This document shows positions 1 through 64,000 of a stretch of 64,000 nucleotides of DNA, in pieces. The position numbers and the translations under genes were made by a program. The DNA is from an uncultured Thermoplasmata archaeon (GTDB taxonomy: Archaea > Thermoplasmatota > Thermoplasmata > Lutacidiplasmatales > UBA184), in assembly GCA_963696985.1 (NCBI GenBank), contig CAVOMG010000001.1:692737-756736 (forward strand), given 5' to 3'. How positions within the stretch are numbered: position 1 is the first letter of the stretch; every line of letters starts with the position of its first letter. Under the pieces are notes generated by a model that saw only the letters and a list, made by a program, of their open reading frames with translations, was not told the DNA's origin and did no database searches.

Positions 1-219
1 CGACGCCTCTCGAACGACGCCCAACTCAAGGCCCAGCTCCCGACCTCCCCGGAACTCTTCCCGAAGTTCCGCCCCTTCCTCGCCTACGTGACCGAGCGGG
101 AGCCGCTCCCGCCGGGGATCCTGGCGGTCGACGCGGCGGCGACCGAGTTCGGCCTTCTCGAGAAGTACTCGATGTTCTCCTGCTCGCCGGAGGATGCCGA
201 CGACGACGCCCCCCTCTAG
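1..219 (+). CDS. 3' end of an unidentified protein-coding gene (partial at window edge)
   Basis: Frame 1 is open from base 1 to TAG 217-219 (...LLEKYSMFSCSPEDADDDAPL*). Third codon positions are G/C-rich like neighbouring genes. Overlaps the next start by 26 nt. No family recognised. Confidence 0.3.
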   Translation, partial: RRLSNDAQLKAQLPTSPELFPKFRPFLAYVTEREPLPPGILAVDAAATEFGLLEKYSMFSCSPEDADDDAPL

Positions 220-2012
220 CGAGGCGATCGAGCTCCCGGACTGCTCCCGGTTCCCGGAAGACGTCACCTCCGACGATCTCGTCGACCTACTGGATTCGAA
301 GGAGATCATCCGGGCCCTCGCCGAGGGTGGGTTCGAGGCGGCCAAGGCGATCCTCGAGGCCCGGGCGCACGCCGATCCGGCGCTCGCCCAGCGGATCGCC
401 GAGCTCCGCGAGCGGGTCCGGCGCCAGGCCGAACGCAACGTCTCTCGGACCCTCGGGGAATACGACCGGCGGATCGTCGAGCTCGAAACCGTCGGACGGA
501 AGGGATCGGCCGAGATCGCCACGGAGATCGCGGCCCTCGAGGAGCGACGCCGCCGAGCGCGCTCCCTCGACCTCTCGAACCTCGATCCCGGCCTCCTCGA
601 GGACGTCCGGTCGGCATTGATCCTGCCCGATCAACCCTGGATGCATCCACCGCCTCCGCCCGGCTTCCTCGATCGACTGCGGGCGCTCTTCGCCCGCCTG
701 GTCGCCTGGTTCCGCGGCCTCTTCGGACGGAGGAAGGCGGCGCCGGCTCCGGTCCGACGCGACCGCACGATCGCGTTCGCGACCCTTTCCGCCGGCGGCC
801 GCACCATCGGCCGGTCCGAGCTCGGGGATGCCCTCGCCCAGCTGAGCGGAGGGGAGCGCGAGGAGCTCTCCCGGTCGGTCGACCGCGGCTACCAATCCCG
901 GGAGCGGGAGCTTCAGCGGTCGGCGGAAGAGAAGCGGAAGGAGGCCGAGGCCCAGCGACGAGCGCTCGAGGCCGAACGGGCCGAGGCCGAGCGAAGGGCC
1001 CAGCAGACCTCGGACCGCCGCGTCCGGGAGGCCGAGGAGCATCGCCTCGAGCGGGAACTCAAGGAGCGGGGGTTCGTCGCCGAGCGCGGGGGCGAGCTCC
1101 AGGTCACCTTCGGGCTCATCGAGCGGTTCGCCCGCCTCGTGCTCGAGGAGGAGTCGCGGCAGCTCCCCTCGGACGTGCGCCTGTCGCTCACCGGAAGCGC
1201 CTCCACGGGGGTCTACGAAAAGGCCCGCCTCCGGCGATCGGAGGAGATCGCTCACCTCGACCTCCCGGGGTCACTCCTGGCCGCACGCCTGGAGGGGTCG
1301 CGCCACATCGACGAGACCACGAGCTACGTCTTCCGGGAGATCACGAGCGAGCGGGTCCACGTCGTCCTGGTGTTCGACAAGTCCGGCAGCATGTCGGAGT
1401 CCGAGAAGCTCCCCGCCGCGAAGAAGGCGCTCCTCGCCCTCTACGTGGCGATCCGAAAGCGCCACCCTCAGGCAACGATCGACGTGGTGGCGTTCGACAA
1501 CGAGGTCCGGGTCCTCGACCTCCTCGAGCTCTGGGAGTGCACGCCGGGCGCCTTCACGAACACCGCCGAGGCGCTCCACACCGCCCACATGCTCCTCGCG
1601 GCGTCTCGGGCGACCCGCAAGGAGGTCTACCTTGTGACCGACGGCCTCCCGGAATCGGTACACCGACCGCGACGGGCGGGTCCGCTCCGGCCAGCTCGAC
1701 GTCGCCATGGACCGCGCCCTCGAACGGGCCCGGGAGCTCGCCACGGTGACCCCGCTCAAGTTCACGATGATCCTCCTGCGCTCCGAGCACCCCGAATACG
1801 AGGCGGCGGCCCGCGAGATCACCCGGACGGTCGGCGGGTCCCTGGCGGTAACCGACCCCGAACGGCTGGGCGTCGAGCTCCTAATCCGATGGGCCGGCGG
1901 CACCGAGACGATCAAGCGGCCCGTGGAATCGGAAGCCCCGGAACCCGCCCGGGCCCGTTCCGGACCGGCGAAGCCGAAGCGCCGCAAGGCCGACCGCCGG
2001 ATGGGCGGCTGA
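194..2012 (+). CDS. vWA (von Willebrand factor A) domain protein with long coiled-coil N-terminal region; reading frame broken near 1651-1660
   Basis: The ORF from 194 carries a MIDAS-type vWA core (VVLVFDKSGSMS ... TNTAEAL ... YLVTDGLPES). After ~1655 that frame becomes Arg/Pro junk, while the frame of ORF 1707..2012 reads sensibly backwards (YTDRDGRVRSGQLDVAMDRALERARELA...) and ends at 2012. Confidence 0.75.
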
Positions 2013-2091
2013 CCCGAACAAGTCCCGCCGACCTCCCGTTCCTCTCGAAACGAACGCTTATCTGCCGATCCCCGGTTTTTCGTCCGGGTCC

Positions 2092-2538
2092 ATGACGACG
2101 CACGAGGAACAGGCCCGGTTGCGTGAACATCTCGCCCAGCTCCGCATGGCCGCGCACGGGCTGGGGTCGGACTTCGAGGTCCGCTTCGAGGAGATCGGGT
2201 CGAAGATCGAACGCCTCCCGACGCTGACCGCTCGGGAAGCCAAGTACGCGCTCTACGAGATCGAGGACGACTTCTCGGCGATGGGGCACAAGGTCGACGT
2301 CGAGCTCAAGAAGCTTCCGCGCGAGATCGGCCATGGGATCGCGACCGGGGTCGAGGGGATCAAGACCGGGGCCACGCGGCTCGGCGAGGCGACCCGCGAC
2401 GGCATCGATGCCGTCGGGCACCGGACCGTCGAAGGGACCCGGAACGCCCTGGCGGCCGCGGCCGGGGTCCGCCGGACCCCGATGAAGCAGTGGTCCGACC
2501 CCGGCTCGGCGGCCGCGGCCCCCGACGAGGACCGCTAG
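2092..2538 (+). CDS. hypothetical protein (148 aa, predicted helical)
   Basis: Clean ORF with balanced composition and a TATA-like acgcttatct about 28 nt upstream. No family recognised. Confidence 0.6.
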   Translation: MTTHEEQARLREHLAQLRMAAHGLGSDFEVRFEEIGSKIERLPTLTAREAKYALYEIEDDFSAMGHKVDVELKKLPREIGHGIATGVEGIKTGATRLGEATRDGIDAVGHRTVEGTRNALAAAAGVRRTPMKQWSDPGSAAAAPDEDR

Positions 2539-3475
2539 GCCGAACGCGCCGCCCGCGCTCGGGCTCTTCGGGGAAGAGAGGCTGGGTTGTCCGGCTCGGC
2601 GCGCCGGGTCGCGCCGGCGCGCTCGAGCGACCGTACCGCCTCGGTGAGGTAGGTCGAGTCCACCTCGAACCCCGCGAAGGGGACGTCGACCCGCAGCGCC
2701 GCGACCGCCGAGCTTCCAATCCCGAGGAACGGGTCGACGGCGAGCCGGATCCGCTCGCGACCGTGGAGCCTCAGGCAGCGTTCGGGGAGCTCCGGGGGGA
2801 ACGAGGAGGGGTGCGGTCGGTCGGTGGAGCGATGCTTTATCGTCGGGTACGGGAGGAACCAGGTGTTGCCCCGGCAGCGGAGTCCGGAGCCTCCGCGGCC
2901 CCATCGGGTGACGTTGGACCGGTCCTGGTAGGGGACGCCGATCGCCAGGCGGTCCAACGGGACGTCGCCGTGGTGCGTGAAGTGGAAGATGTACTCGTGG
3001 GCCGAATTGAGGTAGCGGTCGGAGTTCACCGGTTTGTAGTGTCCGATCGCGAGGTCGCGCTCGAGGCCCGCGGCCCGGCCGACCAAGGCGCGTTCGATCG
3101 CGATCGACTTCACCCAGTGGATCACATTCTGGAGGACGAATCCTCGCCCGGCCGAGCGGGCGACCTCCCAGGGCCAGCCGGGGTCGCTCGGGGGCCCCCG
3201 AGGTTCAGGAAGAACGAGCCGTCATCGGCGAGGATCCGGGCCACGCCCCGGCCGACCCGCCCGGCCCATCGGAGGTATCCTGCGCCGGCCGGGCATCGTC
3301 GGTACTCGGAGTACCCGACCCCGAGGTTATACGGCGGGGAGGTGACGACCACGTCGACCGACCCCGACCCGAGCACCCGGGGGAGCGCCTCGAGTGCGTC
3401 GTGGTGCCAGAGGGTGATCGGGGTCCCCTGGGGGCCGACGAGTCGAGCGAACGGACGCTCCGCGGGTTCGGACAC
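2535..3475 (-). CDS. beta-class DNA methyltransferase (N4-cytosine or N6-adenine type, PF01555-like); frame broken in G5C5 run 3190-3199
   Basis: The N-terminal part (frame of ORF 3122..5137) has motif IV VDVVVTSPPYNLG. The C-terminal part (ORF 2535..3125) has motif I DPFLGIGSSAVAA. The two frames join as ...FFLNLGG/PPSDPGWPWEVARSAGRGFVLQNVIHWVKS across cgggggcccccg. GTG start at 3475, 18 nt after the ATPase stop. Confidence 0.8.
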
Positions 3476-3492
3476 GCTCGAAGAGGCGAACG

Positions 3493-5268
3493 CTACGCGG
3501 TCCCTTCGGCGGGGGTCGCGAACGTGCTCGCCTTCGGGGGCTTGCCGGACATCTCGGCCCGCGCCTCGGCGAGCGCCTCCTTCGGGTCCTTGTAGTAGAA
3601 CGCGACGATCCGGCCGACGTCCCGGTGGGTGAACGGGCTCTGGCGAGTGGCGCTGGCCTCGCGCCACTTCATGTACTCGAGCATCTCGACCCGGTTGCGG
3701 ACCTCGCGCTCCATCTCCTTCATCGTCCAGTTCTTCATGAGCGCGACCCGCTCGTAGATGTAGGAGTGGCCCGAGTAGAGGAAGGTGTCGTCGCCCGGGT
3801 CCCACGAATAGACCGAGTTCGTGATCAGCTCGTTCGTCTCGGGGTCGAGTCCGACGATCTCCGTGAGGCTCTGGACCCGGCGGGTCATCTTGGTCCCGAC
3901 CTTGACCTGGCGCTGGAGCAAGACGAGGTTGAGCGCGCTCACGAGCGACCTCGGGAGGGAGATCGGGGGGTTCTCCATCCGGTGGACCATCGCCGAGACG
4001 CTCTCGGCGTGGAAGGTCGTGTAGCACGTCTTCCCCGTGGCCATCGCCTGGAAGACGATGAACGCCTCGGCCCCCCGGACCTCTCCGACCATCAGGTACT
4101 GGGGGCGCTGCCGAAGCGCGGCCGCGAGCAGGTCGAACATGTCGATCTCGCCGGGGGCTTTCCCGCTCACCACGTTCTTCGCGCCGAAGCCGGCCCGGGT
4201 GAGCGAAGGCACCCAGTTCTCGTGGGGGAGGTTGAGCTCCCGGGTGTCCTCGATGGAGACGATCTTCATCTGGCTCGGGATGAACAGGAGCGTCGCGTTG
4301 AGCGTCGTGGTCTTCCCGCTCGCCGTCCCCCCGCAGACCATCATCGATTGCCCGCTCTCGATGGCGATCCACATGTACGCCATCATCTCCGGGCTCATCG
4401 TCTTGAACTTGAGGAGGTCGACCGGGGTGAACGGATTGTCCCGGAACCGCCGGATCGTGAACGAGCTCCCCCGCTTCGTCACGTGCATGCCGAGCGTCGC
4501 CTGGAGACGCGAGCCGTCCGGCATCGTCGCGTCGAGCATCGGGCTCGCGACCGAGATGTGCTTCCCCGACCGCTGGGCGATCCAGACGACGTAGTCGTCG
4601 ACCTGCTTCGAGTCGGTGAACTTGATGTTCGAGCGGATCGAGCCGAACTTCCGGTGGTAGATGTAGAGCGGGATCCCGACCCCGTCGCAGGAGATGTCCT
4701 CGACCTCGGAGTCGTGCATCGGGACCTCGACGATCCCGTAGCCGATGAACTCCCGCTCGAGGTAGTAGAGGAGGCGGCCCTTCGTGACCGGGCTCGGCGA
4801 GAGCTCCCAGGCGACGAGCTGGTCGTCGACCATCTTGCGGAGCTCGCGTCGCTTGGTCTCGGCGTCGAGTTCGGGGAGCGGCTGGAAGTGGTCGATCAGC
4901 GTGACCCGCAGCCGTTCGAGCAGCCCCTTCTCGATCGCGGACATCGGGGGTTCGATCACCTCGTAGAGGTACTCGTTCTTCCCGGTGTGGTAGGTCACTC
5001 GGATGTAGGAGAGGCCCTCCCGGATCGGGGCGAACTCGACCTCCTTGATCAGCGGGTCGTCGATCGGTGGGATCGGCGTGGGCGTGCCCTCGGCGCCCTG
5101 CCCGGAGACCCCGAGCCGGGCGAGGCGGACGGCCCACGGGCCGGTGGTGCCCCGGGAGAGGGCCGCGCCGATCTTGACGAGCGGGGAGAAGAACGCCTTC
5201 GGTCGCTCCCTCCGGGCGGGGATCGTCTCCTCCGGGGCTTCTGCGGGTTGCCTTGCTGCACTCGCCAT
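3493..5268 (-). CDS. type IV filament assembly ATPase (archaeal FlaI/PilB/TadA superfamily), copy 2
   Basis: Walker A VCGGTASGKTTTLN, Walker B/Asp box QYLMVGEVRG, His box TTFHA. The N-terminal domain is typical of archaeal secretion ATPases (YLYEVIEPPM). ATG at 5268 preceded by GGAGAAGG. The ORF-track extension to 6117 is junk. Confidence 0.9.
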   Translation of the reverse strand: MASAARQPAEAPEETIPARRERPKAFFSPLVKIGAALSRGTTGPWAVRLARLGVSGQGAEGTPTPIPPIDDPLIKEVEFAPIREGLSYIRVTYHTGKNEYLYEVIEPPMSAIEKGLLERLRVTLIDHFQPLPELDAETKRRELRKMVDDQLVAWELSPSPVTKGRLLYYLEREFIGYGIVEVPMHDSEVEDISCDGVGIPLYIYHRKFGSIRSNIKFTDSKQVDDYVVWIAQRSGKHISVASPMLDATMPDGSRLQATLGMHVTKRGSSFTIRRFRDNPFTPVDLLKFKTMSPEMMAYMWIAIESGQSMMVCGGTASGKTTTLNATLLFIPSQMKIVSIEDTRELNLPHENWVPSLTRAGFGAKNVVSGKAPGEIDMFDLLAAALRQRPQYLMVGEVRGAEAFIVFQAMATGKTCYTTFHAESVSAMVHRMENPPISLPRSLVSALNLVLLQRQVKVGTKMTRRVQSLTEIVGLDPETNELITNSVYSWDPGDDTFLYSGHSYIYERVALMKNWTMKEMEREVRNRVEMLEYMKWREASATRQSPFTHRDVGRIVAFYYKDPKEALAEARAEMSGKPPKASTFATPAEGTA

Positions 5269-5279
5269 CGAACCTTCTC

Positions 5280-6257
5280 CTACGTGGTGATCGGCGGGAC
5301 CACGAACCGCATGATGACCCAGCCGGAGATGAGCATGATCGTCGCGTGCTGGAACCCTTCGGGGTACTTGCCCGAGAAGAGGACCCCGGCCATGATCCCG
5401 TCCCCGATCGCGTGGACGATGACCGCGACGAGGAACGCGACGAAGAGCGCCGGGACCAGGGTGAAGGAGAGCGTGACGGCGCCGGCGCTCGAGAGGCTGC
5501 TCGAGGCGATCCCCTGGCCGGCGAGCACCATCTGCGGCAGGAAGACCGCCGCCATGATGTAGATCGTGACGAGGAAAACGAAGAACGAGATGTAGATGAC
5601 CGTCACGTAGGTCAGCATCGAGATCTTCCGGGCCGCGAGCTGGTTCTGGGCCTCTCGGGTGTCGTGGGCGACCATCGTCAGGACGTCCGCGACGTTCCCG
5701 CCGGCCTCGTTCGAGCGGGTGATGATCGAGACGACCCGCTGGACGAGGGGGGTCGGCACCCGCTCCTCGAAGAGCCTCAGGGCGGTGGCCACCGGCACGC
5801 CCCATTCGAGCTGGCTCGCCATCCGCTTGATCTCCTCGGTCAGGAGGCCGTAGCGCCCTCGCGAAGCGACGATGATGGCATCCGGGAGGGTCATCCCGAA
5901 TCGGCCGGCCTCGGCGACGTCGCGGAGGAAGTCGGGGAGCCGCTCCTCGATCTTGTCGATCCGACGGATGCGGGTGGTCTCCGCGAACCCGAACGGCCCG
6001 AGGAGCAGGATCGCGCCGAGGACGAAGAAGTCGATCGCCGGGTTCGCCCCGGTCGCCTCGCCGGGGGCGACCGGCGTCGAGATCGTCCCCGTGAGGTTGA
6101 GGACCGCGACCACCCACAAGGCGATGGCACCCGCGAGCCCGAGCAAGAGGATGAGGAGTTCCCGGCGGAGGTGGGAACGCTCGGTATCGTGGACCGCGAA
6201 GACCCCCTCACCGGAGAGCTTCTGGGCGGCGGTCGCCGGGGCGTTCACGGCGGCCAT
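5280..6257 (-). CDS. type IV filament membrane platform protein, single T2SSF domain (TadB/TadC- or EpdJ/K-like), second of two
   Basis: 325 aa. N-terminal TM segments, a cytoplasmic helical T2SSF-like domain (LPDFLRDVAEAGRFGMTLPDAI ... RSNEAGGNVADVL) and C-terminal TM segments. Directly abuts the upstream platform gene. Confidence 0.85.
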   Translation of the reverse strand: MAAVNAPATAAQKLSGEGVFAVHDTERSHLRRELLILLLGLAGAIALWVVAVLNLTGTISTPVAPGEATGANPAIDFFVLGAILLLGPFGFAETTRIRRIDKIEERLPDFLRDVAEAGRFGMTLPDAIIVASRGRYGLLTEEIKRMASQLEWGVPVATALRLFEERVPTPLVQRVVSIITRSNEAGGNVADVLTMVAHDTREAQNQLAARKISMLTYVTVIYISFFVFLVTIYIMAAVFLPQMVLAGQGIASSSLSSAGAVTLSFTLVPALFVAFLVAVIVHAIGDGIMAGVLFSGKYPEGFQHATIMLISGWVIMRFVVPPITT

Positions 6258-7241
6258 CTAGCTCTCCGAGGCGAGCGATTGCATGGGGATGATGAAGCCG
6301 ACCTGGGAGACCGGGATCATGACCCCGACGATCAGGTACATGACGAGGAGCATGAAGCTCCCGCCGCTCCCGATGATGGCGAAGATCGCGATGATGATCA
6401 CCAGGAAGAGGGGGAAGGCGACCACGACGGTGACGAACGTCTCGGCGAAGAGGCCCATCGTCTCGACGCGCCTCAGCGTCTCGAGCTTGTGCTCCTGCTC
6501 GAACTGCTCGGCCTTGAGCAGGAAGTACGGCTTGAGCTGGCCGCCGCTCGTCGCGGTCGTCACCACCCCCTGGAGGAACTCCTGCCAGCGCTTCGAGGGG
6601 GTCCGGGTCGCGCCGTCCTTGAGCGCGGTGAGGATGTCGACCCCCAGGAGCTCCGTGTCCCGGGTGATCCAGGCGGCCTCTTCCGCGACCTCCCCGTAGA
6701 TCTTCTGGCGGGCGAGCTCCCGGAAGATCTGGTCGATGTTCACGTCCGCCGAGGACATGGCGCTGACGAAGCTCATCGCCGAAGAGATCTTCGCGTCGAT
6801 CTTTCGACCCCGGGACTTCGCCGCCGAGGCGGGCTGGCCCTGCATCACGAGGAAGATCACCGGGGTCAGGGCGACCGGGAGGGCGATCCACACGAGCGCG
6901 CCCAGGGCCCAGGCCGGCAGGCCGGGGAGGAGCGAGCCGCTGAGGGAGAGCAAGGCGAAGAGGATCCCGCCGACGGCGATGAGCGCGATCCCGGCGACCA
7001 CCGCGGTGCCGTAGACCTGCGCGAGGTACTCGTCTCCGCGCATCCGGATGTGGGCCTTCGCGAGCGACTCCTCGAGAAGCGGGTTCGGCGGGGACCGAAG
7101 CACCCGGTGCCGGAAGGTCCTCCACGCCCAGCGTTGGAAGGGCGTCAGGGTCGAGAAGGTGGGCTGGGAGCCGCGCTTGACGCGGACCTGGCGGGCGCTC
7201 GAATCCTCGGCCGGGGCCGCCGGGGGGAGCTTCGCGGCCAT
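6258..7241 (-). CDS. type IV filament membrane platform protein, single T2SSF domain (TadB/TadC- or EpdJ/K-like), first of two
   Basis: Start taken at ATG 7241 (MAAKLPPAAP...), 2 nt after the TGA that would close the corrected ATPase frame. T2SSF-like core (AKISSAMSFVSAMSSADVNIDQIFRELA ... GGQLKPYFLLKAEQFE) plus TM segments. Confidence 0.85.
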   Translation of the reverse strand: MAAKLPPAAPAEDSSARQVRVKRGSQPTFSTLTPFQRWAWRTFRHRVLRSPPNPLLEESLAKAHIRMRGDEYLAQVYGTAVVAGIALIAVGGILFALLSLSGSLLPGLPAWALGALVWIALPVALTPVIFLVMQGQPASAAKSRGRKIDAKISSAMSFVSAMSSADVNIDQIFRELARQKIYGEVAEEAAWITRDTELLGVDILTALKDGATRTPSKRWQEFLQGVVTTATSGGQLKPYFLLKAEQFEQEHKLETLRRVETMGLFAETFVTVVVAFPLFLVIIIAIFAIIGSGGSFMLLVMYLIVGVMIPVSQVGFIIPMQSLASES

Positions 7242-7243
7242 CG

Positions 7244-8889
7244 TCAGCTCCCCTCCGGGGCGTCGGGGGCCCGGGGGTCCGGGACTTGAGCATCTCCGCG
7301 ACCCCTTGGGGATCCTTGTAGTAGGCGGTGATCGCCTTCCAAAGGGCCCGGTAGTCATTGATGTTGTTGAGGGCCAGGTAGTGGAGGACCGAGACGCGCC
7401 GCTCGAACTCGGCGTCCATCTCCTCCGTCGTGAGGTTCTTCAGTTCCATGATCTTGTCGAAGAGGAAGGAGTGTCCCTTGAACAGGAAGGTGTCCGTCCC
7501 GGGGTCCCACTCGTAGACGGTGTTGGTGATGAGCTCGTTGGTCTCGGGCTCGAAGCCGACGATCTCGAGGACCTGCTTGAGCCTCCGCACCACGCCCTTC
7601 TCGGTCCGGGCCTGGATCTGGATGATGACGTTGTTGAGGGCCGAGAGCAGGATCCTCGGCGTGTTGATGGGAGGGTTCTCGAGCCGGTTCACCATCGACT
7701 TCACGCTGTCCGCGTGCATCGTCGAATAGGTGGTGTGGCCGGTCGCCATCGCCTGGAACATCGTGTACGTCTCCTTCCCCCGCACCTCTCCGACGATGAT
7801 GTAGTTCGGGCGCTGCCGCAGAGCCGCCCGCACGAGGTCGAACATGTCGACCTCGCCCGCGGCCTTCCCGTCGGGGCCCCGATCCCCGGTCCCGCTGCGC
7901 GTCGCGCCCGGGATCCAGTTCTCGTGGGGAAGGTTCACCTCCCGGGTGTCCTCGATCGAGACGATCTTCGAGGTCGGCGGGATGAAGAGGGCGACCGCGT
8001 TGAGCGTGCTCGTCTTGCCGGAGGCGGGCCCCCCGCAGATGATCAGCGACTCGCCCTGCTCGGCCGCGAGCCATAGGTAGGCGATCATCTCCTCGCTCGC
8101 GCTCCCCGTGGTGATCAGGTCGACGGGGGTGAACGGGCGCTCCTTGAACCGTCGGATCGTGAAGCTCGCCCCGCGGGTCGTGATCTCCCGGGCGTAGGTC
8201 GCCTGGACCCGGTGGCCTTCCGGGGTCGTCCCGTCGAGGATCGGGGCGGAGACCGAGACGGCCTTCCCGCACCGCTGGCCCAGTGAGACGATGAACGAAT
8301 TGAGCGTGTCCTCGTCGTCGAAGATCACGTTGGTCTTGATCGACTCGTACTTCCCGTGGAAGACGAAGAGCGGGACGTTCACCCCGTCGCACGAGATGTC
8401 CTCGACCTCGGGGTCGTGGATCAAGGCGTCGACGGGGCCGTAGCCGACGAAGTCGCGCTGGATATAGTAGATCAGCCGCTCGACGGAGAGCGGTCCGATC
8501 GAGATCTCCCGGCTCTTGAGGTACTCTTCGACCTCTCCCCGGAGGTAGGCCCGCTTGTCGCTCAGGCTCATGTTCGCGACCTCCGGCCCCATGATCTGGG
8601 TCAGTGTGGCCTTCATGTGGTCCACGAGCTCGCGCTCGTGCGACGAGAGCTGCGGTTCGATCACCTCGTAGAGGTGCTCCTTGCGGATCTCGTTGTAGCT
8701 GATCCGGCCGTAGGAGTAGGGCGGCTGGATCGCCGTGACCTGCTGCTCCTTGACCTCGGGGCCGCCGAGCGGCGGCATCGCCGTGATGAACGTGCCGGGG
8801 AGGTCCCCGCTCTCGTCCGGGGTCGAGGGCGAGGAGGCGGTGGCCTCGGTCGTGCGGGGGATCTTGACCCGGAAGGACGACGCGCTCAC
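7244..8889 (-). CDS. type IV filament assembly ATPase (FlaI/PilB/TadA superfamily), copy 1; C-terminal frame broken in C5/G3/C5 run 7264-7283
   Basis: Walker A ICGGPASGKTSTLN, Walker B NYIIVGEVRG, His box STMHA. The uninterrupted 893-aa ORF reads through into junk. A 1-nt correction in the homopolymers gives ...AEMLKSRTP.APDAPEGS* ending at TGA 7244-7246, which resembles the copy-2 C-terminus ...ATPAEGTA*. Confidence 0.85.
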
Positions 8890-8896
8890 AGGACCC

Positions 8897-9852
8897 CTAT
8901 TCCGTCCCCACCCCGATGACGAGGCGGACCTCGGCGTAGATCAGCGTGAACGAGGCGAGCTTGTTGAAGGTGAGCTTGAACGGGTAGCTCGAGGTGATCG
9001 GGGTCGCGCAGCTCGCCGGCGCCGTCGTGGTGACGTGGCTCGGGGAGGCCGTGAATCCCGGCGGGGCCTGGGCGAAGGTGCTCGCCACGAACGACGCCCA
9101 GGCGCAGGGATAGAACGTCCCCTCGATGAGCTGGGCGGCCAACACGTTCGTGGAGCTCGTGCTCGTGAACGTCTCGGTGAACACGAAGTGGCTGAAGATC
9201 TCCTGGGTGCCGATACCGGTGGCCTGGGTGGAGATCCCGGTGACCTCGACCAGGGTCTCGGTCACCCCATACCCCGAGCCCGTCTGGTTCACCGTGAGCG
9301 TTGGGGGGAACTCCACGAGCTGCTGGCCCGTTCCCTCCTGTTGGATCACGGCGTCGTTCTCGAGGGAGAACGTCTGGGGGGAGTAGTAGCGAGAAGGGAT
9401 ACTGACCTGAAGGGTCCCCATGCTGACGTTCTCGTAGAACAGGGTCCCGGCCGAGGTCGAGCCGGGGCCGGCTTCACCGAGACGTTCGAGTAGATCCCGC
9501 TGCCGGGGCTCGGCGGGATGAGGGTGATCGCGGCGCCCGTGGGCTGGGCGATCAGGGGAATGCTCTGGGATGCCATTGGGAACGGGGTCGCGAGGACCGC
9601 CAGCCCGCCGGAGAGGGCCTGGCTGTCGATCCCCACCTTCAGGTTCGCCAGAGCGGTCTGGACCTGGCTCGTAAGGGACTGTTCGTTCTCGCTCATCCAG
9701 AGCGGGACATACTGCGTCAGGAAGACCCCGAACAGGGCGAAGAAGACGAGCAGGGCGAGCAGAGTGCCCACCACGGAAACCACGGCTCGGGAACGGCGTC
9801 GCAGACTCCTACGGAAGCGGCGGCGCCGCCGCCCCGTGGAGGTACCTTGCAT
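8897..9852 (-). CDS. pilin-like protein with N-terminal hydrophobic (class III signal peptide-like) helix; frame broken near 9455-9475
   Basis: N-terminal part (ORF 9346..9852): RRRSRAVVSVVGTLLALLVFFALFGVF..., then a helix (NEQSLTSQVQTALANL) like that of the 525-aa pilin-like protein. After ...GIYSNVSV this frame becomes junk. The frame of ORF 8897..9421 continues (GSTSAGTLFYENVSMGTLQVSIP...) across ccggggccgg. Confidence 0.65.
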
Positions 9853-10111
9853 CGAGAGCCGTCCCTGGTGAAAGCCACCAGGATAGTAATCCTAGTTGGC
9901 TTCGGATATAAACGCTCTCATTCTGGGGGCTTCTTCCGGAGGACTCGTCCCTATCCGAGCGGGTCGCCCGCGGATTGGACCGGGCGGGCGATTCCCCCCA
10001 CCCAACCCCGGATGCTGGGAGGATGCGCGGACGGGCCCCGCCGGGCGGAACCGACCGCACCAGTGGGGGGCCCGCGCTTCCGTCCCTGGTCCGGGACAGT
10101 GGGGCGGGCGA

Positions 10112-10987
10112 TCAGGTGACCGTGAACGCGATTGCGTAGGTTGATTTCTGACCGTTGGCGTCGGTGGCGGTCAGGAAGAAGTAGTACGTCGTGGCCGATC
10201 CGGGGTTCGGGGAGGTGAGGGGGCTTGAGGTGTCGTTGTAATAATACAGGCCGCTCGACCCACTTCCGGTCATCGCGTGGCTCACCGCTCCCGAGGACTC
10301 CGAGAGGTTGACCTTCACGGAGTCTCCCGAGCTCGAGCCGAACTCGACGACGGCCGAGAGGTTGAACTTGTACGAAGCCGCCGGTCCGATGGTGCTCGGG
10401 GTCAAGGTCACCGAGGAGAAGTAGGGCGCGGCGCTCGGCACCAGGGCGAAGATCGTCTCCCGGAAGTCGAGGAGGTCGTGGACGACGATCGAGACCGTCA
10501 GGTTGTCCGGGGAGGTGAGACTGTAGGAGGCGAGGCTGACGTTCCACGTCTGGTCGAAGCCCCAGATCGAGGCCCCGCCCAGTCCGGCCGCCAGAGTGAA
10601 CGGACTCGGGATGGCGGCTGGGTGCTTCTGGGAGACGATGTAGACGGCGGCCTGGGACGTGCTGGAACCCGTCAGGACGGTCCCGGAGAGGTGGGTGATC
10701 GCTATCCCCGTCACCTGGAGGCCTCCGGACCCTCCGTAGGTGAGGGCCACGGTGAACTGGGTCAACACCTGCGGTTGGGCGGTCGGGTTATGGCTCGTGA
10801 AGATGAAGATCGAGGCGAAGAGGGTGATCGTCATCCCAAGGAGGAGGATCGTGGCGACGACCTCTGAGACGCCCCGCCGACGTTCCCGGCGCCAGCCGCG
10901 GCCGCGATGCGAGATCACGCCACCCTCCCATACCGGCGGTTCGGAGCGCTCCCGCCCATCCTGATGGTTGAAATGCCGGAGAATCAT
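10112..10987 (-). CDS. archaeal type IV pilin-like protein (DUF1628-type N-terminus), paralog B
   Basis: Class III signal peptide RRRG/VSEVVATILLLGMTITLFASIF. Shares a middle module (IVSQKHPAAIPSPFTLAAGLGG ... DNLTVSIV) and a C-terminal module (TYYFFLTATDANG...) with 11080-11964 and 14617-16410. Several N-x-S/T sequons. Confidence 0.8.
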   Translation of the reverse strand: MILRHFNHQDGRERSEPPVWEGGVISHRGRGWRRERRRGVSEVVATILLLGMTITLFASIFIFTSHNPTAQPQVLTQFTVALTYGGSGGLQVTGIAITHLSGTVLTGSSTSQAAVYIVSQKHPAAIPSPFTLAAGLGGASIWGFDQTWNVSLASYSLTSPDNLTVSIVVHDLLDFRETIFALVPSAAPYFSSVTLTPSTIGPAASYKFNLSAVVEFGSSSGDSVKVNLSESSGAVSHAMTGSGSSGLYYYNDTSSPLTSPNPGSATTYYFFLTATDANGQKSTYAIAFTVT

Positions 10988-11028
10988 ACTTATACCTTCC
11001 TCGGACGGGGTGGACCCCGGGTGACGGC

Positions 11029-11058
11029 GAGTTGGCCGGGGCGCGCCGGGGCCAACTC
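11029..11058. repeat. 30-nt inverted repeat (9-bp stem GAGTTGGCC/GGCCAACTC) between the two tandem pilin paralogs
   Basis: gagttggcc-ggggcgcgccgg-ggccaactc, located in the 92-nt gap between stop 11080 and start 10987. Confidence 0.5.
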
Positions 11059-11079
11059 GGGCCCGTTCGGCTGGGCCGT

Positions 11080-11964
11080 CTAAGAGACCACCAGGGGCAG
11101 CGAAACGACCGTGACCCGGTTGTTGCCGTCGGTCGCGGTCATGAAGAGGTAGTAGGTCGTCGGCGACGAGGGGGAGGGGGTCGTTCCCGAGTAGGTGTAG
11201 GTCGTTCCGGCGGAGAGCGTCATCGCATGGAGCCCACCCGACGGAAACTCCGTGGTGTTGATCGTGACCGTGTTCCCGGAACCGGAGGCGAACGTCACGT
11301 GGACCGAGACGGTGAAAGCGGTCGCCCCGCCGATCGCCCCGGAGGGGGTCACGTGGACCGTCCCGAAGTACGGGGCGAACGTCGCGATCGAGACGAGAAG
11401 GGTCGACTCGTATTCGAGCTGGCCCGAGGCGATGACCGAGACGGTCAGATTGTCCGGCGCGGTGATCCCGTAGGTGGAGAGGTTCTTCGTCCAGGTCTGC
11501 CCGAAACTCCAGACCGTCGCGCTCATCGGGAGTCCCTGGGCGAGGGTGAAGGGATTGGGGATGGCGGCCGGGTGCTTCTGGGAGACGATGTAGATCGAAG
11601 CCTGGGAGGAGGAGGCTCCGGAGATCGTCGTACCCGAGAGGTGGAGGATCGAGATCCCGCTGACCGAACTGCCGCTATAGCTCACGGAAGCGTCGAACTG
11701 GTTCAGGGGTTGGGGGCCCGGCTTCGGGAGGTCGCGGTTGATGAAGAAAAATATCGCGCCGAACAGGATCACCGTGATCGAGAGGAGCATCATGGTCGCC
11801 ACGATCGTGGAGACCCCCCGGGAACGGGGTCGACGACGGTGGCGCCTCGGAATCGGAGAGGGGTCCTGGAAGAGGCTTATCGCGCGCATTCCCCCGACCG
11901 AGGTTATCATGCCGGGGGGCCGTACATAGACATTCCCACTATCACTACCCGCCCTCCGATCCAC
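11080..11964 (-). CDS. archaeal type IV pilin-like protein (DUF1628-type N-terminus), paralog A
   Basis: RSRG/VSTIVATMMLLSITVILFGAIF class III signal peptide and the same modules as paralog B (IVSQKHPAAIPNPFTLAQGL; TYYLFMTATDGNN). The true start may be an internal ATG (11910 or 11889). Confidence 0.8.
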   Translation of the reverse strand: MDRRAGSDSGNVYVRPPGMITSVGGMRAISLFQDPSPIPRRHRRRPRSRGVSTIVATMMLLSITVILFGAIFFFINRDLPKPGPQPLNQFDASVSYSGSSVSGISILHLSGTTISGASSSQASIYIVSQKHPAAIPNPFTLAQGLPMSATVWSFGQTWTKNLSTYGITAPDNLTVSVIASGQLEYESTLLVSIATFAPYFGTVHVTPSGAIGGATAFTVSVHVTFASGSGNTVTINTTEFPSGGLHAMTLSAGTTYTYSGTTPSPSSPTTYYLFMTATDGNNRVTVVSLPLVVS

Positions 11965-12007
11965 CGACCTCCAGGGCGGTCCGCTTGGGCGCGTGCTGTT
12001 CCGAGTC

Positions 12008-13585
12008 CTACTGGACCGAGATCTGGACCGTCGCGAACGTGACGGCCATCGATTGGATGTTGAGCGGGATCAAGAGCGACACGATGTCCCCGGCGGGAGG
12101 GTTCGTGCAGCTGTAGGGGGAGGCGATCGAGGCCGCCGAGTAGCATCCGATCGTGCCGTTCAGGACCGCCGGAGGAAGGGCGTCGAAATAGGAGAGCCAG
12201 GCCCCCGGGTACGCCGTCGTCACGTTCAGGGCCGGATCCTCGAAGAGCTGGTTGCCGTTGACCGTCACGGGGAAGTTCGACCGGAGCACCGACTCGGAGA
12301 CGAGCTGGGTCACGATCGCCGCCGTCGAGTATCCGCTCGCGGTCAGGAAGGAGCTCTCGACGAAGGTGATCAGGGTGAGCCGGGCGGTGTTCCCGGCGGA
12401 GCTGACCGTGAAGTTGAACGCGGGGGGATCGATGAGGACCGAACCGCTCGACTGACCCGCGATCACGGCCCCGTCCTCGAGCGAGAGCGTCTCCGCGCCG
12501 ATGTAATGGTTCTGAAGCCCGACCGAGAGGCTCCCGGCGCCGGCGAAGAAGGGGGCGAACAACCCGGTCGGTCCGGTCCCACCGAACGCGCAGAATGAAG
12601 GCAGGGCGGCCCTGGAGATATTCTGCCACGTCAACGCGGGGCCACCCGCCGGAGTGAAGGAGTGGGTGTTGCTCGTGCCGACGGAGTTGTAGAAGTTGAG
12701 GGCCTGCGTATTGCCCGAGCTGCTGACCGAGAGCTTTCCGACCTTGTCGGTCGAAGCGAGGTTGTTGTACGGGCACCCGGTAGATCCTTGTGGTTCCTTC
12801 TCGCCGATGAACCGGGTCACCACGGTGGCGCCCTTCCCGTTGAACTTCGAACCATACTGGTAGGTGTCGTTGGACCCGTAGAGGTTGAAGTTCAAGGTGG
12901 AGCCACTCCCGCCCTCCCAGTTCACGGTCAGCACGTCGTGGCTCCCATACAAGGTGAAGTTCAACGGGGGGACCATGTTGTTGTCCGTGATGTTGAGGGT
13001 GATGCTGTTGAAGTCGCCGGTGACATTCATCACCGGGCAGGAGCCCGAGTTCCCCGTGATCAGGAAGAAGTAGGATTGGTGGCTCAGCGTGACGTTCCAG
13101 GTTTGGGACGGGGTGCAGCCGTTCACGTCGAACGTGCACGTCGTCCGGTTCCCGGAGATGACGATGCCGCCATCGCACAGCCCGCCGGTGCCGTTCGCCG
13201 GTCCCGCCTTGATGGTCTCCGCGATCAGCCGCGTGCCGTCGCCCGAAGGGAGCAACGCCAGTTGGCCGCTCGCGGCAGGACCGAAGGGAGGGATGGGCGC
13301 CGAACCGAGGCTGATGGGGGCGCTCAGGACCGAACGGACGTGCGGGGAGGCCACCTCCGTCAGGATATCGTTCTGGAGCGCCCCGAACTGATTCTCGACC
13401 TGGATCAGGTGTTGCAACTCAGCGTTCTGCTCTTCCGTCGGCAATGGAGCGATCGCCAATTCCGCGATCAGGGAGACGACGATCAGTAACCCAAAGAGCG
13501 TGGCCACGGCGGCGACCTGGCCCCGCCGGTCGAGGCTCCACCGACGGCGGGCCGAACGAACCGACCGGGCGCCCAATTGCCGCAT
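12008..13585 (-). CDS. large pilin-like protein (525 aa) with class III signal peptide, Cys- and sequon-rich
   Basis: DRRG/QVAAVATLFGLLIVVSLIA (Gly at -1, Gln at +1). The extracellular part has about 10 Cys and many N-x-S/T sites. First gene of the leftward operon, with a TATA-like box ~27 nt upstream. Confidence 0.75.
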   Translation of the reverse strand: MRQLGARSVRSARRRWSLDRRGQVAAVATLFGLLIVVSLIAELAIAPLPTEEQNAELQHLIQVENQFGALQNDILTEVASPHVRSVLSAPISLGSAPIPPFGPAASGQLALLPSGDGTRLIAETIKAGPANGTGGLCDGGIVISGNRTTCTFDVNGCTPSQTWNVTLSHQSYFFLITGNSGSCPVMNVTGDFNSITLNITDNNMVPPLNFTLYGSHDVLTVNWEGGSGSTLNFNLYGSNDTYQYGSKFNGKGATVVTRFIGEKEPQGSTGCPYNNLASTDKVGKLSVSSSGNTQALNFYNSVGTSNTHSFTPAGGPALTWQNISRAALPSFCAFGGTGPTGLFAPFFAGAGSLSVGLQNHYIGAETLSLEDGAVIAGQSSGSVLIDPPAFNFTVSSAGNTARLTLITFVESSFLTASGYSTAAIVTQLVSESVLRSNFPVTVNGNQLFEDPALNVTTAYPGAWLSYFDALPPAVLNGTIGCYSAASIASPYSCTNPPAGDIVSLLIPLNIQSMAVTFATVQISVQ

Positions 13586-13612
13586 CTCTCGTCGTTTCTA
13601 GCTCGGAAAGCG

Positions 13613-13621
13613 TATTTATAT
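13613..13621 (-). promoter_or_regulatory. TATA-like box for the leftward pilus operon
   Basis: On the minus strand, atataaata lies 27 nt upstream of the ATG at 13585. This fits a leaderless or very short-leader archaeal promoter. Confidence 0.45.
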
Positions 13622-13825
13622 GTGGTGGAACCGGCCCATCGACTTCGCTCAGGGCCGGGCGCTTTCGGGAGTCTCTCCGCTCCAAACGGGGTCCCGCTTC
13701 GACCGGCGGGGCGCCCCATCCGGTTCATTCGCCTTCGATCCCGTCCGATCCGGGCTGTCTGGCCCCCCGCTCTCCACGGGTCGAATCGCACCCGCGCAGC
13801 CCCGTCCGGACTCGGCCGAAGGGGC

Positions 13826-13835
13826 ATATCTTTAT
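13826..13835 (+). promoter_or_regulatory. TATA-like box for the rightward pilin genes
   Basis: atatctttat ends 28 nt upstream of the ATG at 13863. Confidence 0.45.
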
Positions 13836-13862
13836 GGTGAGTTCCCGACGTTCTCATACTAG

Positions 13863-14597
13863 ATGGGTATTCATGCGCACCGCTGGCGCCGCGGCCCCCA
13901 CTCTCGGAACGGAGTCTCCGGCATCATCGCCACCATCCTGCTCGTCGCCATTACGATCATTGCGGTGGTCGTCCTCGCGGTCTTCCGTCCGGCCCTGAAC
14001 CAACCGCCCCCGACCATTGACTACGTGGTGAAGGGCGGACTCTCCGAGCAGGCGTGGAGCGACCCGACGGATTGCAGCAACACCACCCAATACGCCCACT
14101 GCAACGCCCTGCCCGCGATCTTCGTCCTCATCAACGGATACTCCCCCTCCTACCTCTCACTCGCCCAGCTCAACCTGATCGTCGTCTGCAACGGGACCGA
14201 CCTCATCGATGCGAGCCTCCAGAACCTTGAGGTGATCCCGGGATCGGGGGCGTCTCCTCCGGCCAACGCCCCGCAGATCGGCAACTGTGGGACCTGGTCG
14301 TGGGGCCAGGGCGGCAACGGCGCCTTCACGGGGACGTACTTCAATCGGCTCCTCTACTACCAGCAGTACACCCCCGGGGCGGCAGGCGTCGCCCAGGGGG
14401 ATGTCCTGGTGATCTTCGCGCACCCGGCGAACGACTTCTGCGACTATTCGGGGAACTGCCCGGACGACGACTACCACGGGGCGCCGTTGTGGTGCTTTAA
14501 CGTCCCCGGAGCGTGCAATGTCTACCTCACCTACTCGAGCGGTTCGACGAACGACCTCGTGATGAGCTTCTCCCTGTACGGCTTGAGCCGTCAATGA
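13863..14597 (+). CDS. archaeal type IV pilin-like protein (DUF1628-type N-terminus), Cys-rich
   Basis: SRNG/VSGIIATILLVAITIIAVVVLAVF class III signal peptide. 10 Cys in the globular part (DCSNTTQYAHCN, GNCGTW, FCDYSGNCPDDD, WCFNVPGACN). Confidence 0.8.
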   Translation: MGIHAHRWRRGPHSRNGVSGIIATILLVAITIIAVVVLAVFRPALNQPPPTIDYVVKGGLSEQAWSDPTDCSNTTQYAHCNALPAIFVLINGYSPSYLSLAQLNLIVVCNGTDLIDASLQNLEVIPGSGASPPANAPQIGNCGTWSWGQGGNGAFTGTYFNRLLYYQQYTPGAAGVAQGDVLVIFAHPANDFCDYSGNCPDDDYHGAPLWCFNVPGACNVYLTYSSGSTNDLVMSFSLYGLSRQ

Positions 14598-14616
14598 TCC
14601 GCGGCCGCTCTCGACG

Positions 14617-16410
14617 ATGGGACCGGCGCCCGCGCCCAAGGGCGACCCCTGGAGGGGTCCCGTGACGCGGGTTCTAGGGCCATCGACCGCGCGACGTCGC
14701 CGTCGACGCCCTCTCCGTCACGAGCTGGGGGTCCAGGACGTCGTCGGGACGATCATCATCCTGGCGATCGCGGTGGTCCTGGCGGGGATCGTCACGCTCT
14801 GGGTGAACACCTACCCCATACAGAATGCCAACCGGACGGACCTCTTCTCGGTCAATCTGACCTACGGAGGCTCTACTTGCGTGCTCGGCTGCGGGTCCGG
14901 TCACCCCACGACCGCGCCCTCCATGAGTGGGATCAAGATCGAGCTCCTTGCCGGCCCTCGGATCGTGGGGGTCTCTACGACCCAATCCTCGGTGCGGCTG
15001 GCCTCCCAGCAGGTTCCTTCAGCTTTCACGAGCCCGTTCACTCTGGGCGCCGGCCTCGGGGGGTCGCCGAGCTGGTCGCCCGGCCAGACCTGGTCGCTCA
15101 ACCTGACCCACTTCGGGATCCCCTACTACGACAACCTGACGATCATCGTCGATTCGAGCAATGAGGTCGTGATGAACTCCGTGGTTCCCGGGCCGAACCC
15201 GTTGAGCCCACCCTACTTCAGCACAGCGTCGGCCATCCCGAATCCCGTGGCCCCCGGGTCCAAGATCAACATCTCTGCGACGATCGTCGCCCCGGATGGG
15301 CTCAACACCTCGAAGCCGCCCGCGACGGTGTTCGCGAACCTGACCGAGATCAACATCAACGGGGCGAACAAGGCGGTCGCCCAGATCGGCGTCAGCACGA
15401 ACCCCGACGGCATCGCGGCCGACACCTCGAACGGCTACGTCTACGTCGCGGACGCCGGGTCCTCAAGGGTCTCGGTGTTCAACGCGACCTCCTACGCCAC
15501 CGTCGGCAGCATCACCGTCCACACCCACCCCCAGGGCGTCGCGTACGACGGGACCGACTCGGAGATCTTCGTGACGAACAACGGTTCGGCCAGTGTCTCG
15601 GTCATCAGGGACTCGAACGACCACGTCGTGGCCACCATCACGGTCGGGACCGACCCGGACGCCGTCGCGTTCGACGCCTTGAATGGGGAGGTGTACGTCG
15701 CCAACTACGGGTCGAACTCGGTCTCGGTGATCACCCCTTCGAACAACCACGTCCTGACCACGATCACCGTCGGCACGCACCCCTCGGGGATCGCGTTCGA
15801 CGGCGCGAACGGCAACCTGTACGTCACGAACCAGGGCAGCAACACGGTCTCCGTGATCAACGGCGCGACGAACGCCGTCACCTCCACGGTCACCGTCGGT
15901 ACCCAGCCCCTCGGGGCGGGGTTCGACGCGGCGAACGGCGACATCTACGTGACCAACGTGGCCGCCAACACGGTCTCGGTGATCAGCGGGGGATCCGGGA
16001 CCGTGATCGCCACCGTCCACACCGGCAAGGCCCCGGAAGCGGCCACTTGGGCGAGCTCGACCGGGGACGTCTACGTCGCCGATTACTCCCAAAACAACGT
16101 GACGATCATCAACGGGAGCTCGAACCACGTGCTCGGCTCGATCAACGTGGGCACCGAGCCGGACGCGATCACCTTCGACGCCGTGAACCAGACCGTGTTC
16201 ACCGCGAACTACGGGTCCAACAACGTCACGGCGATCACGACGACGAACCTGCTCGTCGTGTCGCTCAGCTACTCCACCTCGTCCGGGAGCTGGTATGTCG
16301 ACTTCACCCTCCCGGCGGCCACGCCCGCCGGGACGTACTATGTCTTCCTGACCGCCGTCGACAACATCGGCCTGACGGCGCAGGTCTCGGTCCCCGTGGT
16401 CGTCTCGTAA
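14617..16410 (+). CDS. pilin-like protein fused to a YVTN-type seven-bladed beta-propeller
   Basis: HELG/VQDVVGTIIILAIAVVLAGIV signal peptide. Has the paralog middle module (SQQVPSAFTSPFTLGAGLGG ... DNLTIIV), then seven ~41-aa repeats (P.G.A.D...G.VYV.N.GSN.VSVI), then the shared C-terminal module (TYYVFLTAVDNIG...VVVS). Confidence 0.85.
   Translation: MGPAPAPKGDPWRGPVTRVLGPSTARRRRRRPLRHELGVQDVVGTIIILAIAVVLAGIVTLWVNTYPIQNANRTDLFSVNLTYGGSTCVLGCGSGHPTTAPSMSGIKIELLAGPRIVGVSTTQSSVRLASQQVPSAFTSPFTLGAGLGGSPSWSPGQTWSLNLTHFGIPYYDNLTIIVDSSNEVVMNSVVPGPNPLSPPYFSTASAIPNPVAPGSKINISATIVAPDGLNTSKPPATVFANLTEININGANKAVAQIGVSTNPDGIAADTSNGYVYVADAGSSRVSVFNATSYATVGSITVHTHPQGVAYDGTDSEIFVTNNGSASVSVIRDSNDHVVATITVGTDPDAVAFDALNGEVYVANYGSNSVSVITPSNNHVLTTITVGTHPSGIAFDGANGNLYVTNQGSNTVSVINGATNAVTSTVTVGTQPLGAGFDAANGDIYVTNVAANTVSVISGGSGTVIATVHTGKAPEAATWASSTGDVYVADYSQNNVTIINGSSNHVLGSINVGTEPDAITFDAVNQTVFTANYGSNNVTAITTTNLLVVSLSYSTSSGSWYVDFTLPAATPAGTYYVFLTAVDNIGLTAQVSVPVVVS
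15388..16248 (+). repeat. seven tandem ~41-aa YVTN-family beta-propeller blade repeats (coding)
   Basis: Periodic motif seen directly: GVAYDGTDSEIFVTNNGSASVSVI / AVAFDALNGEVYVANYGSNSVSVI / GIAFDGANGNLYVTNQGSNTVSVI / GAGFDAANGDIYVTNVAANTVSVI, and further blades. Confidence 0.75.
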
Positions 16411-16532
16411 AGCCGCCCGCGGGAAGGTGCCGGCGGGGAAGCCCGGGCCCCGGTCCCGGGTCCAGGGCGATGCGGGCCCCTTCCTCGGGTCCGCTAGCCT
16501 ATTGGGCCCGAGGGCGTGACCCGAGACGGACG

Positions 16533-17021
16533 ATGGCGCTCCTCGAGATCGGTCTTCGGGTCCAGAACCGTCCTGGCGAACTCACCCGGGTGGCTCGGAT
16601 CCTCGCCCAGGAGCGGATCAACCTCGCGGCGATCTCGGTCGATTCGAGCGGGAAGCGCGGTCATGTCCGGGTCATCGTCAATCGCCCGGATCGGGCGGTG
16701 GGCCTTCTGACCGCCGCGGGGTTCGAGGTCGAGAGCCGGGAGCTCATCGCCGTCCACTTGAGCGATGAGGCCGGCAGCTTCCTCCGGGTCCTCGACCTCC
16801 TCGCCAATGCCAAGATCAACGTGTTGAGCGTCGCGATCCTGGTCGCCCGCGAAGGCGCCCAGAGCCTCGTCGCGCTCTCGACGTCCGATATCCGCAAGGC
16901 CCGCCGGGTGCTCGAACGGGCGGGCGTCCTCTCGGAGAACGCCGAGCAGATCGCCTCGAACGCGGACCTTCTCGCCTACGCCCCCAGCATCCCCTCGGAA
17001 TCCGTCGGCCTCCTGATGTGA
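16533..17021 (+). CDS. ACT domain-containing protein (two ACT-like repeats)
   Basis: MALLEIGLRVQNRPGELTRVARILAQERINLAAISV... and a second half (IAVHLSDEAGSFLRVLDLLANAKINVLSVAI) match the ACT fold pattern. ATG at 16533; the upstream part of ORF 16047 is junk. Confidence 0.7.
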   Translation: MALLEIGLRVQNRPGELTRVARILAQERINLAAISVDSSGKRGHVRVIVNRPDRAVGLLTAAGFEVESRELIAVHLSDEAGSFLRVLDLLANAKINVLSVAILVAREGAQSLVALSTSDIRKARRVLERAGVLSENAEQIASNADLLAYAPSIPSESVGLLM

Positions 17022-17029
17022 CCTCGGAG

Positions 17030-17043
17030 TAAAGGCCTATGAA
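17030..17043 (+). promoter_or_regulatory. putative TATA-like element for tRNA-Gly(CCC)
   Basis: taaaggcctatgaa lies 25-35 nt upstream of the tRNA 5' end. It resembles the cctataag element upstream of tRNA-Tyr. Confidence 0.3.
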
Positions 17044-17067
17044 CCCGCCCGCCTCGCCTCCGTCCGC

Positions 17068-17139
17068 GCGGTTGTGGTCTAGCGGTTAGGACGGTAGCTT
17101 CCCAAGCTACCTACTCGGGTTCAAATCCCGACAACCGCA
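17068..17139 (+). tRNA. tRNA-Gly (anticodon CCC)
   Basis: Hand-folded cloverleaf: acceptor GCGGTTG/CAACCGC, D arm GTCT-AGCGGTTA-GGAC, anticodon arm GTAGC-TTCCCAA-GCTAC, T arm TCGGG-TTCAAAT-CCCGA, discriminator A. No encoded CCA. Confidence 0.9.
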
Positions 17140-17191
17140 CTTCGGCGAATCTCCCAAGGAGGGCGGCGGCCCCATCCCCCGTTAGGCCGCG

Positions 17192-18121
17192 ATGCCGGCG
17201 CCTCCGGGCCCGATACCTGCCTCCGGCCGGCCGTCGGTTCTTTACCCCCGCAGGGGGGTCATACGTCTCGTGGACAGCTCCGTCGAACGGGTCGAGCTGA
17301 GCGACTTCGCCCAGTGGCGCGTCGCGACCGAGAGCCAGCTCCGCCACCACCTTCGGACCTATCGGTTCCTCGGGCTCGTGGCGTTCATCGTGGGGATCGC
17401 GCTCGCGACCCTCGCCTTCGAGTTCCATGCCGGCGCGGCGCTGGTTCGCTTCAGCGAGCTCCACTCCGCCTCCGAGTACCTGAGCGATTTCCTCGTCTAT
17501 TCGGGGCTGATCGTCGTCCTCGCCGCGGCCTTCTTCGGAGGGGATGCGCTCAGCCAGGACTTCGCCTCCGGCACGGGGTACTTCACCCTCGTCCAGCCGG
17601 TCCACCGCTCCGTCCTCCTCGCGGGACGCTACGCCTCCGCGACGCTCGCCTCGGTGGTGGTCGTGGGGGCGTACTTCCTGATCGCGGTCCTCGGAGCGAT
17701 CGCCTTCTTCCCCGCCTCGACCCTCCCTTGGGGGCTCCTCGGGGTCTCCTTCGGCCTCGCCCTCCTCTACACCCTCTCGGCGCTCGCGGTCGCCTTCACG
17801 TTGAGCGCCTTCATCCGGACCCCGGCGATCGGTGTCCTCGTCACGGTGCTCGTCCTCTATGTCGGGTTCGCCACGGTCCAGAGCGTCGCGGAGCTCGGGG
17901 GCCTCGAGCCGTGGTGGTCGTTCACCTATGCCGGCGGAGCGATCGCGGCCGTGCTCGACATCGACTTCGCCCACTTCCAGTCGATCCCGGTCGGCCAGAA
18001 CGAGACCCTGACCGCGTGGACCGCCTCTCCAAGCGAGGGCGCGGTCGTGATGCTCGTCTACCTGTTCGTCTTCCTCGGGCTCAGCATCTACCTCTACGAG
18101 ACCAAGGAGTCGACGGGGTAG
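17192..18121 (+). CDS. ABC-2 type transporter permease
   Basis: 309 aa with about six predicted TM segments. Immediately followed (3-nt gap) by an ABC ATPase. Confidence 0.7.
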   Translation: MPAPPGPIPASGRPSVLYPRRGVIRLVDSSVERVELSDFAQWRVATESQLRHHLRTYRFLGLVAFIVGIALATLAFEFHAGAALVRFSELHSASEYLSDFLVYSGLIVVLAAAFFGGDALSQDFASGTGYFTLVQPVHRSVLLAGRYASATLASVVVVGAYFLIAVLGAIAFFPASTLPWGLLGVSFGLALLYTLSALAVAFTLSAFIRTPAIGVLVTVLVLYVGFATVQSVAELGGLEPWWSFTYAGGAIAAVLDIDFAHFQSIPVGQNETLTAWTASPSEGAVVMLVYLFVFLGLSIYLYETKESTG

Positions 18122-18123
18122 CG

Positions 18124-19059
18124 ATGCCGACGATCGAGGTTCATGACCTCTCGAAGCGCTTCGGCTCCGACCCCCGACGACCGGCGGCCCTCGAGGCGAT
18201 GAGCCTCCGGTACGACCGCCCCGGGGCGGTCGCCTGCCTGGGCCCGAACGGGGCCGGGAAGTCGACGCTCCTCAAGCTCTTGGTCGGTCTCCTTCGCCCC
18301 TCGACCGGGACCATCCTCTTGAACGGGATCGACCTGGCCGCGAGCCGGAAGGAGGCCCTCTGGGACGTCGGCGCGGTGATCGAGCGGCCGGAGCCATACC
18401 CCACCCAGACGGTGGGCGAATCGCTCCGGATGGTGGGCCGATTCCGTGGCCTCGGCAAGACCACGCTCGAGCCCAGGATCCGCGCGCTCGCCGAAGAACT
18501 CCACCTTCCCCCCCTCGAGGTCCGCAACGGGTCGCTCTCCAAGGGCCAGGGTCAACGGGTGGTCCTGGCGGCGGCGCTCCTCGCCGACCCCAAGGTCATC
18601 CTGCTCGATGAGCCGGAGAGCGGGCTCGACCTCGCCGAGCGGGTGATCCTCCGTCACCTCCTTAAACGTCTTCGAACCGACCACCTCCTCCTGCTCTGCT
18701 CCCACAATCTCGGTGAGGTCACCCAGACCTGCGATGAGCTCATGTTCCTCGATCATGGCCGCCTCGTACTGCGGGCCCGCACCGAGGAGGTCCTCGCGCG
18801 GGTCCGGGCCCGGGAGGTCGATGTGGAGTTTGCCCAGCCGGTCGCCCGAGATCGCCTCCAAACGCTCGCCCCCGGTCTCGAATCGGTGACCGCGGTGTCC
18901 GAGCGCCGGTTCCGACTGACCTTCGATGGCTCCGACCGGACCCGCGCGGAACTGCATTCGGCGTGCGCCCGGCTGGGACCCTTGGTGAGCTTTTCGAACA
19001 CCTCCCTCCTCCTCGAGGAGGCGTATCTAGGTCTCATTTCATCCGGGGAGGCCGGCTAG
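18124..19059 (+). CDS. ABC transporter ATP-binding protein
   Basis: Walker A GPNGAGKST, signature LSKGQGQRV, Walker B ILLDEPESGLD. ATG at 18124. Confidence 0.9.
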   Translation: MPTIEVHDLSKRFGSDPRRPAALEAMSLRYDRPGAVACLGPNGAGKSTLLKLLVGLLRPSTGTILLNGIDLAASRKEALWDVGAVIERPEPYPTQTVGESLRMVGRFRGLGKTTLEPRIRALAEELHLPPLEVRNGSLSKGQGQRVVLAAALLADPKVILLDEPESGLDLAERVILRHLLKRLRTDHLLLLCSHNLGEVTQTCDELMFLDHGRLVLRARTEEVLARVRAREVDVEFAQPVARDRLQTLAPGLESVTAVSERRFRLTFDGSDRTRAELHSACARLGPLVSFSNTSLLLEEAYLGLISSGEAG

Positions 19060-19075
19060 TGCTGGAACGCCCACC

Positions 19076-19711
19076 ATGGTGAACGCCACGCCGGTCGGAC
19101 CCGCGCCCCCTCGGGGGAGCCGTCGAGGCGTCGCCCTCCCGCGATACCTCGGGAGCCTGTATCTTCTCGCGCTCCTCGGAGTCGCCTTCCTGTCGATGGG
19201 CCTTTACGCGAACGCGATCTCGAGCGTCCCCCCTCCGAGGACCGGGTCGACCCCGGTCCTCGTCGGACTTGCCCCGCCCGTGGTCGGGACGGTACCGTGC
19301 GGGAACGCGACGACGCTCCACTCGGAGACGATCGGCTGGACGAACGCGACGGGCAACTTGACCACGGCCGATGTCTACGTCAAGCTCGTGGAGCTCGTCG
19401 ATTCCGACTTCATCGGCGCGCGGGACCCTCCCGCGCAGGTGACCAGCTCCAACGTCTGCGCCGGCGACCCCCCCATGGGGGCGTTCGACTGGTACGTCGC
19501 CCTAGGCGCGCCCCACGGCGGGTTGTTCCTCGCGGTCTTCTCCTACCTCAACGGCTGGGCGGCCGTCGAGGGCGGCCCCACTCCCGCCCCGATCGCCGAC
19601 GGTTCGAGTCTCACGCTCGTCTCCCGCCACTCCTTCTCGAACAATGGCTACGGGCTTTTGATAGAGGGCTCGGTGGGCGGCCCGACGGTGCATGGAGAGG
19701 TGACGCTGTAA
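19076..19711 (+). CDS. hypothetical membrane-anchored extracellular protein
   Basis: N-terminal TM/signal anchor (LGSLYLLALLGVAFLSMGLYA), N-x-S/T sequons, no recognised family. Tightly packed in the ABC operon. Confidence 0.6.
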   Translation: MVNATPVGPAPPRGSRRGVALPRYLGSLYLLALLGVAFLSMGLYANAISSVPPPRTGSTPVLVGLAPPVVGTVPCGNATTLHSETIGWTNATGNLTTADVYVKLVELVDSDFIGARDPPAQVTSSNVCAGDPPMGAFDWYVALGAPHGGLFLAVFSYLNGWAAVEGGPTPAPIADGSSLTLVSRHSFSNNGYGLLIEGSVGGPTVHGEVTL

Positions 19712-19712
19712 G

Positions 19713-21044
19713 ATGGACGGACCGATCCGCGCCGAGCGTCCAGGGAGGGGGATCGGGTTCGCGCGTGCCCGAGAAGAGGCTCCCGGACGGGCTCGGCCTC
19801 CCGCGCCTCGCCGTGGGGGTGGCCCCCCCCTCGCGATCGGCCTCGCGATGACGCTCTTGGCCGGGGCCTGGCTCGGCGGCCCCTCGAGCCTCCTCTTGGG
19901 GGCCGATCGCGGAGCCGTACTCGCCCCGGACGCTCCGTATGCCTCGATCCCGCCGGACCGGCACGGTTGGACGAACGTGACGGCGGTCACGCGGGAACCC
20001 TCCCCCGCGCTCGAGTCGTACAGCATGGCCGTGGTCGACGGGACGAGCGAGACCGCGATGGTCTTCGGAGGCGTCGGAGCGCATGGCAATGTCACCTCGA
20101 CCACGTGGATCTACGATGATGGCAACTGGGAGGACATCACGCCGGTGATCAACGGGAGCTCGCCCCCGCCGCTCTACGACGTTAACCTCGCCTTCGATGC
20201 GAGCACGGGCTACCTCCTCTTGTTCGGTGGCCGGACCGGATCGGGTTCGCCGTACAACGGTACGTGGGAGTGGTCGTACGCGGGCTACCACTGGACGGAG
20301 CTCCACCCCCCGACCTCACCCCCCGCCGAGAGCGGCGGGGAGATGGCGTATGATCCGTCGAGCGGCTCGGTGGTGTTGATCGACCCCGCCTCGAACCTGA
20401 CCTGGCTCTGGCGGGCCGGCGACTGGACCGCGGAATCCCTGATGCCATCACCGGGGATCCGGACCGGGGCGGTCATGGTGACCGACTCCAACGCCTCGGA
20501 CGTGCTCCTCTTCGGCGGGACGCCCGTGAACGGAGGACCCCAGCTCAATGACACTTGGACGTTCGCCGGGGGCCGCTGGACCGAGCTCCCGGGGGTCGGC
20601 GCCCCGCCGCCTTTCCGGAACGCGAGCGCCACGGACGACCCGTTCCTCGGCGGCGTTTTCCTCGTCGGGAGCGTCGCCGGCGGGACGACCGAAACCTGGA
20701 GCTACACCAGCCTCGGTTGGCGGGAGTACGCCCCCAGCCCGTCCGACCCTCCGCCCCGCCTCGGGGCGACGCTCGCCTTCGACTCTTCGGGAACCGCCGT
20801 CCTCTGCGGCGGGGTGGATCCCGACAACGGCCTCCTCCGGTTCGACTGCTGGACCTGGGGGGTCGCCTACATCCCCCCGAACCCCGGAGGGAACGCCCCG
20901 CCGCTCACCGCGGAGGTCGAAGGCGTGGCAGTGGTCGTCGTGGTCGTTCCGCTGGCCATCGCGATCTACCTCGGCCTTCGACCGCGCCGGCCCGACCTGA
21001 GTCGGGTCCCAGCCCCGGCCGCTTCTGCGGAGCCCGCCGCGTAG
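19713..21044 (+). CDS. Kelch/galactose-oxidase-type beta-propeller protein with C-terminal TM anchor
   Basis: Repeated blades of the form ...LLFGG....G...NDTW.F..G.W.EL... (for example LLLFGGRTGSGSPYNGTWEWSYAGYHWTEL; VLLFGGTPVNGGPQLNDTWTFAGGRWTEL). C-terminal VAVVVVVVPLAIAIYLGL followed by RPRRP. Confidence 0.75.
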   Translation: MDGPIRAERPGRGIGFARAREEAPGRARPPAPRRGGGPPLAIGLAMTLLAGAWLGGPSSLLLGADRGAVLAPDAPYASIPPDRHGWTNVTAVTREPSPALESYSMAVVDGTSETAMVFGGVGAHGNVTSTTWIYDDGNWEDITPVINGSSPPPLYDVNLAFDASTGYLLLFGGRTGSGSPYNGTWEWSYAGYHWTELHPPTSPPAESGGEMAYDPSSGSVVLIDPASNLTWLWRAGDWTAESLMPSPGIRTGAVMVTDSNASDVLLFGGTPVNGGPQLNDTWTFAGGRWTELPGVGAPPPFRNASATDDPFLGGVFLVGSVAGGTTETWSYTSLGWREYAPSPSDPPPRLGATLAFDSSGTAVLCGGVDPDNGLLRFDCWTWGVAYIPPNPGGNAPPLTAEVEGVAVVVVVVPLAIAIYLGLRPRRPDLSRVPAPAASAEPAA

Positions 21045-21074
21045 TCGACGATCGGATCCCCGGGGCGGGACCCC

Positions 21075-22973
21075 TTAAGCCCCGCCGATCGCCACATGGG
21101 CGATCAGCACGGTCGCGAGCAGGAGCGCCCCGACCGCGAACGACCGGGCGAGCCTTGGCAGGAGCTCGGCCTCCGGGCGCGACCAGCTTCCTCGAGGGCC
21201 CGCCCCCTCGGCGGAGGCGACGACGGTCGCCGACCCAGCCGCACCCCTTCGTTCCGGCCCCGCCGTCTCCGGGAGGAGCAGACTCCCACCTCCCACCAGG
21301 AAGGCCGTCCCGACGCCTCCGAGCACGAATCCGGCGAGGCCGACTGGTCCGAACAAAAGACCGAGCACGAGCAGCCCGTCGGCCACGAGCAGGATCCGGC
21401 CGGACCGGCCACCGAGCGAGACCACGGTCCGGTTGACGAACGCCGCGGCGATGACCGCCCCGACGAGGAGGCCGAGCAGGAACACGGGATCCGCCAGGGT
21501 AAGTTTCGGATCGTACACGGCCGGGGGAATCCCTTCGCGGCTGGGCACCACGGCCACGAGGGCCAACAGGGCCGCGGCCCCTACGCTCGCCGAGGCGGCG
21601 ATCGAGAACGCGGGCCCCAGGGCGACCGTTCGGGGATCCGCGCCCGTTCCGACGGGATCGACCGCTCTCGGGGACCCGCCCGCCGCCGAGACGACGGTCT
21701 CCCGTCCCTCATCGAAGACCCACGATGACGACGATAACCAAGCGGCGGTCGGGGCCCAGGAGGCGAAGGAGATCGCCACGAAGCCGAGCCCAACCCCGCC
21801 GATCGAATCCTCGAACCCAAGCGCTCCGGGCCCGGGGGTGCCCGCGAACCAGAAGGCTCCGAGGAGGCCGAGGAGGACCACCGCAGCGAGTCCGAGAGCT
21901 CCGGTCGAACCCCGCAGGATCGGCGATCGCCCGCGGCGGGCAGCCTCGGTTCCCGAAGTCGACCCCAGGACGCGTCGATCGGGGGTAAACAGTACCCAGA
22001 GGGAGACCAGCTCGACCATCACGGCCCCCAACGCGACCGGGACCCAAAGTCCGGTCTCCGCGCCACCGGCGACGATCGACGCCGAGGTCGCGCCTAGGAG
22101 GCCGGTGGCGATTGATATCCCGATCCCGGAACGGTATCCTTCGGTCCCGGGCGATCCGCGGAGGACCCCAGCGATCGCACTGGCGAGGAGGCTCCCAACC
22201 ACCCCCACCGCCGCGACCAGCATCGGCAGGAGGAGGGCGTTCGAAAAAAGGAACCAGCTGAGCGGGGTCTCTGCGATGATCAGCGTGGAGGCCCCGAGGC
22301 CCAGCGCCAGCAGTTCGTAGGCGCCCAGGGTGACGGCGGGGAGGGGCGTCCGGCCGGGGGATCGAGCCGCTCCCCCCGTGGGCGTTTGGTCGCGTCGAAC
22401 GCCCATCGCGCGACCCGGGCCATCGTCCCGCATCAGGGAAACGACCACGGAGGTCGAGAGCGTGCCGGCGAGGAACGCGGCGATCGCCACCGGGGCCACG
22501 TCGGTCGATTCGAAGACGCCCACGAACGCGCAGATCGCCGCGCCCCCGGAAAGGGCCGCCAGGGTTCGCCCGGCCGCCGAGGCGCGGGCGGCCGCCCGCC
22601 CGGGGAGACCGGCGAGGAGGGCGTCGCCCACCTCCTCGGGCGCCGTGGCGCCGATGAATCCCGAGGCGAGGTCGAGTCCGATCGCGGGCAGCGCGCCGAG
22701 CAGGAACCCGAACACGACCCGTTCGGCCGCAGCGCCCGGATCGAGGAGGGAGACGAGCCCGCCCGCAACCCCCGACGCCGCGACGACCGCCCCCAGACCG
22801 AGAGCCTTCGCCCCCATCCATCGCCGCCAGGGGCCCGGCGCACGGTCGCCCGAAGGGGGATGCCGCCGGCGGTGCTCGGCGATCCTGGACGGGATCTCGA
22901 ACAGGCCGACGGCGAGGGCCGCGACCCCCATCAGAAGGGCGGCGCTTTCCACGCCGGCGCTCGTTATGGCCAT
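21075..22973 (-). CDS. large polytopic membrane protein, function unknown
   Basis: About 632 aa from ATG 22973 (MAITSAGVESAALLMGVAALAV...). Ala/Gly/Leu-rich with 14 or more predicted TM helices. No catalytic motifs recognised. Confidence 0.6.
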   Translation of the reverse strand: MAITSAGVESAALLMGVAALAVGLFEIPSRIAEHRRRHPPSGDRAPGPWRRWMGAKALGLGAVVAASGVAGGLVSLLDPGAAAERVVFGFLLGALPAIGLDLASGFIGATAPEEVGDALLAGLPGRAAARASAAGRTLAALSGGAAICAFVGVFESTDVAPVAIAAFLAGTLSTSVVVSLMRDDGPGRAMGVRRDQTPTGGAARSPGRTPLPAVTLGAYELLALGLGASTLIIAETPLSWFLFSNALLLPMLVAAVGVVGSLLASAIAGVLRGSPGTEGYRSGIGISIATGLLGATSASIVAGGAETGLWVPVALGAVMVELVSLWVLFTPDRRVLGSTSGTEAARRGRSPILRGSTGALGLAAVVLLGLLGAFWFAGTPGPGALGFEDSIGGVGLGFVAISFASWAPTAAWLSSSSWVFDEGRETVVSAAGGSPRAVDPVGTGADPRTVALGPAFSIAASASVGAAALLALVAVVPSREGIPPAVYDPKLTLADPVFLLGLLVGAVIAAAFVNRTVVSLGGRSGRILLVADGLLVLGLLFGPVGLAGFVLGGVGTAFLVGGGSLLLPETAGPERRGAAGSATVVASAEGAGPRGSWSRPEAELLPRLARSFAVGALLLATVLIAHVAIGGA

Positions 22974-23253
22974 CGGCCCTCTCGCGTGGCCGAAGCGCGC
23001 CGATGAATCGGCCCGCGGTTTCGGGGCGGTGCGGGCTTCCAGCGGGCGTGGGGGCCCTGAACGGCGATGGGCGACCCGCCACGTCCGGCCAACCGGGGCC
23101 CCAGATCCACCATCCGGCAGGATGCTCCGTCGGGATCGAGGTGGGTCCCGGAGAATAAGGATGCCCTTCGACGGCCCATCGGCCATCCGGCGGTGGCCCT
23201 GCGGAGCCGGCATTCGGACGGGACTCGCGAAGGCCCGCCGAGTTTTCCTCAGG

Positions 23254-23359
23254 TCCCGGCTGCCTGACTCGAACAGGCGACCTGAGGATATCTACGGGGG
23301 CCGCCGGTTTCCGGCGGTCGCTACTACAGTCCCCCGCTCTACCACTGAGCTAAGCCGGG
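23254..23359 (-). tRNA. tRNA-Tyr (anticodon GTA) with a 34-nt intron at the canonical 37/38 position
   Basis: Acceptor CCCGGCT/AGCCGGG (C1-G72, the archaeal Tyr identity pair), D arm GCTC-AGTGGTA-GAGC, anticodon stem GGGGA/TCCTC. Loop CTGTAG[34 nt: TAGCGACCGCCGGAAACCGGCGGCCCCCGTAGAT]A. T arm GCCTG-TTCGAGT-CAGGC, discriminator A. Confidence 0.85.
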
Positions 23360-23383
23360 ACGAGGTGTGAGAACGTTGGGGGT

Positions 23384-23392
23384 CCTATAAGG
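23384..23392 (-). promoter_or_regulatory. TATA-like box for tRNA-Tyr
   Basis: On the minus strand, ccttatagg is centred ~27 nt upstream of the tRNA 5' end (23359). Confidence 0.45.
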
Positions 23393-23400
23393 CTTGGTAA

Positions 23401-24100
23401 GAATTTGGCTGCCCAGTTTCTGGTTGTCTTGACCGCCCGCTCGGACTCGCCCGCCTCGCAACCCTGTCCACAAGCGAGACAATCGACGCACCTCGGTTCT
23501 TGATCCGTTCACTCGACCGCCTCGCGCGGGCGCAGCGTCAGCTCGCCCGGAAACGGCTGGGTTCGCACCGTCGCGAGCGACAGCGCTTGCGAGTCGTCGA
23601 ATGCTTTGCGAAGATCCGACGCCAACAAAGGGATTTCGCCCACAAAGTGACCTCGCGATGGGCGGCTCGCCACGACCTGATCGCCTTCGAACACCTCGAT
23701 GTGACGAGGATGATTCGAGGTTCGTTCTCGCGGTCGTTCTCCGACGCGGGGTGGGGGATGCTGCGCGAAATGTGCCGGTACAAAATGGCGCTGCGGTCCA
23801 GGCGGTATCTTGAGGTCGACGCGGCCGGAACGACGCAGACTTGCTCTCAGTGCAGTCGGAGGGCGAACCCGCCCATCCGACTAGAGGATCGACGGTTTGA
23901 GTGCCCAGCGGGTCACCGGATGGATCGAGACCTGAATGCCGCTCTAAACGTCCTCGGACGGGGACGTCTCGAGGTAGGTGGGTAGCCCACCGAACTAGCG
24001 TGCGGGGAGAGGACGCCTCCACCGAGGAAGTTGGGCCGAACGGCCCATCAACGTCGGCGACCGGCTTCCGTGAGCCGCGAAAAGAGTCTCACCCGACGGG
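23401..24100 (+). pseudogene. tnpB: TnpB (IS200/IS605-IS1341 family RNA-guided nuclease) remnant: N-terminally truncated and frameshifted
   Basis: The frame is open only from 23401 (after TAA 23398-23400). It retains RuvC-II (LIAFEHLDV), the zinc ribbon (CSQCSRR...FECPAGH) and RuvC-III (DRDLNAALNV). WED/REC and RuvC-I are absent. The usual C-terminal tail (..VRGEDAS...GFREP..) continues in another frame after 23985. Confidence 0.8.
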
Positions 24101-24213
24101 AAGAGGACCGAGTGGAGAGGGGGGAACCCCACTGCACTGTTCCTTCACCTCAAGGGTGAACGCTTACTAAGGCTCCTTGCGCCCTGTCGGAACCAGCTCT
24201 CGGGCAGTGGGCT

Positions 24214-24843
24214 TCAGCCAATGACACGGCGGATCCGGGCGGCGACCTCATCGGGGCTCCCCGTCGCATCGATCGGCGAGAGGACATGCCGGCTCTCGTA
24301 GAATGCGAGGAGGGGGGCTGTCTCCATGCGGTAGACCTCGAGACGGGTGCGGGCGGCCGTCTCGTGATCGTCGGAGCGCTGGATCAGCGGCTCCCCCTCC
24401 CGGTCGCATCGCCCGGGGATCTTCGGGGGCCGGGTCACGAGGTTGTAGACCGTCCCGCACTTCGGGCAGCTCCGGCGGGCGGTAAGGCGGGTCAAGAGCT
24501 CGGCCTCGGGGATCTCGAACGAGACGACGCGCTCCACCGGTGCGATCCGGTCGAGGGACTCCGCCTGGGCGACGTTGCGCGGGTACCCGTCGAGCAGGTA
24601 GCCGCTTCGAGCGTCCGGCTCGGCGAGCCGTTCCCCGAGGATCGCGAGCACGAGCTCATCCGGGACGAGGCGCCCGGCCCTCATATACCGGTCCGCCTCC
24701 TTCCCGAGGGCCGTCCCTTCCCGCACCGCCTCCCGGAGGAGGTCGCCCGTCGAGAGATGGGGGACTCCAAGGGCGCCGGCGATCCAGCTCGACTGCGTCC
24801 CCTTGCCCGAACCCGGCGGTCCGAGGAGGACGATGCGCGGCAT
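24214..24843 (-). CDS. adk: adenylate kinase (long-lid, zinc-finger type)
   Basis: P-loop GPPGSGKGTQ, LLDGYPR, lid CPKCG...GRCD, RSDD. Confidence 0.95.
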   Translation of the reverse strand: MPRIVLLGPPGSGKGTQSSWIAGALGVPHLSTGDLLREAVREGTALGKEADRYMRAGRLVPDELVLAILGERLAEPDARSGYLLDGYPRNVAQAESLDRIAPVERVVSFEIPEAELLTRLTARRSCPKCGTVYNLVTRPPKIPGRCDREGEPLIQRSDDHETAARTRLEVYRMETAPLLAFYESRHVLSPIDATGSPDEVAARIRRVIG

Positions 24844-24869
24844 GGCGGCCCAAGCCGTCGAGGGTCCCT

Positions 24870-25601
24870 TTAACCTGCGCGGTCCGCGGGGGCGTCCCCC
24901 ACGTGCGTCCCTCGGAACCCCCGGCCGAGGATGGCCGCCTCCAGGTTCGGAAGGTCGCGTCCGTCGACGATGGCGATCGGGATCTGGGCCCGGGTGAGGG
25001 CGTCGGCGGCCAGCCGGTCGAACAGGAACTCCTGACCGGCCTCGCCGGAGCTCCCGCGTTGGACCACGGAGCGAAACTCGGCAAAGCCGATCCGGTCGAT
25101 GCGCCGGGCACCGGGGTGGGTGCGGGGATCGGCGTCGAAGAGGCCGTCCTCCCGCGTCGCGTTGACGAATCGGGCGGCGCGGAGCCGGACGGCGAGAAGG
25201 GCCGCCACCCCGTCCGTGGTGTGCCCGGGCTCCGTCCCGCCGAGGATCACGGGGGAGGTCCGGTGCACCTCTCGGACCGCTTCCGCGACGGTCGTCGGCG
25301 GGGTCGCCGGGGTCGGGGGGCCGATCCGGGCCGCGAGCAGACGAGCGTGGAGCCGGGTCACCTCGATCCCGACCTCGTCGAGTTCGACCTCGGTCAGACC
25401 AAGCGCCCGGCCGAGCCGGATGTACTCGCGCGCCGTCCGACCCCCGCCGGTCGTGACCACGAGGGGGAAACCCCGGCCGAGCCGCTTGAGGAGATCGGCG
25501 AGGGCGGAAATGTACTCGGCGTCGTCGGAACCAGTGGTAAGGACCGATCCACCGATCGAGACCGCGACGGCGGGCGGACGCAGTTCCTCGCTCGGGGGCA
25601 C
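24870..25601 (-). CDS. pyrH: uridylate (UMP) kinase, archaeal type
   Basis: Amino-acid kinase fold motifs: AVSIGGSVL, VVTTGGGRTAREYI, VILGGTEPGHTTDGVAALLA. GTG start proposed at 25601; the ORF-track extension to 26156 is junk. Confidence 0.85.
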   Translation of the reverse strand: MPPSEELRPPAVAVSIGGSVLTTGSDDAEYISALADLLKRLGRGFPLVVTTGGGRTAREYIRLGRALGLTEVELDEVGIEVTRLHARLLAARIGPPTPATPPTTVAEAVREVHRTSPVILGGTEPGHTTDGVAALLAVRLRAARFVNATREDGLFDADPRTHPGARRIDRIGFAEFRSVVQRGSSGEAGQEFLFDRLAADALTRAQIPIAIVDGRDLPNLEAAILGRGFRGTHVGDAPADRAG

Positions 25602-25691
25602 GCCGGGACCTACGCCCCCGGGGCCATCTCCCTTTCGCCGGGGGAAGGGCGCTTCGGCACGCTTATCTGGGCGCCCGCCCCCGAGCCGGCG

Positions 25692-26390
25692 ATGGGGCCC
25701 GACGTCGAACTCGCGAAGCAGGCGGCCGCCCGGGCCGCGGCCGCGGAGGTCGAGCGGGGCCAGTGCCTCGGCCTCGGGACCGGGACCACGGCCGCCTACG
25801 CGGTCCGGGAGGTCGCTCGGCGGTTCCCCGACGGAGGCGGGTTCGAGTGCGTGGCGAGCTCGGCGGCCACCGCAGCCCTCGCCCGGTCGCTCGGACTTTC
25901 GGTCCGGGACCTCGCCGCCGGCGACGAGTTCGATCTCATGCTCGACGGGGCCGACGAGGTGAGCGACCGTCTCGATCTCACGAAGGGAGGCGGCGGGGCC
26001 CTCTTCCGAGAGAAACTCCTCGCCCGGAGAGCCCGGCGGCTCCTCATCATGGTCGACCCTTCGAAGCTGGTCCCGAGGCTCGGCACCCGCTCCCCGATCC
26101 CGATCGAGGTCGTCCCGTTCGCCCGCCCCGTGGTCATCGAGGAGCTCGAGAAGCATGGGCTACCGGCCCAGGTCCGGATGTCCCCGGACGGGAAAGGGAC
26201 GTTCCGGTCCGACAACGGGCTCGAGATCCTGGATCTCCGACCCCCGACGCCGATCGAGTCGCCCGGCCCGCTCGACTCCGAGATCCGGGGGATCGCCGGG
26301 GTCCTCGAGACGGGCCTCTTCGTGGGCCTCGCCGAAAGGGTGTACGTGGGCCACGCCGACGGTTCCGTGGACGAGCGCCGCCGTCGGTAG
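25692..26390 (+). CDS. rpiA: ribose-5-phosphate isomerase A
   Basis: LGLGTGTTAAYAV, DGADEV...LTKGGGGALFREK, IPIEVVPFA. ATG at 25692. Confidence 0.9.
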   Translation: MGPDVELAKQAAARAAAAEVERGQCLGLGTGTTAAYAVREVARRFPDGGGFECVASSAATAALARSLGLSVRDLAAGDEFDLMLDGADEVSDRLDLTKGGGGALFREKLLARRARRLLIMVDPSKLVPRLGTRSPIPIEVVPFARPVVIEELEKHGLPAQVRMSPDGKGTFRSDNGLEILDLRPPTPIESPGPLDSEIRGIAGVLETGLFVGLAERVYVGHADGSVDERRRR

Positions 26391-26473
26391 TGGGCGCGAC
26401 CGGGATCGCGCTTTCCCCGGGCGCTATCCTTATTGAGACGACCCGGCTCCCCGACTTCCCCGTTCGGGGACGG

Positions 26474-27266
26474 ATGGCATCGATGCAGGGCAAGTTCGTC
26501 AAGACCCGCGTGGAGAACAATGTCGGCTACATCGAGATCGCGAAGGGGAAGGCGAACACCTACGACATCCACATGATGCGGGAGCTCGACGAAGCCATCG
26601 AGGAGCTCCGCTTCGATGAGAACGCCCGGGTGCTGGTACTCGATGAGTGGCCTCCCGGGGTTCTTCAGCGCCGGCGCGGACATCGAGATGCTCAAGGGGA
26701 GCCAGCCGGACTTCAAGGCGATGTTCTGCCTGCACTGCCAGGAGACGCTCAACAAGTTCGCCTCGACCCCGAAGGTCGTCCTCGCCGCCATCAACGGCCA
26801 CTGCGTCGGGGGCGGTCTCGAGATCGCCCTCTCGACCGACATCCGTCTGATGGCGAAGGACTCGGGCAAGATCGGCTTGCCCGAAGTGACGCTCGGCGTG
26901 CTCCCCGGGACCGGAGGGACCCAGCGGCTCCCGCGGGTCGTCGGGACCTCCCGGGCGCTCGACATGATGATCACGGGGAAGCTCCTGACCCCGGAGGAGG
27001 CCCTCCAGATCGGGCTCGTCAACTACGTCTTCCCGAAAGAGTCGTTCGCGAAGGACGTCGACCAGTACGCCCAAAACCTCGCCCACGGCCCGGCCCGTGC
27101 GATCTCGCTCATCAAGCGGTCGGTGCTCGAGGGCGTTGAGATGCCGCTCGTCGCAGGGCTCGCCCTCGAGCGCGAGCTCCAGAACCGACTCTTCGTTACC
27201 GAGGACGCCAAGGAGGGGCTGAGCGCCTTCGTCGAGAAGCGCAAGCCCAACTTTAAAGGTCGGTAA
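26474..27266 (+). CDS. enoyl-CoA hydratase/isomerase (crotonase) family protein; frame broken near 26641-26650
   Basis: N-terminal part: MASMQGKFVKTRVENNVGYIEIAKGKANTYD...ENARVLVLDE. The C-terminal part in the next frame has the oxyanion-hole motifs FFSAGADI and NGHCVGGGLEIAL and ends ...AFVEKRKPNFKGR. Confidence 0.85.
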
Positions 27267-27294
27267 GGCCTAGGAAGGTCGAACGGAGCTCGCC

Positions 27295-28140
27295 ATGAAC
27301 AGTTCGATCCCCGCACCGGCGGCCACCGGATCACCCCCGCCGGCCGTCACCAAGACCCTCAAGGAAGGCGGGACGATCGAACCGGTCCGGGAGATCCTCT
27401 GGGGCACCTCGGCCGGGGTCCGCAAGCTCGAGACCGCCGAGGAACTTCCGCCGGACATGCGCAAGCTCGTCATCAAGCTCATGGTCGTCCAGGCGGACAC
27501 GGAGTTCGCCTCGATCCAGCAGCACCGACCGTGGCTCGACCTCGCCCCCACGCTCGAGGACCGGTGGATCGAGGCCCGCATCGTCGCCGACGAGGCCCGC
27601 CACGGGCTGCAGGCGTGCCGGATCCTACGCGACTTCGGGGAGGAGGGCCAGGGCTACATCGACGAGCTCCTGAAGAAGCGCGAAGGAGAGCACAAGCTCG
27701 AGGCGTTCAACATGAAGTTCGACCGGTGGTCGGACGCCGGAGCGTTCTGCTGCTTCGTCGACCGCGTCGGGGTCTACCAGTTGCGCGCGTTCCAGGAGTG
27801 CTCCTACGGACCGCTCGCGCGCGCGATGCCGCTCATGCTCTCCGAGGAGCAGCTCCACTTGAACTTCGGCTTGAGCGTCCTCAAGCGGATCGCCAAGGAC
27901 GAGGGGAAGTACTACGGGACGCGGGCCGAGGCCCAGGCGGCGATCCAGAAGTGGTACCCCCGCGCCCTCGATATGTTCGGCCACTCCAACTCCGAGACGA
28001 GCCGGCGCGCGATCGAGATGGGCCTTAAACGCTGGACGAACGAGGAGGCCCGGGCGCGCTACGTCGAGGAGGTGACCCCCCTCGTGAAGGCGATGGGGCT
28101 CACCCTCCCGCCCCCGGAGTTCGACCGGCACATCCTCTAA
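27295..28140 (+). CDS. PaaA/PaaC-family ferritin-like di-iron oxygenase subunit homologue (phenylacetyl-CoA epoxidase-like)
   Basis: Ferritin-like four-helix pattern with EFA...Q and DEARH di-iron ligand motifs (VQADTEFASIQQH; IVADEARHG; SEEQLH). Confidence 0.65.
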   Translation: MNSSIPAPAATGSPPPAVTKTLKEGGTIEPVREILWGTSAGVRKLETAEELPPDMRKLVIKLMVVQADTEFASIQQHRPWLDLAPTLEDRWIEARIVADEARHGLQACRILRDFGEEGQGYIDELLKKREGEHKLEAFNMKFDRWSDAGAFCCFVDRVGVYQLRAFQECSYGPLARAMPLMLSEEQLHLNFGLSVLKRIAKDEGKYYGTRAEAQAAIQKWYPRALDMFGHSNSETSRRAIEMGLKRWTNEEARARYVEEVTPLVKAMGLTLPPPEFDRHIL

Positions 28141-28184
28141 GGGGGTCGAAGCGCCCGTCCCCCGGACGCTCGGAAGCTCCTCGG

Positions 28185-28688
28185 ATGACGCGCGGGCCCC
28201 TCCACCACGTCTCCCTCGAGATCTCCGACGTCGTCCGCGCCCAGTTCTTCTACGACCGATTCCTCCTGCCGCTCGGCTTCAAGCGGTTCGTCGCTTCGGA
28301 CGCCTATCTCGGCTACACCGACGGCGGCATGACCCTCTGGCTCCTCAAGAGCCCGAAGCCCCGCATCCACCGGCATCCGCCGAGCGGGGACGAGGAGGTG
28401 ATCGCCGAGCACCTCGCCTTCCGGGTCCCCTCGGCGGGGTCGGTCCGCGAGCGCGAGAAGGCGCTCGCCCAGGCGGAGATCTATCCGATCTTCCCCGGCG
28501 AGGAGCATCCGGAGTTCCGGGCGGGCTACTTCTCGGCCGTCTGGGTCGACCCCGACGGGATCGTGCTCGAGCTCTACGCCGTCGAAGGGAAGGGCGGCGG
28601 CCCGCACCGCCGTTCGGCCCGCTCGGGCCGCGCCCGGGCTAAGCGCGCCCGCCGACCGGCCGCCCGCCGGGGCCGGGCCGCACGTTGA
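28185..28688 (+). CDS. VOC (glyoxalase/bleomycin-resistance/dioxygenase) family protein
   Basis: LHHVSLEISDV...FYDRFLLPLGF ... EHLAFRV ... DPDGIVLELY pattern. The basic C-terminal tail overlaps the convergent gene and may be shorter in reality. Confidence 0.65.
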   Translation: MTRGPLHHVSLEISDVVRAQFFYDRFLLPLGFKRFVASDAYLGYTDGGMTLWLLKSPKPRIHRHPPSGDEEVIAEHLAFRVPSAGSVREREKALAQAEIYPIFPGEEHPEFRAGYFSAVWVDPDGIVLELYAVEGKGGGPHRRSARSGRARAKRARRPAARRGRAAR

Positions 28689-29655
28689 GCCACCGCTCGA
28701 CCCCGCCGATTCGGTCGAGCCGCCTCCGCAATCGGGGGAGCTCCCCTTTGAGGGTGAAGACATGGACATGGGCGCCGGCGTCGTGGGTGTAGGCGGCGAT
28801 CGGGCGCCCGGCGGCCTCGTTCGCGTCCCGGACCGCGTCGAGGATCACGCGGGACGTTCGAGTCAGGTAGTCGAGCGGAGGGTCGGTCGTCTCGCAGACC
28901 GAACGGAAGCTATCGCACTCTTCGATCGTCGTCGCGAATAGGGTCTCCGCGTCCCGGTCCCGGATCGCTCGCTTGAGCCGGGCGATCCGCCCGGGGACCT
29001 CGGCGATCCGTCGGGCGTATCCGGGGCTCGTCCGGACGCTCGATTGCATCGCGATCGAGGAGCGGATCGCCTTCACGGGGGCTCCCCGTACGATCGCGAC
29101 CCGGTCCACGAGCTCGGGCCAGTGCCCCTCCGAGGCGACCGGCGAAGCGTAGCAGTCTTGGCCGTCCGCCCGACTCCCGGCCCGCCATTCGACGAACCCA
29201 CCAAAGACCGAGCGCGAGGCGCTCCCCGAGCCCAGCCGGGCGAGTTGAGAGAGCCGTCGCCCCGAGAGGTCGAGGCCGGCGGCGAGCGAGGCGGCACCCG
29301 CGAGGGCGGCGAAGCCGCTCGCGCTGCTCGCGAGCCCGCTCGCGGTGGGGAAGTTGTTCGAGGAGACCACTTGGGCGCCGACGGTAATACCGGCTTCGGA
29401 GCGGACGCGGTCGAGGAAACGCCGCACATCCGAAAGCGGCCCGCCCGACGCTGCGGCGCCGTTGAGCGTGAACCCGTCCTCCGAGCGGCCCTCCTCGAAA
29501 GCCACGGTCGTCCGGGTGCGGAATCGGCCGAGCGTGACCGAGAGGGAACTATTGTTCGGAAGGACCCGTTCAGGGTCCCGGACCCCCCAGTACTTCACGA
29601 GGGCGATGTTCGGCCCGGCCTCGTAGGTCGCCCGGCCGCATCGCCCTCGGACCAT
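28639..29655 (-). CDS. diphosphomevalonate decarboxylase family (GHMP kinase fold) mevalonate-pathway decarboxylase homologue
   Basis: NIALVKYWG, SSNNFPTASGLASSASGFAAL, LARLGSGSASRS. The exact substrate (MVAPP, MVAP or mevalonate-3,5-bisphosphate) cannot be decided from sequence by eye. Confidence 0.85.
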   Translation of the reverse strand: MVRGRCGRATYEAGPNIALVKYWGVRDPERVLPNNSSLSVTLGRFRTRTTVAFEEGRSEDGFTLNGAAASGGPLSDVRRFLDRVRSEAGITVGAQVVSSNNFPTASGLASSASGFAALAGAASLAAGLDLSGRRLSQLARLGSGSASRSVFGGFVEWRAGSRADGQDCYASPVASEGHWPELVDRVAIVRGAPVKAIRSSIAMQSSVRTSPGYARRIAEVPGRIARLKRAIRDRDAETLFATTIEECDSFRSVCETTDPPLDYLTRTSRVILDAVRDANEAAGRPIAAYTHDAGAHVHVFTLKGELPRLRRRLDRIGGVERWLNVRPGPGGRPVGGRA

Positions 29656-29716
29656 CGGTGCCCCGGCCGGGACGGCGAGGGCGAGTACTTATCCGACACG
29701 GGCGGTCCCCGACGTC

Positions 29717-30229
29717 ATGGCGCCCGGAACGGAGTCCATCGGCCCGAAGCCGGTCAAGGTGCCGAGCGGCTGGGCGGACCGGCTCGGCGGCTTCCACCAG
29801 GAGGTCGGCTTCCACGTCGATCCGGCCGAGACCCGCGAGGGCCGATGCGTCGTCGGCGGCAAGGTCGAGGCGCGCCACCTGAACATCAACGGGGTCGTCC
29901 ACGGAGGCGTCTACGCGACGATCCTCGACACCGCGATGGGCGGCGCCGTGGTGACGATGCTCGACGAGGACGAGACCACGGCCACGACCTCGCTCTACGT
30001 CGAGTTCCTCCGCCCCGCCCGGGAGGGCCAGGTCCTCCGGGCGCGCGGCGAGGTCGTGCGGAGGGGCCGGCACCTCGCGTTCGTCGAGGGGGACCTCTTC
30101 GACGGCGACGGGACCCGGCTCAGTCAGGCCCACGGGACGTGGTACATCTGGTCGTCGAGCGACCCCACGTGGCGGAAGGAGCACTCCGCGGGATCCGGTC
30201 AGCCGACGGCCCGCCGGAGCCGCTCGTAG
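29717..30229 (+). CDS. PaaI/hotdog-fold acyl-CoA thioesterase
   Basis: NINGVVHGGVYATILDTAMG ... hotdog-fold pattern, about 140-aa core. Confidence 0.75.
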   Translation: MAPGTESIGPKPVKVPSGWADRLGGFHQEVGFHVDPAETREGRCVVGGKVEARHLNINGVVHGGVYATILDTAMGGAVVTMLDEDETTATTSLYVEFLRPAREGQVLRARGEVVRRGRHLAFVEGDLFDGDGTRLSQAHGTWYIWSSSDPTWRKEHSAGSGQPTARRSRS

Positions 30230-32638
30230 AGGTCGAGCAGCGCGAGCCCTTTGCTCGCCCCGCGGTCCCCTTCCTTGAACGGCCGGTCGGCGAGCTCCTC
30301 GCGGACCTCCGCCGTTCGGCCGAGGCCGACGAACGGCAGGCAGTGCTGGAGGCTCTCCCCGATCACCGCGGTCCCCTTGTAGTCGTCTTCGACGCGGTGA
30401 AGGTTCTCGCGCATCCACTCCCAGGTGACGGACCGGCCCGCCGGGTTCAGGGCGGCCTCGCGAAGGACGTTCGGGAGGTGGGCCCGGTTGAAGACCGGAG
30501 TGAGGGCGAGGTCGAGCGCCCGGGACACGAGCGCCGGATCGGGGAAGCGGGCGAGCGCCCGCTCGAACCGCAGCGACTCCCCCTCGATCTTGGACGCCGC
30601 CAGGGCGCTAAGGAGTTTCTCGAACTCCTCTTCGCCCCCCGTCCCGGCGTAGGCGAACGCGACGGGCCACCGAAGGTCGGGCGCGACATCCGAGTACCGG
30701 GGGAACCGGTTCGCGAGCTCGCTCTGGAGCTCCTGGTCGAACGGGGTGGCGGCGGTCGCCACCATGCCTCGCACCACCGGTTCGAGCTCGCCCTCTCGAG
30801 GCCGAGCGACGAGGCCCAGCCGGCGGATCTGAGCGGTGAGGAAGGGCGCGGCGTGCACTCGGAACGGCTCCCGGTCGCCGAGCAGCGCGCCGAAGACGAG
30901 CAGGGAGCGCCCGGGGCTCGTGGAAGCGAGCCGGGCCGAGAGCTCGTAGGCGACCGTCGGATCGGATTCGGTCCGCCCGGCGTCGAGGATCCGATAGGAC
31001 CCGTTCGGGCGGGTCATCCCCGGAGACGAGGAACGCCGCGGCGTCGTCGACGACCGCCCACCGTTCCTCGCCCGGAAGCTGGCTCCAGCCCGCCAGGAGG
31101 CGATCGAAGAGGGCGTCCTCGTAGCGGACCCGGTAGAATCCCGCGGCCCGGACGTTCAGCCTCGGGGGACCCCCCGGATCGGTTAGGATGTAGGTGCCGT
31201 CCTCGTCCCAGAGGATGCCGGCGCCGCCCGATCCGCTCGGCAGGGCGAGCGGGATCGGCCATCGCTCGCGCCGGTGCTGGCCGTCGAGCAGGAACCGCTT
31301 TTGGGTCAGGGCGAGCGTGCCCCCCTCCGCGCGGGCCGTGATCATCGGTAGGCCGGGTCGCAGGACCCACGCCTCAAGGACCGGCCGCAGGGATCGGCCG
31401 GCCCGCCCCTCGAGCGCGCTCCAGAGGTCGGCCGAGGTCGCGTTCCCGTAGGCGTGCTTGCGCAGGTAGTCCGTGACGCCGTTTCGGAAGGCGTCGGGGC
31501 CGATGTAGCTCTCGATCATCCGAAGGACCGCCGACCCCTTGCCGTAGCTGATCTCGTCGAAGATCTGCCCGATCTCCTCGGGCCGCTCCACCGGGACGCT
31601 CACCGGGTGGGTGGTCGCGAGCGAGTCGCCGGTCTTGGCGGGGCCGGTCCAATCGAGGAGGAGTTCGGCCAGGTGGCGACCCTCTGGGTAGAGTTGCTCG
31701 AGGACCTTCTCCTCGGTGAACGTCGCGAAGCTCTCGTTGAGCCAAATGTCGGTCCACCACTCCATCGTGACGAGGTTGCCGAACCATTGGTGGGCGATCT
31801 CGTGGGCGATGGTCGTCAGGGTGGCTCTCCGTTGGGAGATGCTCGTCGTGTCGTCGACGAGGAGGCGCATGTCTCGGAAGGTGATCGCCCCCCAGTTCTC
31901 CATCGCCCCGTAGGCGAACTCGGGGACGGCGATCAGGTCGAGCTTGGGGAGCGGGAACGGGATCTGGAAGTACGCCTCGAGGGCGGGAAGGATCTCGACG
32001 CCCCGTTCAACGGCGTACCGGGCCGAGGGGGCGCGCCCCGGGGGCGCGGCCCCCCGGATCGAGGGCCGTCCCGGGGGGCCCTCGAGCCATTCGAATTGGC
32101 CGACGCCGAGATAGAACAGGTAGGTCGCCATCGGGGGCGTCGGTTGGAACTCAATGGTCCGGCGACCGTCCGACTCGCTCGACTGGGCCGGCGGGGTGTT
32201 GAAGATCGCCTCAAGGGCGGCATCGATCGTAAGGCGCAGATGCACCACGGCCCTGCGGTCGGGCCGGTCGATGCACGGGAAGATGTTGCGGGTGGCGGTG
32301 GCGGCACACTGCGTCGTCAGGATGTAGCTCTCGCCGTAGCGCGATCGGTAGAGCCCGAGCAGGCCCTTCTCGGACGCCCGCCCCCGGAACCGGATCGTCC
32401 ATCGCGCGAGGGGTTCCCGCGCCTCGAAATCGATCTCCTCGGACTCCGGCCGTGGGGTCACCCGGGCCTCGGGTTCCGTCCCGGTGATCTCGATCCCCAC
32501 CGCGTTCAGCCGCAGGGTCGGGGTGGGCGACGCCAACGCGATCACGACCGAGCCGGTGAACCAGAGCGTCCGGTGGTTCACGTCGAGGTCCAGGAGGTAC
32601 TCTCGGACGACGGGGAAGGAGCTCGCGGACGCGTTCAT
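30199..32638 (-). CDS. M1-family zinc aminopeptidase (aminopeptidase N / tricorn-interacting-factor-like); frame broken at C4 run 31018-31021
   Basis: GAMENWG, HEIAHQWFGN-x18-WLNESFA. The N-terminal 540 aa are in ORF 30608..32638; after ...AAAFLVSG the sense continues in ORF 30199..31017 (MTRPNGSYRILDAGR...). Confidence 0.9.
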
Positions 32639-32726
32639 GTTCTTGGCCTCCGCATCGAGTGGGGAACCCCTTCCGCGACTCCGGGAGCGAGCTCCGCAAC
32701 TGACGCTACAGAGCGCGACCCTCCAA

Positions 32727-32736
32727 ACTTAAATAA
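32727..32736 (+). promoter_or_regulatory. TATA box of the 5S rRNA gene
   Basis: acttaaataa is centred ~26 nt upstream of the 5S 5' end, in a local AT-rich patch. Confidence 0.55.
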
Positions 32737-32757
32737 CGCCGGCTCCGTGGTCCGGTC

Positions 32758-32882
32758 GGCTGACGGCCAAAGTGGTGGGGAAACACCCGGTCCCATTCCG
32801 AACCCGGAAGTTAAGCCCACAGACGTTCCGCGCGGGTACCTGAAGTGCGCGAGCCTACGGGAACCGCGGAAAGCTGTCAGCC
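32758..32882 (+). rRNA. rrf: 5S ribosomal RNA (stand-alone, not linked to 16S/23S in this window)
   Basis: Terminal helix GGCTGACGG/GCTGTCAGCC. Conserved archaeal 5S cores are present: CCCATTCCGAACCCGGAAGTTAAGCCCAC and GTGCGCGAGCCTACGGGAA. Confidence 0.9.
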
Positions 32883-32949
32883 TCCCTTCCTGACGAGCCG
32901 ACCGGCTCACGACGGCATCCGTTAAATCCGAGCTCAGGTCGAAGCTCCC

Positions 32950-33876
32950 GTGTACCTCGGGGCCCACATCGGGATCGCGGGGGGCCTCGCGAAAGCCCCA
33001 GCCCTCGCCCGTTCCATCGGCGCCGAGACGATGCAGATCTTCAGCAAGAGCCCCCAGATGTGGGCCGGACCCCCGCTCGATCCCAGCTCGTGCGAGGGGT
33101 TCCGGAGGGCGCTCACCGCCGAGGGCATCCGGGCGACGGCGGTCCATCACGGATACCTCACGAACCTCGCCTCCCCGAAACCCCCGGGCCTCGCCCTCTC
33201 GCGTCGCGCTTTCCTCGACGAGCTAAGGCGGGCCGAGGCGATCGGGGTCGACGCTCTCATCGTGCACCCGGGCGCGCACCTCGGGAGTGGCGTCGCAGGG
33301 GCCGTGGTTCGCGTAGCCGAGAGCCTCAACGATGGGTTCGCGCAAACGCCGGGCTTCAAGGTCCGCGTCCTCCTCGAGAACATGGCCGGCCAGGGCTCGA
33401 CCTTGGGCGCCCAGTTCACGGAGCTCGCCCAGATCCGGGACGGCGTCTCGGAGCGCGGCCGGGTCGGTGTCGCCCTCGACACCTGCCACCTCTTCGCCGC
33501 CGGGCACGATTTCCGGTCCGCGGAGAGGTACGCCGCGCTCATGGACCAGATCGACCACGACCTCGGCCTCGAGCACGTCGGGGCGTTCCATCTCAACGAC
33601 GCGAAGGGTCCGCTCGCGTCCCACCGTGACCGCCACGAGAACATCGGGAAAGGGGAGATCGGGCTCGAGGGGTTCCGCCACTTCGTGAGCGATCCGCGAT
33701 GGCGGGAGCGTCCCGGTTACCTCGAGACCCCGCTCTCCGACGACGATTACGGGGCCTACCGTACCGATCTCGCCACGTTGCGATCGCTGGAGACGCCCCT
33801 CCCGACCGCCACCCGCGGACGGCCCCGTTCTCCCCGCCCCGCCCACTCAAGATCTCCAGGGAGCCGCCCAGGATGA
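32950..33876 (+). CDS. nfo: endonuclease IV (AP endonuclease, TIM-barrel)
   Basis: GAHIGIAGG, HHGYLTNLAS, IVHPGAH, LLENMAGQG, LDTCHLFAAG, FHLNDAK, RHENIGKGEIG. GTG start. Confidence 0.9.
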   Translation: MYLGAHIGIAGGLAKAPALARSIGAETMQIFSKSPQMWAGPPLDPSSCEGFRRALTAEGIRATAVHHGYLTNLASPKPPGLALSRRAFLDELRRAEAIGVDALIVHPGAHLGSGVAGAVVRVAESLNDGFAQTPGFKVRVLLENMAGQGSTLGAQFTELAQIRDGVSERGRVGVALDTCHLFAAGHDFRSAERYAALMDQIDHDLGLEHVGAFHLNDAKGPLASHRDRHENIGKGEIGLEGFRHFVSDPRWRERPGYLETPLSDDDYGAYRTDLATLRSLETPLPTATRGRPRSPRPAHSRSPGSRPG

Positions 33877-34823
33877 GCGCGGCACCGACCCTCGGCCAGC
33901 GGGAGCGGCTCGACAGCGTCCTGCTCGAGCTCGGTCGGTCCGACCCGGGGCTCACGGTCCTCGACGCGGACTTCGGCCGGCCCTCCCGGGAGACCCCGTT
34001 CTCCCGGACGTTTCCCGATCGTTTCGAGGACGTCTCGGTCTCCGACCCCGCCACGGCTCGGACCTCGGCCCGTCGGGCGGCCGAGGGTCGCACGGTGGTC
34101 GCCTGGGGGCTCGCCACGCTGATCGCCGGTCAGGGCTACCTCGAGATCCGCGAGTCGATCTGCCGGCCCCGCGCCCGAGTGCGGTTCCTCTCCGACCCCA
34201 TGACGCCGTGGCCGACACCGGCCGGACCGTCCGAACCGATGGTCGAAGATCTCGGTCTCCTGCGGGGTCTTCCGGGGATGACCGTCCTGTGCCCAGCCGA
34301 CCCCGCGAGCGCGGCTTCGGCGCTCCGGGCGGTCGCGGCGCTCGATGGTCCGGCGTACGTCCGGCTCGTTCGGGAGGATGCTGGGAGCATCACCGACGGC
34401 GTGGTGGAGATCGGCCGGGCGCGCGAGCTCCGTCCGGGCGCCGACCTCACCGTCGGAGCCATCGGGGGGGCGGTCGCTCGAGCCCTCGAGACCTCCGACG
34501 CGTTGGCCCGCGTCGGGGTCGGCGCGCGCGTCCTCGACCTCGCTTCGGTCAAGCCCCTCGATGTGAAGGCGGTCTTGCGGGCCGCCCGCGAGACCGGAGC
34601 GATCCTGACCCTCGAGGAGCATTCGGCCATGACCGGGCTCGGTAGCCTTGTGGCGGCGTGCACTTCGGAGGAGTACCCGGTGCCGGTCCGGCGGATCGGG
34701 GCGGCCGATCTCTTTCCCGGGGCCGGATCGGCCCCGGACCACGACGACCCGTACGGTTTGGCGCTCGACCACTGCCTCGAAGAGGCCTACGAGCTACTCC
34801 GGGCACGGGGCAAGGTTCAGTAG
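33873..34823 (+). CDS. transketolase C-terminal-subunit-like protein (Pyr + C-terminal domains), divergent
   Basis: LTVLDADFGRPSRETPFSRTFPDRF, MTVLCPADPASAASALRA, GPAYVRL, LDLASVKPLD, ILTLEEHS. ATG 33873 overlaps the nfo stop (ATGA). No TPP-binding N-terminal subunit gene is adjacent. Confidence 0.7.
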   Translation: MSAAPTLGQRERLDSVLLELGRSDPGLTVLDADFGRPSRETPFSRTFPDRFEDVSVSDPATARTSARRAAEGRTVVAWGLATLIAGQGYLEIRESICRPRARVRFLSDPMTPWPTPAGPSEPMVEDLGLLRGLPGMTVLCPADPASAASALRAVAALDGPAYVRLVREDAGSITDGVVEIGRARELRPGADLTVGAIGGAVARALETSDALARVGVGARVLDLASVKPLDVKAVLRAARETGAILTLEEHSAMTGLGSLVAACTSEEYPVPVRRIGAADLFPGAGSAPDHDDPYGLALDHCLEEAYELLRARGKVQ

Positions 34824-34853
34824 GGCGAGGGGCTCGGGGGGAGCGAGGGCCAA

Positions 34854-35501
34854 ATGAAGCTATTCCTCGACACCGCGAGCCTGACCGACATCCGAACGAT
34901 GTGGGAGGTGGGGATCCTCGACGGGGTCACCACCAATCCGAGCCTGGTCGCCAAGGAGGGTCGACCGTTCGAGACGATCATCCGGGAGATCTGCGCGCTC
35001 GGCGTCCCTTCGGTCTCCGCCGAGGTCGTCGGCACGACCGTCGAGCAGATGCTCGCCGAGGGTCGCCACCTCCGCGCGATCCATCCGTCGATCTACGTGA
35101 AGTGTCCGATGACGGTGGCCGGTCTCCAGGCGACGAAGCAGCTCGCCTCGGAGGGGACCCGGGTCAACATGACCCTCGTCTTCAGCGCCAACCAGGCGCT
35201 CTTGGCCGCGAAGGTCGGCGCCGCCTACGTGAGCCCGTTCATCGGCCGGCTCGACGACCAGAGCGAGAACGGCCTCGAGCTCGTCGAGGACATCGTGAAG
35301 ATCTACCGGAACTACCAGTTCAAGACCGAGATCCTGGTGGCGAGCGTGCGGCACCCGGTCCACGTTCTCGAGGCCGCGAAGATGGGGGCGGACATCTGCA
35401 CGATGCCGATGGCGGTGATGGAGAAGCTCCCGCAGCACCCGCTCACCGACATCGGGCTCGCCCGATTCCTCAAGGACTGGGAGAAGGTTCCGAAGGGGTG
35501 A
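34854..35501 (+). CDS. tal: transaldolase / fructose-6-phosphate aldolase (short, TalC/Fsa type)
   Basis: [23 protein letters not shown] (Schiff-base Lys), [18 protein letters not shown]. Confidence 0.9.
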
Positions 35502-35553
35502 CGCCCCAACCCGTCCAGGTGGCCCCCCTCGGGCGACCGCCAGGGGTGCTCGC

Positions 35554-35844
35554 GTGAGCGATCCCGCCGAACCGCTCGTGGAGCGCTACCTTCGCCTCAC
35601 GACCGAGGCGCTCGAGAAGGTCCGAACCGTCCCGCCGGCGCGCTCTTTCTTGATCGGGGCCGCCGAGGACTTCGTCGGGATGGCCCGTTCCTACCTCGCC
35701 GATGCCCGCCACTTCCGGGCTCAGGGGGACACCGATCGCGCGCTCGCTGCGGCGAGCTACGCCCACGCCTGGCTCGACGCGGGCGTCCGGCTCGGGCTGC
35801 TCGATGGAGGGGAGGACGACGTCCACTTCACACCGTTCCGCTGA
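35554..35844 (+). CDS. DUF357-family archaeal protein
   Basis: 96 aa. ...YLADARHFRAQGDTDRALAAASYAHAWLDAGVRLGLL matches the DUF357 pattern from memory. Confidence 0.6.
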   Translation: MSDPAEPLVERYLRLTTEALEKVRTVPPARSFLIGAAEDFVGMARSYLADARHFRAQGDTDRALAAASYAHAWLDAGVRLGLLDGGEDDVHFTPFR

Positions 35845-35845
35845 T

Positions 35846-36476
35846 CGGGTCCGGTCGGCCCCGCTCCTCCCCGAGCCGACCGTCCGCTCGATCGAAGCCC
35901 ACCTTCGGCGTCGAGAGCGCCGTCGGGACGACCTCCATGATTCGAGCCGCCGGCTGCGCCGGACGGCCCAGGGGATCATGGCCCGGATCCACGAACAACG
36001 GCCGGTGGCGGCGGAGCTCTCGCGGCTCAAGCGGGATGCCCGGGCCCTCGCCCGAAGGATCCGGGGCGAAGGCGGATCGGACCGAGGGCTGGCGCACGAT
36101 GCGCTCCAGGAGAGCGTCGAGGCGATCCTTCTCGACTGCGTCGTCCGGGGGAGGACGTTCCCCTCCCCCCGGGCTTTGGGCATCGAACCCGAGGAGTACC
36201 CTGAGCGGAGTGGGGGACCTCGTCGGGGAACTGCGAAGGCTCGCGCTCGCGTCCCTCTCGGAGGGGGACGTCGGCGGGGGCCGGGTCCGGGTCCGCGAGA
36301 TGGAGGAGCTCTTCCGCACGCTTTTGAGGTTCGAGGGCCCTCGCGCGATCATCTCGCTGAAACCGAAGCAGGACTCCGCCCGGTCCCTCGTCGAGAAGAC
36401 CCGGGGCGACGTGGCGCTCGCGGAGGTGCTCCATCGGGCGGGCGCCGGTCGAGCGGCCTCGGAGGGGCGGGCGTGA
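35846..36476 (+). CDS. translin-family protein; start unresolved and frame broken at CCC 36199-36201
   Basis: SIEAHLRRRERRRDDLHDSSRRLRRTAQGIMARIH... is in the frame of ORF 35702. After ...GIEPEEY the hallmark LSGVGDLVGELRR... continues in the frame of ORF 35937..36476. No canonical start codon lies between 35845 and ATG 35978, so the 5' boundary is approximate. Confidence 0.55.
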
Positions 36477-37264
36477 CGGAGCCGCCCCGGAAGATCGGGG
36501 TCATCGGGGGATCGGGAATCTCGGAACTCTTCGAAGGCAGCGGGATCCGGCGCCATCGGGTCGCGACGCCCTGGGGCCCGCCCTCTGCCGAGGTGGAGTC
36601 GGGTACGATCTCGGGGGTCGAGGTGCTCTTCTTGCCCCGGCACGGTCCGGGTCACTCGATCCCGCCGCACCGGGTGAACTACCGGGCGAACGTCGATGCC
36701 CTCCGGTCCCTCGGGGCCGAGACGATCGTGACCGTGAGCAGCGTTGGTTCCCTCCGGGAGGACCTGCCTCCGGGGACGTTCGTCCTTCCCGACCAGTTCA
36801 TCGACCTTACGAAGCAGCGCCCAACGACCTTCTACGATGGGGGGCAGGTCTTCCATGTCTCCCTCGCCGACCCGTTCTGCCCCCGCCTCCTCCAAGCGGC
36901 GGCCGAAGCGGGCCGCCGAACGGGGAACCCGTTCGCGGAAACCCGTCGGTACGTATGCATCGAGGGACCGAGGTTCTCGACGCGAGCGGAGTCGCGCTGG
37001 TATCGCACGTTCGCCGACGTCATCGGCATGACCCTCGTCCCCGAGGTCACCCTCGCCCGGGAGCGCGCGCTCTGCTACGTCTGCCTCGCCATGGTCACCG
37101 ATTTCGACGCCTGGTCGGAGGGGGCCGTGGTGGCCCACGAGATCACCCAGACGATGCTCAAGAACGTGGGCCGGATGCGTAAGGTGCTCGCCGAGCTCCT
37201 TCCCTCGATCATCGGCCCGCGCACCTGTCCCTGCCCCTCGGCGCTCGAACACGCCGCCCTCTGA
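36473..37264 (+). CDS. mtnP: S-methyl-5'-thioadenosine phosphorylase
   Basis: IGVIGGSG, LPRHG.GH.IPPH.VNYRAN, CIEGPRFSTRAES, DVIGMTLVPE, MVTDFD. GTG 36473 overlaps the upstream stop (GTGA). Confidence 0.9.
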   Translation: MTEPPRKIGVIGGSGISELFEGSGIRRHRVATPWGPPSAEVESGTISGVEVLFLPRHGPGHSIPPHRVNYRANVDALRSLGAETIVTVSSVGSLREDLPPGTFVLPDQFIDLTKQRPTTFYDGGQVFHVSLADPFCPRLLQAAAEAGRRTGNPFAETRRYVCIEGPRFSTRAESRWYRTFADVIGMTLVPEVTLARERALCYVCLAMVTDFDAWSEGAVVAHEITQTMLKNVGRMRKVLAELLPSIIGPRTCPCPSALEHAAL

Positions 37265-37342
37265 CCGGGCGGAACCCGATCGGAACGCCCCCTCGAAGGT
37301 CATCGTCGGTACCGTCCCCCCCCGCCGAAGTTGGATGCCACT

Positions 37343-37368
37343 AAAAATTAGGGTATACCATATATATT
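37343..37368 (+). promoter_or_regulatory. AT-rich promoter with perfect palindrome GGTATACC abutting a TATA-like box (candidate metalloregulator operator)
   Basis: ctaaaaattagGGTATACCatatatatt. The tatatatt element ends ~20 nt before ATG 37388 (a leaderless arrangement). This is the only strongly AT-rich patch in the region. Confidence 0.5.
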
Positions 37369-37387
37369 CACGGGGGATCGTTCCACC

Positions 37388-37810
37388 ATGGAGACGCTCG
37401 GACGACTCACCCGCCGCCAGGTGGAGACCCTCCAAGGGATCGGGCGTCGAGAGACCGAGGAACGGGGCGTCCCGCTCAAGACGCTCGCCGAGACCCTCCG
37501 GGTCCGCCCACCTTCGGCCCTGGCCCACCTGACCCAGCTCGAGGCGCTCGGCCTCGTCACTCGCTACCGAGGGAAGACCCGGTTGAGCCCGCGCGGTCGG
37601 TCCACCCTCGTGGAGTACCAGCGCCATCACCGGATCGCCGAGAACTTGTTCAGCCAGCTCGGGCTCCCTCCCGACGACGTCTGCGCGGCGGCCCGAGAGG
37701 TAGATCTCGCGATCTCTCACCGGACCATTGAGCGCCTCTGCGAGGCCGAACGGCACCCGGCGGTCTGCCCTCACGGTGAAAGCATTCCGCCCTGTTCGCG
37801 GGGGCGGTAA
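37388..37810 (+). CDS. DtxR/MntR-family metal-dependent transcriptional regulator
   Basis: Winged-HTH (LAETLRVRPPSALAHLTQLEALGLV) plus a dimerisation/metal-binding region (YQRHHRIAENLF...EVDLAISH...CPHG). First gene of the metal ABC operon. Confidence 0.8.
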   Translation: METLGRLTRRQVETLQGIGRRETEERGVPLKTLAETLRVRPPSALAHLTQLEALGLVTRYRGKTRLSPRGRSTLVEYQRHHRIAENLFSQLGLPPDDVCAAAREVDLAISHRTIERLCEAERHPAVCPHGESIPPCSRGR

Positions 37811-38847
37811 TGCCCGCGGGCACCTCCGACCCATCCCCGGAGACGTCGCGGCCGAAACTTACCGCGACGCCGAAAGCGACTCCCCGACCCCGATCGGGCG
37901 TGGGACTCTCATCGCGCGCTTTCGCTGTCATCGTGGCCATCGTGGTGGTTGCGGCCGGGACGCTGGTCGTGCTCCACCTCGTCGACTCTGGGGGGGCGGG
38001 GACCGGGCCCGGCGAAACTGGGTCCACCGTCCAGATCGTCGCAGCCGAGAATTTCTGGGGGAGCCTCGTCTCGCAGCTCGGCGGAGCCCACGTCCAAGTC
38101 CTGAGCGTCGTCTCGGACCCCAACGCGGACCCGCACGAGTACCAGTCGAACACTTCCGACGCGGTAGCGATCGCCAACGCGAGGTTCGTCATCGAGAACG
38201 GAGCCGGGTACGATGACTGGTGCTCGCAACTCGTCGCCTCGAGCGACCAGGCGGACCGGACGGTCCTGAACGTCGCGAACCTGCTGGGAGCCCCCGCCGG
38301 AGCCAATCCGCACTTCTGGTACGGTCAGGCGAACGTGAAGTTGGTAGTCGCAGCGATGTATTCGGACCTCGTCGCGATCGACCCGGGCGAGGCCAGCTAC
38401 TTCCAACAGCAATACGCCACGCTGAACGTCTCCCTTGCCTCCGTCTGGAGCTCCGAGTCGTACATCGATGTCCACTGGGGAAACGGAGCGACCGAGGTTG
38501 CCTCCACGGAGAGCATCTTTGTCTACATGGCGAACTCCACCGGACTCGACCTCGTCTCCCCTCCGGCCTTCATGGACGCCGTGGCGGAAGGGGACGATCC
38601 TCCGACCCAGAGCGTCACCCAGTTCCAGGACCAGCTCGAGAGCGGCCACGTGAGCGTGCTGGTCTACAACGAGCAGACGGTCACCCCGCTAACCGACGAG
38701 ATGAAGTCGATCGCGGTCCAGCACAACGTCACGATCGTAGGGGTGACGGAGACGATCCAGCCACCGAACGAGACGTTCCAGTTCTGGATGTCGGCGGAGC
38801 TCGCCGACCTCACGAACGCCCTGAACGGCGGTGCCCTCAGCCAGTGA
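37810..38847 (+). CDS. metal (Zn/Mn) ABC transporter substrate-binding protein (ZnuA/TroA cluster-9 family)
   Basis: N-terminal anchor, then VAAENFWGSLVSQLGG, DPHEYQ, NPHFWY, STESIFVYMA. Start overlaps the regulator stop (TAATG). Confidence 0.85.
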   Translation: MPAGTSDPSPETSRPKLTATPKATPRPRSGVGLSSRAFAVIVAIVVVAAGTLVVLHLVDSGGAGTGPGETGSTVQIVAAENFWGSLVSQLGGAHVQVLSVVSDPNADPHEYQSNTSDAVAIANARFVIENGAGYDDWCSQLVASSDQADRTVLNVANLLGAPAGANPHFWYGQANVKLVVAAMYSDLVAIDPGEASYFQQQYATLNVSLASVWSSESYIDVHWGNGATEVASTESIFVYMANSTGLDLVSPPAFMDAVAEGDDPPTQSVTQFQDQLESGHVSVLVYNEQTVTPLTDEMKSIAVQHNVTIVGVTETIQPPNETFQFWMSAELADLTNALNGGALSQ

Positions 38848-39749
38848 GAGACGGTCCCCCGGCCCCGGGACCCTCCTCGCTGGCCGGCGAGAGCGGCCCA
38901 CCGGTGATCGCGGCGCGGGGCGTGGAGGTAGGCTACCAGGACCGAACGGTCTGGCGTGACGCGACGTTCTCGATCGGCCCCGGAGAGTTCCTGGCCGTGA
39001 TCGGCCCGAACGGGGCCGGCAAGACGACCCTGTTCCGTCTCCTCCTTGGTCTCAATCGCCCGAGCGCCGGCACCCTCTCGATCTTCGGCGAGCCCCCGCG
39101 GCGAGGGAATCCGAGGATCGGGTACGTCCCCCAGCGCCACACGATCGATTACGAAACGCACGTCCGCTGCTTCGAGCTCGTCCGGCTCGGCGCTTCCGGC
39201 CATCGCTGGGGGTTCCCGATCCCGAGCCGCCATGAGACCGAGGCCGCCTGGCGTGCGCTCGAGCAGGTGGGCGCCACGGAGCTTGCGGGCAAACCGCTGG
39301 GAGCGCTTTCGGGCGGGGAACTCCAGCGAATCTTCCTCGCGGAAGCCCTCGTGAGCGATCCGAACGTCCTGCTCCTCGACGAGCCACTCTCGAACCTCGA
39401 CCTTCGCCGCGCGAAGGAGCTCGTCTCGCTCATCGCCCGGGTCGTTCGGTCCCGCAAGGCCGCAGCGCTCCTCGTCGCGCACGACATCAATCCGCTCATC
39501 CCCTACCTCGACCGGGTGATCTACGTCGCCAACGGACGCGTGGCGGTCGGGCGGCCGGCGGAGGTCCTGACCTCCGAACGTCTGACCGAGCTCTATGGGG
39601 TTCCCGTGGAGGTCCTCCGGGACTCTCGGGGGAACTTCGTCATCGTCGGTGAGGAGGATCACGCTGAGGGGCAGATCGTCGGAGGCTCGGGCCACCATGA
39701 GGGAGAAGGCGAGGCGGACGACCCGCTATCGCCGGAAGCGCGGTGGTAG
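38844..39749 (+). CDS. metal ABC transporter ATP-binding protein (ZnuC-like)
   Basis: GPNGAGKTTLF, LSGGELQRIFLA, LLLDEPLSNLD, VAHDIN. GTG 38844 overlaps the upstream stop; an alternative start lies at 38903. Confidence 0.85.
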   Translation: MRDGPPAPGPSSLAGESGPPVIAARGVEVGYQDRTVWRDATFSIGPGEFLAVIGPNGAGKTTLFRLLLGLNRPSAGTLSIFGEPPRRGNPRIGYVPQRHTIDYETHVRCFELVRLGASGHRWGFPIPSRHETEAAWRALEQVGATELAGKPLGALSGGELQRIFLAEALVSDPNVLLLDEPLSNLDLRRAKELVSLIARVVRSRKAAALLVAHDINPLIPYLDRVIYVANGRVAVGRPAEVLTSERLTELYGVPVEVLRDSRGNFVIVGEEDHAEGQIVGGSGHHEGEGEADDPLSPEARW

Positions 39750-40642
39750 CGTTCAGCCCGGACATCATCGGGGACGTGGAGCAGATGCTCCGGTACGCGT
39801 TCATGGTCCACGCCTTCGAGGCGGGGGGCCTGATCGCGGTCGCCGCCGGCTTCGTCGGCTACCTCGTCGTGCTGCGACGTCAGTCGTTCGCGGCTCACGC
39901 TCTCGCCCACACGGGTTTCGCGGGGGGTGCGGCGGCGGTCCTGCTCGGGATCAATCCCGTGGTGGGGCTCCTGGCGTTCACGAGCGCGAGCGGGGCGGGG
40001 ATGGCCGTGCTCGGGCGGAGGGCCTCGCAGCGGGACATGGAGACCGGGACCGTGCTGGCGTTCATGCTCGGGCTCGGGTTATTGTTCGTGAATCTCTACC
40101 GGGGAGGGAACGCGGACGAGGTCTACTCCCTCCTCTTCGGAGAGATCCTGGGGATCAGCAGCTCGGCGGTCCTCGTGACACTAGTCGCCTTCCTTCTGAT
40201 CGCGGCGGTCTGCGCGATCGTCTACCGGCCGCTGCTCTTTTCGGCCCTCGATGAGGACGTCGCCGAGGCGAAGGGGATGCCGATCTTCGGCCTCGGTCTC
40301 GCGTTCATGGTCCTGGTCGCGCTCGCGGTCTCGATGGCGATCCAGGTCGTGGGGGTGTTGCTGATCTTCTCGCTCATGGTCACCCCGGCCGCGATCGCGA
40401 TCCGCCTTTCGAACCGACCGCTCGTCGCCGTCACGATCTCGGTCGTCGTCGCGGTCGCGGCGACGTGGCTCGGCCTCTTCAGCGCCTGGTACGAACCCTA
40501 CCCGGTGAGCTTCTTCATCACGAGCCTCACGTTCGGGCTCTACCTCCTCGTGCGGGGCATCGAGTGGCTGCGGCATCGCCCGGCGCCCCGACCCCAGCCG
40601 GCGCGCTCGGACCATTCGATCGCGGCGGCCGAGGCGGACTAA
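39743..40642 (+). CDS. metal ABC transporter permease (ABC-3/ZnuB-like)
   Basis: Polytopic, with GFVGYLVVLRRQSFAAHALAHTGFAG and LLFGEILGIS motifs typical of ABC-3 permeases. Confidence 0.85.
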   Translation: MVAFSPDIIGDVEQMLRYAFMVHAFEAGGLIAVAAGFVGYLVVLRRQSFAAHALAHTGFAGGAAAVLLGINPVVGLLAFTSASGAGMAVLGRRASQRDMETGTVLAFMLGLGLLFVNLYRGGNADEVYSLLFGEILGISSSAVLVTLVAFLLIAAVCAIVYRPLLFSALDEDVAEAKGMPIFGLGLAFMVLVALAVSMAIQVVGVLLIFSLMVTPAAIAIRLSNRPLVAVTISVVVAVAATWLGLFSAWYEPYPVSFFITSLTFGLYLLVRGIEWLRHRPAPRPQPARSDHSIAAAEAD

Positions 40643-40702
40643 CGATCTTGGAACCGGGTCGTAGGGTTCCCCGGCGGAGATCCGAAGGCCGGATCCGGCG
40701 CG

Positions 40703-40981
40703 CTACCGAACGACGCCGCGGCGGACAGTGATCGGGATCACGCCGGCGGCGTACTCGAGCTCGGCGATCTCCACGGGATCGACGAGCGTCATCGGAACAT
40801 CGAGAAGGATCGGCGCGCCGAGAGAGACCTGGAGCGCGCGGGCCCCGAGGATCCGGGCGCGCTCGAAACGAGTGAACTCCGGTTCCGATACGTCGGTCGT
40901 TCCGGGAGTGGCGTCCGACAAGGTCCCAACGAAGGCGGCCGAATCCGTCGCGGCCGTCAAGGGGTCGGCCACTCTAGGCAT
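40703..40981 (-). CDS. rpoK: DNA-directed RNA polymerase subunit K (Rpo6/omega homologue)
   Basis: [26 protein letters not shown]...[26 protein letters not shown]-like tatatag lies immediately upstream of ATG 40981, so the real start may be an internal TTG/GTG. Confidence 0.85.
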
Positions 40982-41285
40982 GCTATATACCCTTTACGAG
41001 GAGCCGAGTCGTCTCCGGGAACTATATTCGGCGCCGCCGGGGCGTCTGCCACCTCGAACGAATCACCGTCGAGCCAATCGCCTTCAAGGAAAGTGTTCTA
41101 CCCCGCCGTTCCCCGGATTCTCAGAAGGGTTCCATCGTCGGCGGGTCACCAACCTCGATCGCGACGTCCCGTGAGCCTCACGGAGGATCGCGCGCCCGAG
41201 TACCCAAGAGACCCCGGAAGGGTATCCAAAGGCAAGTTCTCCAAGTCTCTGTGTTCGCTTCACTCGGCTGACCCTGCCTTCTTCG

Positions 41286-41990
41286 CTACGATCCGTATCC
41301 TCGGAAGACCTCGAACAGGATCCGAGCGGGGCTGACGCCCAGGCTCTGCAGCAGGCGGAAGGTCCCCTGGACCATGCCGGGCGTACCGGAGACATAGTAG
41401 GTCGGCTCGGACAACCCGCGCGAAGCTTCGGTGAGGAGCTGGGCGTCGATGCGTCCCCGGCGCCCGACCCAAGACGACACCTTCGCGGGCCCGGTCAGGG
41501 TGTGAAAGACTTCGAACCGAGGATTCTTCCGGGCCAGTTCTTCGAGGGCCGCCCGATAAGGGATCTCCTCCTCGTTCCGGTTGGAGTAGACCAGGCGCAC
41601 GTCGAGCGGGAGCTGCCGGTCGGTAGCGTACTCCGCCATCCCCTTGAGCGGGGTGATCCCGATCCCCCCGGCCACCAGGACCGCCGGGGACGTTTCGTCC
41701 AAGACGAAGTGCCCATAGGCCCCGTCCACTTCCGCCACGTCCCCGGGCTTGAGCGAAGCGAACGCCTCCTTCCACGCGGAATCCGTGACTCGCGCTCCGA
41801 ATTCGAGGTAGGGCCGCGTCGGGGAGCACGCGAGCGACATCGGGTACTCGATCGGACCCTCGCGGGTCGAAAGTTCGAGCCCGCAGAATTGCACCGGCGC
41901 GAACTCGAATCCCGGTGGCTTCTCGAACTTCACGCCGTGCACGGCCGGTGTCAGTTGGGTCGACGCCAAGACCCGAACACGCGCGATCAC
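41286..41990 (-). CDS. FNR-like FAD/NAD(P)-binding oxidoreductase (ferredoxin reductase-type)
   Basis: FAD-binding beta-barrel (R.YS-like PMSLAC, GDVAEVDGAYGHF) and an NAD-binding motif (VLVAGGIGITP, YVSGTPGMV). Confidence 0.75.
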   Translation of the reverse strand: MIARVRVLASTQLTPAVHGVKFEKPPGFEFAPVQFCGLELSTREGPIEYPMSLACSPTRPYLEFGARVTDSAWKEAFASLKPGDVAEVDGAYGHFVLDETSPAVLVAGGIGITPLKGMAEYATDRQLPLDVRLVYSNRNEEEIPYRAALEELARKNPRFEVFHTLTGPAKVSSWVGRRGRIDAQLLTEASRGLSEPTYYVSGTPGMVQGTFRLLQSLGVSPARILFEVFRGYGS

Positions 41991-42059
41991 GACCCGATCT
42001 CGTCCCGAGGGAATCGCCGGGGTGATATAATGATTAAGTGCTTAGCGATTTGGTCCACC

Positions 42060-42578
42060 ATGAAGCCGAGATCTGATGCGGATTCCAGCGGCCGATCGAA
42101 GCGGCCCTCCCGGAGGAGACCGAACCGAACCCTGGTCGAGCAAGTGCCCAGGGCGCTACGAAGCGCCAATCGAGCTTTGAGCGCCCGGTTTCGGGGCTCC
42201 CTGGTGCGGGAGGGATTGTCCTTCAGCCGTTTCGTGATCCTCCGCCTCCTGGTGTTTCGAGGGCCGGCCACCTCCAAGGCCCTCGCGGGGTCCCTGGGAG
42301 TCACCACCGCCAACATGCCGGGACTTATCGACCGCCTTGAGACGGACGGTTTGGTGACCCGTACACGGAACCGGAGGGATCGACGCGAAATCCTCGTCGA
42401 GGCGACTCCGAAGGGTCGCAAGATCTTCCTCCGTCTGCGGGATACCGCAGTGGCCGGGTTGATGGAGGCCTTCGAAGGGTGGAGCGAACGGGAGCTGCGC
42501 GCATTCGTGGAAGCGCTCAAGAGATTCGCCGGTCAGCGACAGCTCGGGGAACTGGTCGAGCTCAAGGTGCTCCCTTAG
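42060..42578 (+). CDS. MarR-family transcriptional regulator
   Basis: GLSFSRFVILRLLVFRGPATSKALAGSLGVTTANMPGLIDRLETDGLVTRTRNRRDRREILVEATPKG. TATA-like gatataat lies ~30 nt upstream of ATG 42060. Divergent from the oxidoreductase gene. Confidence 0.85.
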   Translation: MKPRSDADSSGRSKRPSRRRPNRTLVEQVPRALRSANRALSARFRGSLVREGLSFSRFVILRLLVFRGPATSKALAGSLGVTTANMPGLIDRLETDGLVTRTRNRRDRREILVEATPKGRKIFLRLRDTAVAGLMEAFEGWSERELRAFVEALKRFAGQRQLGELVELKVLP

Positions 42579-42848
42579 GCCGTACGCTGCCAGTGTGCGT
42601 GTGAGCGGGCCATAGACGGCAGGCCCACCCGGAGTACCTGCCGCTCGGAGCGGTAGTGTGTTTCTCGAGGAGGAGCGCGACCGGGTCCCTTTGGTCGATC
42701 GGGCTGCGACCGGGCCGCGACAAGTCGACGGCGAACCGGGGCATACGTCGCCCGGGCCTTACCGGGTTGTGGGCGGGACCCCAACCGGGGGGACCCTGCG
42801 AGCTTCGAGGGACGCAACTTTTTTGGCTCGCGGGAGCTCCCCGCACCG

Positions 42849-43904
42849 ATGGCCGGTGGGGTCCGCCGCCGGTTCCTCGTCCGGCTCATCCATCGCGCTT
42901 GGCCCCTGTTCGCCCTGTTCGGCTCGGTGTGGGCCTCCGCCGCGATCGGATTCTACTACTACCAGGGCCACGTCTCCTTCTTCACCGCCGCCTACTGGGC
43001 GATCGTCACCCTCTCCACGACGGGGTACGGGGACGTCGTCCCGACGACGACCGATGCAAGACTTTGGACGATACTCATCCTGATCTTCCAGCTCTTCCTA
43101 CTCGGTTATCTGGTCAGCGTGGTCAGTACGATCGTGTCGGAGGAGGCCCAGCACCGGGTCCTCGGGACGCTCGGGACCAATCTCAAGGGCCACATTGTGG
43201 TCGTTGGCTACTCCGCGGTGGGCCGCGCCGCGGTGCGGGAACTCCTCGCGGAAGAGGAGAAGGTCGCCGTCGTGGTAGAGAACCCCGACGAGGTGGTGAA
43301 CCTCCGGAACCTCGCGCCCGAGAGGCAGCTCTTCGTCACGTACGGCTCTCCAACCGACCTCAACATTCTCAACCGCGCCAACGTCCCGGCAGCCCTCTCC
43401 GTGATCATCTGCACCTCCGACGACACGACCAACCTCATCGCGGCGCTCAACGTCCGGAACATCTCGAAGTCGATCCGGGTGGTGGTCTCGGTGCGGCAAC
43501 CCGAGCTCAAGGAGACGCTGAGCGCCGCCGGAGTGACCTACGTCGCCTCGCCCGGGGACATGGGCGGCCGTCTGTGCGCCGACGCGGCGTTCCGACCCGA
43601 GGTGGCTCACGCCATCGAAGCCCTTACCTCCACGAGCCTGGGCGCCGACCTCCAGGAGTTCCTCCTCGAGAACGGCACCCCGATCTCCAACCAGACGCTC
43701 CCGGAGGCCGAGCAGCTGATCCGGAGCCGATCCGACTGCCTATTGATCGGTTACGCAAAGCGGGGGCCGAGCGGGGAATACACGACCACCATCAATCCCC
43801 CTGCGTCGACCCGCTTGCAGCCGGGCGACGCCATCCTCATCGTCGGGAACCTCCCGAACCTTGGGCGCTTCCGTCGCTGGTTCGGCAAGGAGCAGGGTCG
43901 GTAG
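42849..43904 (+). CDS. two-TM K+ channel with cytoplasmic RCK (TrkA-N/TrkA-C) domains (MthK-like)
   Basis: Selectivity filter TLSTTGYGDV, Rossmann GHIVVVGYSAVGRA, C-terminal TrkA-C-like domain. Confidence 0.9.
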   Translation: MAGGVRRRFLVRLIHRAWPLFALFGSVWASAAIGFYYYQGHVSFFTAAYWAIVTLSTTGYGDVVPTTTDARLWTILILIFQLFLLGYLVSVVSTIVSEEAQHRVLGTLGTNLKGHIVVVGYSAVGRAAVRELLAEEEKVAVVVENPDEVVNLRNLAPERQLFVTYGSPTDLNILNRANVPAALSVIICTSDDTTNLIAALNVRNISKSIRVVVSVRQPELKETLSAAGVTYVASPGDMGGRLCADAAFRPEVAHAIEALTSTSLGADLQEFLLENGTPISNQTLPEAEQLIRSRSDCLLIGYAKRGPSGEYTTTINPPASTRLQPGDAILIVGNLPNLGRFRRWFGKEQGR

Positions 43905-43915
43905 GGCGGCGGGGC

Positions 43916-44533
43916 TCAGGGCCCGGGGGCCGCTGTCGGCTTCTCGAGGACGTGCCGGACCACCCACCAGCCCGAGGCGTCCGGTCGACGGATCCACGTT
44001 CGCTGGCTTACGAGGGTCGACCATATCGCGGGGGTCATGGCGAGCGAGCGTCGCCGGAACCGACGGAAAGGGCCCGCTCTCGGATACGTCAGGAGCGCCC
44101 GGCCCCCGGGCTTCAGGATCCGCCACGCTTCCGCGAGCGCCCCGGCCTTGTCCCAAAGACAGCAGAGGAGAAGCGACATCAGGACGCGGTCGACGCTTTC
44201 GGTCGGGATCCCGGTCGGGTTCGCCGCGGAGCCCACGAAGAACGTGACCCGTGGGTCTCCCGGGGATCGGCCGCGGGCGATCTCGAGGTTCTCCTCGTCA
44301 ATATCGACGAGGTAGAGGTGTCCTTGGGGTCCGATCCGATCGAGGATCTCGGCCTCGAAGTATCCCGGTCCTGCCCCGAGGTCGGCGACCGTCTCGCCGA
44401 AGGCGACCCCGAGTAGGTCGACCTCGATCCGGGGCGGCGCCCAACGCCGCCGGAGCCGGTTGTCGATCCCCCGCGCCCAACACCTCCGGTCCCGGGGGGT
44501 CGGGAGGACCTTCAACTCCGAGGGTGGGGCCAA
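43916..44533 (-). CDS. class I SAM-dependent methyltransferase
   Basis: Motif I VADLGAGPGYF, acidic motif II LYLVDID, motif III-like region. Confidence 0.75.
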   Translation of the reverse strand: MAPPSELKVLPTPRDRRCWARGIDNRLRRRWAPPRIEVDLLGVAFGETVADLGAGPGYFEAEILDRIGPQGHLYLVDIDEENLEIARGRSPGDPRVTFFVGSAANPTGIPTESVDRVLMSLLLCCLWDKAGALAEAWRILKPGGRALLTYPRAGPFRRFRRRSLAMTPAIWSTLVSQRTWIRRPDASGWWVVRHVLEKPTAAPGP

Positions 44534-44757
44534 CTCGACCTCCTCGGGAACCGCACCGGGCGAGGTTCAACGACGATCGGCGACCCGCGAGATCGCGGTC
44601 GTGCCCGAACAGCCACCCAGGGGGCGGCCCCCCGGGCGGAAGCTCGCAGGTGATACGATCGGAGGCGAAGCAGCGTCCGTCCTCCGATGCGACTCACGTC
44701 CCCCATACGCCGGACGGACACTTGGCGGGGACGGGAGTCCGCGACCGGCCGAGCGAC

Positions 44758-46324
44758 TCACGGTGCGGCCCGCTTCAGGTACCGGCCTCGGAGCGAAAGG
44801 GCGACGACGAGGCCGACCGCGATGATCCCCAGCATCAAGGTGAAGGTGCTGTCGTAGGCGCTGACCTCCGCCCCCGGGAGCGCCCGAAGATAGGGAAGGC
44901 AGCTCGGGATGGTGGCCGCCCCCGAGCCGTTGCAGGCCGGATCCGGCAACGGGTCCAGGGCGTTGAATCGGGAGGTAGCGTACGACGCGAGAATCGAGAG
45001 CCCGACCGAGCCCCCGAGCGATTGCAGGAACTGGACGAGCCCGCTCGCCTCCCCCACATCCTTCGCCTCGACCTCGTTCTGGACGGCGAGCACGAACACC
45101 GGGAAGGTGAGCCCGATCCCGAATCCGAGCGGGATCAACGGCAAGACAACCCCGCCCGTCGGCAGGAATCCGAACGAGAGGGTCCAGGTCGGGGTCGTGG
45201 CGGTCAGCCCGCGCAACAGGAAGAGCCCGACAAGGGAGATGATGAGACCGGCCCCGACCTGGACCCGGTAAGGAATCCGGGCGAGGAGTTGCCCCCCAAG
45301 GGCAGCGCCGACGACGAGGGGGAGGACCAGGGCGTACAGGACATCCCGCACCACGTCGGCCGAGCTCGCTCCGGGCGGGGTGAGCGCAATCCCGACGACG
45401 AGGGAGACGAACGTGGCGAGGGGGAAGAAGACGGCGCCGACGAGGAACGTCGTTCCGCCGCACGCCGCCACGATTCGCTGCGAGAGGAGGCGGAGCGGCA
45501 CGAGCGGTTCGCGGGCGACCCTAAGCTCCCAGTAGACGAAGACCGAGGCGATCAGGATCGAAGCGATCAGGAGACCGAGGACCCGAGGGTCGGTCCAGGC
45601 CCAGCCCGCCTCGGAGACCTGGATGAGGGCGTACTCGAGGGCCCCGACCCATCCGACCATCAGTGCGGTGCCAGCCACGTCGAACGGACGCCGGACCGCC
45701 GGGCGAAGCGGCCCCAGAGCGTACAGGAGGGTGACGGCCCCGACGAGGCCGACGGGGAGGTTCACATAGAAGACCCACCGCCAGTCTGAAGTTGTCGATG
45801 ATCGCCGAGCCGAGGAGCGGCCCGGCGACCGTGGCTATGCCGAAGACACCGGACAGAAGTCCGGTGATTCGCGCCCGGGTCTCCGGCGGGAAGGAGACCG
45901 CGACGATCGCGATCCCGACCGGGAAGAAACCCCCGCTGCCGAACCCCTGGACCGCCCGGAAGGCGATGAGCTCGGGGAGCGACTGGCTGAGCCCGGCAAG
46001 CATCGAGCCGGCGATGAAGACCGCGAGGCCCCCGAGGAAGACGTTTCGGCGGCTCCAGAGGTCGGAGAGCTTCCCGAAGATCGGGATCGCCACCGTCGAG
46101 GCGATGATGTAGGCGCTGACGACGAACGTCCCGCTGCTGGGCTGCCCGAACTCCTCGAGGATCTTCGGAAGGGCCGTGAGCACCACGAACTGGTCGAGCG
46201 CCCCCATGAGGAGCGCGAGGAGGATCCCAACGACCACGAGAAGTTCGAAGCGCCGGGACACCGAGGTCGGCTCCGAGGCCTCGAGGAGAGGACCCCGGGC
46301 CGACGGTTCCGGAGGTTCGCTCAT
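44758..46324 (-). CDS. MFS transporter (DHA2/EmrB-like, 14-TMS type); frame broken near 45784-45788
   Basis: The N-terminal half (ORF 45521..46324: LDQFVVLTALPKI, GKLSDLWSRR, FRAVQGFGSGG) ends ...SAIIDNF. The sense then continues in ORF 44758..45765 (WRWVFYVNLPVGLVG...). Confidence 0.85.
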
Positions 46325-46460
46325 CGATCGCGGACCCTCCCCGATTCGGGGCCCTCCGAATGCGCTCCGTTTATGAGCTCCCCCCTTCTTGGAACCCTAC
46401 AGTAACTCCCCCGCGCGCGCCGAGGCCTGGCGGGCGGATCTTGTCCGCGCTACAGAACCA

Positions 46461-46495
46461 TTATATCGGAATACCGATATCGGTAATTCGATATG
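46461..46495 (+). promoter_or_regulatory. PadR promoter/operator: TATA-like ttatat overlapped by inverted repeats ATATCGG-AATA-CCGATAT and palindrome CCGATATCGG
   Basis: ttATATCGGaataCCGATATCGGtaattCGATATg. A third half-site overlaps ATG 46493. Lies in the divergent region between the MFS gene and the padR-ABC operon. Confidence 0.6.
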
Positions 46496-46891
46496 TGGGG
46501 CCTTCGACGGAAGCGCGGCCTTCGGAACTTTGTCATGGCGATCCTGAGGCGGGGTCCTCGCAACGGCGCCGAGATCATGAACGACATGGAGGTGATGACC
46601 CACGGATGGTGGCGCCCCTCCCCGGGCTCGATCTACCCGCTGCTCGAGGAGATGGTCAAGGATGGGTCGGTCCGAAAGCGCGACGACGGTCGGTACCAGC
46701 TCCTCGCACTCCCGACGTTCGACTGGGGCTCCTACGGTCTTCAACCTCGCACTCCGGAGGAGGCCCTTCGGGAGATCTCGGGCCTCACCTCCTACCTCGA
46801 GGACCTCAAGCGCTCCACTCCGAAGTTCCCGGATCCGGTCAAAGCCGAGCTCGCCGAGGTCGCCGAACGCTTGCGCCATCTGAAGGACTGA
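46493..46891 (+). CDS. PadR-family transcriptional regulator
   Basis: LRNFVMAILRRGPRNGAEIMNDME...SPGSIYPLLEEMVKDGSV. Confidence 0.85.
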   Translation: MWGLRRKRGLRNFVMAILRRGPRNGAEIMNDMEVMTHGWWRPSPGSIYPLLEEMVKDGSVRKRDDGRYQLLALPTFDWGSYGLQPRTPEEALREISGLTSYLEDLKRSTPKFPDPVKAELAEVAERLRHLKD

Positions 46892-46901
46892 GGTTCGACC
46901 G

Positions 46902-47921
46902 ATGCCCGAACGCGGCTCGATCTTGGCCGAGGAGCTCGTCAAGGTCTTCGGCGGAGAGATCCGGGCGGTCGACGGCGTCTCCTTCGAGGTTCACCCCGGG
47001 GAGATCTTCGGCTTTCTCGGCCCGAACGGGGCCGGGAAGACGACGAGCGTCTCGATGCTCTCGGCGGGGCTTCGCCCCACTTCGGGCCGAGCTGTGGTCG
47101 ACGGGCTCGAGGTGAGCCGGGACCCCGAGGAGGTGAAACGCCGGATCGGCGTGATCTTCCAAGAGTCGACCGCCGACGGGGACCTGACGGGTCGGGAGAA
47201 CCTCGAGATCGCGGCGGGCGCCTACGGGATGTCCCGGGCCGAGGGACGCCACCGGAGCGAGGAGCTCCTCGAGAAGATGCACCTCGGCGACTCCTCCGAG
47301 CGCTACGCGAAGACCTATTCCGGCGGGATGCGACGCCGCCTCGAGCTCGCGGTCGGGCTCATCCATCAGCCCCGCGTCCTCTTCCTCGACGAGCCGACCC
47401 TCGGGCTCGATCCCCAAGGCCGCGCCGGGTTCTGGGGGTTCATCCAGAAGCTCCGCCAGGAGAGCGGGATGACCGTGTTCGTGACCACCCACTATCTCGA
47501 TGAGGCGGACACCCTGTGCGAACGGATCGCGATCATCGACCACGGCAAAATCGTCGCCACCGGGAGCCCCACCGAGCTCAAGGACCGACTCGGAGGCGAC
47601 ATCGTCACGCTGAAGACCGCCACCGAGACCCCGGACGTGAGCGGGGTCCTCAAGGTGCTCCCCGGAGTGAGCTCGATCCAGAAGAAGGACGCGTCGTACC
47701 GGGTCAAGGTCGCGAACGGTGAGACGTTCGTCCCGCTCGCGGTGGAGGGGATCTCCAAGGCCGGGGTCGGGGTGACCGGGGTCTCCGTGAAGCGGCCGAG
47801 CCTCGACGAGGTCTTCCTCGAGTTCACCGGACGGGAGTTCCGGGAAGAGGAAGGACCGACCGCCACCGACCGCGCCGTGATGCTCCAACGGGTCCAGCAG
47901 AACCTCCGCGGGAGGCACTGA
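46902..47921 (+). CDS. ABC transporter ATP-binding protein (DrrA/ABC-2 subfamily)
   Basis: GPNGAGKTT, YSGGMRRRLE, LFLDEPTLGLD, TTHYLDEA. C-terminal regulatory domain present. Confidence 0.9.
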   Translation: MPERGSILAEELVKVFGGEIRAVDGVSFEVHPGEIFGFLGPNGAGKTTSVSMLSAGLRPTSGRAVVDGLEVSRDPEEVKRRIGVIFQESTADGDLTGRENLEIAAGAYGMSRAEGRHRSEELLEKMHLGDSSERYAKTYSGGMRRRLELAVGLIHQPRVLFLDEPTLGLDPQGRAGFWGFIQKLRQESGMTVFVTTHYLDEADTLCERIAIIDHGKIVATGSPTELKDRLGGDIVTLKTATETPDVSGVLKVLPGVSSIQKKDASYRVKVANGETFVPLAVEGISKAGVGVTGVSVKRPSLDEVFLEFTGREFREEEGPTATDRAVMLQRVQQNLRGRH

Positions 47922-48771
47922 TGCTGCGCGAGTTCGCCGCCCTCACCCGCCGCGAGTTCATCAAGCTCGCCCGGAACCCCCAGGCGATCTTCACCTCCCT
48001 CCTCCTCCCCCTGCTCTACCTGCTCCTCTTCGGCCAGGGATTCAACATCAACCCGACCCAGTACGTTCCGGCGGGCACACCGCCCTCGGTGGTCCAGGGG
48101 ATCCTCGACGCCTACTTCCGGGGCGCGCCGAACTACTACTCCTACTTCACCGCCGGCATGGTCGGCTTCGTGGCGGTGACGTCGACCCTCTTCCTCGGGG
48201 CGAACGTCATCTTCGACAAGCTCTTCGGGGTCTTCAAGCGGACCCGGGGGACGCCGGCCCCTCCGCCGCCGTCTTCGGCTCGCGCCTCGTCGCGGGTTCG
48301 ACCCAGCCGATCCTGCTCGCCCTCTTCGTCCTCGGTCTCGCCCTCCTCTTCAAGCAAGTCCCCGGGCTCCACGGGCTCGATATCACCGCGTCCGTTGGGC
48401 CCGTCGGCGTGGTCCAGGTCGTGCTCGCGATCGTCCTGCTCGCCCTCATGTTCTCGACCCTGTTCCTGATGTTCGGGGTGCTCCTCGAGGTCCCCCAGAC
48501 CTACTTCGCCGCAGTGAACCTCCTCAACCTCCCGGTCCTCTTGACCTCGGATGCCCTCTACCCATGGGGGGCGATGCCGCCCTGGTTGCAGACGATCTCC
48601 CAGTACAACCCGGTCTCCCTCGCGGTGAACGTGATCCGGGAGACGTTCTTCGGCTCCTCGGCCTACCCGTACGCGCCCGGGATCTACCTCCTCGGTCTGC
48701 TCGCCTGGAGCGCCGTGATGATCGGGGTGGCGCTCGTGCTCGTCCGAAGGGCGCTCCGGCCGCTCGAGTGA
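47921..48771 (+). CDS. ABC-2 type transporter permease; frame broken at C4 run 48258-48261
   Basis: ORF 47921..48469 is sensible to ...FGVFKRTRGTPA. The sense then continues in the frame of ORF 48409..48771 (PSAAVFGSRLVAGSTQPILLALFVLGL...YNPVSLAVNVIRE...). Confidence 0.8.
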
Positions 48772-48855
48772 TACGACGTACAGGCCCTAGGGGGGCCCGG
48801 AAGGCTACTTGAGGCGCCCGGGCCATAGCGGGATCGTCGACCTCGGCGAGGACCG

Positions 48856-49110
48856 ATGTGGCCCTACGAGAATCCCAGCCCCGGCACCCCCGAAACCTAC
48901 CTGCTTCGCGCACGCCGGTGTACCTTCCGAGGATGGTATTCGCAGGTCGTCGCGCTGAGCCTGATCGTGGGAGTGATGGACGTTTGGATCTCGCTGTTCG
49001 TGATCGTCTCGACCGCATGTGTCTCGGGTGGGTTCCTCTTCCACCCCCCGACCCCATTCGCGGCACCACACCAGGTGTGCTCTCCGATCGGCGGACCTCC
49101 GTTCGGCTAG
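48856..49110 (+). CDS. possible small membrane protein (84 aa)
   Basis: G/C-rich third positions and one clear hydrophobic stretch (VVALSLIVGVMDVWISLFVIVSTACVSGGFLF). No family recognised. Confidence 0.35.
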   Translation: MWPYENPSPGTPETYLLRARRCTFRGWYSQVVALSLIVGVMDVWISLFVIVSTACVSGGFLFHPPTPFAAPHQVCSPIGGPPFG

Positions 49111-49182
49111 GGGCGAGGTTCACCGCCCCACGTCGCCCCCACTCCGGGGGATGGCTCGAGTCGCCTACTCGAAAGGTTCGGG

Positions 49183-49256
49183 TGCGGGCACCGGGATTTG
49201 AACCCGAGTTATAGGCTTGGCAAGCCTATGTGATAACCAGACTACACTATGCCCGC
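49183..49256 (-). tRNA. tRNA-Gly (anticodon GCC)
   Basis: Acceptor GCGGGCA/TGCCCGC, anticodon arm TAGGC-TTGCCAA-GCCTA, T arm TCGGG-TTCAAAT-CCCGG, discriminator A. Confidence 0.9.
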
Positions 49257-49278
49257 AGTCCGAGGGCGGTACGGCTCG

Positions 49279-49288
49279 TATTATTTTA
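49279..49288 (-). promoter_or_regulatory. TATA box of tRNA-Gly(GCC)
   Basis: On the minus strand, taaaataata is centred ~27 nt upstream of the tRNA 5' end (49256). Confidence 0.5.
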
Positions 49289-49361
49289 CAACGGCGCCCA
49301 CTCGCGATGTTCGGTGAGCCCCCTGAGTAGCGGCCGCGCCCGGCTCGGGAGGGCGATCGTA

Positions 49362-50069
49362 TCAATGAAGGCCGTCTTGGAAGCGGATGCTCGCGTGGCT
49401 GCCGTTGCAGAACGGCTTGTTCGCCGACGCCCCGCACCGGCAGAGCGTGACCCGGTTACGGACCTCGTACGGTGTCCCGCTCTCCGATTCGATCCGGATC
49501 CCTCCCCGGATCCAGAGGGGCCCGCTACACTCCATGACCGGGTCCTCGACGATCCCGATCGAGGGGGGGAGGTCCGGCTCGAGGGAAGTTCGCTTCCGCT
49601 TGTCGAAGACCACGAGACGGCCGCTCGGACAATGCGAGGCCTCGCGCTCGATGAGTTCGCGCGTCGCCGGGTCGTCCGATCGCTCGATGAGCGACCAGAT
49701 CTTGCCACCGGGATCGCAGAACCTCGCGAAGGCGCACAGCTCCTCGGCATCCTGCAGGGTCACTGCCGGACCCTCGATCGTCTCCGCCTGGCGGGCGTAG
49801 GGCTGGCGGCTCGCGGTCTCTTGGCCCTGGAACTTCACTCTCAAGTGGGAACCGTCGCAGAACGGCTTGTTCTTCGATTGCCCGCAGCGGCACAGTTTGT
49901 AGGGCGTGGGGGTTTCGAACGAACGGCCCGGGGTCCAGTTCCACGACATGCCCTCTCGGTCGGGTTCGATCGTCTGGATCGTGAGCGGGACGGGACCGTA
50001 CACCACATACGGGCCGTTCTCGCTGACGACGATCCTCGTTTCGGTTTCCGATGTGGCGGCCCTCGCCAT
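49362..50069 (-). CDS. CDGSH iron-sulfur domain protein (two CDGSH motifs flanking a Cys-rich middle domain)
   Basis: CRCGQSKNKPFCDGSH and CRCGASANKPFCNGSH. The middle region has CAFARFCDPG...HCPSG (a mono-cluster-like Cys pattern). Confidence 0.85.
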   Translation of the reverse strand: MARAATSETETRIVVSENGPYVVYGPVPLTIQTIEPDREGMSWNWTPGRSFETPTPYKLCRCGQSKNKPFCDGSHLRVKFQGQETASRQPYARQAETIEGPAVTLQDAEELCAFARFCDPGGKIWSLIERSDDPATRELIEREASHCPSGRLVVFDKRKRTSLEPDLPPSIGIVEDPVMECSGPLWIRGGIRIESESGTPYEVRNRVTLCRCGASANKPFCNGSHASIRFQDGLH

Positions 50070-50145
50070 GGCGGGCGAAGGCCGACCGGCTATTTTGCCT
50101 GCCCCGGTCCCATCGACGGGACCGGGGATGCCGCGGTGAACTGGT

Positions 50146-53100
50146 CTAGGCCGCCGGCGGCCCGCCGCTCGCGGGAGGCGGGGGGGGCATCGTCGGGGAG
50201 GGTCCAGTCGGGGGGGGCGGCGCCCCCGAAGCGGCCGGGCCGGTCGGCGGGTACGTCGGGCCTTCCTCCCACGGCGCGGGGCTAGAGGAGGCGCCCGAGC
50301 CCGGCTTCCGACGGGAGAGGTAGAGCGCCCAGCCGATCAACGCGATGACCAGGGCGATCCCGAGGACCACGGCGAGCCCGTAGAGCTCGTTCGTGGTCGA
50401 GGTCGACACTGCGGTCCCGGGCGGCGCGCTCGTCGAGTAGATCGAGATGTAAACCGTCACCGACGCGCCCGAGATCGTGAACTTCGCGCTCGAGGGGAAT
50501 CCGGTGTAGCCGCTCGGGAACGTCACCGTGAACGGATAAGTCCCGTTCGCGAGCGAGAAGGTGAGGCTCGTCGTCGACGACGACACGGCGGTGCCGTTGA
50601 CGCTCACCGACCAGGTCGATCCAGACGGCGCGCCGTTCTCCACGAACTCGACGGTGTACTTCACCGTCGTGAACACGATGCTGATCGTCACGGCCGAGGT
50701 GCCGACGGTCGTGGTCCCGCCTGAAGGGGCGGCGGTGTAGCCCGGCACCGGGCCCACGACGAACGGGTAGGCGCCCGCCGGCTCATGGAAGACGACCGTC
50801 GTGTTGGTCGAGGTGACCAAGCTCCCGTCGAGCTTCACCGACCAGGCTGTCCCCTTCGCGAGGTTCGACTCGGAGAACGTCACTGTCTGGCCGACGGTGT
50901 TGAAGGCGATCGAGATCGTCTGGTCCGACCCGATCTCGATCCCGGAGCCCGACCCGGGGGAGGGCGCGAACGCCCCGTTCGTCGAGGAGGCGCTGTAGGT
51001 GAACGCCGTGTTCGCCCCGTTCGTTTGGGCGAAGACGATGGGCGCGCCGGCGAGGGCCGACTCGGTCACGCCGTTCAGGGTGACCGACCAGACCGAGCCG
51101 CTCGCGAGTCCGGTCTCCGTGAAGGTGACGGTCGGGTTCGTCCAGGCGCGGATCAGGGGATACTGGTCCGTCGCGTTCGCGATCGTGTACGGGGTGTCGC
51201 CGATCCCGTCGGTGCCCGAGAGGTTCTGGAAGACGCCCGAATATCGGTCCGCGCCGGCATAGCCGGTCCAGTAGTTCCCGCCCACCGGGTAGGGGGAGTT
51301 CCACGTGCCCGAGGCGAGGTAGTTGCCCGACTGGGTGAACGCCGACGAGTTGAGGTCGTTATGGTCGAACGCCCCGAACTCCGAGTCATCGATGATGATC
51401 GCCCCGACGTTCAGGAGATCGTTCCCGACGAACCCGCCGAAGAGGTAGGATCCGTAGACGTAGACCTCGGTCGACCGGCTGAGGTCGTTCGCCGTCACCG
51501 AGCTCGGGTAGACGTAGTCATCGTAGTAGAGGTAAAGGGATTCGTAGGAGCCGCTCGCATTGTTCCCCGAGACCGAGAAGCCGCCGGGGCCGTCGAAGTA
51601 CTCCACGTAGATCGCGGCGTCGTGCGCCCGTTGGACCGAGTTGCCCCAGATCATGTCGGGCCCGTATTCCTCATACGCGTAGATCGCGTAGTCGTCGCCC
51701 TGGGCCGTGTTGTCCGAGATCACGGACCCACCGTAAGTGTATTCGACGTAGATCCCGTAGGAGGAACCGGAGACGTTGTTCCCGATGATGGTGTTCCCCG
51801 CGTAGGTCTCGTAGAGGTAGAAGGCGGTCGAGGTGTTCGTGGCGGTGTTGTCGGTGACCGTCGCCGAGCTGTAGGTATAATCCGAATAGAGCCCGTACGA
51901 GCTTCCCGAAAGGTCGTTGTTCGAGACCGTAAGCGCGCCGTAGAGATAGTAGGTATAGATCCCGTAGTCGGTCGCGTTGCGGATGTCGTTACCGGTGATG
52001 GTCACCGACCCGGTCGCGGGTTCCTCGATGTAGACCGCGGTGTCCCCGGTGTAGGAGAGGTCGTTGTTCGAGACCTCCAAGGCGGCCTGGAGCTCGTAGG
52101 TCAGGATCCCGTACGTCGTGGAATTCGCGATATTGTTGCCGTTGATGGTGAGCGCGCCGTACTCGGTACTCGGCGTAGATACCGTAGGAGGCGTTGAAGA
52201 GGTCGTTCTGGCCGATCGTAACCGGCCCGTACTGTTCGTAGAGGTAGATCGCGTACTCGCCGTGGACCGAGGTGTTCGAAATATCGTTGCCCGTGACCGT
52301 GAGCGGCCCGTATCCGTATTCGACGTAGAGGCCATAGTAGTCTGACGCCATGTCGTTCCCGGTGAGGGTCAGGGAGCCGTACATGTCCGAAGAGTAGACC
52401 CCGTACTCGGAATCCGAGAGATCGTTCCCCGAGAGGAGGAGGTTCCCGCCTTCCACGACGTACGCGGCGTAGGTGTTCACCGCGCCCGAGACGTTGTTGT
52501 CCGAGAACGTCGAGTTCGCGCTATAGTAAGAGTAGATCCCGTACGAGGTTGCGCCCTGGACCTCGTTCCCCGTCGCGAGAAGGCCCCGGTCCTCGTAGTC
52601 ATAGATCCCGTAGGTGGGGTCGGTCCCCACGTTGTCGATGAACTGAACGTTGGAGGAGTATTCGCTCCAGATCGGATAGGCCGCGTGGAGGGCGACGTTG
52701 TCGGTGGCCACGACCGAGAGGTCCTCGTCGAAACCGATGCCCGAGTTGGCCCCCGATTCAAACGAGGCGTTGTTGGCGGTCAGGTCGACATGCTGGGAGT
52801 CGATGATCTCGAAGCCGCTGCCCGCCTTGTAGCCGTTGTTGTTGGAGGCGGTCAAGCCGTTGATGCCCTCGGCGTAGAGCGCGTAGTTGGAGGTGCTCGC
52901 ATTGCCCTCGAGGAGGTTGTCGTTCACCTGGAGGCCCGTCGAGCCGGTGAGGTAGATCCCCTCATCGCGCGTGGTGTTCGCCGAGTTCCCGGAGATCACG
53001 ACTCCGGTCGAGTTCCAGACCGAGATCCCTGTGGCGCCGTTCGAGGCGGTATTCGAGGTGATCGAGACGCTGGAACTGTAGCCGACCCCGATCCCGGCCA

Positions 53101-53605
53101 CGGAGGCCGGCACATCGTTCCCCTGGATCTTGGGTCCGATCGAGTGGGTGACCTCCACGTCGTACGAGCTGCCCAGGACGGGGTTCCCGTGGATGTTGAC
53201 GGAGGTCGTGTTGTTCGCGAGGATCCCGACGGTGGCGTTCACGGACCGGAAGTTCTCTACGGCTACTCCGCTGGCGTTCGCGACCGTCACCGCCGCGCCG
53301 TCGCCGCCGGGCGCTCCCACCGTGTAATTGACGAGGTACCCGGCGCCGTTGAGCGTCACGCCGCTCGCCAGGTCCACGATCGATCCGTTGAGCTCCCCGG
53401 TCAGGGTGTAGACCTGGCCGCTCACGGAGATGGGGGCCGAGGGGTTGCTAAGCGTCCCATCCGAGAGGATCGTCACCACGCCGAAGCCCGCGCCCGGTCG
53501 GACGGAGGCCGGCGACGCCCAGCGGGCCGCCCCATCGGCCAAGGCGGCGGAAAAGACGAGTACGGCGATTATCGCGATCGACGCCCAGGCAGGGTCACTT
53601 CTCAT
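50146..53605 (-). CDS. large (~1150 aa) secreted right-handed beta-helix (PbH1/NosD-like repeat) surface protein with three beta-sandwich repeats, a TM anchor and a Pro-rich tail; frame broken near 52161-52172
   Basis: Signal peptide MRSDPAWASIAIIAVLVFSAALA (ATG 53605 preceded by GAGGAG). Dozens of ~22-aa turns (..N.I.GN.......YGIY....). NosD-like end: GGNYWTGY...DGIGDTPY...DQYPL. Join site: NASYGIYAEY / EYGALTINGNNI. Confidence 0.8.
50434..51135 (-). repeat. three tandem ~80-aa beta-sandwich domain repeats (coding) of the TVTF.E.GL..G..WSV.LNG type
   Basis: TVTFTETGLASGSVWSVTLNG / TVTFSESNLAKGTAWSVKLDG / TVEFVENGAPSGSTWSVSVNG, each followed by a ...Y.F.V... strand pattern. Confidence 0.7.
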
Positions 53606-53779
53606 TTCCACTCTCCTCAGTTACGGTGGGCCCAGGGAACCGGCGGAATCCTGAGGGTATATTCTTTTGGGTTGACTTCAATCCGCACTAATACGTGTTG
53701 TGGCCCCCAGGTCACCTCGAGGCTACCCGGTGGAAGCACGATCCCAGGACTCGAGGGAAACGTCTCGAGCGAACGGGCA

Positions 53780-55003
53780 TCATCCCGTCGGTGACCCGGA
53801 GCCCTCAGTGTCGACCCCGAGCCGTAGCGCCGAGCAGCTCCGCCGGAACAGGAACGCTCCGATCAGGGTCGTCAGGATCGAAGTGATCAGGACCTCCCCG
53901 AGCATCTGCTGGGTGAGTACGCCCAGACCGAACCCGACCGCCCCGACGATCAGGCCGATCTCCCCTCGCGGGACCATCCCGGAGGCGATCGCCTGGGCCA
54001 CTCCCCGATCGCCCGACCATCGACGGGCGATCGGGTAGATAGCGCCGAACTTGCCGAACACCCCGAACCCCGTGAGCAGGAGCGCGAGACCCACCACGGA
54101 GAGGTTCGTGAGGAGGCCGACGTTGAACTCGGCTCCGATGATGATGAAGAAGAGGGCTCCGAAGACCCCCTCGAGGATCGAGGTGAGCTCCCGGGTCCGG
54201 GGCCCCACGACGCTCTCGGCGATCGCGAGGCCGGCGATGTAGGCGCCGATGATCGGGGAGAACCCGAGGGCGAGGACGAGGGCGATGAGCCCGAAGAGGA
54301 GCGCGAACGGCAGCCCCTCGGCCTTGCGCAGCGGGGCGATCCGGAGCAGGCGGGGGAGGAGCACGACCGACGCGAGGAGCACGACGACCCAGGCGGTCAC
54401 GTACTCGAACGCGGTTCCAACGATCGACCCGATCCCGGAGTGACCGGCGAGGACCGTCAGGGCCACCGAGAGGAGCACCAACGATACGACGTCGTCGAGG
54501 GCGGACGCGTTGAGGAGGAACTGGGCCCCCGGAGATCGGACCAATCGCTCGCTCTGGATGAGCGAGGCCGTCACGACGGTGCTCGTCGGGGCCACGGCGA
54601 TCGCGATCAGGAGCGCCGAGTCGATGGGATAGATGAACGCGAAGACCACGAACGAGAGGGCGAACGTGGCCATCGATCCTGCGACCGCCGCCAAGACGAC
54701 GAGCGGACCGGCGCGGCGCAACGAGGAGAACCCGCTGCCCAGTCCGGCGCTGAAGAGGATGAGGACGACCGCCAGGTCGGCGATGAGCAGCACGCCGGAG
54801 TTGACGAAGAAAAGCTGGAAGCCGAGCGCGCGGTCGATGACCCCGCCCAGGGCGAACGTCCCCAGGGCCATGCCGACGATGAGGTCGACCACGATCTCGG
54901 CGACCCCGAGCTCCTTCGCGAACGAACGGAGGATCTGGGCGATGGCAAGGAAGATGAAGATCTCGAGCAGGACGTAGTAGTCGCTCGGCTCGAGTAGGCC
55001 CAT
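53780..55003 (-). CDS. cation:proton antiporter (Na+/H+ exchanger family, CPA2-like)
   Basis: 407 aa, about 12 TM segments, typical motifs (LLIADLAVVLILFSAGL, YIAGLAIAES). Confidence 0.8.
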   Translation of the reverse strand: MGLLEPSDYYVLLEIFIFLAIAQILRSFAKELGVAEIVVDLIVGMALGTFALGGVIDRALGFQLFFVNSGVLLIADLAVVLILFSAGLGSGFSSLRRAGPLVVLAAVAGSMATFALSFVVFAFIYPIDSALLIAIAVAPTSTVVTASLIQSERLVRSPGAQFLLNASALDDVVSLVLLSVALTVLAGHSGIGSIVGTAFEYVTAWVVVLLASVVLLPRLLRIAPLRKAEGLPFALLFGLIALVLALGFSPIIGAYIAGLAIAESVVGPRTRELTSILEGVFGALFFIIIGAEFNVGLLTNLSVVGLALLLTGFGVFGKFGAIYPIARRWSGDRGVAQAIASGMVPRGEIGLIVGAVGFGLGVLTQQMLGEVLITSILTTLIGAFLFRRSCSALRLGVDTEGSGSPTG

Positions 55004-55246
55004 CGCGGCTCCTTGATTCGAATGGCGCTATACTACCTTGGTCGCACTGGCGACGGAGGGGCCAGCTCGCACCTACCAGCCGGGGTAGCCTCGCCCGAGG
55101 GCATCGGGGCCCCCGAACCGCTTGGCGAGGTTATTACGAGAGGGCGGGTCCTCCGAGGCGGTCATCCATGGGCGTTCCGACGGGGGAGGAGATCGTATCC
55201 ACGATGGACGATCCGGGCGAACGAACCGGTGGCCCGGGGGCCCGGG

Positions 55247-56021
55247 ATGACCGGGGCAGAGCCGCTCAAGTCGGGGGAGCTCATCCTGCTGCGTCGGAGC
55301 GCCCGGGATTCGCTCTTGCTCCCTTTGACGCCGGGATCCCAAGTGCTCGAGGGCCGGGGGGTGCTCGACCTCGGACCGCTCGTGGGGGCCGTGCCGGGCA
55401 CCTCACTTCCCTGGGCTGGGGCCGAGTACCCGGGCTTTCCGACCCAGTCTATCGGACCGCCTGGAGCATCTGCGTCGGAAGGCGCAGATCGTTACCCCCA
55501 AGGACGCCCAGTATCTTCTCTTCCTCGCCGGGATCGGGCCGGGGTCGAGGGTCGCCGAGGCCGGGGCGGGGAGCGGCGCTCTCACCCTCGTCCTCGCCCA
55601 TGCGGTCGGGTCCACCGGAAGGATCGTCTCGTACGACCGGCGGCCGGATTTCCTCGAGGTCGCCCGGGGGAACGTGGCCTCGGCGGGCTACTCGGACCGG
55701 GTCGAGTTCCGAACGCGGGACGTGACGGAGGCTGGTCTCGATGAGACGGAGCTCGACGCCGTGGTCCTTGACCTCGCCGAGCCCTGGAGCGTCCTGGCGG
55801 CGGCGCGCTCCGCGCTTCGGTACGGGGGGTACGTGGCCACGTACACCCCCACCTACAACCAGCTCGAACGGACGGTCCAGGGGCTGCGCTCGAACGGTTT
55901 CGAGGAAGTTCGCTCCCTCGAGCTCCTCGAGCGGGAGCTCCACGTCGGGGCGGGCGGCACCCGACCCGAGTTCGAGATGCTCGGGCACACCGGATTCCTA
56001 GCGTCTGGTCGGAAGGTCTGA
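55247..56021 (+). CDS. trmI: tRNA (adenine-N1)-methyltransferase TrmI (m1A57/58); frame broken in CCCGGG 55429-55434
   Basis: N-terminal part: MTGAEPLKSGELILL...SLPWAGAEY. The next frame continues FRPSLSDRLEHLRRKAQIVTPKDAQYLLFLAGIGPGSRVAEAGAGSGALTLVLA...DAVVLDLAEPW...TRPEFEMLGHTGFL. Confidence 0.85.
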
Positions 56022-56027
56022 TCCGCC

Positions 56028-56774
56028 ATGGTCAACGCCGCCCTTTCGATCGGTGCCGCGGTCGGCGTCCTCCTTTCGGCCGGATTCGTCTACTGGCAGG
56101 TGGGCCGGTACGCGGCCCCCCAGGTCCCGGAGAGCCGGTTCGACGAGCGCAAAGAGATGTTCGGTTACACCGCCGGCCTCTTCGTGGGGATCCCGCTCGT
56201 GGTCCCGTTCCTCTTCCTCCTCGCCGCCATCCCGCCGTTCGACATCGGGGGGATCGCGCTCTACCTCGCACTCCTCGTCGCGGGCACCGCGCTCGCCCAA
56301 TGGGTCCTCCTCCGAAGTGCCTATTTCGGGCGGGACGGGGCGGGGCCGTTCTATGCCCTGGGTTTCCGCGCGGGGATCGCGGGGATCCTGATCCTCGCCT
56401 ATGTGACCCAGGACCTCTCAGGGTCCAAGTTCACCGGGGAGGCGATCGGGGGGGTCCTCGCGATCTCGCTCGGGGTCCTGGCCCTCGAGACGGTCGCCTC
56501 GGTCCTGGGGCTCCCGAACCGGGTCGACCGGCCGGGTCGGAAGACCGGGCCCTTCACCGCGATCCCGCTCGAGGCCATCGGCTTCTTCATCCTCGGCCTC
56601 GCGGCCGGATCGGGGGCCCTCGTGGCGATTCTCGGGGGCCTCTTGATCACCGCGATGTCCGGGTGGCTCTACCGCTCGATCGCCCCTGCGAACCTCGGGG
56701 CCATCGCCCCCCCGCGTCGCGAGGCGGCCGAGGAGCGGTCGAAGAGCGCCTTCGGTCGCACCGACCAGCCGTAG
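56028..56774 (+). CDS. hypothetical polytopic membrane protein
   Basis: 248 aa, 6-7 predicted TM helices, no recognised motif. Confidence 0.6.
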   Translation: MVNAALSIGAAVGVLLSAGFVYWQVGRYAAPQVPESRFDERKEMFGYTAGLFVGIPLVVPFLFLLAAIPPFDIGGIALYLALLVAGTALAQWVLLRSAYFGRDGAGPFYALGFRAGIAGILILAYVTQDLSGSKFTGEAIGGVLAISLGVLALETVASVLGLPNRVDRPGRKTGPFTAIPLEAIGFFILGLAAGSGALVAILGGLLITAMSGWLYRSIAPANLGAIAPPRREAAEERSKSAFGRTDQP

Positions 56775-56834
56775 CTCCGGCGAGGCCGGCAGCCCTGGGG
56801 CTCCGTCGCGAGGTCGGGAGGGTCGGCCGTTGAC

Positions 56835-57365
56835 CTACGGGAGCGCGAAGTAGGGCAGCAGGTTGATCGTCAGCAGGATGAGCGCCATCAGGAGGACGGA
56901 GATGATCACGATGAGCAGGTTGCCCCGGATCCGGGCCACCTTCCCGTCGCCTTCGTCGCTCGAGATGGAGCTCCCCGGCATGAAGCCGTTCTGGAGGCGG
57001 AGCCCGGAAGCGCCCGCGATCCCGAACAGTCCGAGGACCCAGAGGATCTTGCCGACGAGGATCGCGTTCGCGGCCTGCGTGATGAAGCCGGAGCACCCGC
57101 TCGGGAAGCAACTACCGGGCACGCTGGCGCCGATTACGGCGATCAGCGTTCCGAGGAAGATCAGGATGATCCCGAGGAGCCGCCCCCCGCCCACCAGGAG
57201 CGGCACGACGTTCATTCGGGGCTGCGCCTCGAGCTGCCAAGGCCGGGGCGGCGGGACCAGCGGAGACGGCGGTGGGGGTGCGCCCATGCCCGAAAACACG
57301 CGGAGTCTGGGTATTAATGGATTCGCTTGGATTGACTCCGTCCCATAATTTGAGTTGAGGGGCAT
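56835..57365 (-). CDS. hypothetical membrane protein (Pro-rich N-terminus, 4 TM)
   Basis: Start taken at ATG 57365 (MPLNSNYGTE...). The upstream part of ORF 56835..57728 is antisense to the IS element and is junk. Confidence 0.5.
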   Translation of the reverse strand: MPLNSNYGTESIQANPLIPRLRVFSGMGAPPPPSPLVPPPRPWQLEAQPRMNVVPLLVGGGRLLGIILIFLGTLIAVIGASVPGSCFPSGCSGFITQAANAILVGKILWVLGLFGIAGASGLRLQNGFMPGSSISSDEGDGKVARIRGNLLIVIISVLLMALILLTINLLPYFALP

Positions 57366-57436
57366 CGCGTTGCTCCCCCTCGTCGACTTCCACTGCAGCA
57401 CCGTCAGGATTACTAGGGAGCGACCAAACTCCCCGG

Positions 57437-58416
57437 ATGTCCCTCGACGACCGACTTTACGACGCGATTCGACGAGATGAGACGGGGTTTCTGCTCCAAG
57501 TCGCCGATCAGGCCCTCCTCTCGTTATCCAAGCCTCCCGGGTGGACTCGTCGCACGACCGCTGGCCGCCCTCGGAAGCGGGGTCGGGGTCGCCCCGAGAC
57601 GTATGGCTGGGCGCCGATGGCCAAGGTCCTGCTCTTCCAGAACGCCCTGGACCTCGACTATCGTCGCATGGAGGGTTACCTTCGCTCCGCCCCTGAGCTG
57701 TGTAGGCGAATGGGGTTGCGTCGACCACCTTCGCGCAACACGATCTGGCGAGCGTTGCGCCGATTCCCGGAACCCTGGCTCCACCAGTTCAACGACGCGG
57801 TGCTGGCCGCCTTCAAAAAAAAGCGGGCCGACCTCGCCGCCGAACTCTCGGCGCGGACTCGACGGGGTTAGGCGAACACCGTCGGAGCGAGTGGCGAGCG
57901 TTCCGGGGCATGCGCCCCTGCCGACGACGACACTTCCGCAAGGCCCACATTGTCTGTGAGTGCCGATCGGTAGAGAAACCGATCCTGGCGTGGAAGCTCA
58001 CGGCCTCTTGGCACGCAGACTCCCCCGAGTTCATCCCCCTCCTCGGCCAGATCCGTGGGCCGCTGGGAGACGTGTTGGGCGACTCGGCGTACGCAAGTAG
58101 AGCCAACGCCCAGTATGTGGCGGACCGCGGTGGGGTGCCGTACCTCAAGCCGAAGTCCAACGCAACTCCTCGGCCGAGCCGTCATCCGGCATGGAAGCAC
58201 ATGGTCCGCCTTTTCCAGCATCGACCGGCGCGGTTCCATGCCCGGTACCGGTACCGAGTCAATGTCGAGGGGAAGTTCTCGTCGACCAAACGGTGTCAAG
58301 GACCGTTCCTGAGAGCTCGACACATCTGGACCCAGCGACGGGAGTACGGTTGGCGAGTGGTCGCCCACAACGCCGAGCTGTGTGCGCGCTCGCGACTGCG
58401 AGTGACGCTGAGCTGA
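57437..58416 (+). mobile_element. IS5-like (DDE_Tnp_1 / DUF772-type) insertion sequence; terminal inverted repeats not identified
   Basis: Two consecutive transposase ORFs joined at an A8 run (57815-57822). Local GC is lower than in flanking genes. The element sits in the promoter region of gene 56835-57365. Confidence 0.7.
57437..58416 (+). CDS. IS5-family DDE transposase, OrfA-OrfB joined by a -1 shift at caaaaaaaag
   Basis: OrfA: GRPRKRGRGRPETYGW..MAKVLLFQNALDLDYRRMEGYL...PPSRNTIWRAL. The -1 frame is open from the A-run: ...KKAGRPRRRTLGADSTG (first D) ... LGDSAYASRANAQYVADRGGVPYLKPK (second D) ... VEGKFSSTKR (E region). Confidence 0.75.
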
Positions 58417-58472
58417 CCGAACGTCCTGCCTCCATCCCAACGGCCATCTGAACGACTCGCCTGGGGTCGGGC

Positions 58473-58787
58473 ATGCCCCGACGGGACGATCCCAAGCTCG
58501 AGAAGTTGATCGAACAGGTCTCGGTGGACTGCGACAGCGAGGCCGACGTGGCCATGGGACTCTGCTACGCGATGCAGGAGCACCTGAAGTTCCCCTTCTC
58601 CGGCACCGTGGTGGGCGAGGAAGTTGTCGTGAATGGGGTCGAGGAAGGAGAGGGGACGGAGATTGTCGGCCTCTGCCAGCGCAAAGGGCGGACCTACCGA
58701 GTTCGATTGGACGACATCACGGTCCGCCGTCGGCCGAAGGGTGCCGAGTGGATCGATGCATACTACCAATTCCGAGGGAAGCGCTGA
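58473..58787 (+). CDS. conserved hypothetical small protein (104 aa)
   Basis: The pattern ...CDSEADVAMGLCYAMQEHLKFPFSGTVVGEEVVV...GLCQRKGRTYRVRLDDI...GAEWIDAYYQF resembles a small family I recall seeing near transposases. No function known. Confidence 0.5.
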   Translation: MPRRDDPKLEKLIEQVSVDCDSEADVAMGLCYAMQEHLKFPFSGTVVGEEVVVNGVEEGEGTEIVGLCQRKGRTYRVRLDDITVRRRPKGAEWIDAYYQFRGKR

Positions 58788-58894
58788 GGGGGTCCGGCCG
58801 GTCAATTATGGGACGGAGCCGCTTGGATTCGAGCCGGGCCGTCGAATCCTCGAATCGGTAGCTTGATAACGGATGTCCGCTCCGGGCGATTCCG

Positions 58895-59326
58895 ATGCCC
58901 CCCGAGGAGCCGGAACCGTGGAGCCGAAGGCTCCGGCACTTGGCCCGGGTGTACCGCGCGTTCCTGGCGATCGTGGTCCTGGCGGTCGGGATCCTGTTGA
59001 CGGTGCTCGCCGTGGGGGATTACACCCCGCTCGCCCACTCACCGCCTTTCGATTCGATCAACTCGGTGACGGACCTCTCGGGCTCGAACGGGCCCAACTA
59101 CAACCTCGTGTTCGTCATCGTCGGCCCGATCCTGGTCATCATCGGCGGCTACCTGGTGGGGGCGTACTACGACGCGCGGCGAAGGTTCGAGCACCTCATG
59201 CTCTCCAAGAGCAAGGCCGAGTTCCTCCGGAACCTGCCCGAGGTCGAGGACCTCCTCTGGGACCTGACGCCCACGGACGAGCAGCGCTACGAGCAGAAGA
59301 AGTCCGAGCTCAGGATCCGCCGCTGA
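58895..59326 (+). CDS. hypothetical membrane protein (2 TM, C-terminal cytoplasmic helix)
   Basis: FLAIVVLAVGILLTVLAV and LVFVIVGPILVIIGGYLVGA, then a charged tail. Confidence 0.55.
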   Translation: MPPEEPEPWSRRLRHLARVYRAFLAIVVLAVGILLTVLAVGDYTPLAHSPPFDSINSVTDLSGSNGPNYNLVFVIVGPILVIIGGYLVGAYYDARRRFEHLMLSKSKAEFLRNLPEVEDLLWDLTPTDEQRYEQKKSELRIRR

Positions 59327-59380
59327 TCCGGCTACGTCGCCGGACCCCATCGTAATTAAGCGAGGGCGGGTCGGGCCCCC

Positions 59381-60292
59381 ATGTCCGCCTCCGCACCGCG
59401 AACGGGCGCCGCGGAGTTCGTCCTCCGGCGGCTCACGAAGCCCGAGGAGTTCCGATCGGCCGAGGAGGTCGCGGAGATGGTGGGGGTTCCGGTGGGGGAG
59501 GAGCCAATCCCCACCCCGGTGCTCCGAACGATCCAGGATAACGGCGGCCTCGTGCTCGGGGCGTTCGCGGACATCCATCTCGCCGGCTTCTCCGCCGCCT
59601 ACCTCGGCTGGGACGGGACGACGCTCTACCTCTACTCGCAGCTGACCGCGGTCCGCCCGGAGTACCAGAACCACCACGTCGGGCGACGGCTCAAACTGCG
59701 CCAGCGGGAGGAGGCGATCGCCCTTGGCCTTGGGGAGATCCGCTGGGCGTTCGACCCGCTCCTGAGCCACCAGGCATTCCTCTTCGTCCGCCGCCTGGGG
59801 GCGGTCCCGGACCGCTACTTCGTACATTACTACGGTCGCGGCCGGTCGACCGAGGAGGCGGCGGTCCCCTCCGACCGCCTTCGGGTGACCTGGAAGCTTG
59901 GCGATCCCCAGGTCGAGGCGCGGATCGCCGGATCCGCTCCTTCCCGCGAGGAGGATCTCGCCGCGTGGCGGGCCTCGAAACCCATCTTGGAGACCCAGGT
60001 CGGCGAACATGGGCTGCGCGCCCCCGTCTCGGTCGAGGAGCCCTCGGCACCGAAAGTCTCGATCGAGGTGCCGTTCGACCTCGCTCTCCTGCGGGAACAC
60101 GAACCGGATTCGCTCCGCCCATGGCGGTTCGCCGTCCGCGATGCGTTCCGAAGCGCGTTTGACCTCGGGTACTCGGTCGAGGGGTTCTCCGTGGTGAGCG
60201 AGGAGCACGAACGCCGGGCGGTCTACTTGCTCGCGCCTCGACTGCCGACGGCGCCTCCCTCGGGCGACCCGCCCCCGAAGGTTCCAAAGTGA
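59381..60292 (+). CDS. GNAT-fold acyltransferase-like protein with uncharacterised C-terminal domain
   Basis: LTAVRPEYQNHHVGRRLKLRQREEAIALGLGEIRWAFDPL resembles the acetyl-CoA-binding Q/R-x-x-G-x-G/A segment. The rest is unassigned. Confidence 0.5.
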   Translation: MSASAPRTGAAEFVLRRLTKPEEFRSAEEVAEMVGVPVGEEPIPTPVLRTIQDNGGLVLGAFADIHLAGFSAAYLGWDGTTLYLYSQLTAVRPEYQNHHVGRRLKLRQREEAIALGLGEIRWAFDPLLSHQAFLFVRRLGAVPDRYFVHYYGRGRSTEEAAVPSDRLRVTWKLGDPQVEARIAGSAPSREEDLAAWRASKPILETQVGEHGLRAPVSVEEPSAPKVSIEVPFDLALLREHEPDSLRPWRFAVRDAFRSAFDLGYSVEGFSVVSEEHERRAVYLLAPRLPTAPPSGDPPPKVPK

Positions 60293-60325
60293 AAGGCAGA
60301 TTATCGCCGACGCGCTCGGTAGGCG

Positions 60326-61255
60326 ATGGCGACGGGGGGAAGGGCGAACCCGATGGCCGGGTCCCGTGTCATCTTTCTCTTGCCGGTCCTGGCGGTCGGC
60401 ATCGGGATCGTGGCGGTCCTTCTCTCGGGGGGCGTAAGCCCTACGCCTCCCCCCACCCCATCCTCCGGTGCTGGAGGGGGGCTCCTTAACGCGGTGACTA
60501 CCGAGGAAGCCGGCCTGATCACGATCGGACTCTTCGGCGGGGTCCTCGTCTACTGGACCGTTCAGCGCTTCCGCCGAGGCGTGCAGACGTTGCCCGCGCA
60601 GTTCCTGATCGGGGCCTTCGCGATCTTCTGCGTCGCGCTCGTGTTCCTCGCGTTGGTCCATCTGTTCGTCCATGCGGGCCCTCCCACCGGGCAAACTCTC
60701 GGCACCGGAAACCCGACGAACTCGACCGGGACCCACACGCCCGCGCTCGAGAACAATTCGACCGGGAACCTGACCGGGCCGTTCATCTCGCTCCCTCCGG
60801 GGTGGCCCTGGTGGACGCCGTACGCCGCGTTGGGGGCCGTCGGGCTCATCGTCGGGGGTCTCGCCGTACCCTACGCCTGGTCCCGGAGCCGGTCCATGCT
60901 CTCGGTCGCGGCGCTTCCACCGCCCTCCACCGCCCAGACGGCGGTGGGCGCGGCCCTCGATTCGCTCGACGGTTCGGCGGATCCCCGGACCGCGATCATC
61001 GCGATGTACGCGCGGTTGCTCGCCTCCGTGGGTGGCCGCGCCGGCCCCACCGACGCGAAGACGGCCCGCGAGCTCGCCCGCATCCTAGTCGATGGGCTCG
61101 GGGTGAGCCCGGGGGTGGCCGGGGAGCTCACCGCCCGCTTCGAGGAGGCGCGTTACTCGAAGCAGGCGCTCCGGGAGGATGCGGTCCCCCGGGCCCGGAC
61201 GGCCCTGCGCCAGGCGCTCGACGAACTCTCGCGGCCGGTCCCCCGCCGACCATGA
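60326..61255 (+). CDS. DUF4129-domain membrane protein
   Basis: Several TM helices, then a C-terminal ...AKTARELARILVDGLGVSPGVAGELTARFEEARYSKQAL... (DUF4129-like F-E-x-A-R-Y signature). Confidence 0.65.
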   Translation: MATGGRANPMAGSRVIFLLPVLAVGIGIVAVLLSGGVSPTPPPTPSSGAGGGLLNAVTTEEAGLITIGLFGGVLVYWTVQRFRRGVQTLPAQFLIGAFAIFCVALVFLALVHLFVHAGPPTGQTLGTGNPTNSTGTHTPALENNSTGNLTGPFISLPPGWPWWTPYAALGAVGLIVGGLAVPYAWSRSRSMLSVAALPPPSTAQTAVGAALDSLDGSADPRTAIIAMYARLLASVGGRAGPTDAKTARELARILVDGLGVSPGVAGELTARFEEARYSKQALREDAVPRARTALRQALDELSRPVPRRP

Positions 61256-61659
61256 GGCACGCGGTCGCCTCGGTCGCGGGGATCGCGGTCGCCGCGCTCG
61301 GGATCCTCGTCTCCGTCGCGAGCCGCGACGTCCCGGTCGAGCTCGCAGCGGGAGCGGTCGCGGTCGTCGCGGCTGGACTGGTCGGGGCTCTCGGGATCGT
61401 CCCGAGCCTGGAGGCGCCCCGGCCCCCACCTCATGGCATCGAGCTCGACCCGATCTCCGGGATGCGGGGAGCGTTCGCGCGCCAGTCGCTCGCCCGGGAA
61501 CAGGTCGTCTATTCAGTGCAGACCCTCGAGCTCGACTCGGGGCGGTCCTCGGGGGAGAGCCTGACCCCGGACCGGCTTCGGACGCTCCTCGGCCTCTCCC
61601 CGATCGAATTTCGCGCTTGGCTCGAATCCCGTTTGGACGCCCTCGAGCGGGAGACCTAG
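61252..61659 (+). CDS. hypothetical membrane protein (2 TM + soluble C-terminus)
   Basis: ATG 61252 overlaps the upstream stop (ATGA). AGIAVAALGILVSVA and AVAVVAAGLVGALGIV helices. Confidence 0.55.
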   Translation: MRHAVASVAGIAVAALGILVSVASRDVPVELAAGAVAVVAAGLVGALGIVPSLEAPRPPPHGIELDPISGMRGAFARQSLAREQVVYSVQTLELDSGRSSGESLTPDRLRTLLGLSPIEFRAWLESRLDALERET

Positions 61660-62964
61660 ATGGAAGCCCCGTCCGCCCCGGTCCGGTTGAGGGGGGCCAT
61701 TCGCGTCCGCCCGATCGCCCTTGGGCTTCTCACCTTGGGGGTCCTCCTTTGCGGGGTCGCGGTCGCGCTCCGGGATCCGGTCCTCCTGTTCCTCGCCGTC
61801 CCGATCCTCTCAGCGCCCCTCGCCGCGATCGCCACCATGCCCCGCGGCCCCGAGGAGCTCCGGCTCTCCTGGCGATCGATCGGCTCCGGGGCGGAGGTCC
61901 CGATCGAGGGGGAGCTCTCCGGCGCCGATCTCGATTCGGCCCGTTCGATCGCCCTCGAGTTCCGACGCCCCGAACCCCTCGTGGAGACGCGAGCCCCGGT
62001 GGTCGAAAGGGGAGTTGGCCCCATCCGTTTCCGCCTTTCGTGGCAGGCCCCGCACCCCCTCCTAGCGACCGTCCCGGTCCCGGTCGCCACGCTCGTCGAC
62101 CCGCTCCGGCTCGTCGAACGGGGGCTTACGATCTCGGGAGAGCCGCTCGCGCTCGAGCGGTTCCCCCCAGAGACCGACCGGGTCGGCTCGGTTCGTCTCC
62201 GCCGCACGACGCCGCTCCCGGGGGAGGTCGCCTCGCGCGCTCGGGGCTCGAGCGGGGAGTTCTTCGGCGTCCGCTACGCGGCGCCCGGGGACTCCCCCCG
62301 GCAATTCAACTGGAGGGCGACCGCTCGGCTCGGCCGGCAGTGCGTGAACGAGTTCCTCCTGGATCGGACCGGGGACCTCCTGATCGTGCTCGACGCCCGT
62401 CCGACCGCGCTCGGGGCCGCCTACGACGAATCGCTGCTCGCGATCGGGCGGGCCGCCGCCCACGGGGTCGCCCTCGGCTTCCTCAAAGAGAAGAACCGGG
62501 TCGGGGTAGCGGTCTTCGGCGAGTACCTCGAAGGCCTCCCGATCGGGTCCGGGCGCACGCACCGCTTTCGGATCGACCGGCTGCTCGCGAACACGCATGT
62601 CGCTTCAGAGGCCGGGCCTCCCGAGCGGCTCGCGGTCGCCGTCCGACGCGCCTACCCGCCCGGGGTCTCCACGCTGGTCATCAGCCCACTGGCGGATGCG
62701 GATTCGTTCGAGATCCTCCCCCACCTGCGACGGCGGGGCTTCCCGACGTTCGTCCTCAGCCCCTCGCCCCTCCCGATGATGGCGAAGTGGTTCGATCCCG
62801 GGCCGGAGGGACACGCCCTGACCCGGCTCGTCCGCCTGATGCGCCGGGCCCGGGTGGGGCGCGTCTGGGAGGACGCGCCCATCCTCGATTGGGAGGAGTA
62901 CTGGTCGCTCTCCGGGCTTCCCGGACTTCTCCGCGTTCCGGGCCACCCTCGAGGTTCGAGATGA
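61660..62964 (+). CDS. DUF58-family protein (vWA-like, MoxR-associated)
   Basis: N-terminal TM pair, then the hallmark GEFFGVRYAAPGDSPRQFNWRATARLGRQCVNEF and LLIVLDARP. Confidence 0.85.
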   Translation: MEAPSAPVRLRGAIRVRPIALGLLTLGVLLCGVAVALRDPVLLFLAVPILSAPLAAIATMPRGPEELRLSWRSIGSGAEVPIEGELSGADLDSARSIALEFRRPEPLVETRAPVVERGVGPIRFRLSWQAPHPLLATVPVPVATLVDPLRLVERGLTISGEPLALERFPPETDRVGSVRLRRTTPLPGEVASRARGSSGEFFGVRYAAPGDSPRQFNWRATARLGRQCVNEFLLDRTGDLLIVLDARPTALGAAYDESLLAIGRAAAHGVALGFLKEKNRVGVAVFGEYLEGLPIGSGRTHRFRIDRLLANTHVASEAGPPERLAVAVRRAYPPGVSTLVISPLADADSFEILPHLRRRGFPTFVLSPSPLPMMAKWFDPGPEGHALTRLVRLMRRARVGRVWEDAPILDWEEYWSLSGLPGLLRVPGHPRGSR

Positions 62965-63482
62965 GGATCTCCGACCGTCTGGGGAATCTCGCTCGCGGGA
63001 TCGGCCCTCTGCTCCCGTTCGCCCTCGCGGTGCTGGTGCTCGCCGAGCTCGGGCGCTCCGGGGCGCTCGAGGAGATCGGGGGAGCGCTCGGGGCCATCGT
63101 CCTCGCGGAGCTCCTGCGTCGATCGAGGTTCGGCGCCCTCGGAGCCCTCTGGGTCGTGCCGGCCGTGCTCTCGGTCGCGGTCGTCGCCGTGCTGGCCGTC
63201 CCGACGATCCTCTCCGAGCTCCTCGCTGGGATGGCGGGGCTCGCGCTGTTGTACTGGATCTCGGGGGCACCGACCGGAAGGTCGGAACCATCGAGGCCAT
63301 CCTCCGGCCTCCTCCTGCCCGCCCTCGCGGTCGCCCTCGCCCTCCTGGCCACCCTCTTCCTGCCGAGGGGGCCCGCGGAGTTCGGAGCGGCGAGCCTCCT
63401 CCTCGCGGCGATGCTCCTCGCCATCGGTTGGGCGATCTGGAGCGATGCCGGTCGTCCCGGGGACCGGTCGGCACGCTCATGA
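62961..63482 (+). CDS. hypothetical polytopic membrane protein
   Basis: ATG 62961 overlaps the DUF58 stop (ATGA). Four or five hydrophobic helices. It is the sensible C-terminal part of the otherwise junk ORF 61179..63482. Confidence 0.55.
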   Translation: MRISDRLGNLARGIGPLLPFALAVLVLAELGRSGALEEIGGALGAIVLAELLRRSRFGALGALWVVPAVLSVAVVAVLAVPTILSELLAGMAGLALLYWISGAPTGRSEPSRPSSGLLLPALAVALALLATLFLPRGPAEFGAASLLLAAMLLAIGWAIWSDAGRPGDRSARS

Positions 63483-63825
63483 GCGAGGGGCGGTTCCCCC
63501 CGGACGGGACGCCACAGGCGTCGCCCGGTCACCGACGAAGGGTCCCTCTTGACCACCACGGACGGGTCGTCCGAGGGATGACGTGAGGACAACCCCGGTG
63601 CCCGATAGCCCCGGCCGGGGTCAGGACGCCGAGAGGGCCGGTCGGCCTACCGTGACGCGAAGCCGTTACGGCCGGGGGATATCGAAAGCCCCGTGGGGGG
63701 GACGGGCCGTCCGTCGGGGCCGCCGCCCGATCTCGGGAGCACCGACGGTCCGATCGGGGCGGGGGGATCGATTCCCCGCCGGTTCCCTCGCAAGAGTTAT
63801 TCGAGCGGGGGGGTGAGAACGCCAA

Positions 63826-64000
63826 GTGCGCGCGGACGAGGCGAGGGCCCGGCTCGGCGAGGTCCGAGCGGCCGTGCACACCGCGGTGGTCGGACGGGAC
63901 GAGGTCCTCGATCAGCTCCTCACGGGGCTCGTCGCGGATGGACACATCCTGCTCGAGGACCTCCCGGGCCTCGGGAAGACCTTGATCGCCCGATCGTTCG
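63826..64000 (+). CDS. MoxR-family AAA+ ATPase (5' end, partial at window edge)
   Basis: GTG 63826: VRADEARARLGEVRAAVHTAVVGRDEVLDQLLTGLVADGHILLEDLPGLGKTLIARSF (Walker A GLGKT). Confidence 0.85.
   Translation, partial: MRADEARARLGEVRAAVHTAVVGRDEVLDQLLTGLVADGHILLEDLPGLGKTLIARSF

Follow-up and report, generated by a model that had tools for sequence, protein, structure and literature searches.

Why should one archaeal pilus operon carry two complete assembly ATPases, one at either end of a platform that is itself divided between two genes? The question is raised by a 64,000-nucleotide stretch of DNA (the window) from an uncultured high-GC soil lineage of Thermoplasmata that is Lutacidiplasmatales-like, in which a reading made from the sequence alone had recognised this arrangement and had called it Epd/Tad-like. 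We put the probability at about 0.8 that the locus encodes adhesive type IV pilus assembly machinery with accessory pilins, of the kind named CdiP in Cuniculiplasma divulgatum, in which two ATPases serve one platform.

Organization of the locus

On the minus strand four pilin-like genes are followed by ATPase-1, the platform genes plat1 and plat2, and ATPase-2, in that order, and two further pilin genes on the plus strand diverge rightward from this set; gene calls and family searches match the order given by the sequence-only reading. The features are:

2535-3481, minus strand: N6/N4 DNA methyltransferase, about 12 nt downstream of ATPase-2 (tblastn; Pfam PF01555)
3493-5268, minus strand: ATPase-2, 591 aa (T2SSE 6.6e-34; AfGspE 6.5e-116)
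5280-6257, minus strand: plat2, 325 aa, single T2SSF domain (T2SSF 1.7e-19)
6258-7241, minus strand: plat1, 327 aa, single T2SSF domain (T2SSF 6e-13)
About 7244-8889, minus strand: ATPase-1, about 550 aa after correction (T2SSE 3.2e-33; AfGspE 1.4e-123)
8897-9852, minus strand: pilin-like gene adjoining ATPase-1 on its upstream side, frameshifted (intact 313-aa homolog in the related locus L001)
9906-9912, minus strand: TATA-box-like TTTATAT, inferred promoter of the core operon (motif and conservation)
10112-10987, minus strand: DUF1628 (Pilin_N) pilin paralog, ORF of at most 291 aa (Pilin_N 3e-08; arch_flag_Nterm; RG/VSEVVATILLL)
11080-11964, minus strand: DUF1628 (Pilin_N) pilin paralog, ORF of at most 294 aa (Pilin_N 1.1e-07; RG/VSTIVATMMLL)
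12008-13585, minus strand: large pilin-like protein, 525 aa, with class-III-type signal RRG/QVAAVATLFGLL and no Pfam match
13612-13621, no strand assigned: TATA-like element between the divergent genes, about 27 nt away from the ATG that starts the 525-aa gene (inferred promoter)
13863-14597, plus strand: pilin, 244 aa (Pilin_N 3.3e-05; arch_flag_Nterm)
14617-16410, plus strand: pilin, 597 aa, with NHL/YVTN beta-propeller (YVTN 4e-53; NHL 2.5e-18; Pilin_N)

The genes of the core operon are spaced 0-12 nt apart. The TTTATAT ahead of them is one of only 2 such sites in the 64 kb, where 0.11 would be expected, and TTTATA stands between -60 and -73 nt in most loci, with a TATA-like match in 64 of 66. 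From the TATA boxes and the tight gene spacing we infer the operon boundaries, and the leftward genes probably form at least two transcription units. Between 2.5 and 16.4 kb there is no KaiC/FlaH-like, TadZ-like or EppA gene, and a six-frame motif scan of the 64 kb, which is a weak test, found no A24 peptidase signature; within these bounds the earlier remark that a prepilin peptidase and FlaH/KaiC-like genes are missing holds.

Three genes of the locus are disrupted in frame. As written, ATPase-1 has no stop codon and reads on for 893 aa through plat1, to position 6208. A TGA lies at 7244-7246 in the +1 frame, 2 nt ahead of the plat1 ATG, and C/G runs occupy 7250-7281 near the end of the gene; if one base is missing from these runs, ATPase-1 would be about 550 aa long, as in all relatives. 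The pilin-like gene at 8897-9852 is frameshifted near 9451-9472 and the methyltransferase near 3170-3197, the L001 proteins (313 aa, and 329 aa by tblastn, respectively) matching two frames in each case. Three disruptions within 7 kb might suggest a cluster of decaying pseudogenes and, if they are true mutations, the locus as it stands here could be in decay, but we consider this distinctly improbable: the same type of break is seen in an unrelated vWA gene that lies outside the locus, a codon-phase scan finds about 5 further changes of phase, without explanation, in other parts of the window, the 1-nt methyltransferase gap and the ATPase-1 region both fall in G/C runs, long-read MAG loci show split matches of the same kind, and window-to-relative dN/dS is 0.08-0.10 for both ATPases. 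The 1-nt breaks in ATPase-1, the pilin-like gene, the methyltransferase and the vWA gene are probably assembly errors.

Two ATPases and one divided platform

The presence of a second full-length ATPase with intact motifs, which the sequence-only reading singled out as unusual, is borne out by the T2SSE matches and by the catalytic motifs, which for ATPase-1 and ATPase-2 read GGPASGKTS and GGTASGKTT (Walker A), SIEDTRE in both (Asp box), YIIVGEVRG and YLMVGEVRG (Walker B) and STMHA and TTFHA (His box). The pair had been judged by eye to be related yet diverged, and is indeed 49% identical over 506 aa. Orthologs of ATPase-1 (77-92% identity, 526-574 aa) retain Walker A in 64 of 66 cases, and the Asp box and Walker B in 65 of these 66; in the ATPase-2 orthologs the motifs are intact throughout (81/81). 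Across both ATPases dN/dS lies between 0.05 and 0.28 (0.05-0.26 for ATPase-2). Judged by motif, both are catalytically competent, and they are equally constrained, by purifying selection.

A phylogeny of the two proteins had been suggested at the outset. In an NJ tree the ATPase-1 and ATPase-2 clades, which extend to the L084/L085 lineage, each have 100% bootstrap support, the ATPase-2 clade including the downstream ATPases of L084 and L085; the deep nodes, by which the Cuniculiplasma E1 and E2 proteins join the window types, have support of 2-45%. The pair has 72 fixed sites that are paralog-specific and 184 invariant sites common to both, and the former are concentrated near Walker B and the His box. 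The duplication behind ATPase-1 and ATPase-2 is old, and the two paralogs have been retained together.

The platform had been described as two separate genes with a single T2SSF domain each, and the T2SSF matches agree. In the ArlJ profile plat1 covers positions 44-244 and plat2 positions 316-536 of 555; in the UpsF profile they cover 62-241 and 288-471 of 484. Throughout the ArlJ, UpsF and BasF profiles the N-terminal half is matched only by plat1 and the C-terminal half only by plat2, and the two proteins share only 24% identity. Each aligns over its full length to a Cuniculiplasma counterpart, plat1 to CdiPFa (36% identity, E 5e-43) and plat2 to CdiPFb (32% identity, E 1e-39). plat1 and plat2 thus correspond to the N- and C-terminal halves of one full platform. 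An assembly error as the source of the split is excluded by its recurrence in 67 loci, in Cuniculiplasma and in the Aciduliprofundum table of Makarova 2016.

Among related Thermoplasmata loci with enough flank, the order ATPase-1, plat1, plat2, ATPase-2 is kept in 67 of 67, so that the conserved synteny for which a search had been suggested is found without exception. L084 and L085 have the same five genes even though their ATPase-2 is only 57-63% identical, and L086, a Cuniculiplasma MAG, has the order ATPase, T2SSF, T2SSF, ATPase. None of the genomes sampled in the lineage has one ATPase only; with the pair kept in 67/67 loci and its motifs near-invariant, the idea that one copy is missing or degenerate in all relatives is rejected.

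Could the block instead be two pilus systems side by side, each with one ATPase and one platform gene? The Aciduliprofundum ATPases do fall in different Clade 2 sub-branches, and duplication of the ATPase/TadC module is common in euryarchaeal Clade 2 (Makarova 2016, PMC4858521). However, plat1 and plat2 are complementary halves and not two complete platforms, the gene spacing of 0-12 nt goes with one conserved TATA box, the series E1, Fa, Fb, E2 does not repeat an ATPase-platform unit in tandem, and this order is invariant in the 67 loci. We hold the reading as two systems to be very improbable, and its simplest form, two well-known systems that are merely adjacent, which had been named as the case against a paired ATPase, is rejected on the complementary halves and the invariant order. 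Since the platform halves are complementary and their pairing is conserved, the block encodes one machine and not two neighbouring systems.

Relationship to known systems

To which family does this machine belong? The best PDB match of the ATPases is AfGspE of Archaeoglobus (PDB 2oap), at 1e-123 for ATPase-1 and 7e-116 for ATPase-2; for ATPase-1, FlaI follows at 1e-81 and CpaF at only 1e-45. Both align to AfGspE from residue 35-54 on, keeping the long N-terminal domain, and PilB3_N and PilB3_C domains (PF23989, PF23990) are found in their orthologs. With the TadA model they score 143 and 149 bits (cutoff 373). Indirectly, by these matches, the window ATPases appear to be of the Clade 2, or PilB3-AfGspE, type, and the Epd/Tad-like label is not upheld. 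The locus does share two single-T2SSF platform genes with the Epd pili of Methanococcus (EpdJ/EpdK) and the Tad/Flp pili (TadB/TadC), but those systems have short pilins of about 70 aa, one ATPase and an EppA, KaiC/FlaH or TadZ partner, whereas here the DUF1628 pilins are 244-597 aa long and no such partner is present; moreover, the identically ordered Aciduliprofundum ATPases were assigned to Clade 2 in Makarova 2016 (PMC4858521). With the euryarchaeal Clade 2 pili (Haloferax volcanii PilB3/PilC3, Archaeoglobus AfGspE) it shares the ATPase family and DUF1628 pilins, and two tadC-like genes are common in that group (Makarova 2016, PMC4858521), but there each module has one ATPase. That the locus is not an archaellum, as had been stated, is supported by scores of 401 and 417 bits with the FlaI equivalog NF058587 (cutoff 550) and by the absence of archaellum accessory genes from the locus.

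The closest likeness is to two published systems, both of them from Thermoplasmatota. The CdiP machinery of C. divulgatum comprises CdiPE1, CdiPFa, CdiPFb and CdiPE2 (ISME J 2025, PMC12448462), that is, two FlaI/AapE-type ATPases and a platform encoded as N-half and C-half genes, ATPase-1 standing in the position of CdiPE1 and ATPase-2 in that of CdiPE2. By BLAST, Cuniculiplasma E1 scores 409-442 bits with ATPase-1 types and 382-398 with ATPase-2 types, and E2 scores 389-429 with ATPase-2 types and 350-372 with ATPase-1 types, the gap being modest in both cases. There are also differences: (i) the window ATPases are 38-43% identical to the Cuniculiplasma pair; (ii) next to the machinery here are six large pilin-like genes, one of them encoding a beta-propeller, and a DNA methyltransferase gene, whereas the pilin genes of C. 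divulgatum, including that for the major pilin, lie about 500 kb off (PMC12448462); and (iii) the window host is of a different order, high in GC and from soil. The pili of C. divulgatum are adhesive, with thin terminal hooks and no twitching (PMC12448462). In Aciduliprofundum boonei and MAR08-339 an identical block, likened here by published gene order and lengths, consists of an arCOG02911 pilin (305 aa), an ATPase (545), two TadC proteins (332 and 290) and an ATPase (550), and the two distinct ATPases in one locus were remarked upon in the main text (Makarova 2016, PMC4858521). That block is without the methyltransferase, and downstream of it a giant Zn-ribbon protein is encoded, which is also the case in L084 and L085. 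The second ATPase, named as the unusual part, is real and conserved. The paired-ATPase, split-platform design was already tabulated in 2016, however, and an experimental description followed in 2025, so that the window locus is novel only as a further member.

The role of the second ATPase

If the machine works like those archaeal type IV pili that have been studied, prepilins with class-III signals would be cut by a prepilin peptidase encoded elsewhere, and a platform of two half-size proteins, plat1 and plat2, would lift pilins out of the membrane, powered by cytoplasmic hexameric FlaI/GspE-type ATPases. Our preferred model is that both ATPases would act as separate motors with divided labour on the one shared platform: one, for example, might serve priming or tip assembly from large minor pilins, while the other might polymerise a major pilin encoded elsewhere.

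A rival reading is a division between extension and retraction. Several paralogous hexameric ATPases also work on one platform in the bacterial type IVa system (PilB/PilT/PilU), and one window ATPase could have turned into a disassembly motor independently of bacterial PilT: the two active-looking paralogs are always kept together on one platform, their fixed differences gather near the active site, and archaea are without PilT. We nevertheless think this unlikely. Neither copy is PilT-like, and membership of that family is rejected: pilT_fam (TIGR01420) gives 39.8 and 46.5 bits (cutoff 319), and at 550-591 aa both retain a full FlaI/GspE-type N-terminal domain, unlike the compact PilT of about 350 aa. 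The 2025 CdiP study raised the same idea and then saw no twitching (PMC12448462) in C. divulgatum, which has the same design and is the only studied relative of the window system. Aap pili of Sulfolobus are reported to retract although they have only one ATPase (PMC11178785), so that archaeal retraction would not require a second motor.

A different account would have the two paralogs joined obligately in one mixed hexamer, or in two stacked rings, to act as a single motor. The strict co-retention, the equal constraint, the flanking positions in one tight operon and the lack of any sampled genome of the lineage with only one ATPase would all suit such an assembly. No secretion ATPase of the FlaI/GspE-type family is known to form a hetero-hexamer, however, and we find this reading as improbable as the previous one.

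Returning to separate motors with divided labour, a more specific version, which we put forward tentatively and hold to be rather unlikely, is that the second ATPase is no redundant copy but an anciently fixed, PilT-independent specialist, either for disassembly or for building a distal part such as a hook from the large minor pilins. As a hook-builder it would leave the shaft to the other ATPase, and its product might resemble the thin hook on C. divulgatum pili. If this were true, a two-motor type IV filament machine would have evolved in Thermoplasmatota independently of bacteria.

Pilins and the neighbouring methyltransferase

Read from the translations, all 6 pilin-like proteins begin with a basic stretch, which is followed by G or A and a run of about 20 hydrophobic residues, and the pilins proper are long DUF1628 types. 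The 525-aa protein is 68% identical to a 526-aa protein of L001 and is a weakly similar paralog of the pilin-like protein of 313 aa. A homolog of the latter, of about 313 aa in relatives, stands upstream of ATPase-1 in 65 of 65 loci with room for it, in the place that the arCOG02911 pilin has in Aciduliprofundum. The 244-aa pilin is 78% identical to its L001 homolog. In the 597-aa pilin, Pilin_N spans aa 38-76, NHL begins at aa 262 and the best YVTN stretch is aa 398-437; its L001 homolog has 286 aa and no propeller, and the window protein is a candidate adhesin. The six-frame motif scan of the 64 kb gave no DUF1628 pilin beyond those listed, and in particular no small CdiPB-like major pilin, and the remote major pilin gene of C. 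divulgatum would fit this pattern.

The methyltransferase, which is absent beside the block in L084, L085 and L086, is lineage-specific. In 70 of 71 loci it is separated from ATPase-2 by less than 400 nt, and it is probably co-transcribed.

Anatomy and family assignment of the pilus locus

The locus lies in a region of ~65-70% GC and comprises the following genes, T2SSF being the platform-protein domain:

12008-13585, minus strand: 525-aa pilin-like protein
11080-11964, minus strand: Pilin_N/DUF1628 pilin
10112-10987, minus strand: Pilin_N/DUF1628 pilin
8897-9852, minus strand: pilin-like gene, directly before ATPase-1
from 8889, minus strand: ATPase-1, with Walker A, Asp box, Walker B and His box
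6258-7241, minus strand: plat1, single-T2SSF protein
5280-6257, minus strand: plat2, single-T2SSF protein
3493-5268, minus strand: ATPase-2, with Walker A, Asp box, Walker B and His box
2535-3481, minus strand: N6/N4 DNA methyltransferase, ~12 nt downstream of ATPase-2
13863-14597, plus strand: divergent pilin
14617-16410, plus strand: divergent pilin with NHL/YVTN beta-propeller

The sequence-only reading had described this anatomy correctly, including the gene order and the four motifs in each ATPase. In translation, the N-termini of all six pilin-like proteins show a basic stretch, a G or A and ~20 hydrophobic residues; PDB searches with the pilins gave no useful match.

The two ATPases are 49% identical over 506 aa, and both have as their best match the Archaeoglobus secretion ATPase AfGspE (PDB 2oap; 1.4e-123 for ATPase-1 and 6.5e-116 for ATPase-2), with FlaI next (1e-81 and 3e-86, respectively); ATPase-1 matched CpaF at 1e-45 and PilT at ~1e-9. 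Both score below the cutoffs of the curated FlaI, TadA and PilT models, and on the FlaI and PilT scores we rejected, respectively, an archaellum and a PilT-like ATPase. The label "Epd/Tad-like", previously applied to the locus, was thus not borne out except for the split platform, since the ATPases are closest to AfGspE and fall below the TadA cutoff. As for the platform, plat1 aligns only to the N-terminal half of the ArlJ, UpsF and BasF profiles and plat2 only to their C-terminal half, the two being 24% identical to each other. Because they match complementary halves, the locus encodes one two-piece platform with two motors, and two systems lying side by side were rejected. A platform split by an assembly error was also rejected. 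The Pfam family PF27713 (UCP018868) was considered as an ATPase-2 marker on account of a weak precomputed match on ATPase-2 orthologs; it was not used, because it was absent from our own scans and also matches the Cuniculiplasma upstream ATPase.

Conservation within the lineage

More than 120 representatives of protein clusters match ATPase-1 with 77-92% identity, and those bearing a name all come from Thermoplasmata MAGs. Scanning genomes with ATPase-2 gave 80 loci (76-93% identity), of which one is named Candidatus Lutacidiplasmatales. The order ATPase-1, plat1, plat2, ATPase-2 is kept in every one of the 67 loci whose upstream flank measures 3.7 kb or more, and a pilin-like gene stands ahead of the ATPase-1 block in 65 of 65. 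The four motifs are intact in 81/81 ATPase-2 sequences; of the 66 ATPase-1 orthologs, 64 keep an intact Walker A, and 65 an intact Asp box and Walker B. Pairwise dN/dS ranges from 0.06 to 0.28 for ATPase-1 and from 0.05 to 0.26 for ATPase-2. Both paralogs look active and are equally constrained, and the equal constraint speaks for an essential role of the second ATPase. We counted 184 invariant sites common to both paralogs and 72 fixed differently between them; many of the latter adjoin Walker B and the His box, which points to specialisation rather than redundancy.

In this lineage, 70 of 71 loci have the methyltransferase gene next after ATPase-2; more distant lineages that share the pilus block do not. 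It has no visible restriction partner; that it is tied to the pilus, for example in DNA uptake, is pure speculation.

A published relative and the breadth of the design

Two tadC-like genes occur in many Clade 2 euryarchaeal systems (Makarova et al., PMC4858521), and the same study, which remarks on two distinct ATPases within a single locus, lists for Aciduliprofundum MAR08-339 an arCOG02911 pilin (305 aa), an ATPase (545), two TadC proteins (332 and 290), a further ATPase (550) and a Zn-ribbon giant protein, both ATPases being labelled Clade 2. A 2025 ISME J study solved the structure of the hooked pilus of Cuniculiplasma divulgatum (PDB 8REY) and described its machinery as two ATPases, CdiPE1 and CdiPE2, with a platform split into CdiPFa and CdiPFb; its authors termed the two-ATPase operon unique and the second ATPase enigmatic (PMC12448462). 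Compared with the platform sequences from the supplement of that paper, plat1 is 36% identical to CdiPFa (E 5e-43) and plat2 32% identical to CdiPFb (E 1e-39). A Cuniculiplasma MAG locus (L086) likewise encodes an ATPase (525 aa), two T2SSF proteins (323 and 284) and an ATPase (528); of these ATPases, the upstream one gives the better scores with ATPase-1 types and the downstream one with ATPase-2 types. Judged by its sequence, the window locus is a member of this Thermoplasmatota two-ATPase, split-platform pilus machinery. The feature is real and conserved, yet already described. The kind of system is not new; new are how widespread and how old the arrangement is, and the accessory genes of this lineage. 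The Lutacidiplasmatales genome paper makes no mention of pili. In L086 (3300-6980; 17465-19276), a tyrosine integrase and ~15 tiny ORFs, which may represent an integrated element, lie immediately upstream of the CdiPE1 homolog, with a group II intron reverse transcriptase on the downstream side.

A search seeded with a relative of ATPase-2 (51% identical, or ~57% without a 49-aa internal gap) uncovered a second large clade of proteins of ~603 aa, and the same set of five genes is present on two long contigs from it, L084 and L085. There, a giant CARDB/Zn-ribbon protein of 1500-1800 aa, encoded on the opposite strand directly after ATPase-2 (L084, 13296-17924, minus; L085, 11961-17450, minus), takes the place of the methyltransferase. 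Aciduliprofundum MAR08-339 has an equivalent protein, arCOG01917 (PMC4858521), and in lineages other than the window's the pilus block may have a conserved partner in this giant protein. The two-ATPase design is hence present in Lutacidiplasmatales-like archaea, the L084/L085 lineage, Cuniculiplasma and, per the published tables, Aciduliprofundum, which suggests an old module across distant Thermoplasmatota and not a one-species oddity. Some near relatives have a single ATPase: in Thermoplasmata HGW-1 it is accompanied by two T2SSF genes and KaiC-like genes, and in another case the ATPase stands alone.

In a neighbour-joining tree (100 bootstraps) of the window pair, their orthologs, 50%-identity cluster representatives, AfGspE and FlaI, the upstream ATPases of the window's and L084/L085 lineages group together with 100% support, as do the downstream ATPases; the deeper nodes, which bear on paralog sisterhood and the placement of the Cuniculiplasma copies, have low support (2-45%). 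As read from these sequences, the duplication is older than the split of the two lineages; judging from position and score pattern, it is probably older than Cuniculiplasma and Aciduliprofundum too. Two other leads failed: ATPase-1 and ATPase-2 were sisters in a first tree, a grouping that did not survive adding taxa, and an insertion of ~9 aa that follows the Asp box and is missing from AfGspE and FlaI, tried as a marker of recent duplication, is uninformative because it also occurs in single-ATPase Thermoplasmatota relatives. A search of representatives clustered at 50%, which may merge both paralog families, gave no full-length match to ATPase-2 above ~50%.

Role of the second ATPase

We favour a model in which the two motors would share one platform and divide the labour. 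An attractive guess is that one would serve tip or hook assembly and the other shaft assembly, since C. divulgatum has hooked pili and the present locus encodes six large pilins, of which one has an NHL/YVTN propeller. The C. divulgatum study also weighed an extension/retraction pair (PMC12448462), which we disfavour: adhesion was seen in that organism and twitching was not, and Sulfolobus pili retract with a single ATPase (PMC11178785). For testing the role of the second ATPase, many natural sequence variants are now at hand.

In the 14617-16410 (plus) pilin, the propeller forms an insertion that separates the pilin N-terminus from the C-terminal part. The homolog in the closest relative (L001/L003) has 286 aa and no propeller, which is likely an adhesin module of recent gain.

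Frame breaks

As written, the ATPase-1 frame lacks a stop codon, stays open for 893 codons and enters plat1. The +1 frame has a TGA at 7244-7246, 2 nt ahead of the plat1 ATG, with C5/G3/C5/C4/G4 runs just upstream (7250-7281); one base missing in these runs would yield the tail "...KSRTPGPPDAPEGS*" and a length of ~550 aa, and the relatives listed for ATPase-1 have 526-574 aa and the same ending as the corrected protein. Also split are the pilin-like gene that precedes ATPase-1 (near 9451-9472), the methyltransferase gene (near 3170-3197) and a vWA gene, unrelated and outside the locus, at ~1658 (1657-1659). A codon-phase scan showed ~5 further unexplained phase changes in the window, with candidates near 26.6k, 45.8k, 48.2k and 52.1k. 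The single-base breaks with a resolved position sit in G/C homopolymer runs, and same-lineage loci from long-read MAGs give similar split hits. The breaks look like indels of a long-read consensus, not locus decay, and errors of this type would touch any gene call in the window.

Promoters and surroundings

Most loci have TTTATA 60-73 nt ahead of the pilin-like gene, and 64 of 66 have a TATA-like match. In the 64 kb, TTTATAT is found only twice (0.11 expected), at 9906-9912 (minus) and 13615-13621, both within intergenic regions of the pilus locus. From the conserved gene order and neighbours and these TATA-like sites, the core unit probably consists of the pilin-like gene, ATPase-1, plat1, plat2 and ATPase-2, plus the methyltransferase in the window's lineage; the three upstream pilin genes are probably under a separate promoter. 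A GAGAGCG/GAAAGCG stretch, which may be a BRE element, precedes both TTTATAT sites.

At 1-2538 (plus), synteny with L001 extends over the end of a PrkA-like AAA gene, the vWA gene and a 148-aa gene. Within the lineage, the surroundings of the pilus locus thus keep their gene order in general, which weakens any functional reading from neighbour conservation alone. Past the last pilin gene come an ACT-domain gene (~16530-17018) and, just after it, a tRNA-Gly gene at 17068-17140 (plus); a second tRNA-Gly gene lies at 49180-49257 (minus), the anticodons being CCC and GCC.

Follow-up and report, generated by a model that had tools for sequence, protein, structure and literature searches.

A candidate modular minor pilin with a nested YVTN beta-propeller at a Thermoplasmata type IV pilus locus

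The propeller-pilin gene and its locus

The window, a 64-kb stretch of DNA from an uncultured Thermoplasmata archaeon, contains at 14617..16410 (+) an intact ORF of 597 aa, read from the ATG at 14617 (residues are numbered from this ATG). Because a GTG at 14662 sits 6 nt after GGAGG (14651-14655) and the same start is used by the public gene call P0001 and by the 84%-identical ortholog P0002, the true start of this gene, here called the propeller-pilin gene, is probably GTG 14662, giving a product of 582 aa. Scans for sigma-70 promoters and terminators, which are unsuited to archaea, found no matches.

The gene product has four parts: a leader with a hydrophobic helix, a beta-domain, an Ig-like domain in two halves, and a YVTN propeller between those halves. 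The Arg-rich leader (residues 16-38; 14662..14730, +) ends in ...RHELG, and class III cleavage is predicted after G38. It is followed by the hydrophobic N-terminal pilin helix (residues 39-65; 14731..14811, +) and the pilin beta-domain (residues 76-190; 14842..15186, +), which carries a C-x3-C loop (C88, C92) and is common to the neighboring pilins. The Ig-like outer domain begins with an N-terminal half (residues 199-246; 15211..15354, +) that has three strands and ends in ...VFANLTEININ; its C-terminal half (residues 546-597; 16252..16407, +) reads LLVVSLSYSTSSGSWYVDF...GTYYVFLTAVDNIG...VVVS and was delimited by paralog and ortholog alignment together with AF2. Between them lies the inserted seven-bladed propeller (residues 252-545; 15370..16251, +). 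An AF2 model built with an alignment, a check proposed in the preliminary description, recovers all four parts (pLDDT 84.2), with the helix at 42-65, the beta-domain at 76-190, Ig strands at 200-241 and 547-596, and the propeller at 253-541. The protein contains 13 N-glycosylation sequons against 10.0 +/- 2.7 in shuffles, an enrichment that is not significant.

Other pilin-like genes lie close by. Two candidate major pilins, pilin A (291 aa; 10112..10987, -; Pilin_N 34.9 bits) and pilin B (294 aa; 11080..11964, -; Pilin_N 33.1 bits), are arranged in tandem, next to a conserved 525-aa member of the locus that has a hydrophobic anchor at its N-terminus and matches no Pfam family (12008..13585, -). 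Directly upstream of the propeller-pilin gene and co-oriented with it is a gene for a 244-aa Cys-rich pilin-like protein (13863..14597, +; Pilin_N 25.1 bits, TIGR02537 27 bits). This Cys-rich gene is likewise the adjacent, co-oriented upstream neighbor of the target-family gene in the orthologous loci L001, L002, L008, L010, and L009, and in L004 the two genes are on opposite strands and a pilin gene separates them. Just downstream, with an ACT-domain gene intervening, is an ABC-2 transporter operon.

The assembly machinery is encoded 5-11 kb from the propeller-pilin gene, where two T2SSE ATPases flank two T2SSF platform genes. These are assembly ATPase 1 (7264..8889, -; the L001 ortholog is 551 aa), a split platform protein made of two T2SSF-type genes (5280..7241, -; individually 6258-7241 and 5280-6257), and assembly ATPase 2 (3493..5268, -), which is ~49% identical to ATPase 1. 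The propeller-pilin is thus encoded with a type IV pilus ATPase and platform, and such genes also adjoin it in L001 and L002. The L004 contig stops before an ATPase or platform gene is reached, so that pilin and accessory genes are all that L004 retains; the flanks in L008 and L010 retain pilin and accessory genes. A further conserved locus gene (8897..9852, -) is undivided in orthologous loci, where it encodes 290-318 aa; here it falls into two overlapping frames, so an indel in the assembly is probable at this point. Another is probable near 7240-7290, because the ATPase 1 frame runs without a stop codon until 6208. These probable frameshifts in ATPase 1 and the 318-aa gene are either errors of assembly or signs that the system is decaying, and they count against a minor-pilin reading of the locus.

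The layout matches that of the CdiP pilus of Cuniculiplasma divulgatum, also of the Thermoplasmata lineage, which has two ATPases, a platform split into two genes, and a minor pilin (PMC12448462). The comparison is one of described layouts, and there are differences: in CdiP, the pilin has 135 aa and one head domain, the pilin genes are far from the machinery, and no propeller-bearing subunit is described there.

A candidate prepilin peptidase is encoded elsewhere in the genome (L005:808-1737(-), 309 aa). It matches Arc_PepC_II at 31.4 bits (cut-off 29.9) and FlaK_Arch at E 8.6e-13 and carries the Asp motifs DWRSREVPD and GAADAK, which makes it this genome's candidate for an A24-family class III signal peptidase. 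Its score against Peptidase_A24 itself is 19.3 bits versus a cut-off of 26.5, and this low score is a point against the minor-pilin reading.

The pilin-type N-terminus and the pilin modules

By FlaFind-type patterns, class III signal peptides consist of a basic leader, a [K/R][G/A] motif, and a hydrophobic helix of ~20 residues. The propeller-pilin begins with its Arg-rich leader and continues ...RHELG/VQDVVGTIIILAIAVVLAGIVTLWV (slash, predicted cleavage point). The basic leader, the Gly at -1, and the hydrophobic helix are present, and position -2 is an atypical Leu (RHELG/VQD). Neither archaeal type IV pilin profile reaches its curated cut-off: Pfam Pilin_N (PF07790) scores 20.5 bits versus 25.2, and TIGR02537 scores 17.7 bits versus 20. 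The start had been described as a class III signal peptide; its pilin-type character holds, whereas the cleavage site of this copy is atypical and its profile scores fall short. The Leu at -2 and the sub-threshold Pilin_N and TIGR02537 scores of the window's copy speak against its being a minor pilin.

Related proteins look more conventional. Homologs with the same module, namely pilins A and B and P0163-P0169 (32-44 bits), pass Pilin_N, and the three full-length orthologs have the canonical sites RG/VQD, RA/VQD, and RG/VSD. The Gly at -1 and the V-Q-D-V-V-G-T mature start are conserved in the alignment. When the window was compared with L001, the N-module had a dN/dS of 0.17, the strongest constraint among the three regions compared; the propeller, at 0.27, is also under purifying selection.

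These data bear on the idea that the product is a signal-anchored surface protein, in which an uncleaved helix would tether a propeller glycoprotein in a disordered envelope layer and the pilin ancestry would be historical. The noncanonical -2 residue, the sub-threshold Pilin_N score, and the possible frameshifts in this assembly of the locus would all fit such a protein. Set against this are the canonical sites of the orthologs, the conserved residues around the cut, and the N-module's position as the most constrained region, as well as a co-localization with pilus machinery that is conserved across independent assemblies (the window, L001, and L002, with pilin and accessory genes in L008 and L010). 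We therefore regard a mere signal anchor as distinctly improbable.

The preliminary description held that the middle and C-terminal modules are shared with the tandem pilins, and BLASTP bears this out. Residues 38-223 match pilin A with E 2e-26 (32% identity) and pilin B with E 1e-16. For the C-terminal module, the matches to the same two paralogs are weak (E 0.005 and 0.002, respectively), and those to orthologs that lack the propeller are stronger (42-49% identity, E 1e-9 to 1e-10). It is also important to ask whether the flanking modules might be general S-layer domains with no particular link to pili, a possibility that had been raised at the outset. They are instead pilin specific. When 1.84 billion representatives were searched with the N-module, only 83 relatives emerged; ten of these were scanned with Pfam, and every one with any match matched Pilin_N. 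Among PDB sequences, the sole matches to the module profile were five archaeal type IV filament subunits (pilins/archaellins), whose chains align at the hydrophobic N-terminal helix (residues 39-65). In the pilin-module tree, the eight target-type genes form one clade with support of 100/100, apart from the major pilins.

The nested propeller and orthologs without it

Profile searches, also among the checks first proposed, identify the insert as a YVTN beta-propeller (TIGR02276 YVTN repeat, E 4e-53; NHL, E 2.5e-18). Seven blades of exactly 42 residues each follow one another without gaps across residues 252-545, with G-x-x-P anchors at 260, 302, 344, 386, 428, 470, and 512, and the insert therefore measures 294 aa, in line with the original estimate of seven blades and ~290 aa between pilin modules. 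AF2 models the region with a pLDDT of ~95 across 260-540, and the insert belongs to the TIGR02276 family. In a Foldseek search with the whole AF2 model, the top match was 1L0Q (E 1.2e-23); 1L0Q and YncE were matched with a TM of 0.65-0.84 relative to the target chain. 1L0Q is also the best sequence match of the insert (E 2.1e-41). Because propellers alone were returned, the whole-model search is silent on the fold of the pilin body.

1L0Q is an S-layer protein of Methanosarcina mazei, in which a seven-bladed YVTN propeller stands beside an Ig-like/PKD domain on an archaeal surface. The resemblance ends there, as archaeal S-layer YVTN proteins are envelope proteins without a pilin start, and their propeller is not nested.

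The position of the propeller between modules was correctly described at first, although it can now be placed more precisely: it occupies a loop within the C-terminal Ig-like domain and has a half of that domain on either side. A MAFFT alignment that includes the propeller-less orthologs places the C-terminal Ig half beside the insert, all but ~11 residues, whereas global MAFFT with pilins bearing long C-terminal extensions misplaces this half onto blade 1.

The same architecture is found in three other independent assemblies, at 84%, 63%, and 42% identity, and the propeller-pilin is thus not an assembly chimera. In two other Thermoplasmata genomes (L008 and L010), the same gene, 66-71% identical and in identical synteny, with the gene order of the window, has no propeller, and residues 39-246 and 536-597 are contiguous. 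Thirty loci were drawn from 186 genomes of the order, and among them G000 and G098 alone have a propeller between the modules. Among ~110 family proteins, no other insertions were found at the propeller loop. One regex candidate for such an insertion, P0190, proved false on inspection. As for the origin of the propeller, a recent donor within the genome was rejected, since the other YVTN loci are <=40% identical.

We considered whether this ORF might be a product of chimeric assembly, or of gene decay that left a propeller gene fragment joined to a pilin. The probable indels in neighboring genes of this assembly lend that idea what plausibility it has. The frame is intact, though, and the architecture recurs in four independent assemblies from different samples; moreover, seven whole blades were inserted with both Ig halves preserved, and the AF2 model is confident. 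Together with the purifying selection on the propeller, the independent assemblies effectively refute an artifact, to which we assign a vanishingly small probability.

The history of the propeller may be read in two ways from these trees. On the pilin-module tree, the propeller label needs two changes, and grouping the four propeller-bearing genes is not rejected (AU p 0.33). On the propeller tree, the same grouping gives a slightly better likelihood (p 0.63). The data may therefore fit both a single gain and a gain plus a loss.

A proposed pilus subunit displaying a binding domain

On all this evidence, we find it moderately probable that the gene product is a modular minor pilin, belonging to a CdiP-like type IV pilus and presenting a binding propeller on it. 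The class III signal peptide would direct the preprotein into the membrane, and the A24-family prepilin peptidase of the genome would cut off the Arg-rich leader after Gly38. The hydrophobic N-terminal helix would then pack in the filament core beside the two major pilins encoded next door, with the beta-domain and the Ig-like domain making up the outer layers of the filament. The propeller would leave and re-enter through one loop of the outermost domain, and because exit and re-entry share that loop, it would project away from the filament. In that position it would serve as an adhesive head that binds a ligand, and such heads could sit at the tip or be dispersed over the shaft. A head of 300 aa may pack poorly along the shaft for steric reasons, a consideration that weighs against the minor-pilin reading.

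The propeller most likely serves as a built-in adhesin; its placement at the tip or as decoration, as suggested in the preliminary description, is an inference. In bacteria, modular type IV pilins display adhesive modules, such as the vWA module of PilB and the lectin module of PilC in Streptococcus sanguinis (Raynaud et al. 2021, PMC8179133). As in those proteins, a pilin module carries a bulky grafted binding module, the gene for the minor pilin is found among pilus genes, and adhesion is the proposed role. The differences are that the host here is an archaeon, the pilin is of the Pilin_N/DUF1628 type and not of IPR012902, its body consists of two beta-domains, and the cargo is a YVTN propeller; in PilB and PilC, the cargo is appended at the C-terminus by a linker, whereas here it is nested in a loop. 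The propeller-pilin is a modular type IV pilin in the sense of Raynaud et al. 2021, with the proviso that their definition was written for bacterial IPR012902 pilins and that this one is archaeal in type and nested. Closer in topology is GspK, a minor pseudopilin of type II secretion, which, according to the account of it given in PMC8179133, carries an extra domain within the pilin beta-sheet and is located at the tip. Both proteins hold an extra domain within the beta-sheet region and keep both chain ends in the pilin fold, but the GspK insert is alpha-helical, there is no sequence relationship, and GspK belongs to a bacterial T2SS. The PilY1/PilC tip adhesins also place a beta-propeller on a type IV pilus for adhesion. 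PilY1, however, is not a pilin, docks on the minor-pilin complex, and has a propeller of family IPR008707; the PilC/PilY1 Pfam family gave no match to the propeller-pilin, which has its own pilin module and is an analogue only.

Functional domains also occur in archaeal proteins with class III signal peptides (PMC13705601), and these proteins suggest another way of using the same parts. The bindosome, too, has proteins in which an extracellular binding domain comes after a class III signal peptide, a predicted one in the propeller-pilin, and the system is T4F dependent. Its proteins, unlike the propeller-pilin, have an ABC-type solute-binding domain directly after the helix and are usually encoded beside ABC importers; the propeller-pilin keeps a full pilin body, sits in a pilus locus, and is not a bindosome-type class III solute-binding protein. 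Still, it might be processed like a pilin and assembled into a short, cell-proximal pseudopilus or surface array, its propeller binding a substrate or polymer in the manner of the sugar-binding proteins of Sulfolobales. Class III signal peptide proteins with binding domains are reported to be widespread in archaea and have been proposed to "functionalize" T4F machineries (PMC13705601), YVTN propellers are typical of archaeal envelope proteins (1L0Q), Thermoplasmata have no regular S-layer (PMC12448462), and the ABC-2 operon lies nearby. What makes this rather unlikely in our view is that the retained body is the two-domain one common to the presumed major pilins and not a signal peptide alone, that the gene keeps its place in the pilus locus whether or not it has the propeller, that Pfam and TIGR profile searches found no solute-binding-protein domain, and that the nearby transporter is of the ABC-2 exporter type, not an importer, and is separated by the ACT-domain gene.

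Two extensions of the minor-pilin reading go further. Because nesting leaves both chain ends in the pilin fold, the subunit may be able to co-polymerize beyond the tip. It could then be incorporated anywhere along the shaft to give a propeller-studded pilus, with the presence or absence of the cassette acting as a switch that retargets adhesion; we consider this doubtful. More speculatively, the propeller might bind nucleic acid and make this a DNA-capture pilus. YncE, a structurally similar propeller, binds nucleic acid.

What is new here is the nested insertion together with orthologs in which the site is empty. The statement in the preliminary description that no characterized archaeal pilin has such an architecture agrees with our literature search, and the published archaeal surveys searched make no mention of propeller-bearing pilins. 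Under the public annotation "YVTN family beta-propeller protein", the pilin character of genes like this one goes unseen.

Next to nothing is known of how type IV pili in archaea come by their binding specificity. Related species that carry the same minor-pilin gene at the same locus, with and without a 294-residue propeller, provide a clean natural experiment. The insertion maps to one loop, and the case is a good target for structural studies of the way in which a nested 30-kDa domain is accommodated by a filament subunit, for asking whether modular pilins occupy the tip or the shaft, and for engineering archaeal pili that display folded domains. If incorporation along the whole shaft were true, having or lacking the cassette in otherwise syntenic sister species would be a simple evolutionary change of the pilus target.

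Architecture of the propeller-bearing pilin-like protein

The target gene (window 14617-16410, +) has an intact reading frame within a window of ~68% G+C. A GGAGG motif (14651-14655) lies 6 nt upstream of a GTG at 14662, which is the start in the public gene call and also in an ortholog that is 84% identical; the product is therefore probably 582 aa long, and its Arg-rich leader 23 residues. Residue numbers below refer to the 597-aa frame.

The preliminary description proposed seven YVTN blades, and these were borne out by strong matches to NHL in Pfam (E 2.5e-18) and to the YVTN repeat TIGR02276 in NCBIfam (E 4e-53), with each blade spanning exactly 42 residues without gaps across 252-545. 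The N terminus scored below threshold against PF07790 (20.5 bits, cut-off 25.2) and TIGR02537 (17.7, cut-off 20). Residues 38-223 matched the tandem pilins of the locus, pilin A (10112-10987, -) and pilin B (11080-11964, -), with E values of 2e-26 and 1e-16, and the C termini of these pilins, both of which exceed the Pilin_N cut-off, matched the final 24-50 residues of the target (E 0.002-0.005). The proposed sharing of middle and C-terminal modules with the tandem pilins therefore holds, and from these alignments pilin ancestry is clear despite the sub-threshold profile scores.

Ordinary pilins carry one Ig-like unit after the beta-domain, with the pattern PYF...NLTE...AMT.S.S.G.Y.Y...TYY.F.TA.D...V.V. 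In the target this domain is split, with its first three strands (199-246) before the propeller and the rest (546-597) after it. An AlphaFold2 model built on a 22-sequence alignment (pLDDT 84.2, pTM 0.63) placed the helix at residues 42-65, the beta-domain at 76-190, the Ig strands at 200-241 and 547-596, and the propeller at 253-541 (pLDDT ~95). The top Foldseek match of the model was 1L0Q, followed by YncE. 1L0Q, a Methanosarcina surface-layer protein combining a YVTN propeller with PKD, was also the best PDB sequence match (E 2.1e-41).

The sole cysteines of the target form a C-x3-C pair (residues 88-92, window 14878-14892) in a Gly-rich loop of the pilin beta-domain, STCVLGCGSG. The pair is kept in the propeller-bearing orthologs P0002 and P0003, in the propeller-less orthologs at loci L008 and L010, and at a further locus, L009, and is missing from the major pilins and from the propeller-bearing ortholog P0012. 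At L010, the loop contains an 11-glycine run.

Relatives with and without the propeller

Across a collection of 5.8 billion sequences, the only full-length relatives besides the target were P0002 (84%), P0003 (63%), and P0012 (42%); all relatives of the window carry the label Thermoplasmata archaeon MAG. P0002 and P0003 adjoin full ATPase/platform machinery, and the P0012 contig (L004) holds pilin and accessory genes only, stopping before any machinery gene. In the most distant propeller-pilin, P0012 (L004:2955-4709), three successive blades are almost the same (VVGSAITVGSGP.AVAFDATNGYVYVVNNGANTVTVINGATDA), a pattern that suggests recent blade duplication or homogenization inside its nested propeller.

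Among the GTDB species genomes scanned, two other Thermoplasmata MAGs encode propeller-less orthologs (66-71% identical) in which residues 39-246 are joined directly to 536-597. Gene order there is that of the window: the 318-aa gene, pilin A, pilin B, the 525-aa gene, the diverging 244-aa gene, the target, and an ACT-domain gene. Within the best 30 loci from 186 genomes of the order, the propeller was present only in the window's genome and G098, and the C-module directly followed the N-module in at least 18 other loci. No further insertion at the propeller loop was seen among ~110 family proteins; other long members have extensions at the C terminus instead.

The eight target-type genes form one clade (100/100 support) separate from the major pilins. 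The target type thus represents a third pilin paralog, conserved and distinct, with a core role that would be independent of the propeller. The history of the propeller may have been either a single gain followed by loss or two gains. A recent internal donor was ruled out, as none of the other YVTN genes of the genome exceeds 40% identity. Comparison of the window with L001 gave dN/dS values of 0.17 in the N-module, 0.27 in the propeller, and 0.28 in the C-module; selection maintains the insert, more loosely than the N-module, in line with what an exposed binding head would show. An assembly artefact was ruled out by four independent assemblies together with purifying selection.

The flanking modules might have been generic S-layer domains, a possibility raised beforehand in the preliminary description. 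With residues 36-250 as the query, an exhaustive HMMER search of 1.84 billion representatives returned only 83 relatives. Nine of the 10 relatives scanned matched Pilin_N (7 above cut-off), while P0160 had no Pfam match, and CARDB was also matched in the C-terminal extensions of several. A module profile matched only five PDB sequences, weakly, and each of these is a subunit of an archaeal type IV filament. The Pilin_N relatives and these PDB matches indicate that the modules are not generic S-layer domains.

The pilin module was found in 132 of the 186 genomes and seems to serve this lineage as a general carrier. It stands at the start of open frames of 1,700-2,350 codons in other genera of the order (G181, G003, G007, G008, G009, G013, G014, and G016), and in a common 700-800-aa class (P0121, P0163-P0169) it is joined by C-terminal CARDB-like and further domains.

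Locus, assembly quality, and predicted signal peptide processing

On the minus strand lie ATPase 2 (3493-5268), a pair of single T2SSF platform genes at 5280-6257 and 6258-7241, ATPase 1 (~7264-8889), and the 318-aa-type gene (8897-9852), followed by pilin A, pilin B, and the 525-aa anchored protein (12008-13585). The 244-aa Cys-rich pilin-like gene (13863-14597) and the target are on the plus strand, divergent from these genes. In Cuniculiplasma divulgatum, the CdiP pilus is reported to have the same layout of two ATPases with a split platform (PMC12448462). Downstream, an operon (17192-21044) conserved in L001 encodes an ABC-2 permease and an ABC ATPase, together with an anchored protein and a C-terminally anchored propeller protein of Kelch type.

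The ATPase 1 frame lacks a stop and continues for ~350 Arg/Pro-rich codons over both platform genes; its L001 ortholog is a normal 551-aa protein, and a one-base assembly indel at 7240-7290 (-) is likely. At 8897-9852 (-), two overlapping ORFs (174 and 168 aa) that lie in different frames take the place of what is a single 290-318-aa gene in L001, L002, L008, and L010, making a second indel probable. This second indel, together with 75.7% completeness by marker genes for a genome of 3 contigs, suggests an error-prone long-read assembly.

A Peptidase_A24 search of this genome (75.7% complete) at E <= 0.001 gave no match. A relaxed search recovered a 309-aa membrane protein (contig C3:392750-393679; L005:808-1737, -) that falls below the Peptidase_A24 threshold and is missed by a default-threshold Pfam search. 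It passes Arc_PepC_II (31.4 bits, cut-off 29.9), matches FlaK_Arch (E 8.6e-13), and has both Asp motifs, making it a plausible candidate for a divergent A24-family prepilin/preflagellin peptidase of class III. Cleavage motifs are canonical in three full-length orthologs (RG|VQD, RA|VQD, and RG|VSD), unlike the window's copy, which has ELG|VQD at the predicted site. This motif is the main caveat for processing of the window's copy, and it is possible that the N-terminal helix is an uncleaved signal anchor.

A putative modular minor pilin

The best reading of the target is as a modular minor pilin. Its pilin body would bring the subunit into the filament, and the propeller, exiting and re-entering via one loop of the outermost domain, would be displayed outward as a putative binding module. 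Bindosome-like surface display (PMC13705601) is also possible. As a modular minor pilin, the target corresponds in architecture to bacterial modular pilins, with GspK similarly having its extra domain nested rather than appended (PMC8179133); PilY1 would be a functional analogue without kinship.

Literature searches found no paper combining YVTN, pilin, and archaea, and propellers go unmentioned in two archaeal T4F surveys. Particular to the target are its Thermoplasmata host, a pilin body made of two domains, the nested point at which the propeller is inserted, and the existence of syntenic orthologs with an empty site.
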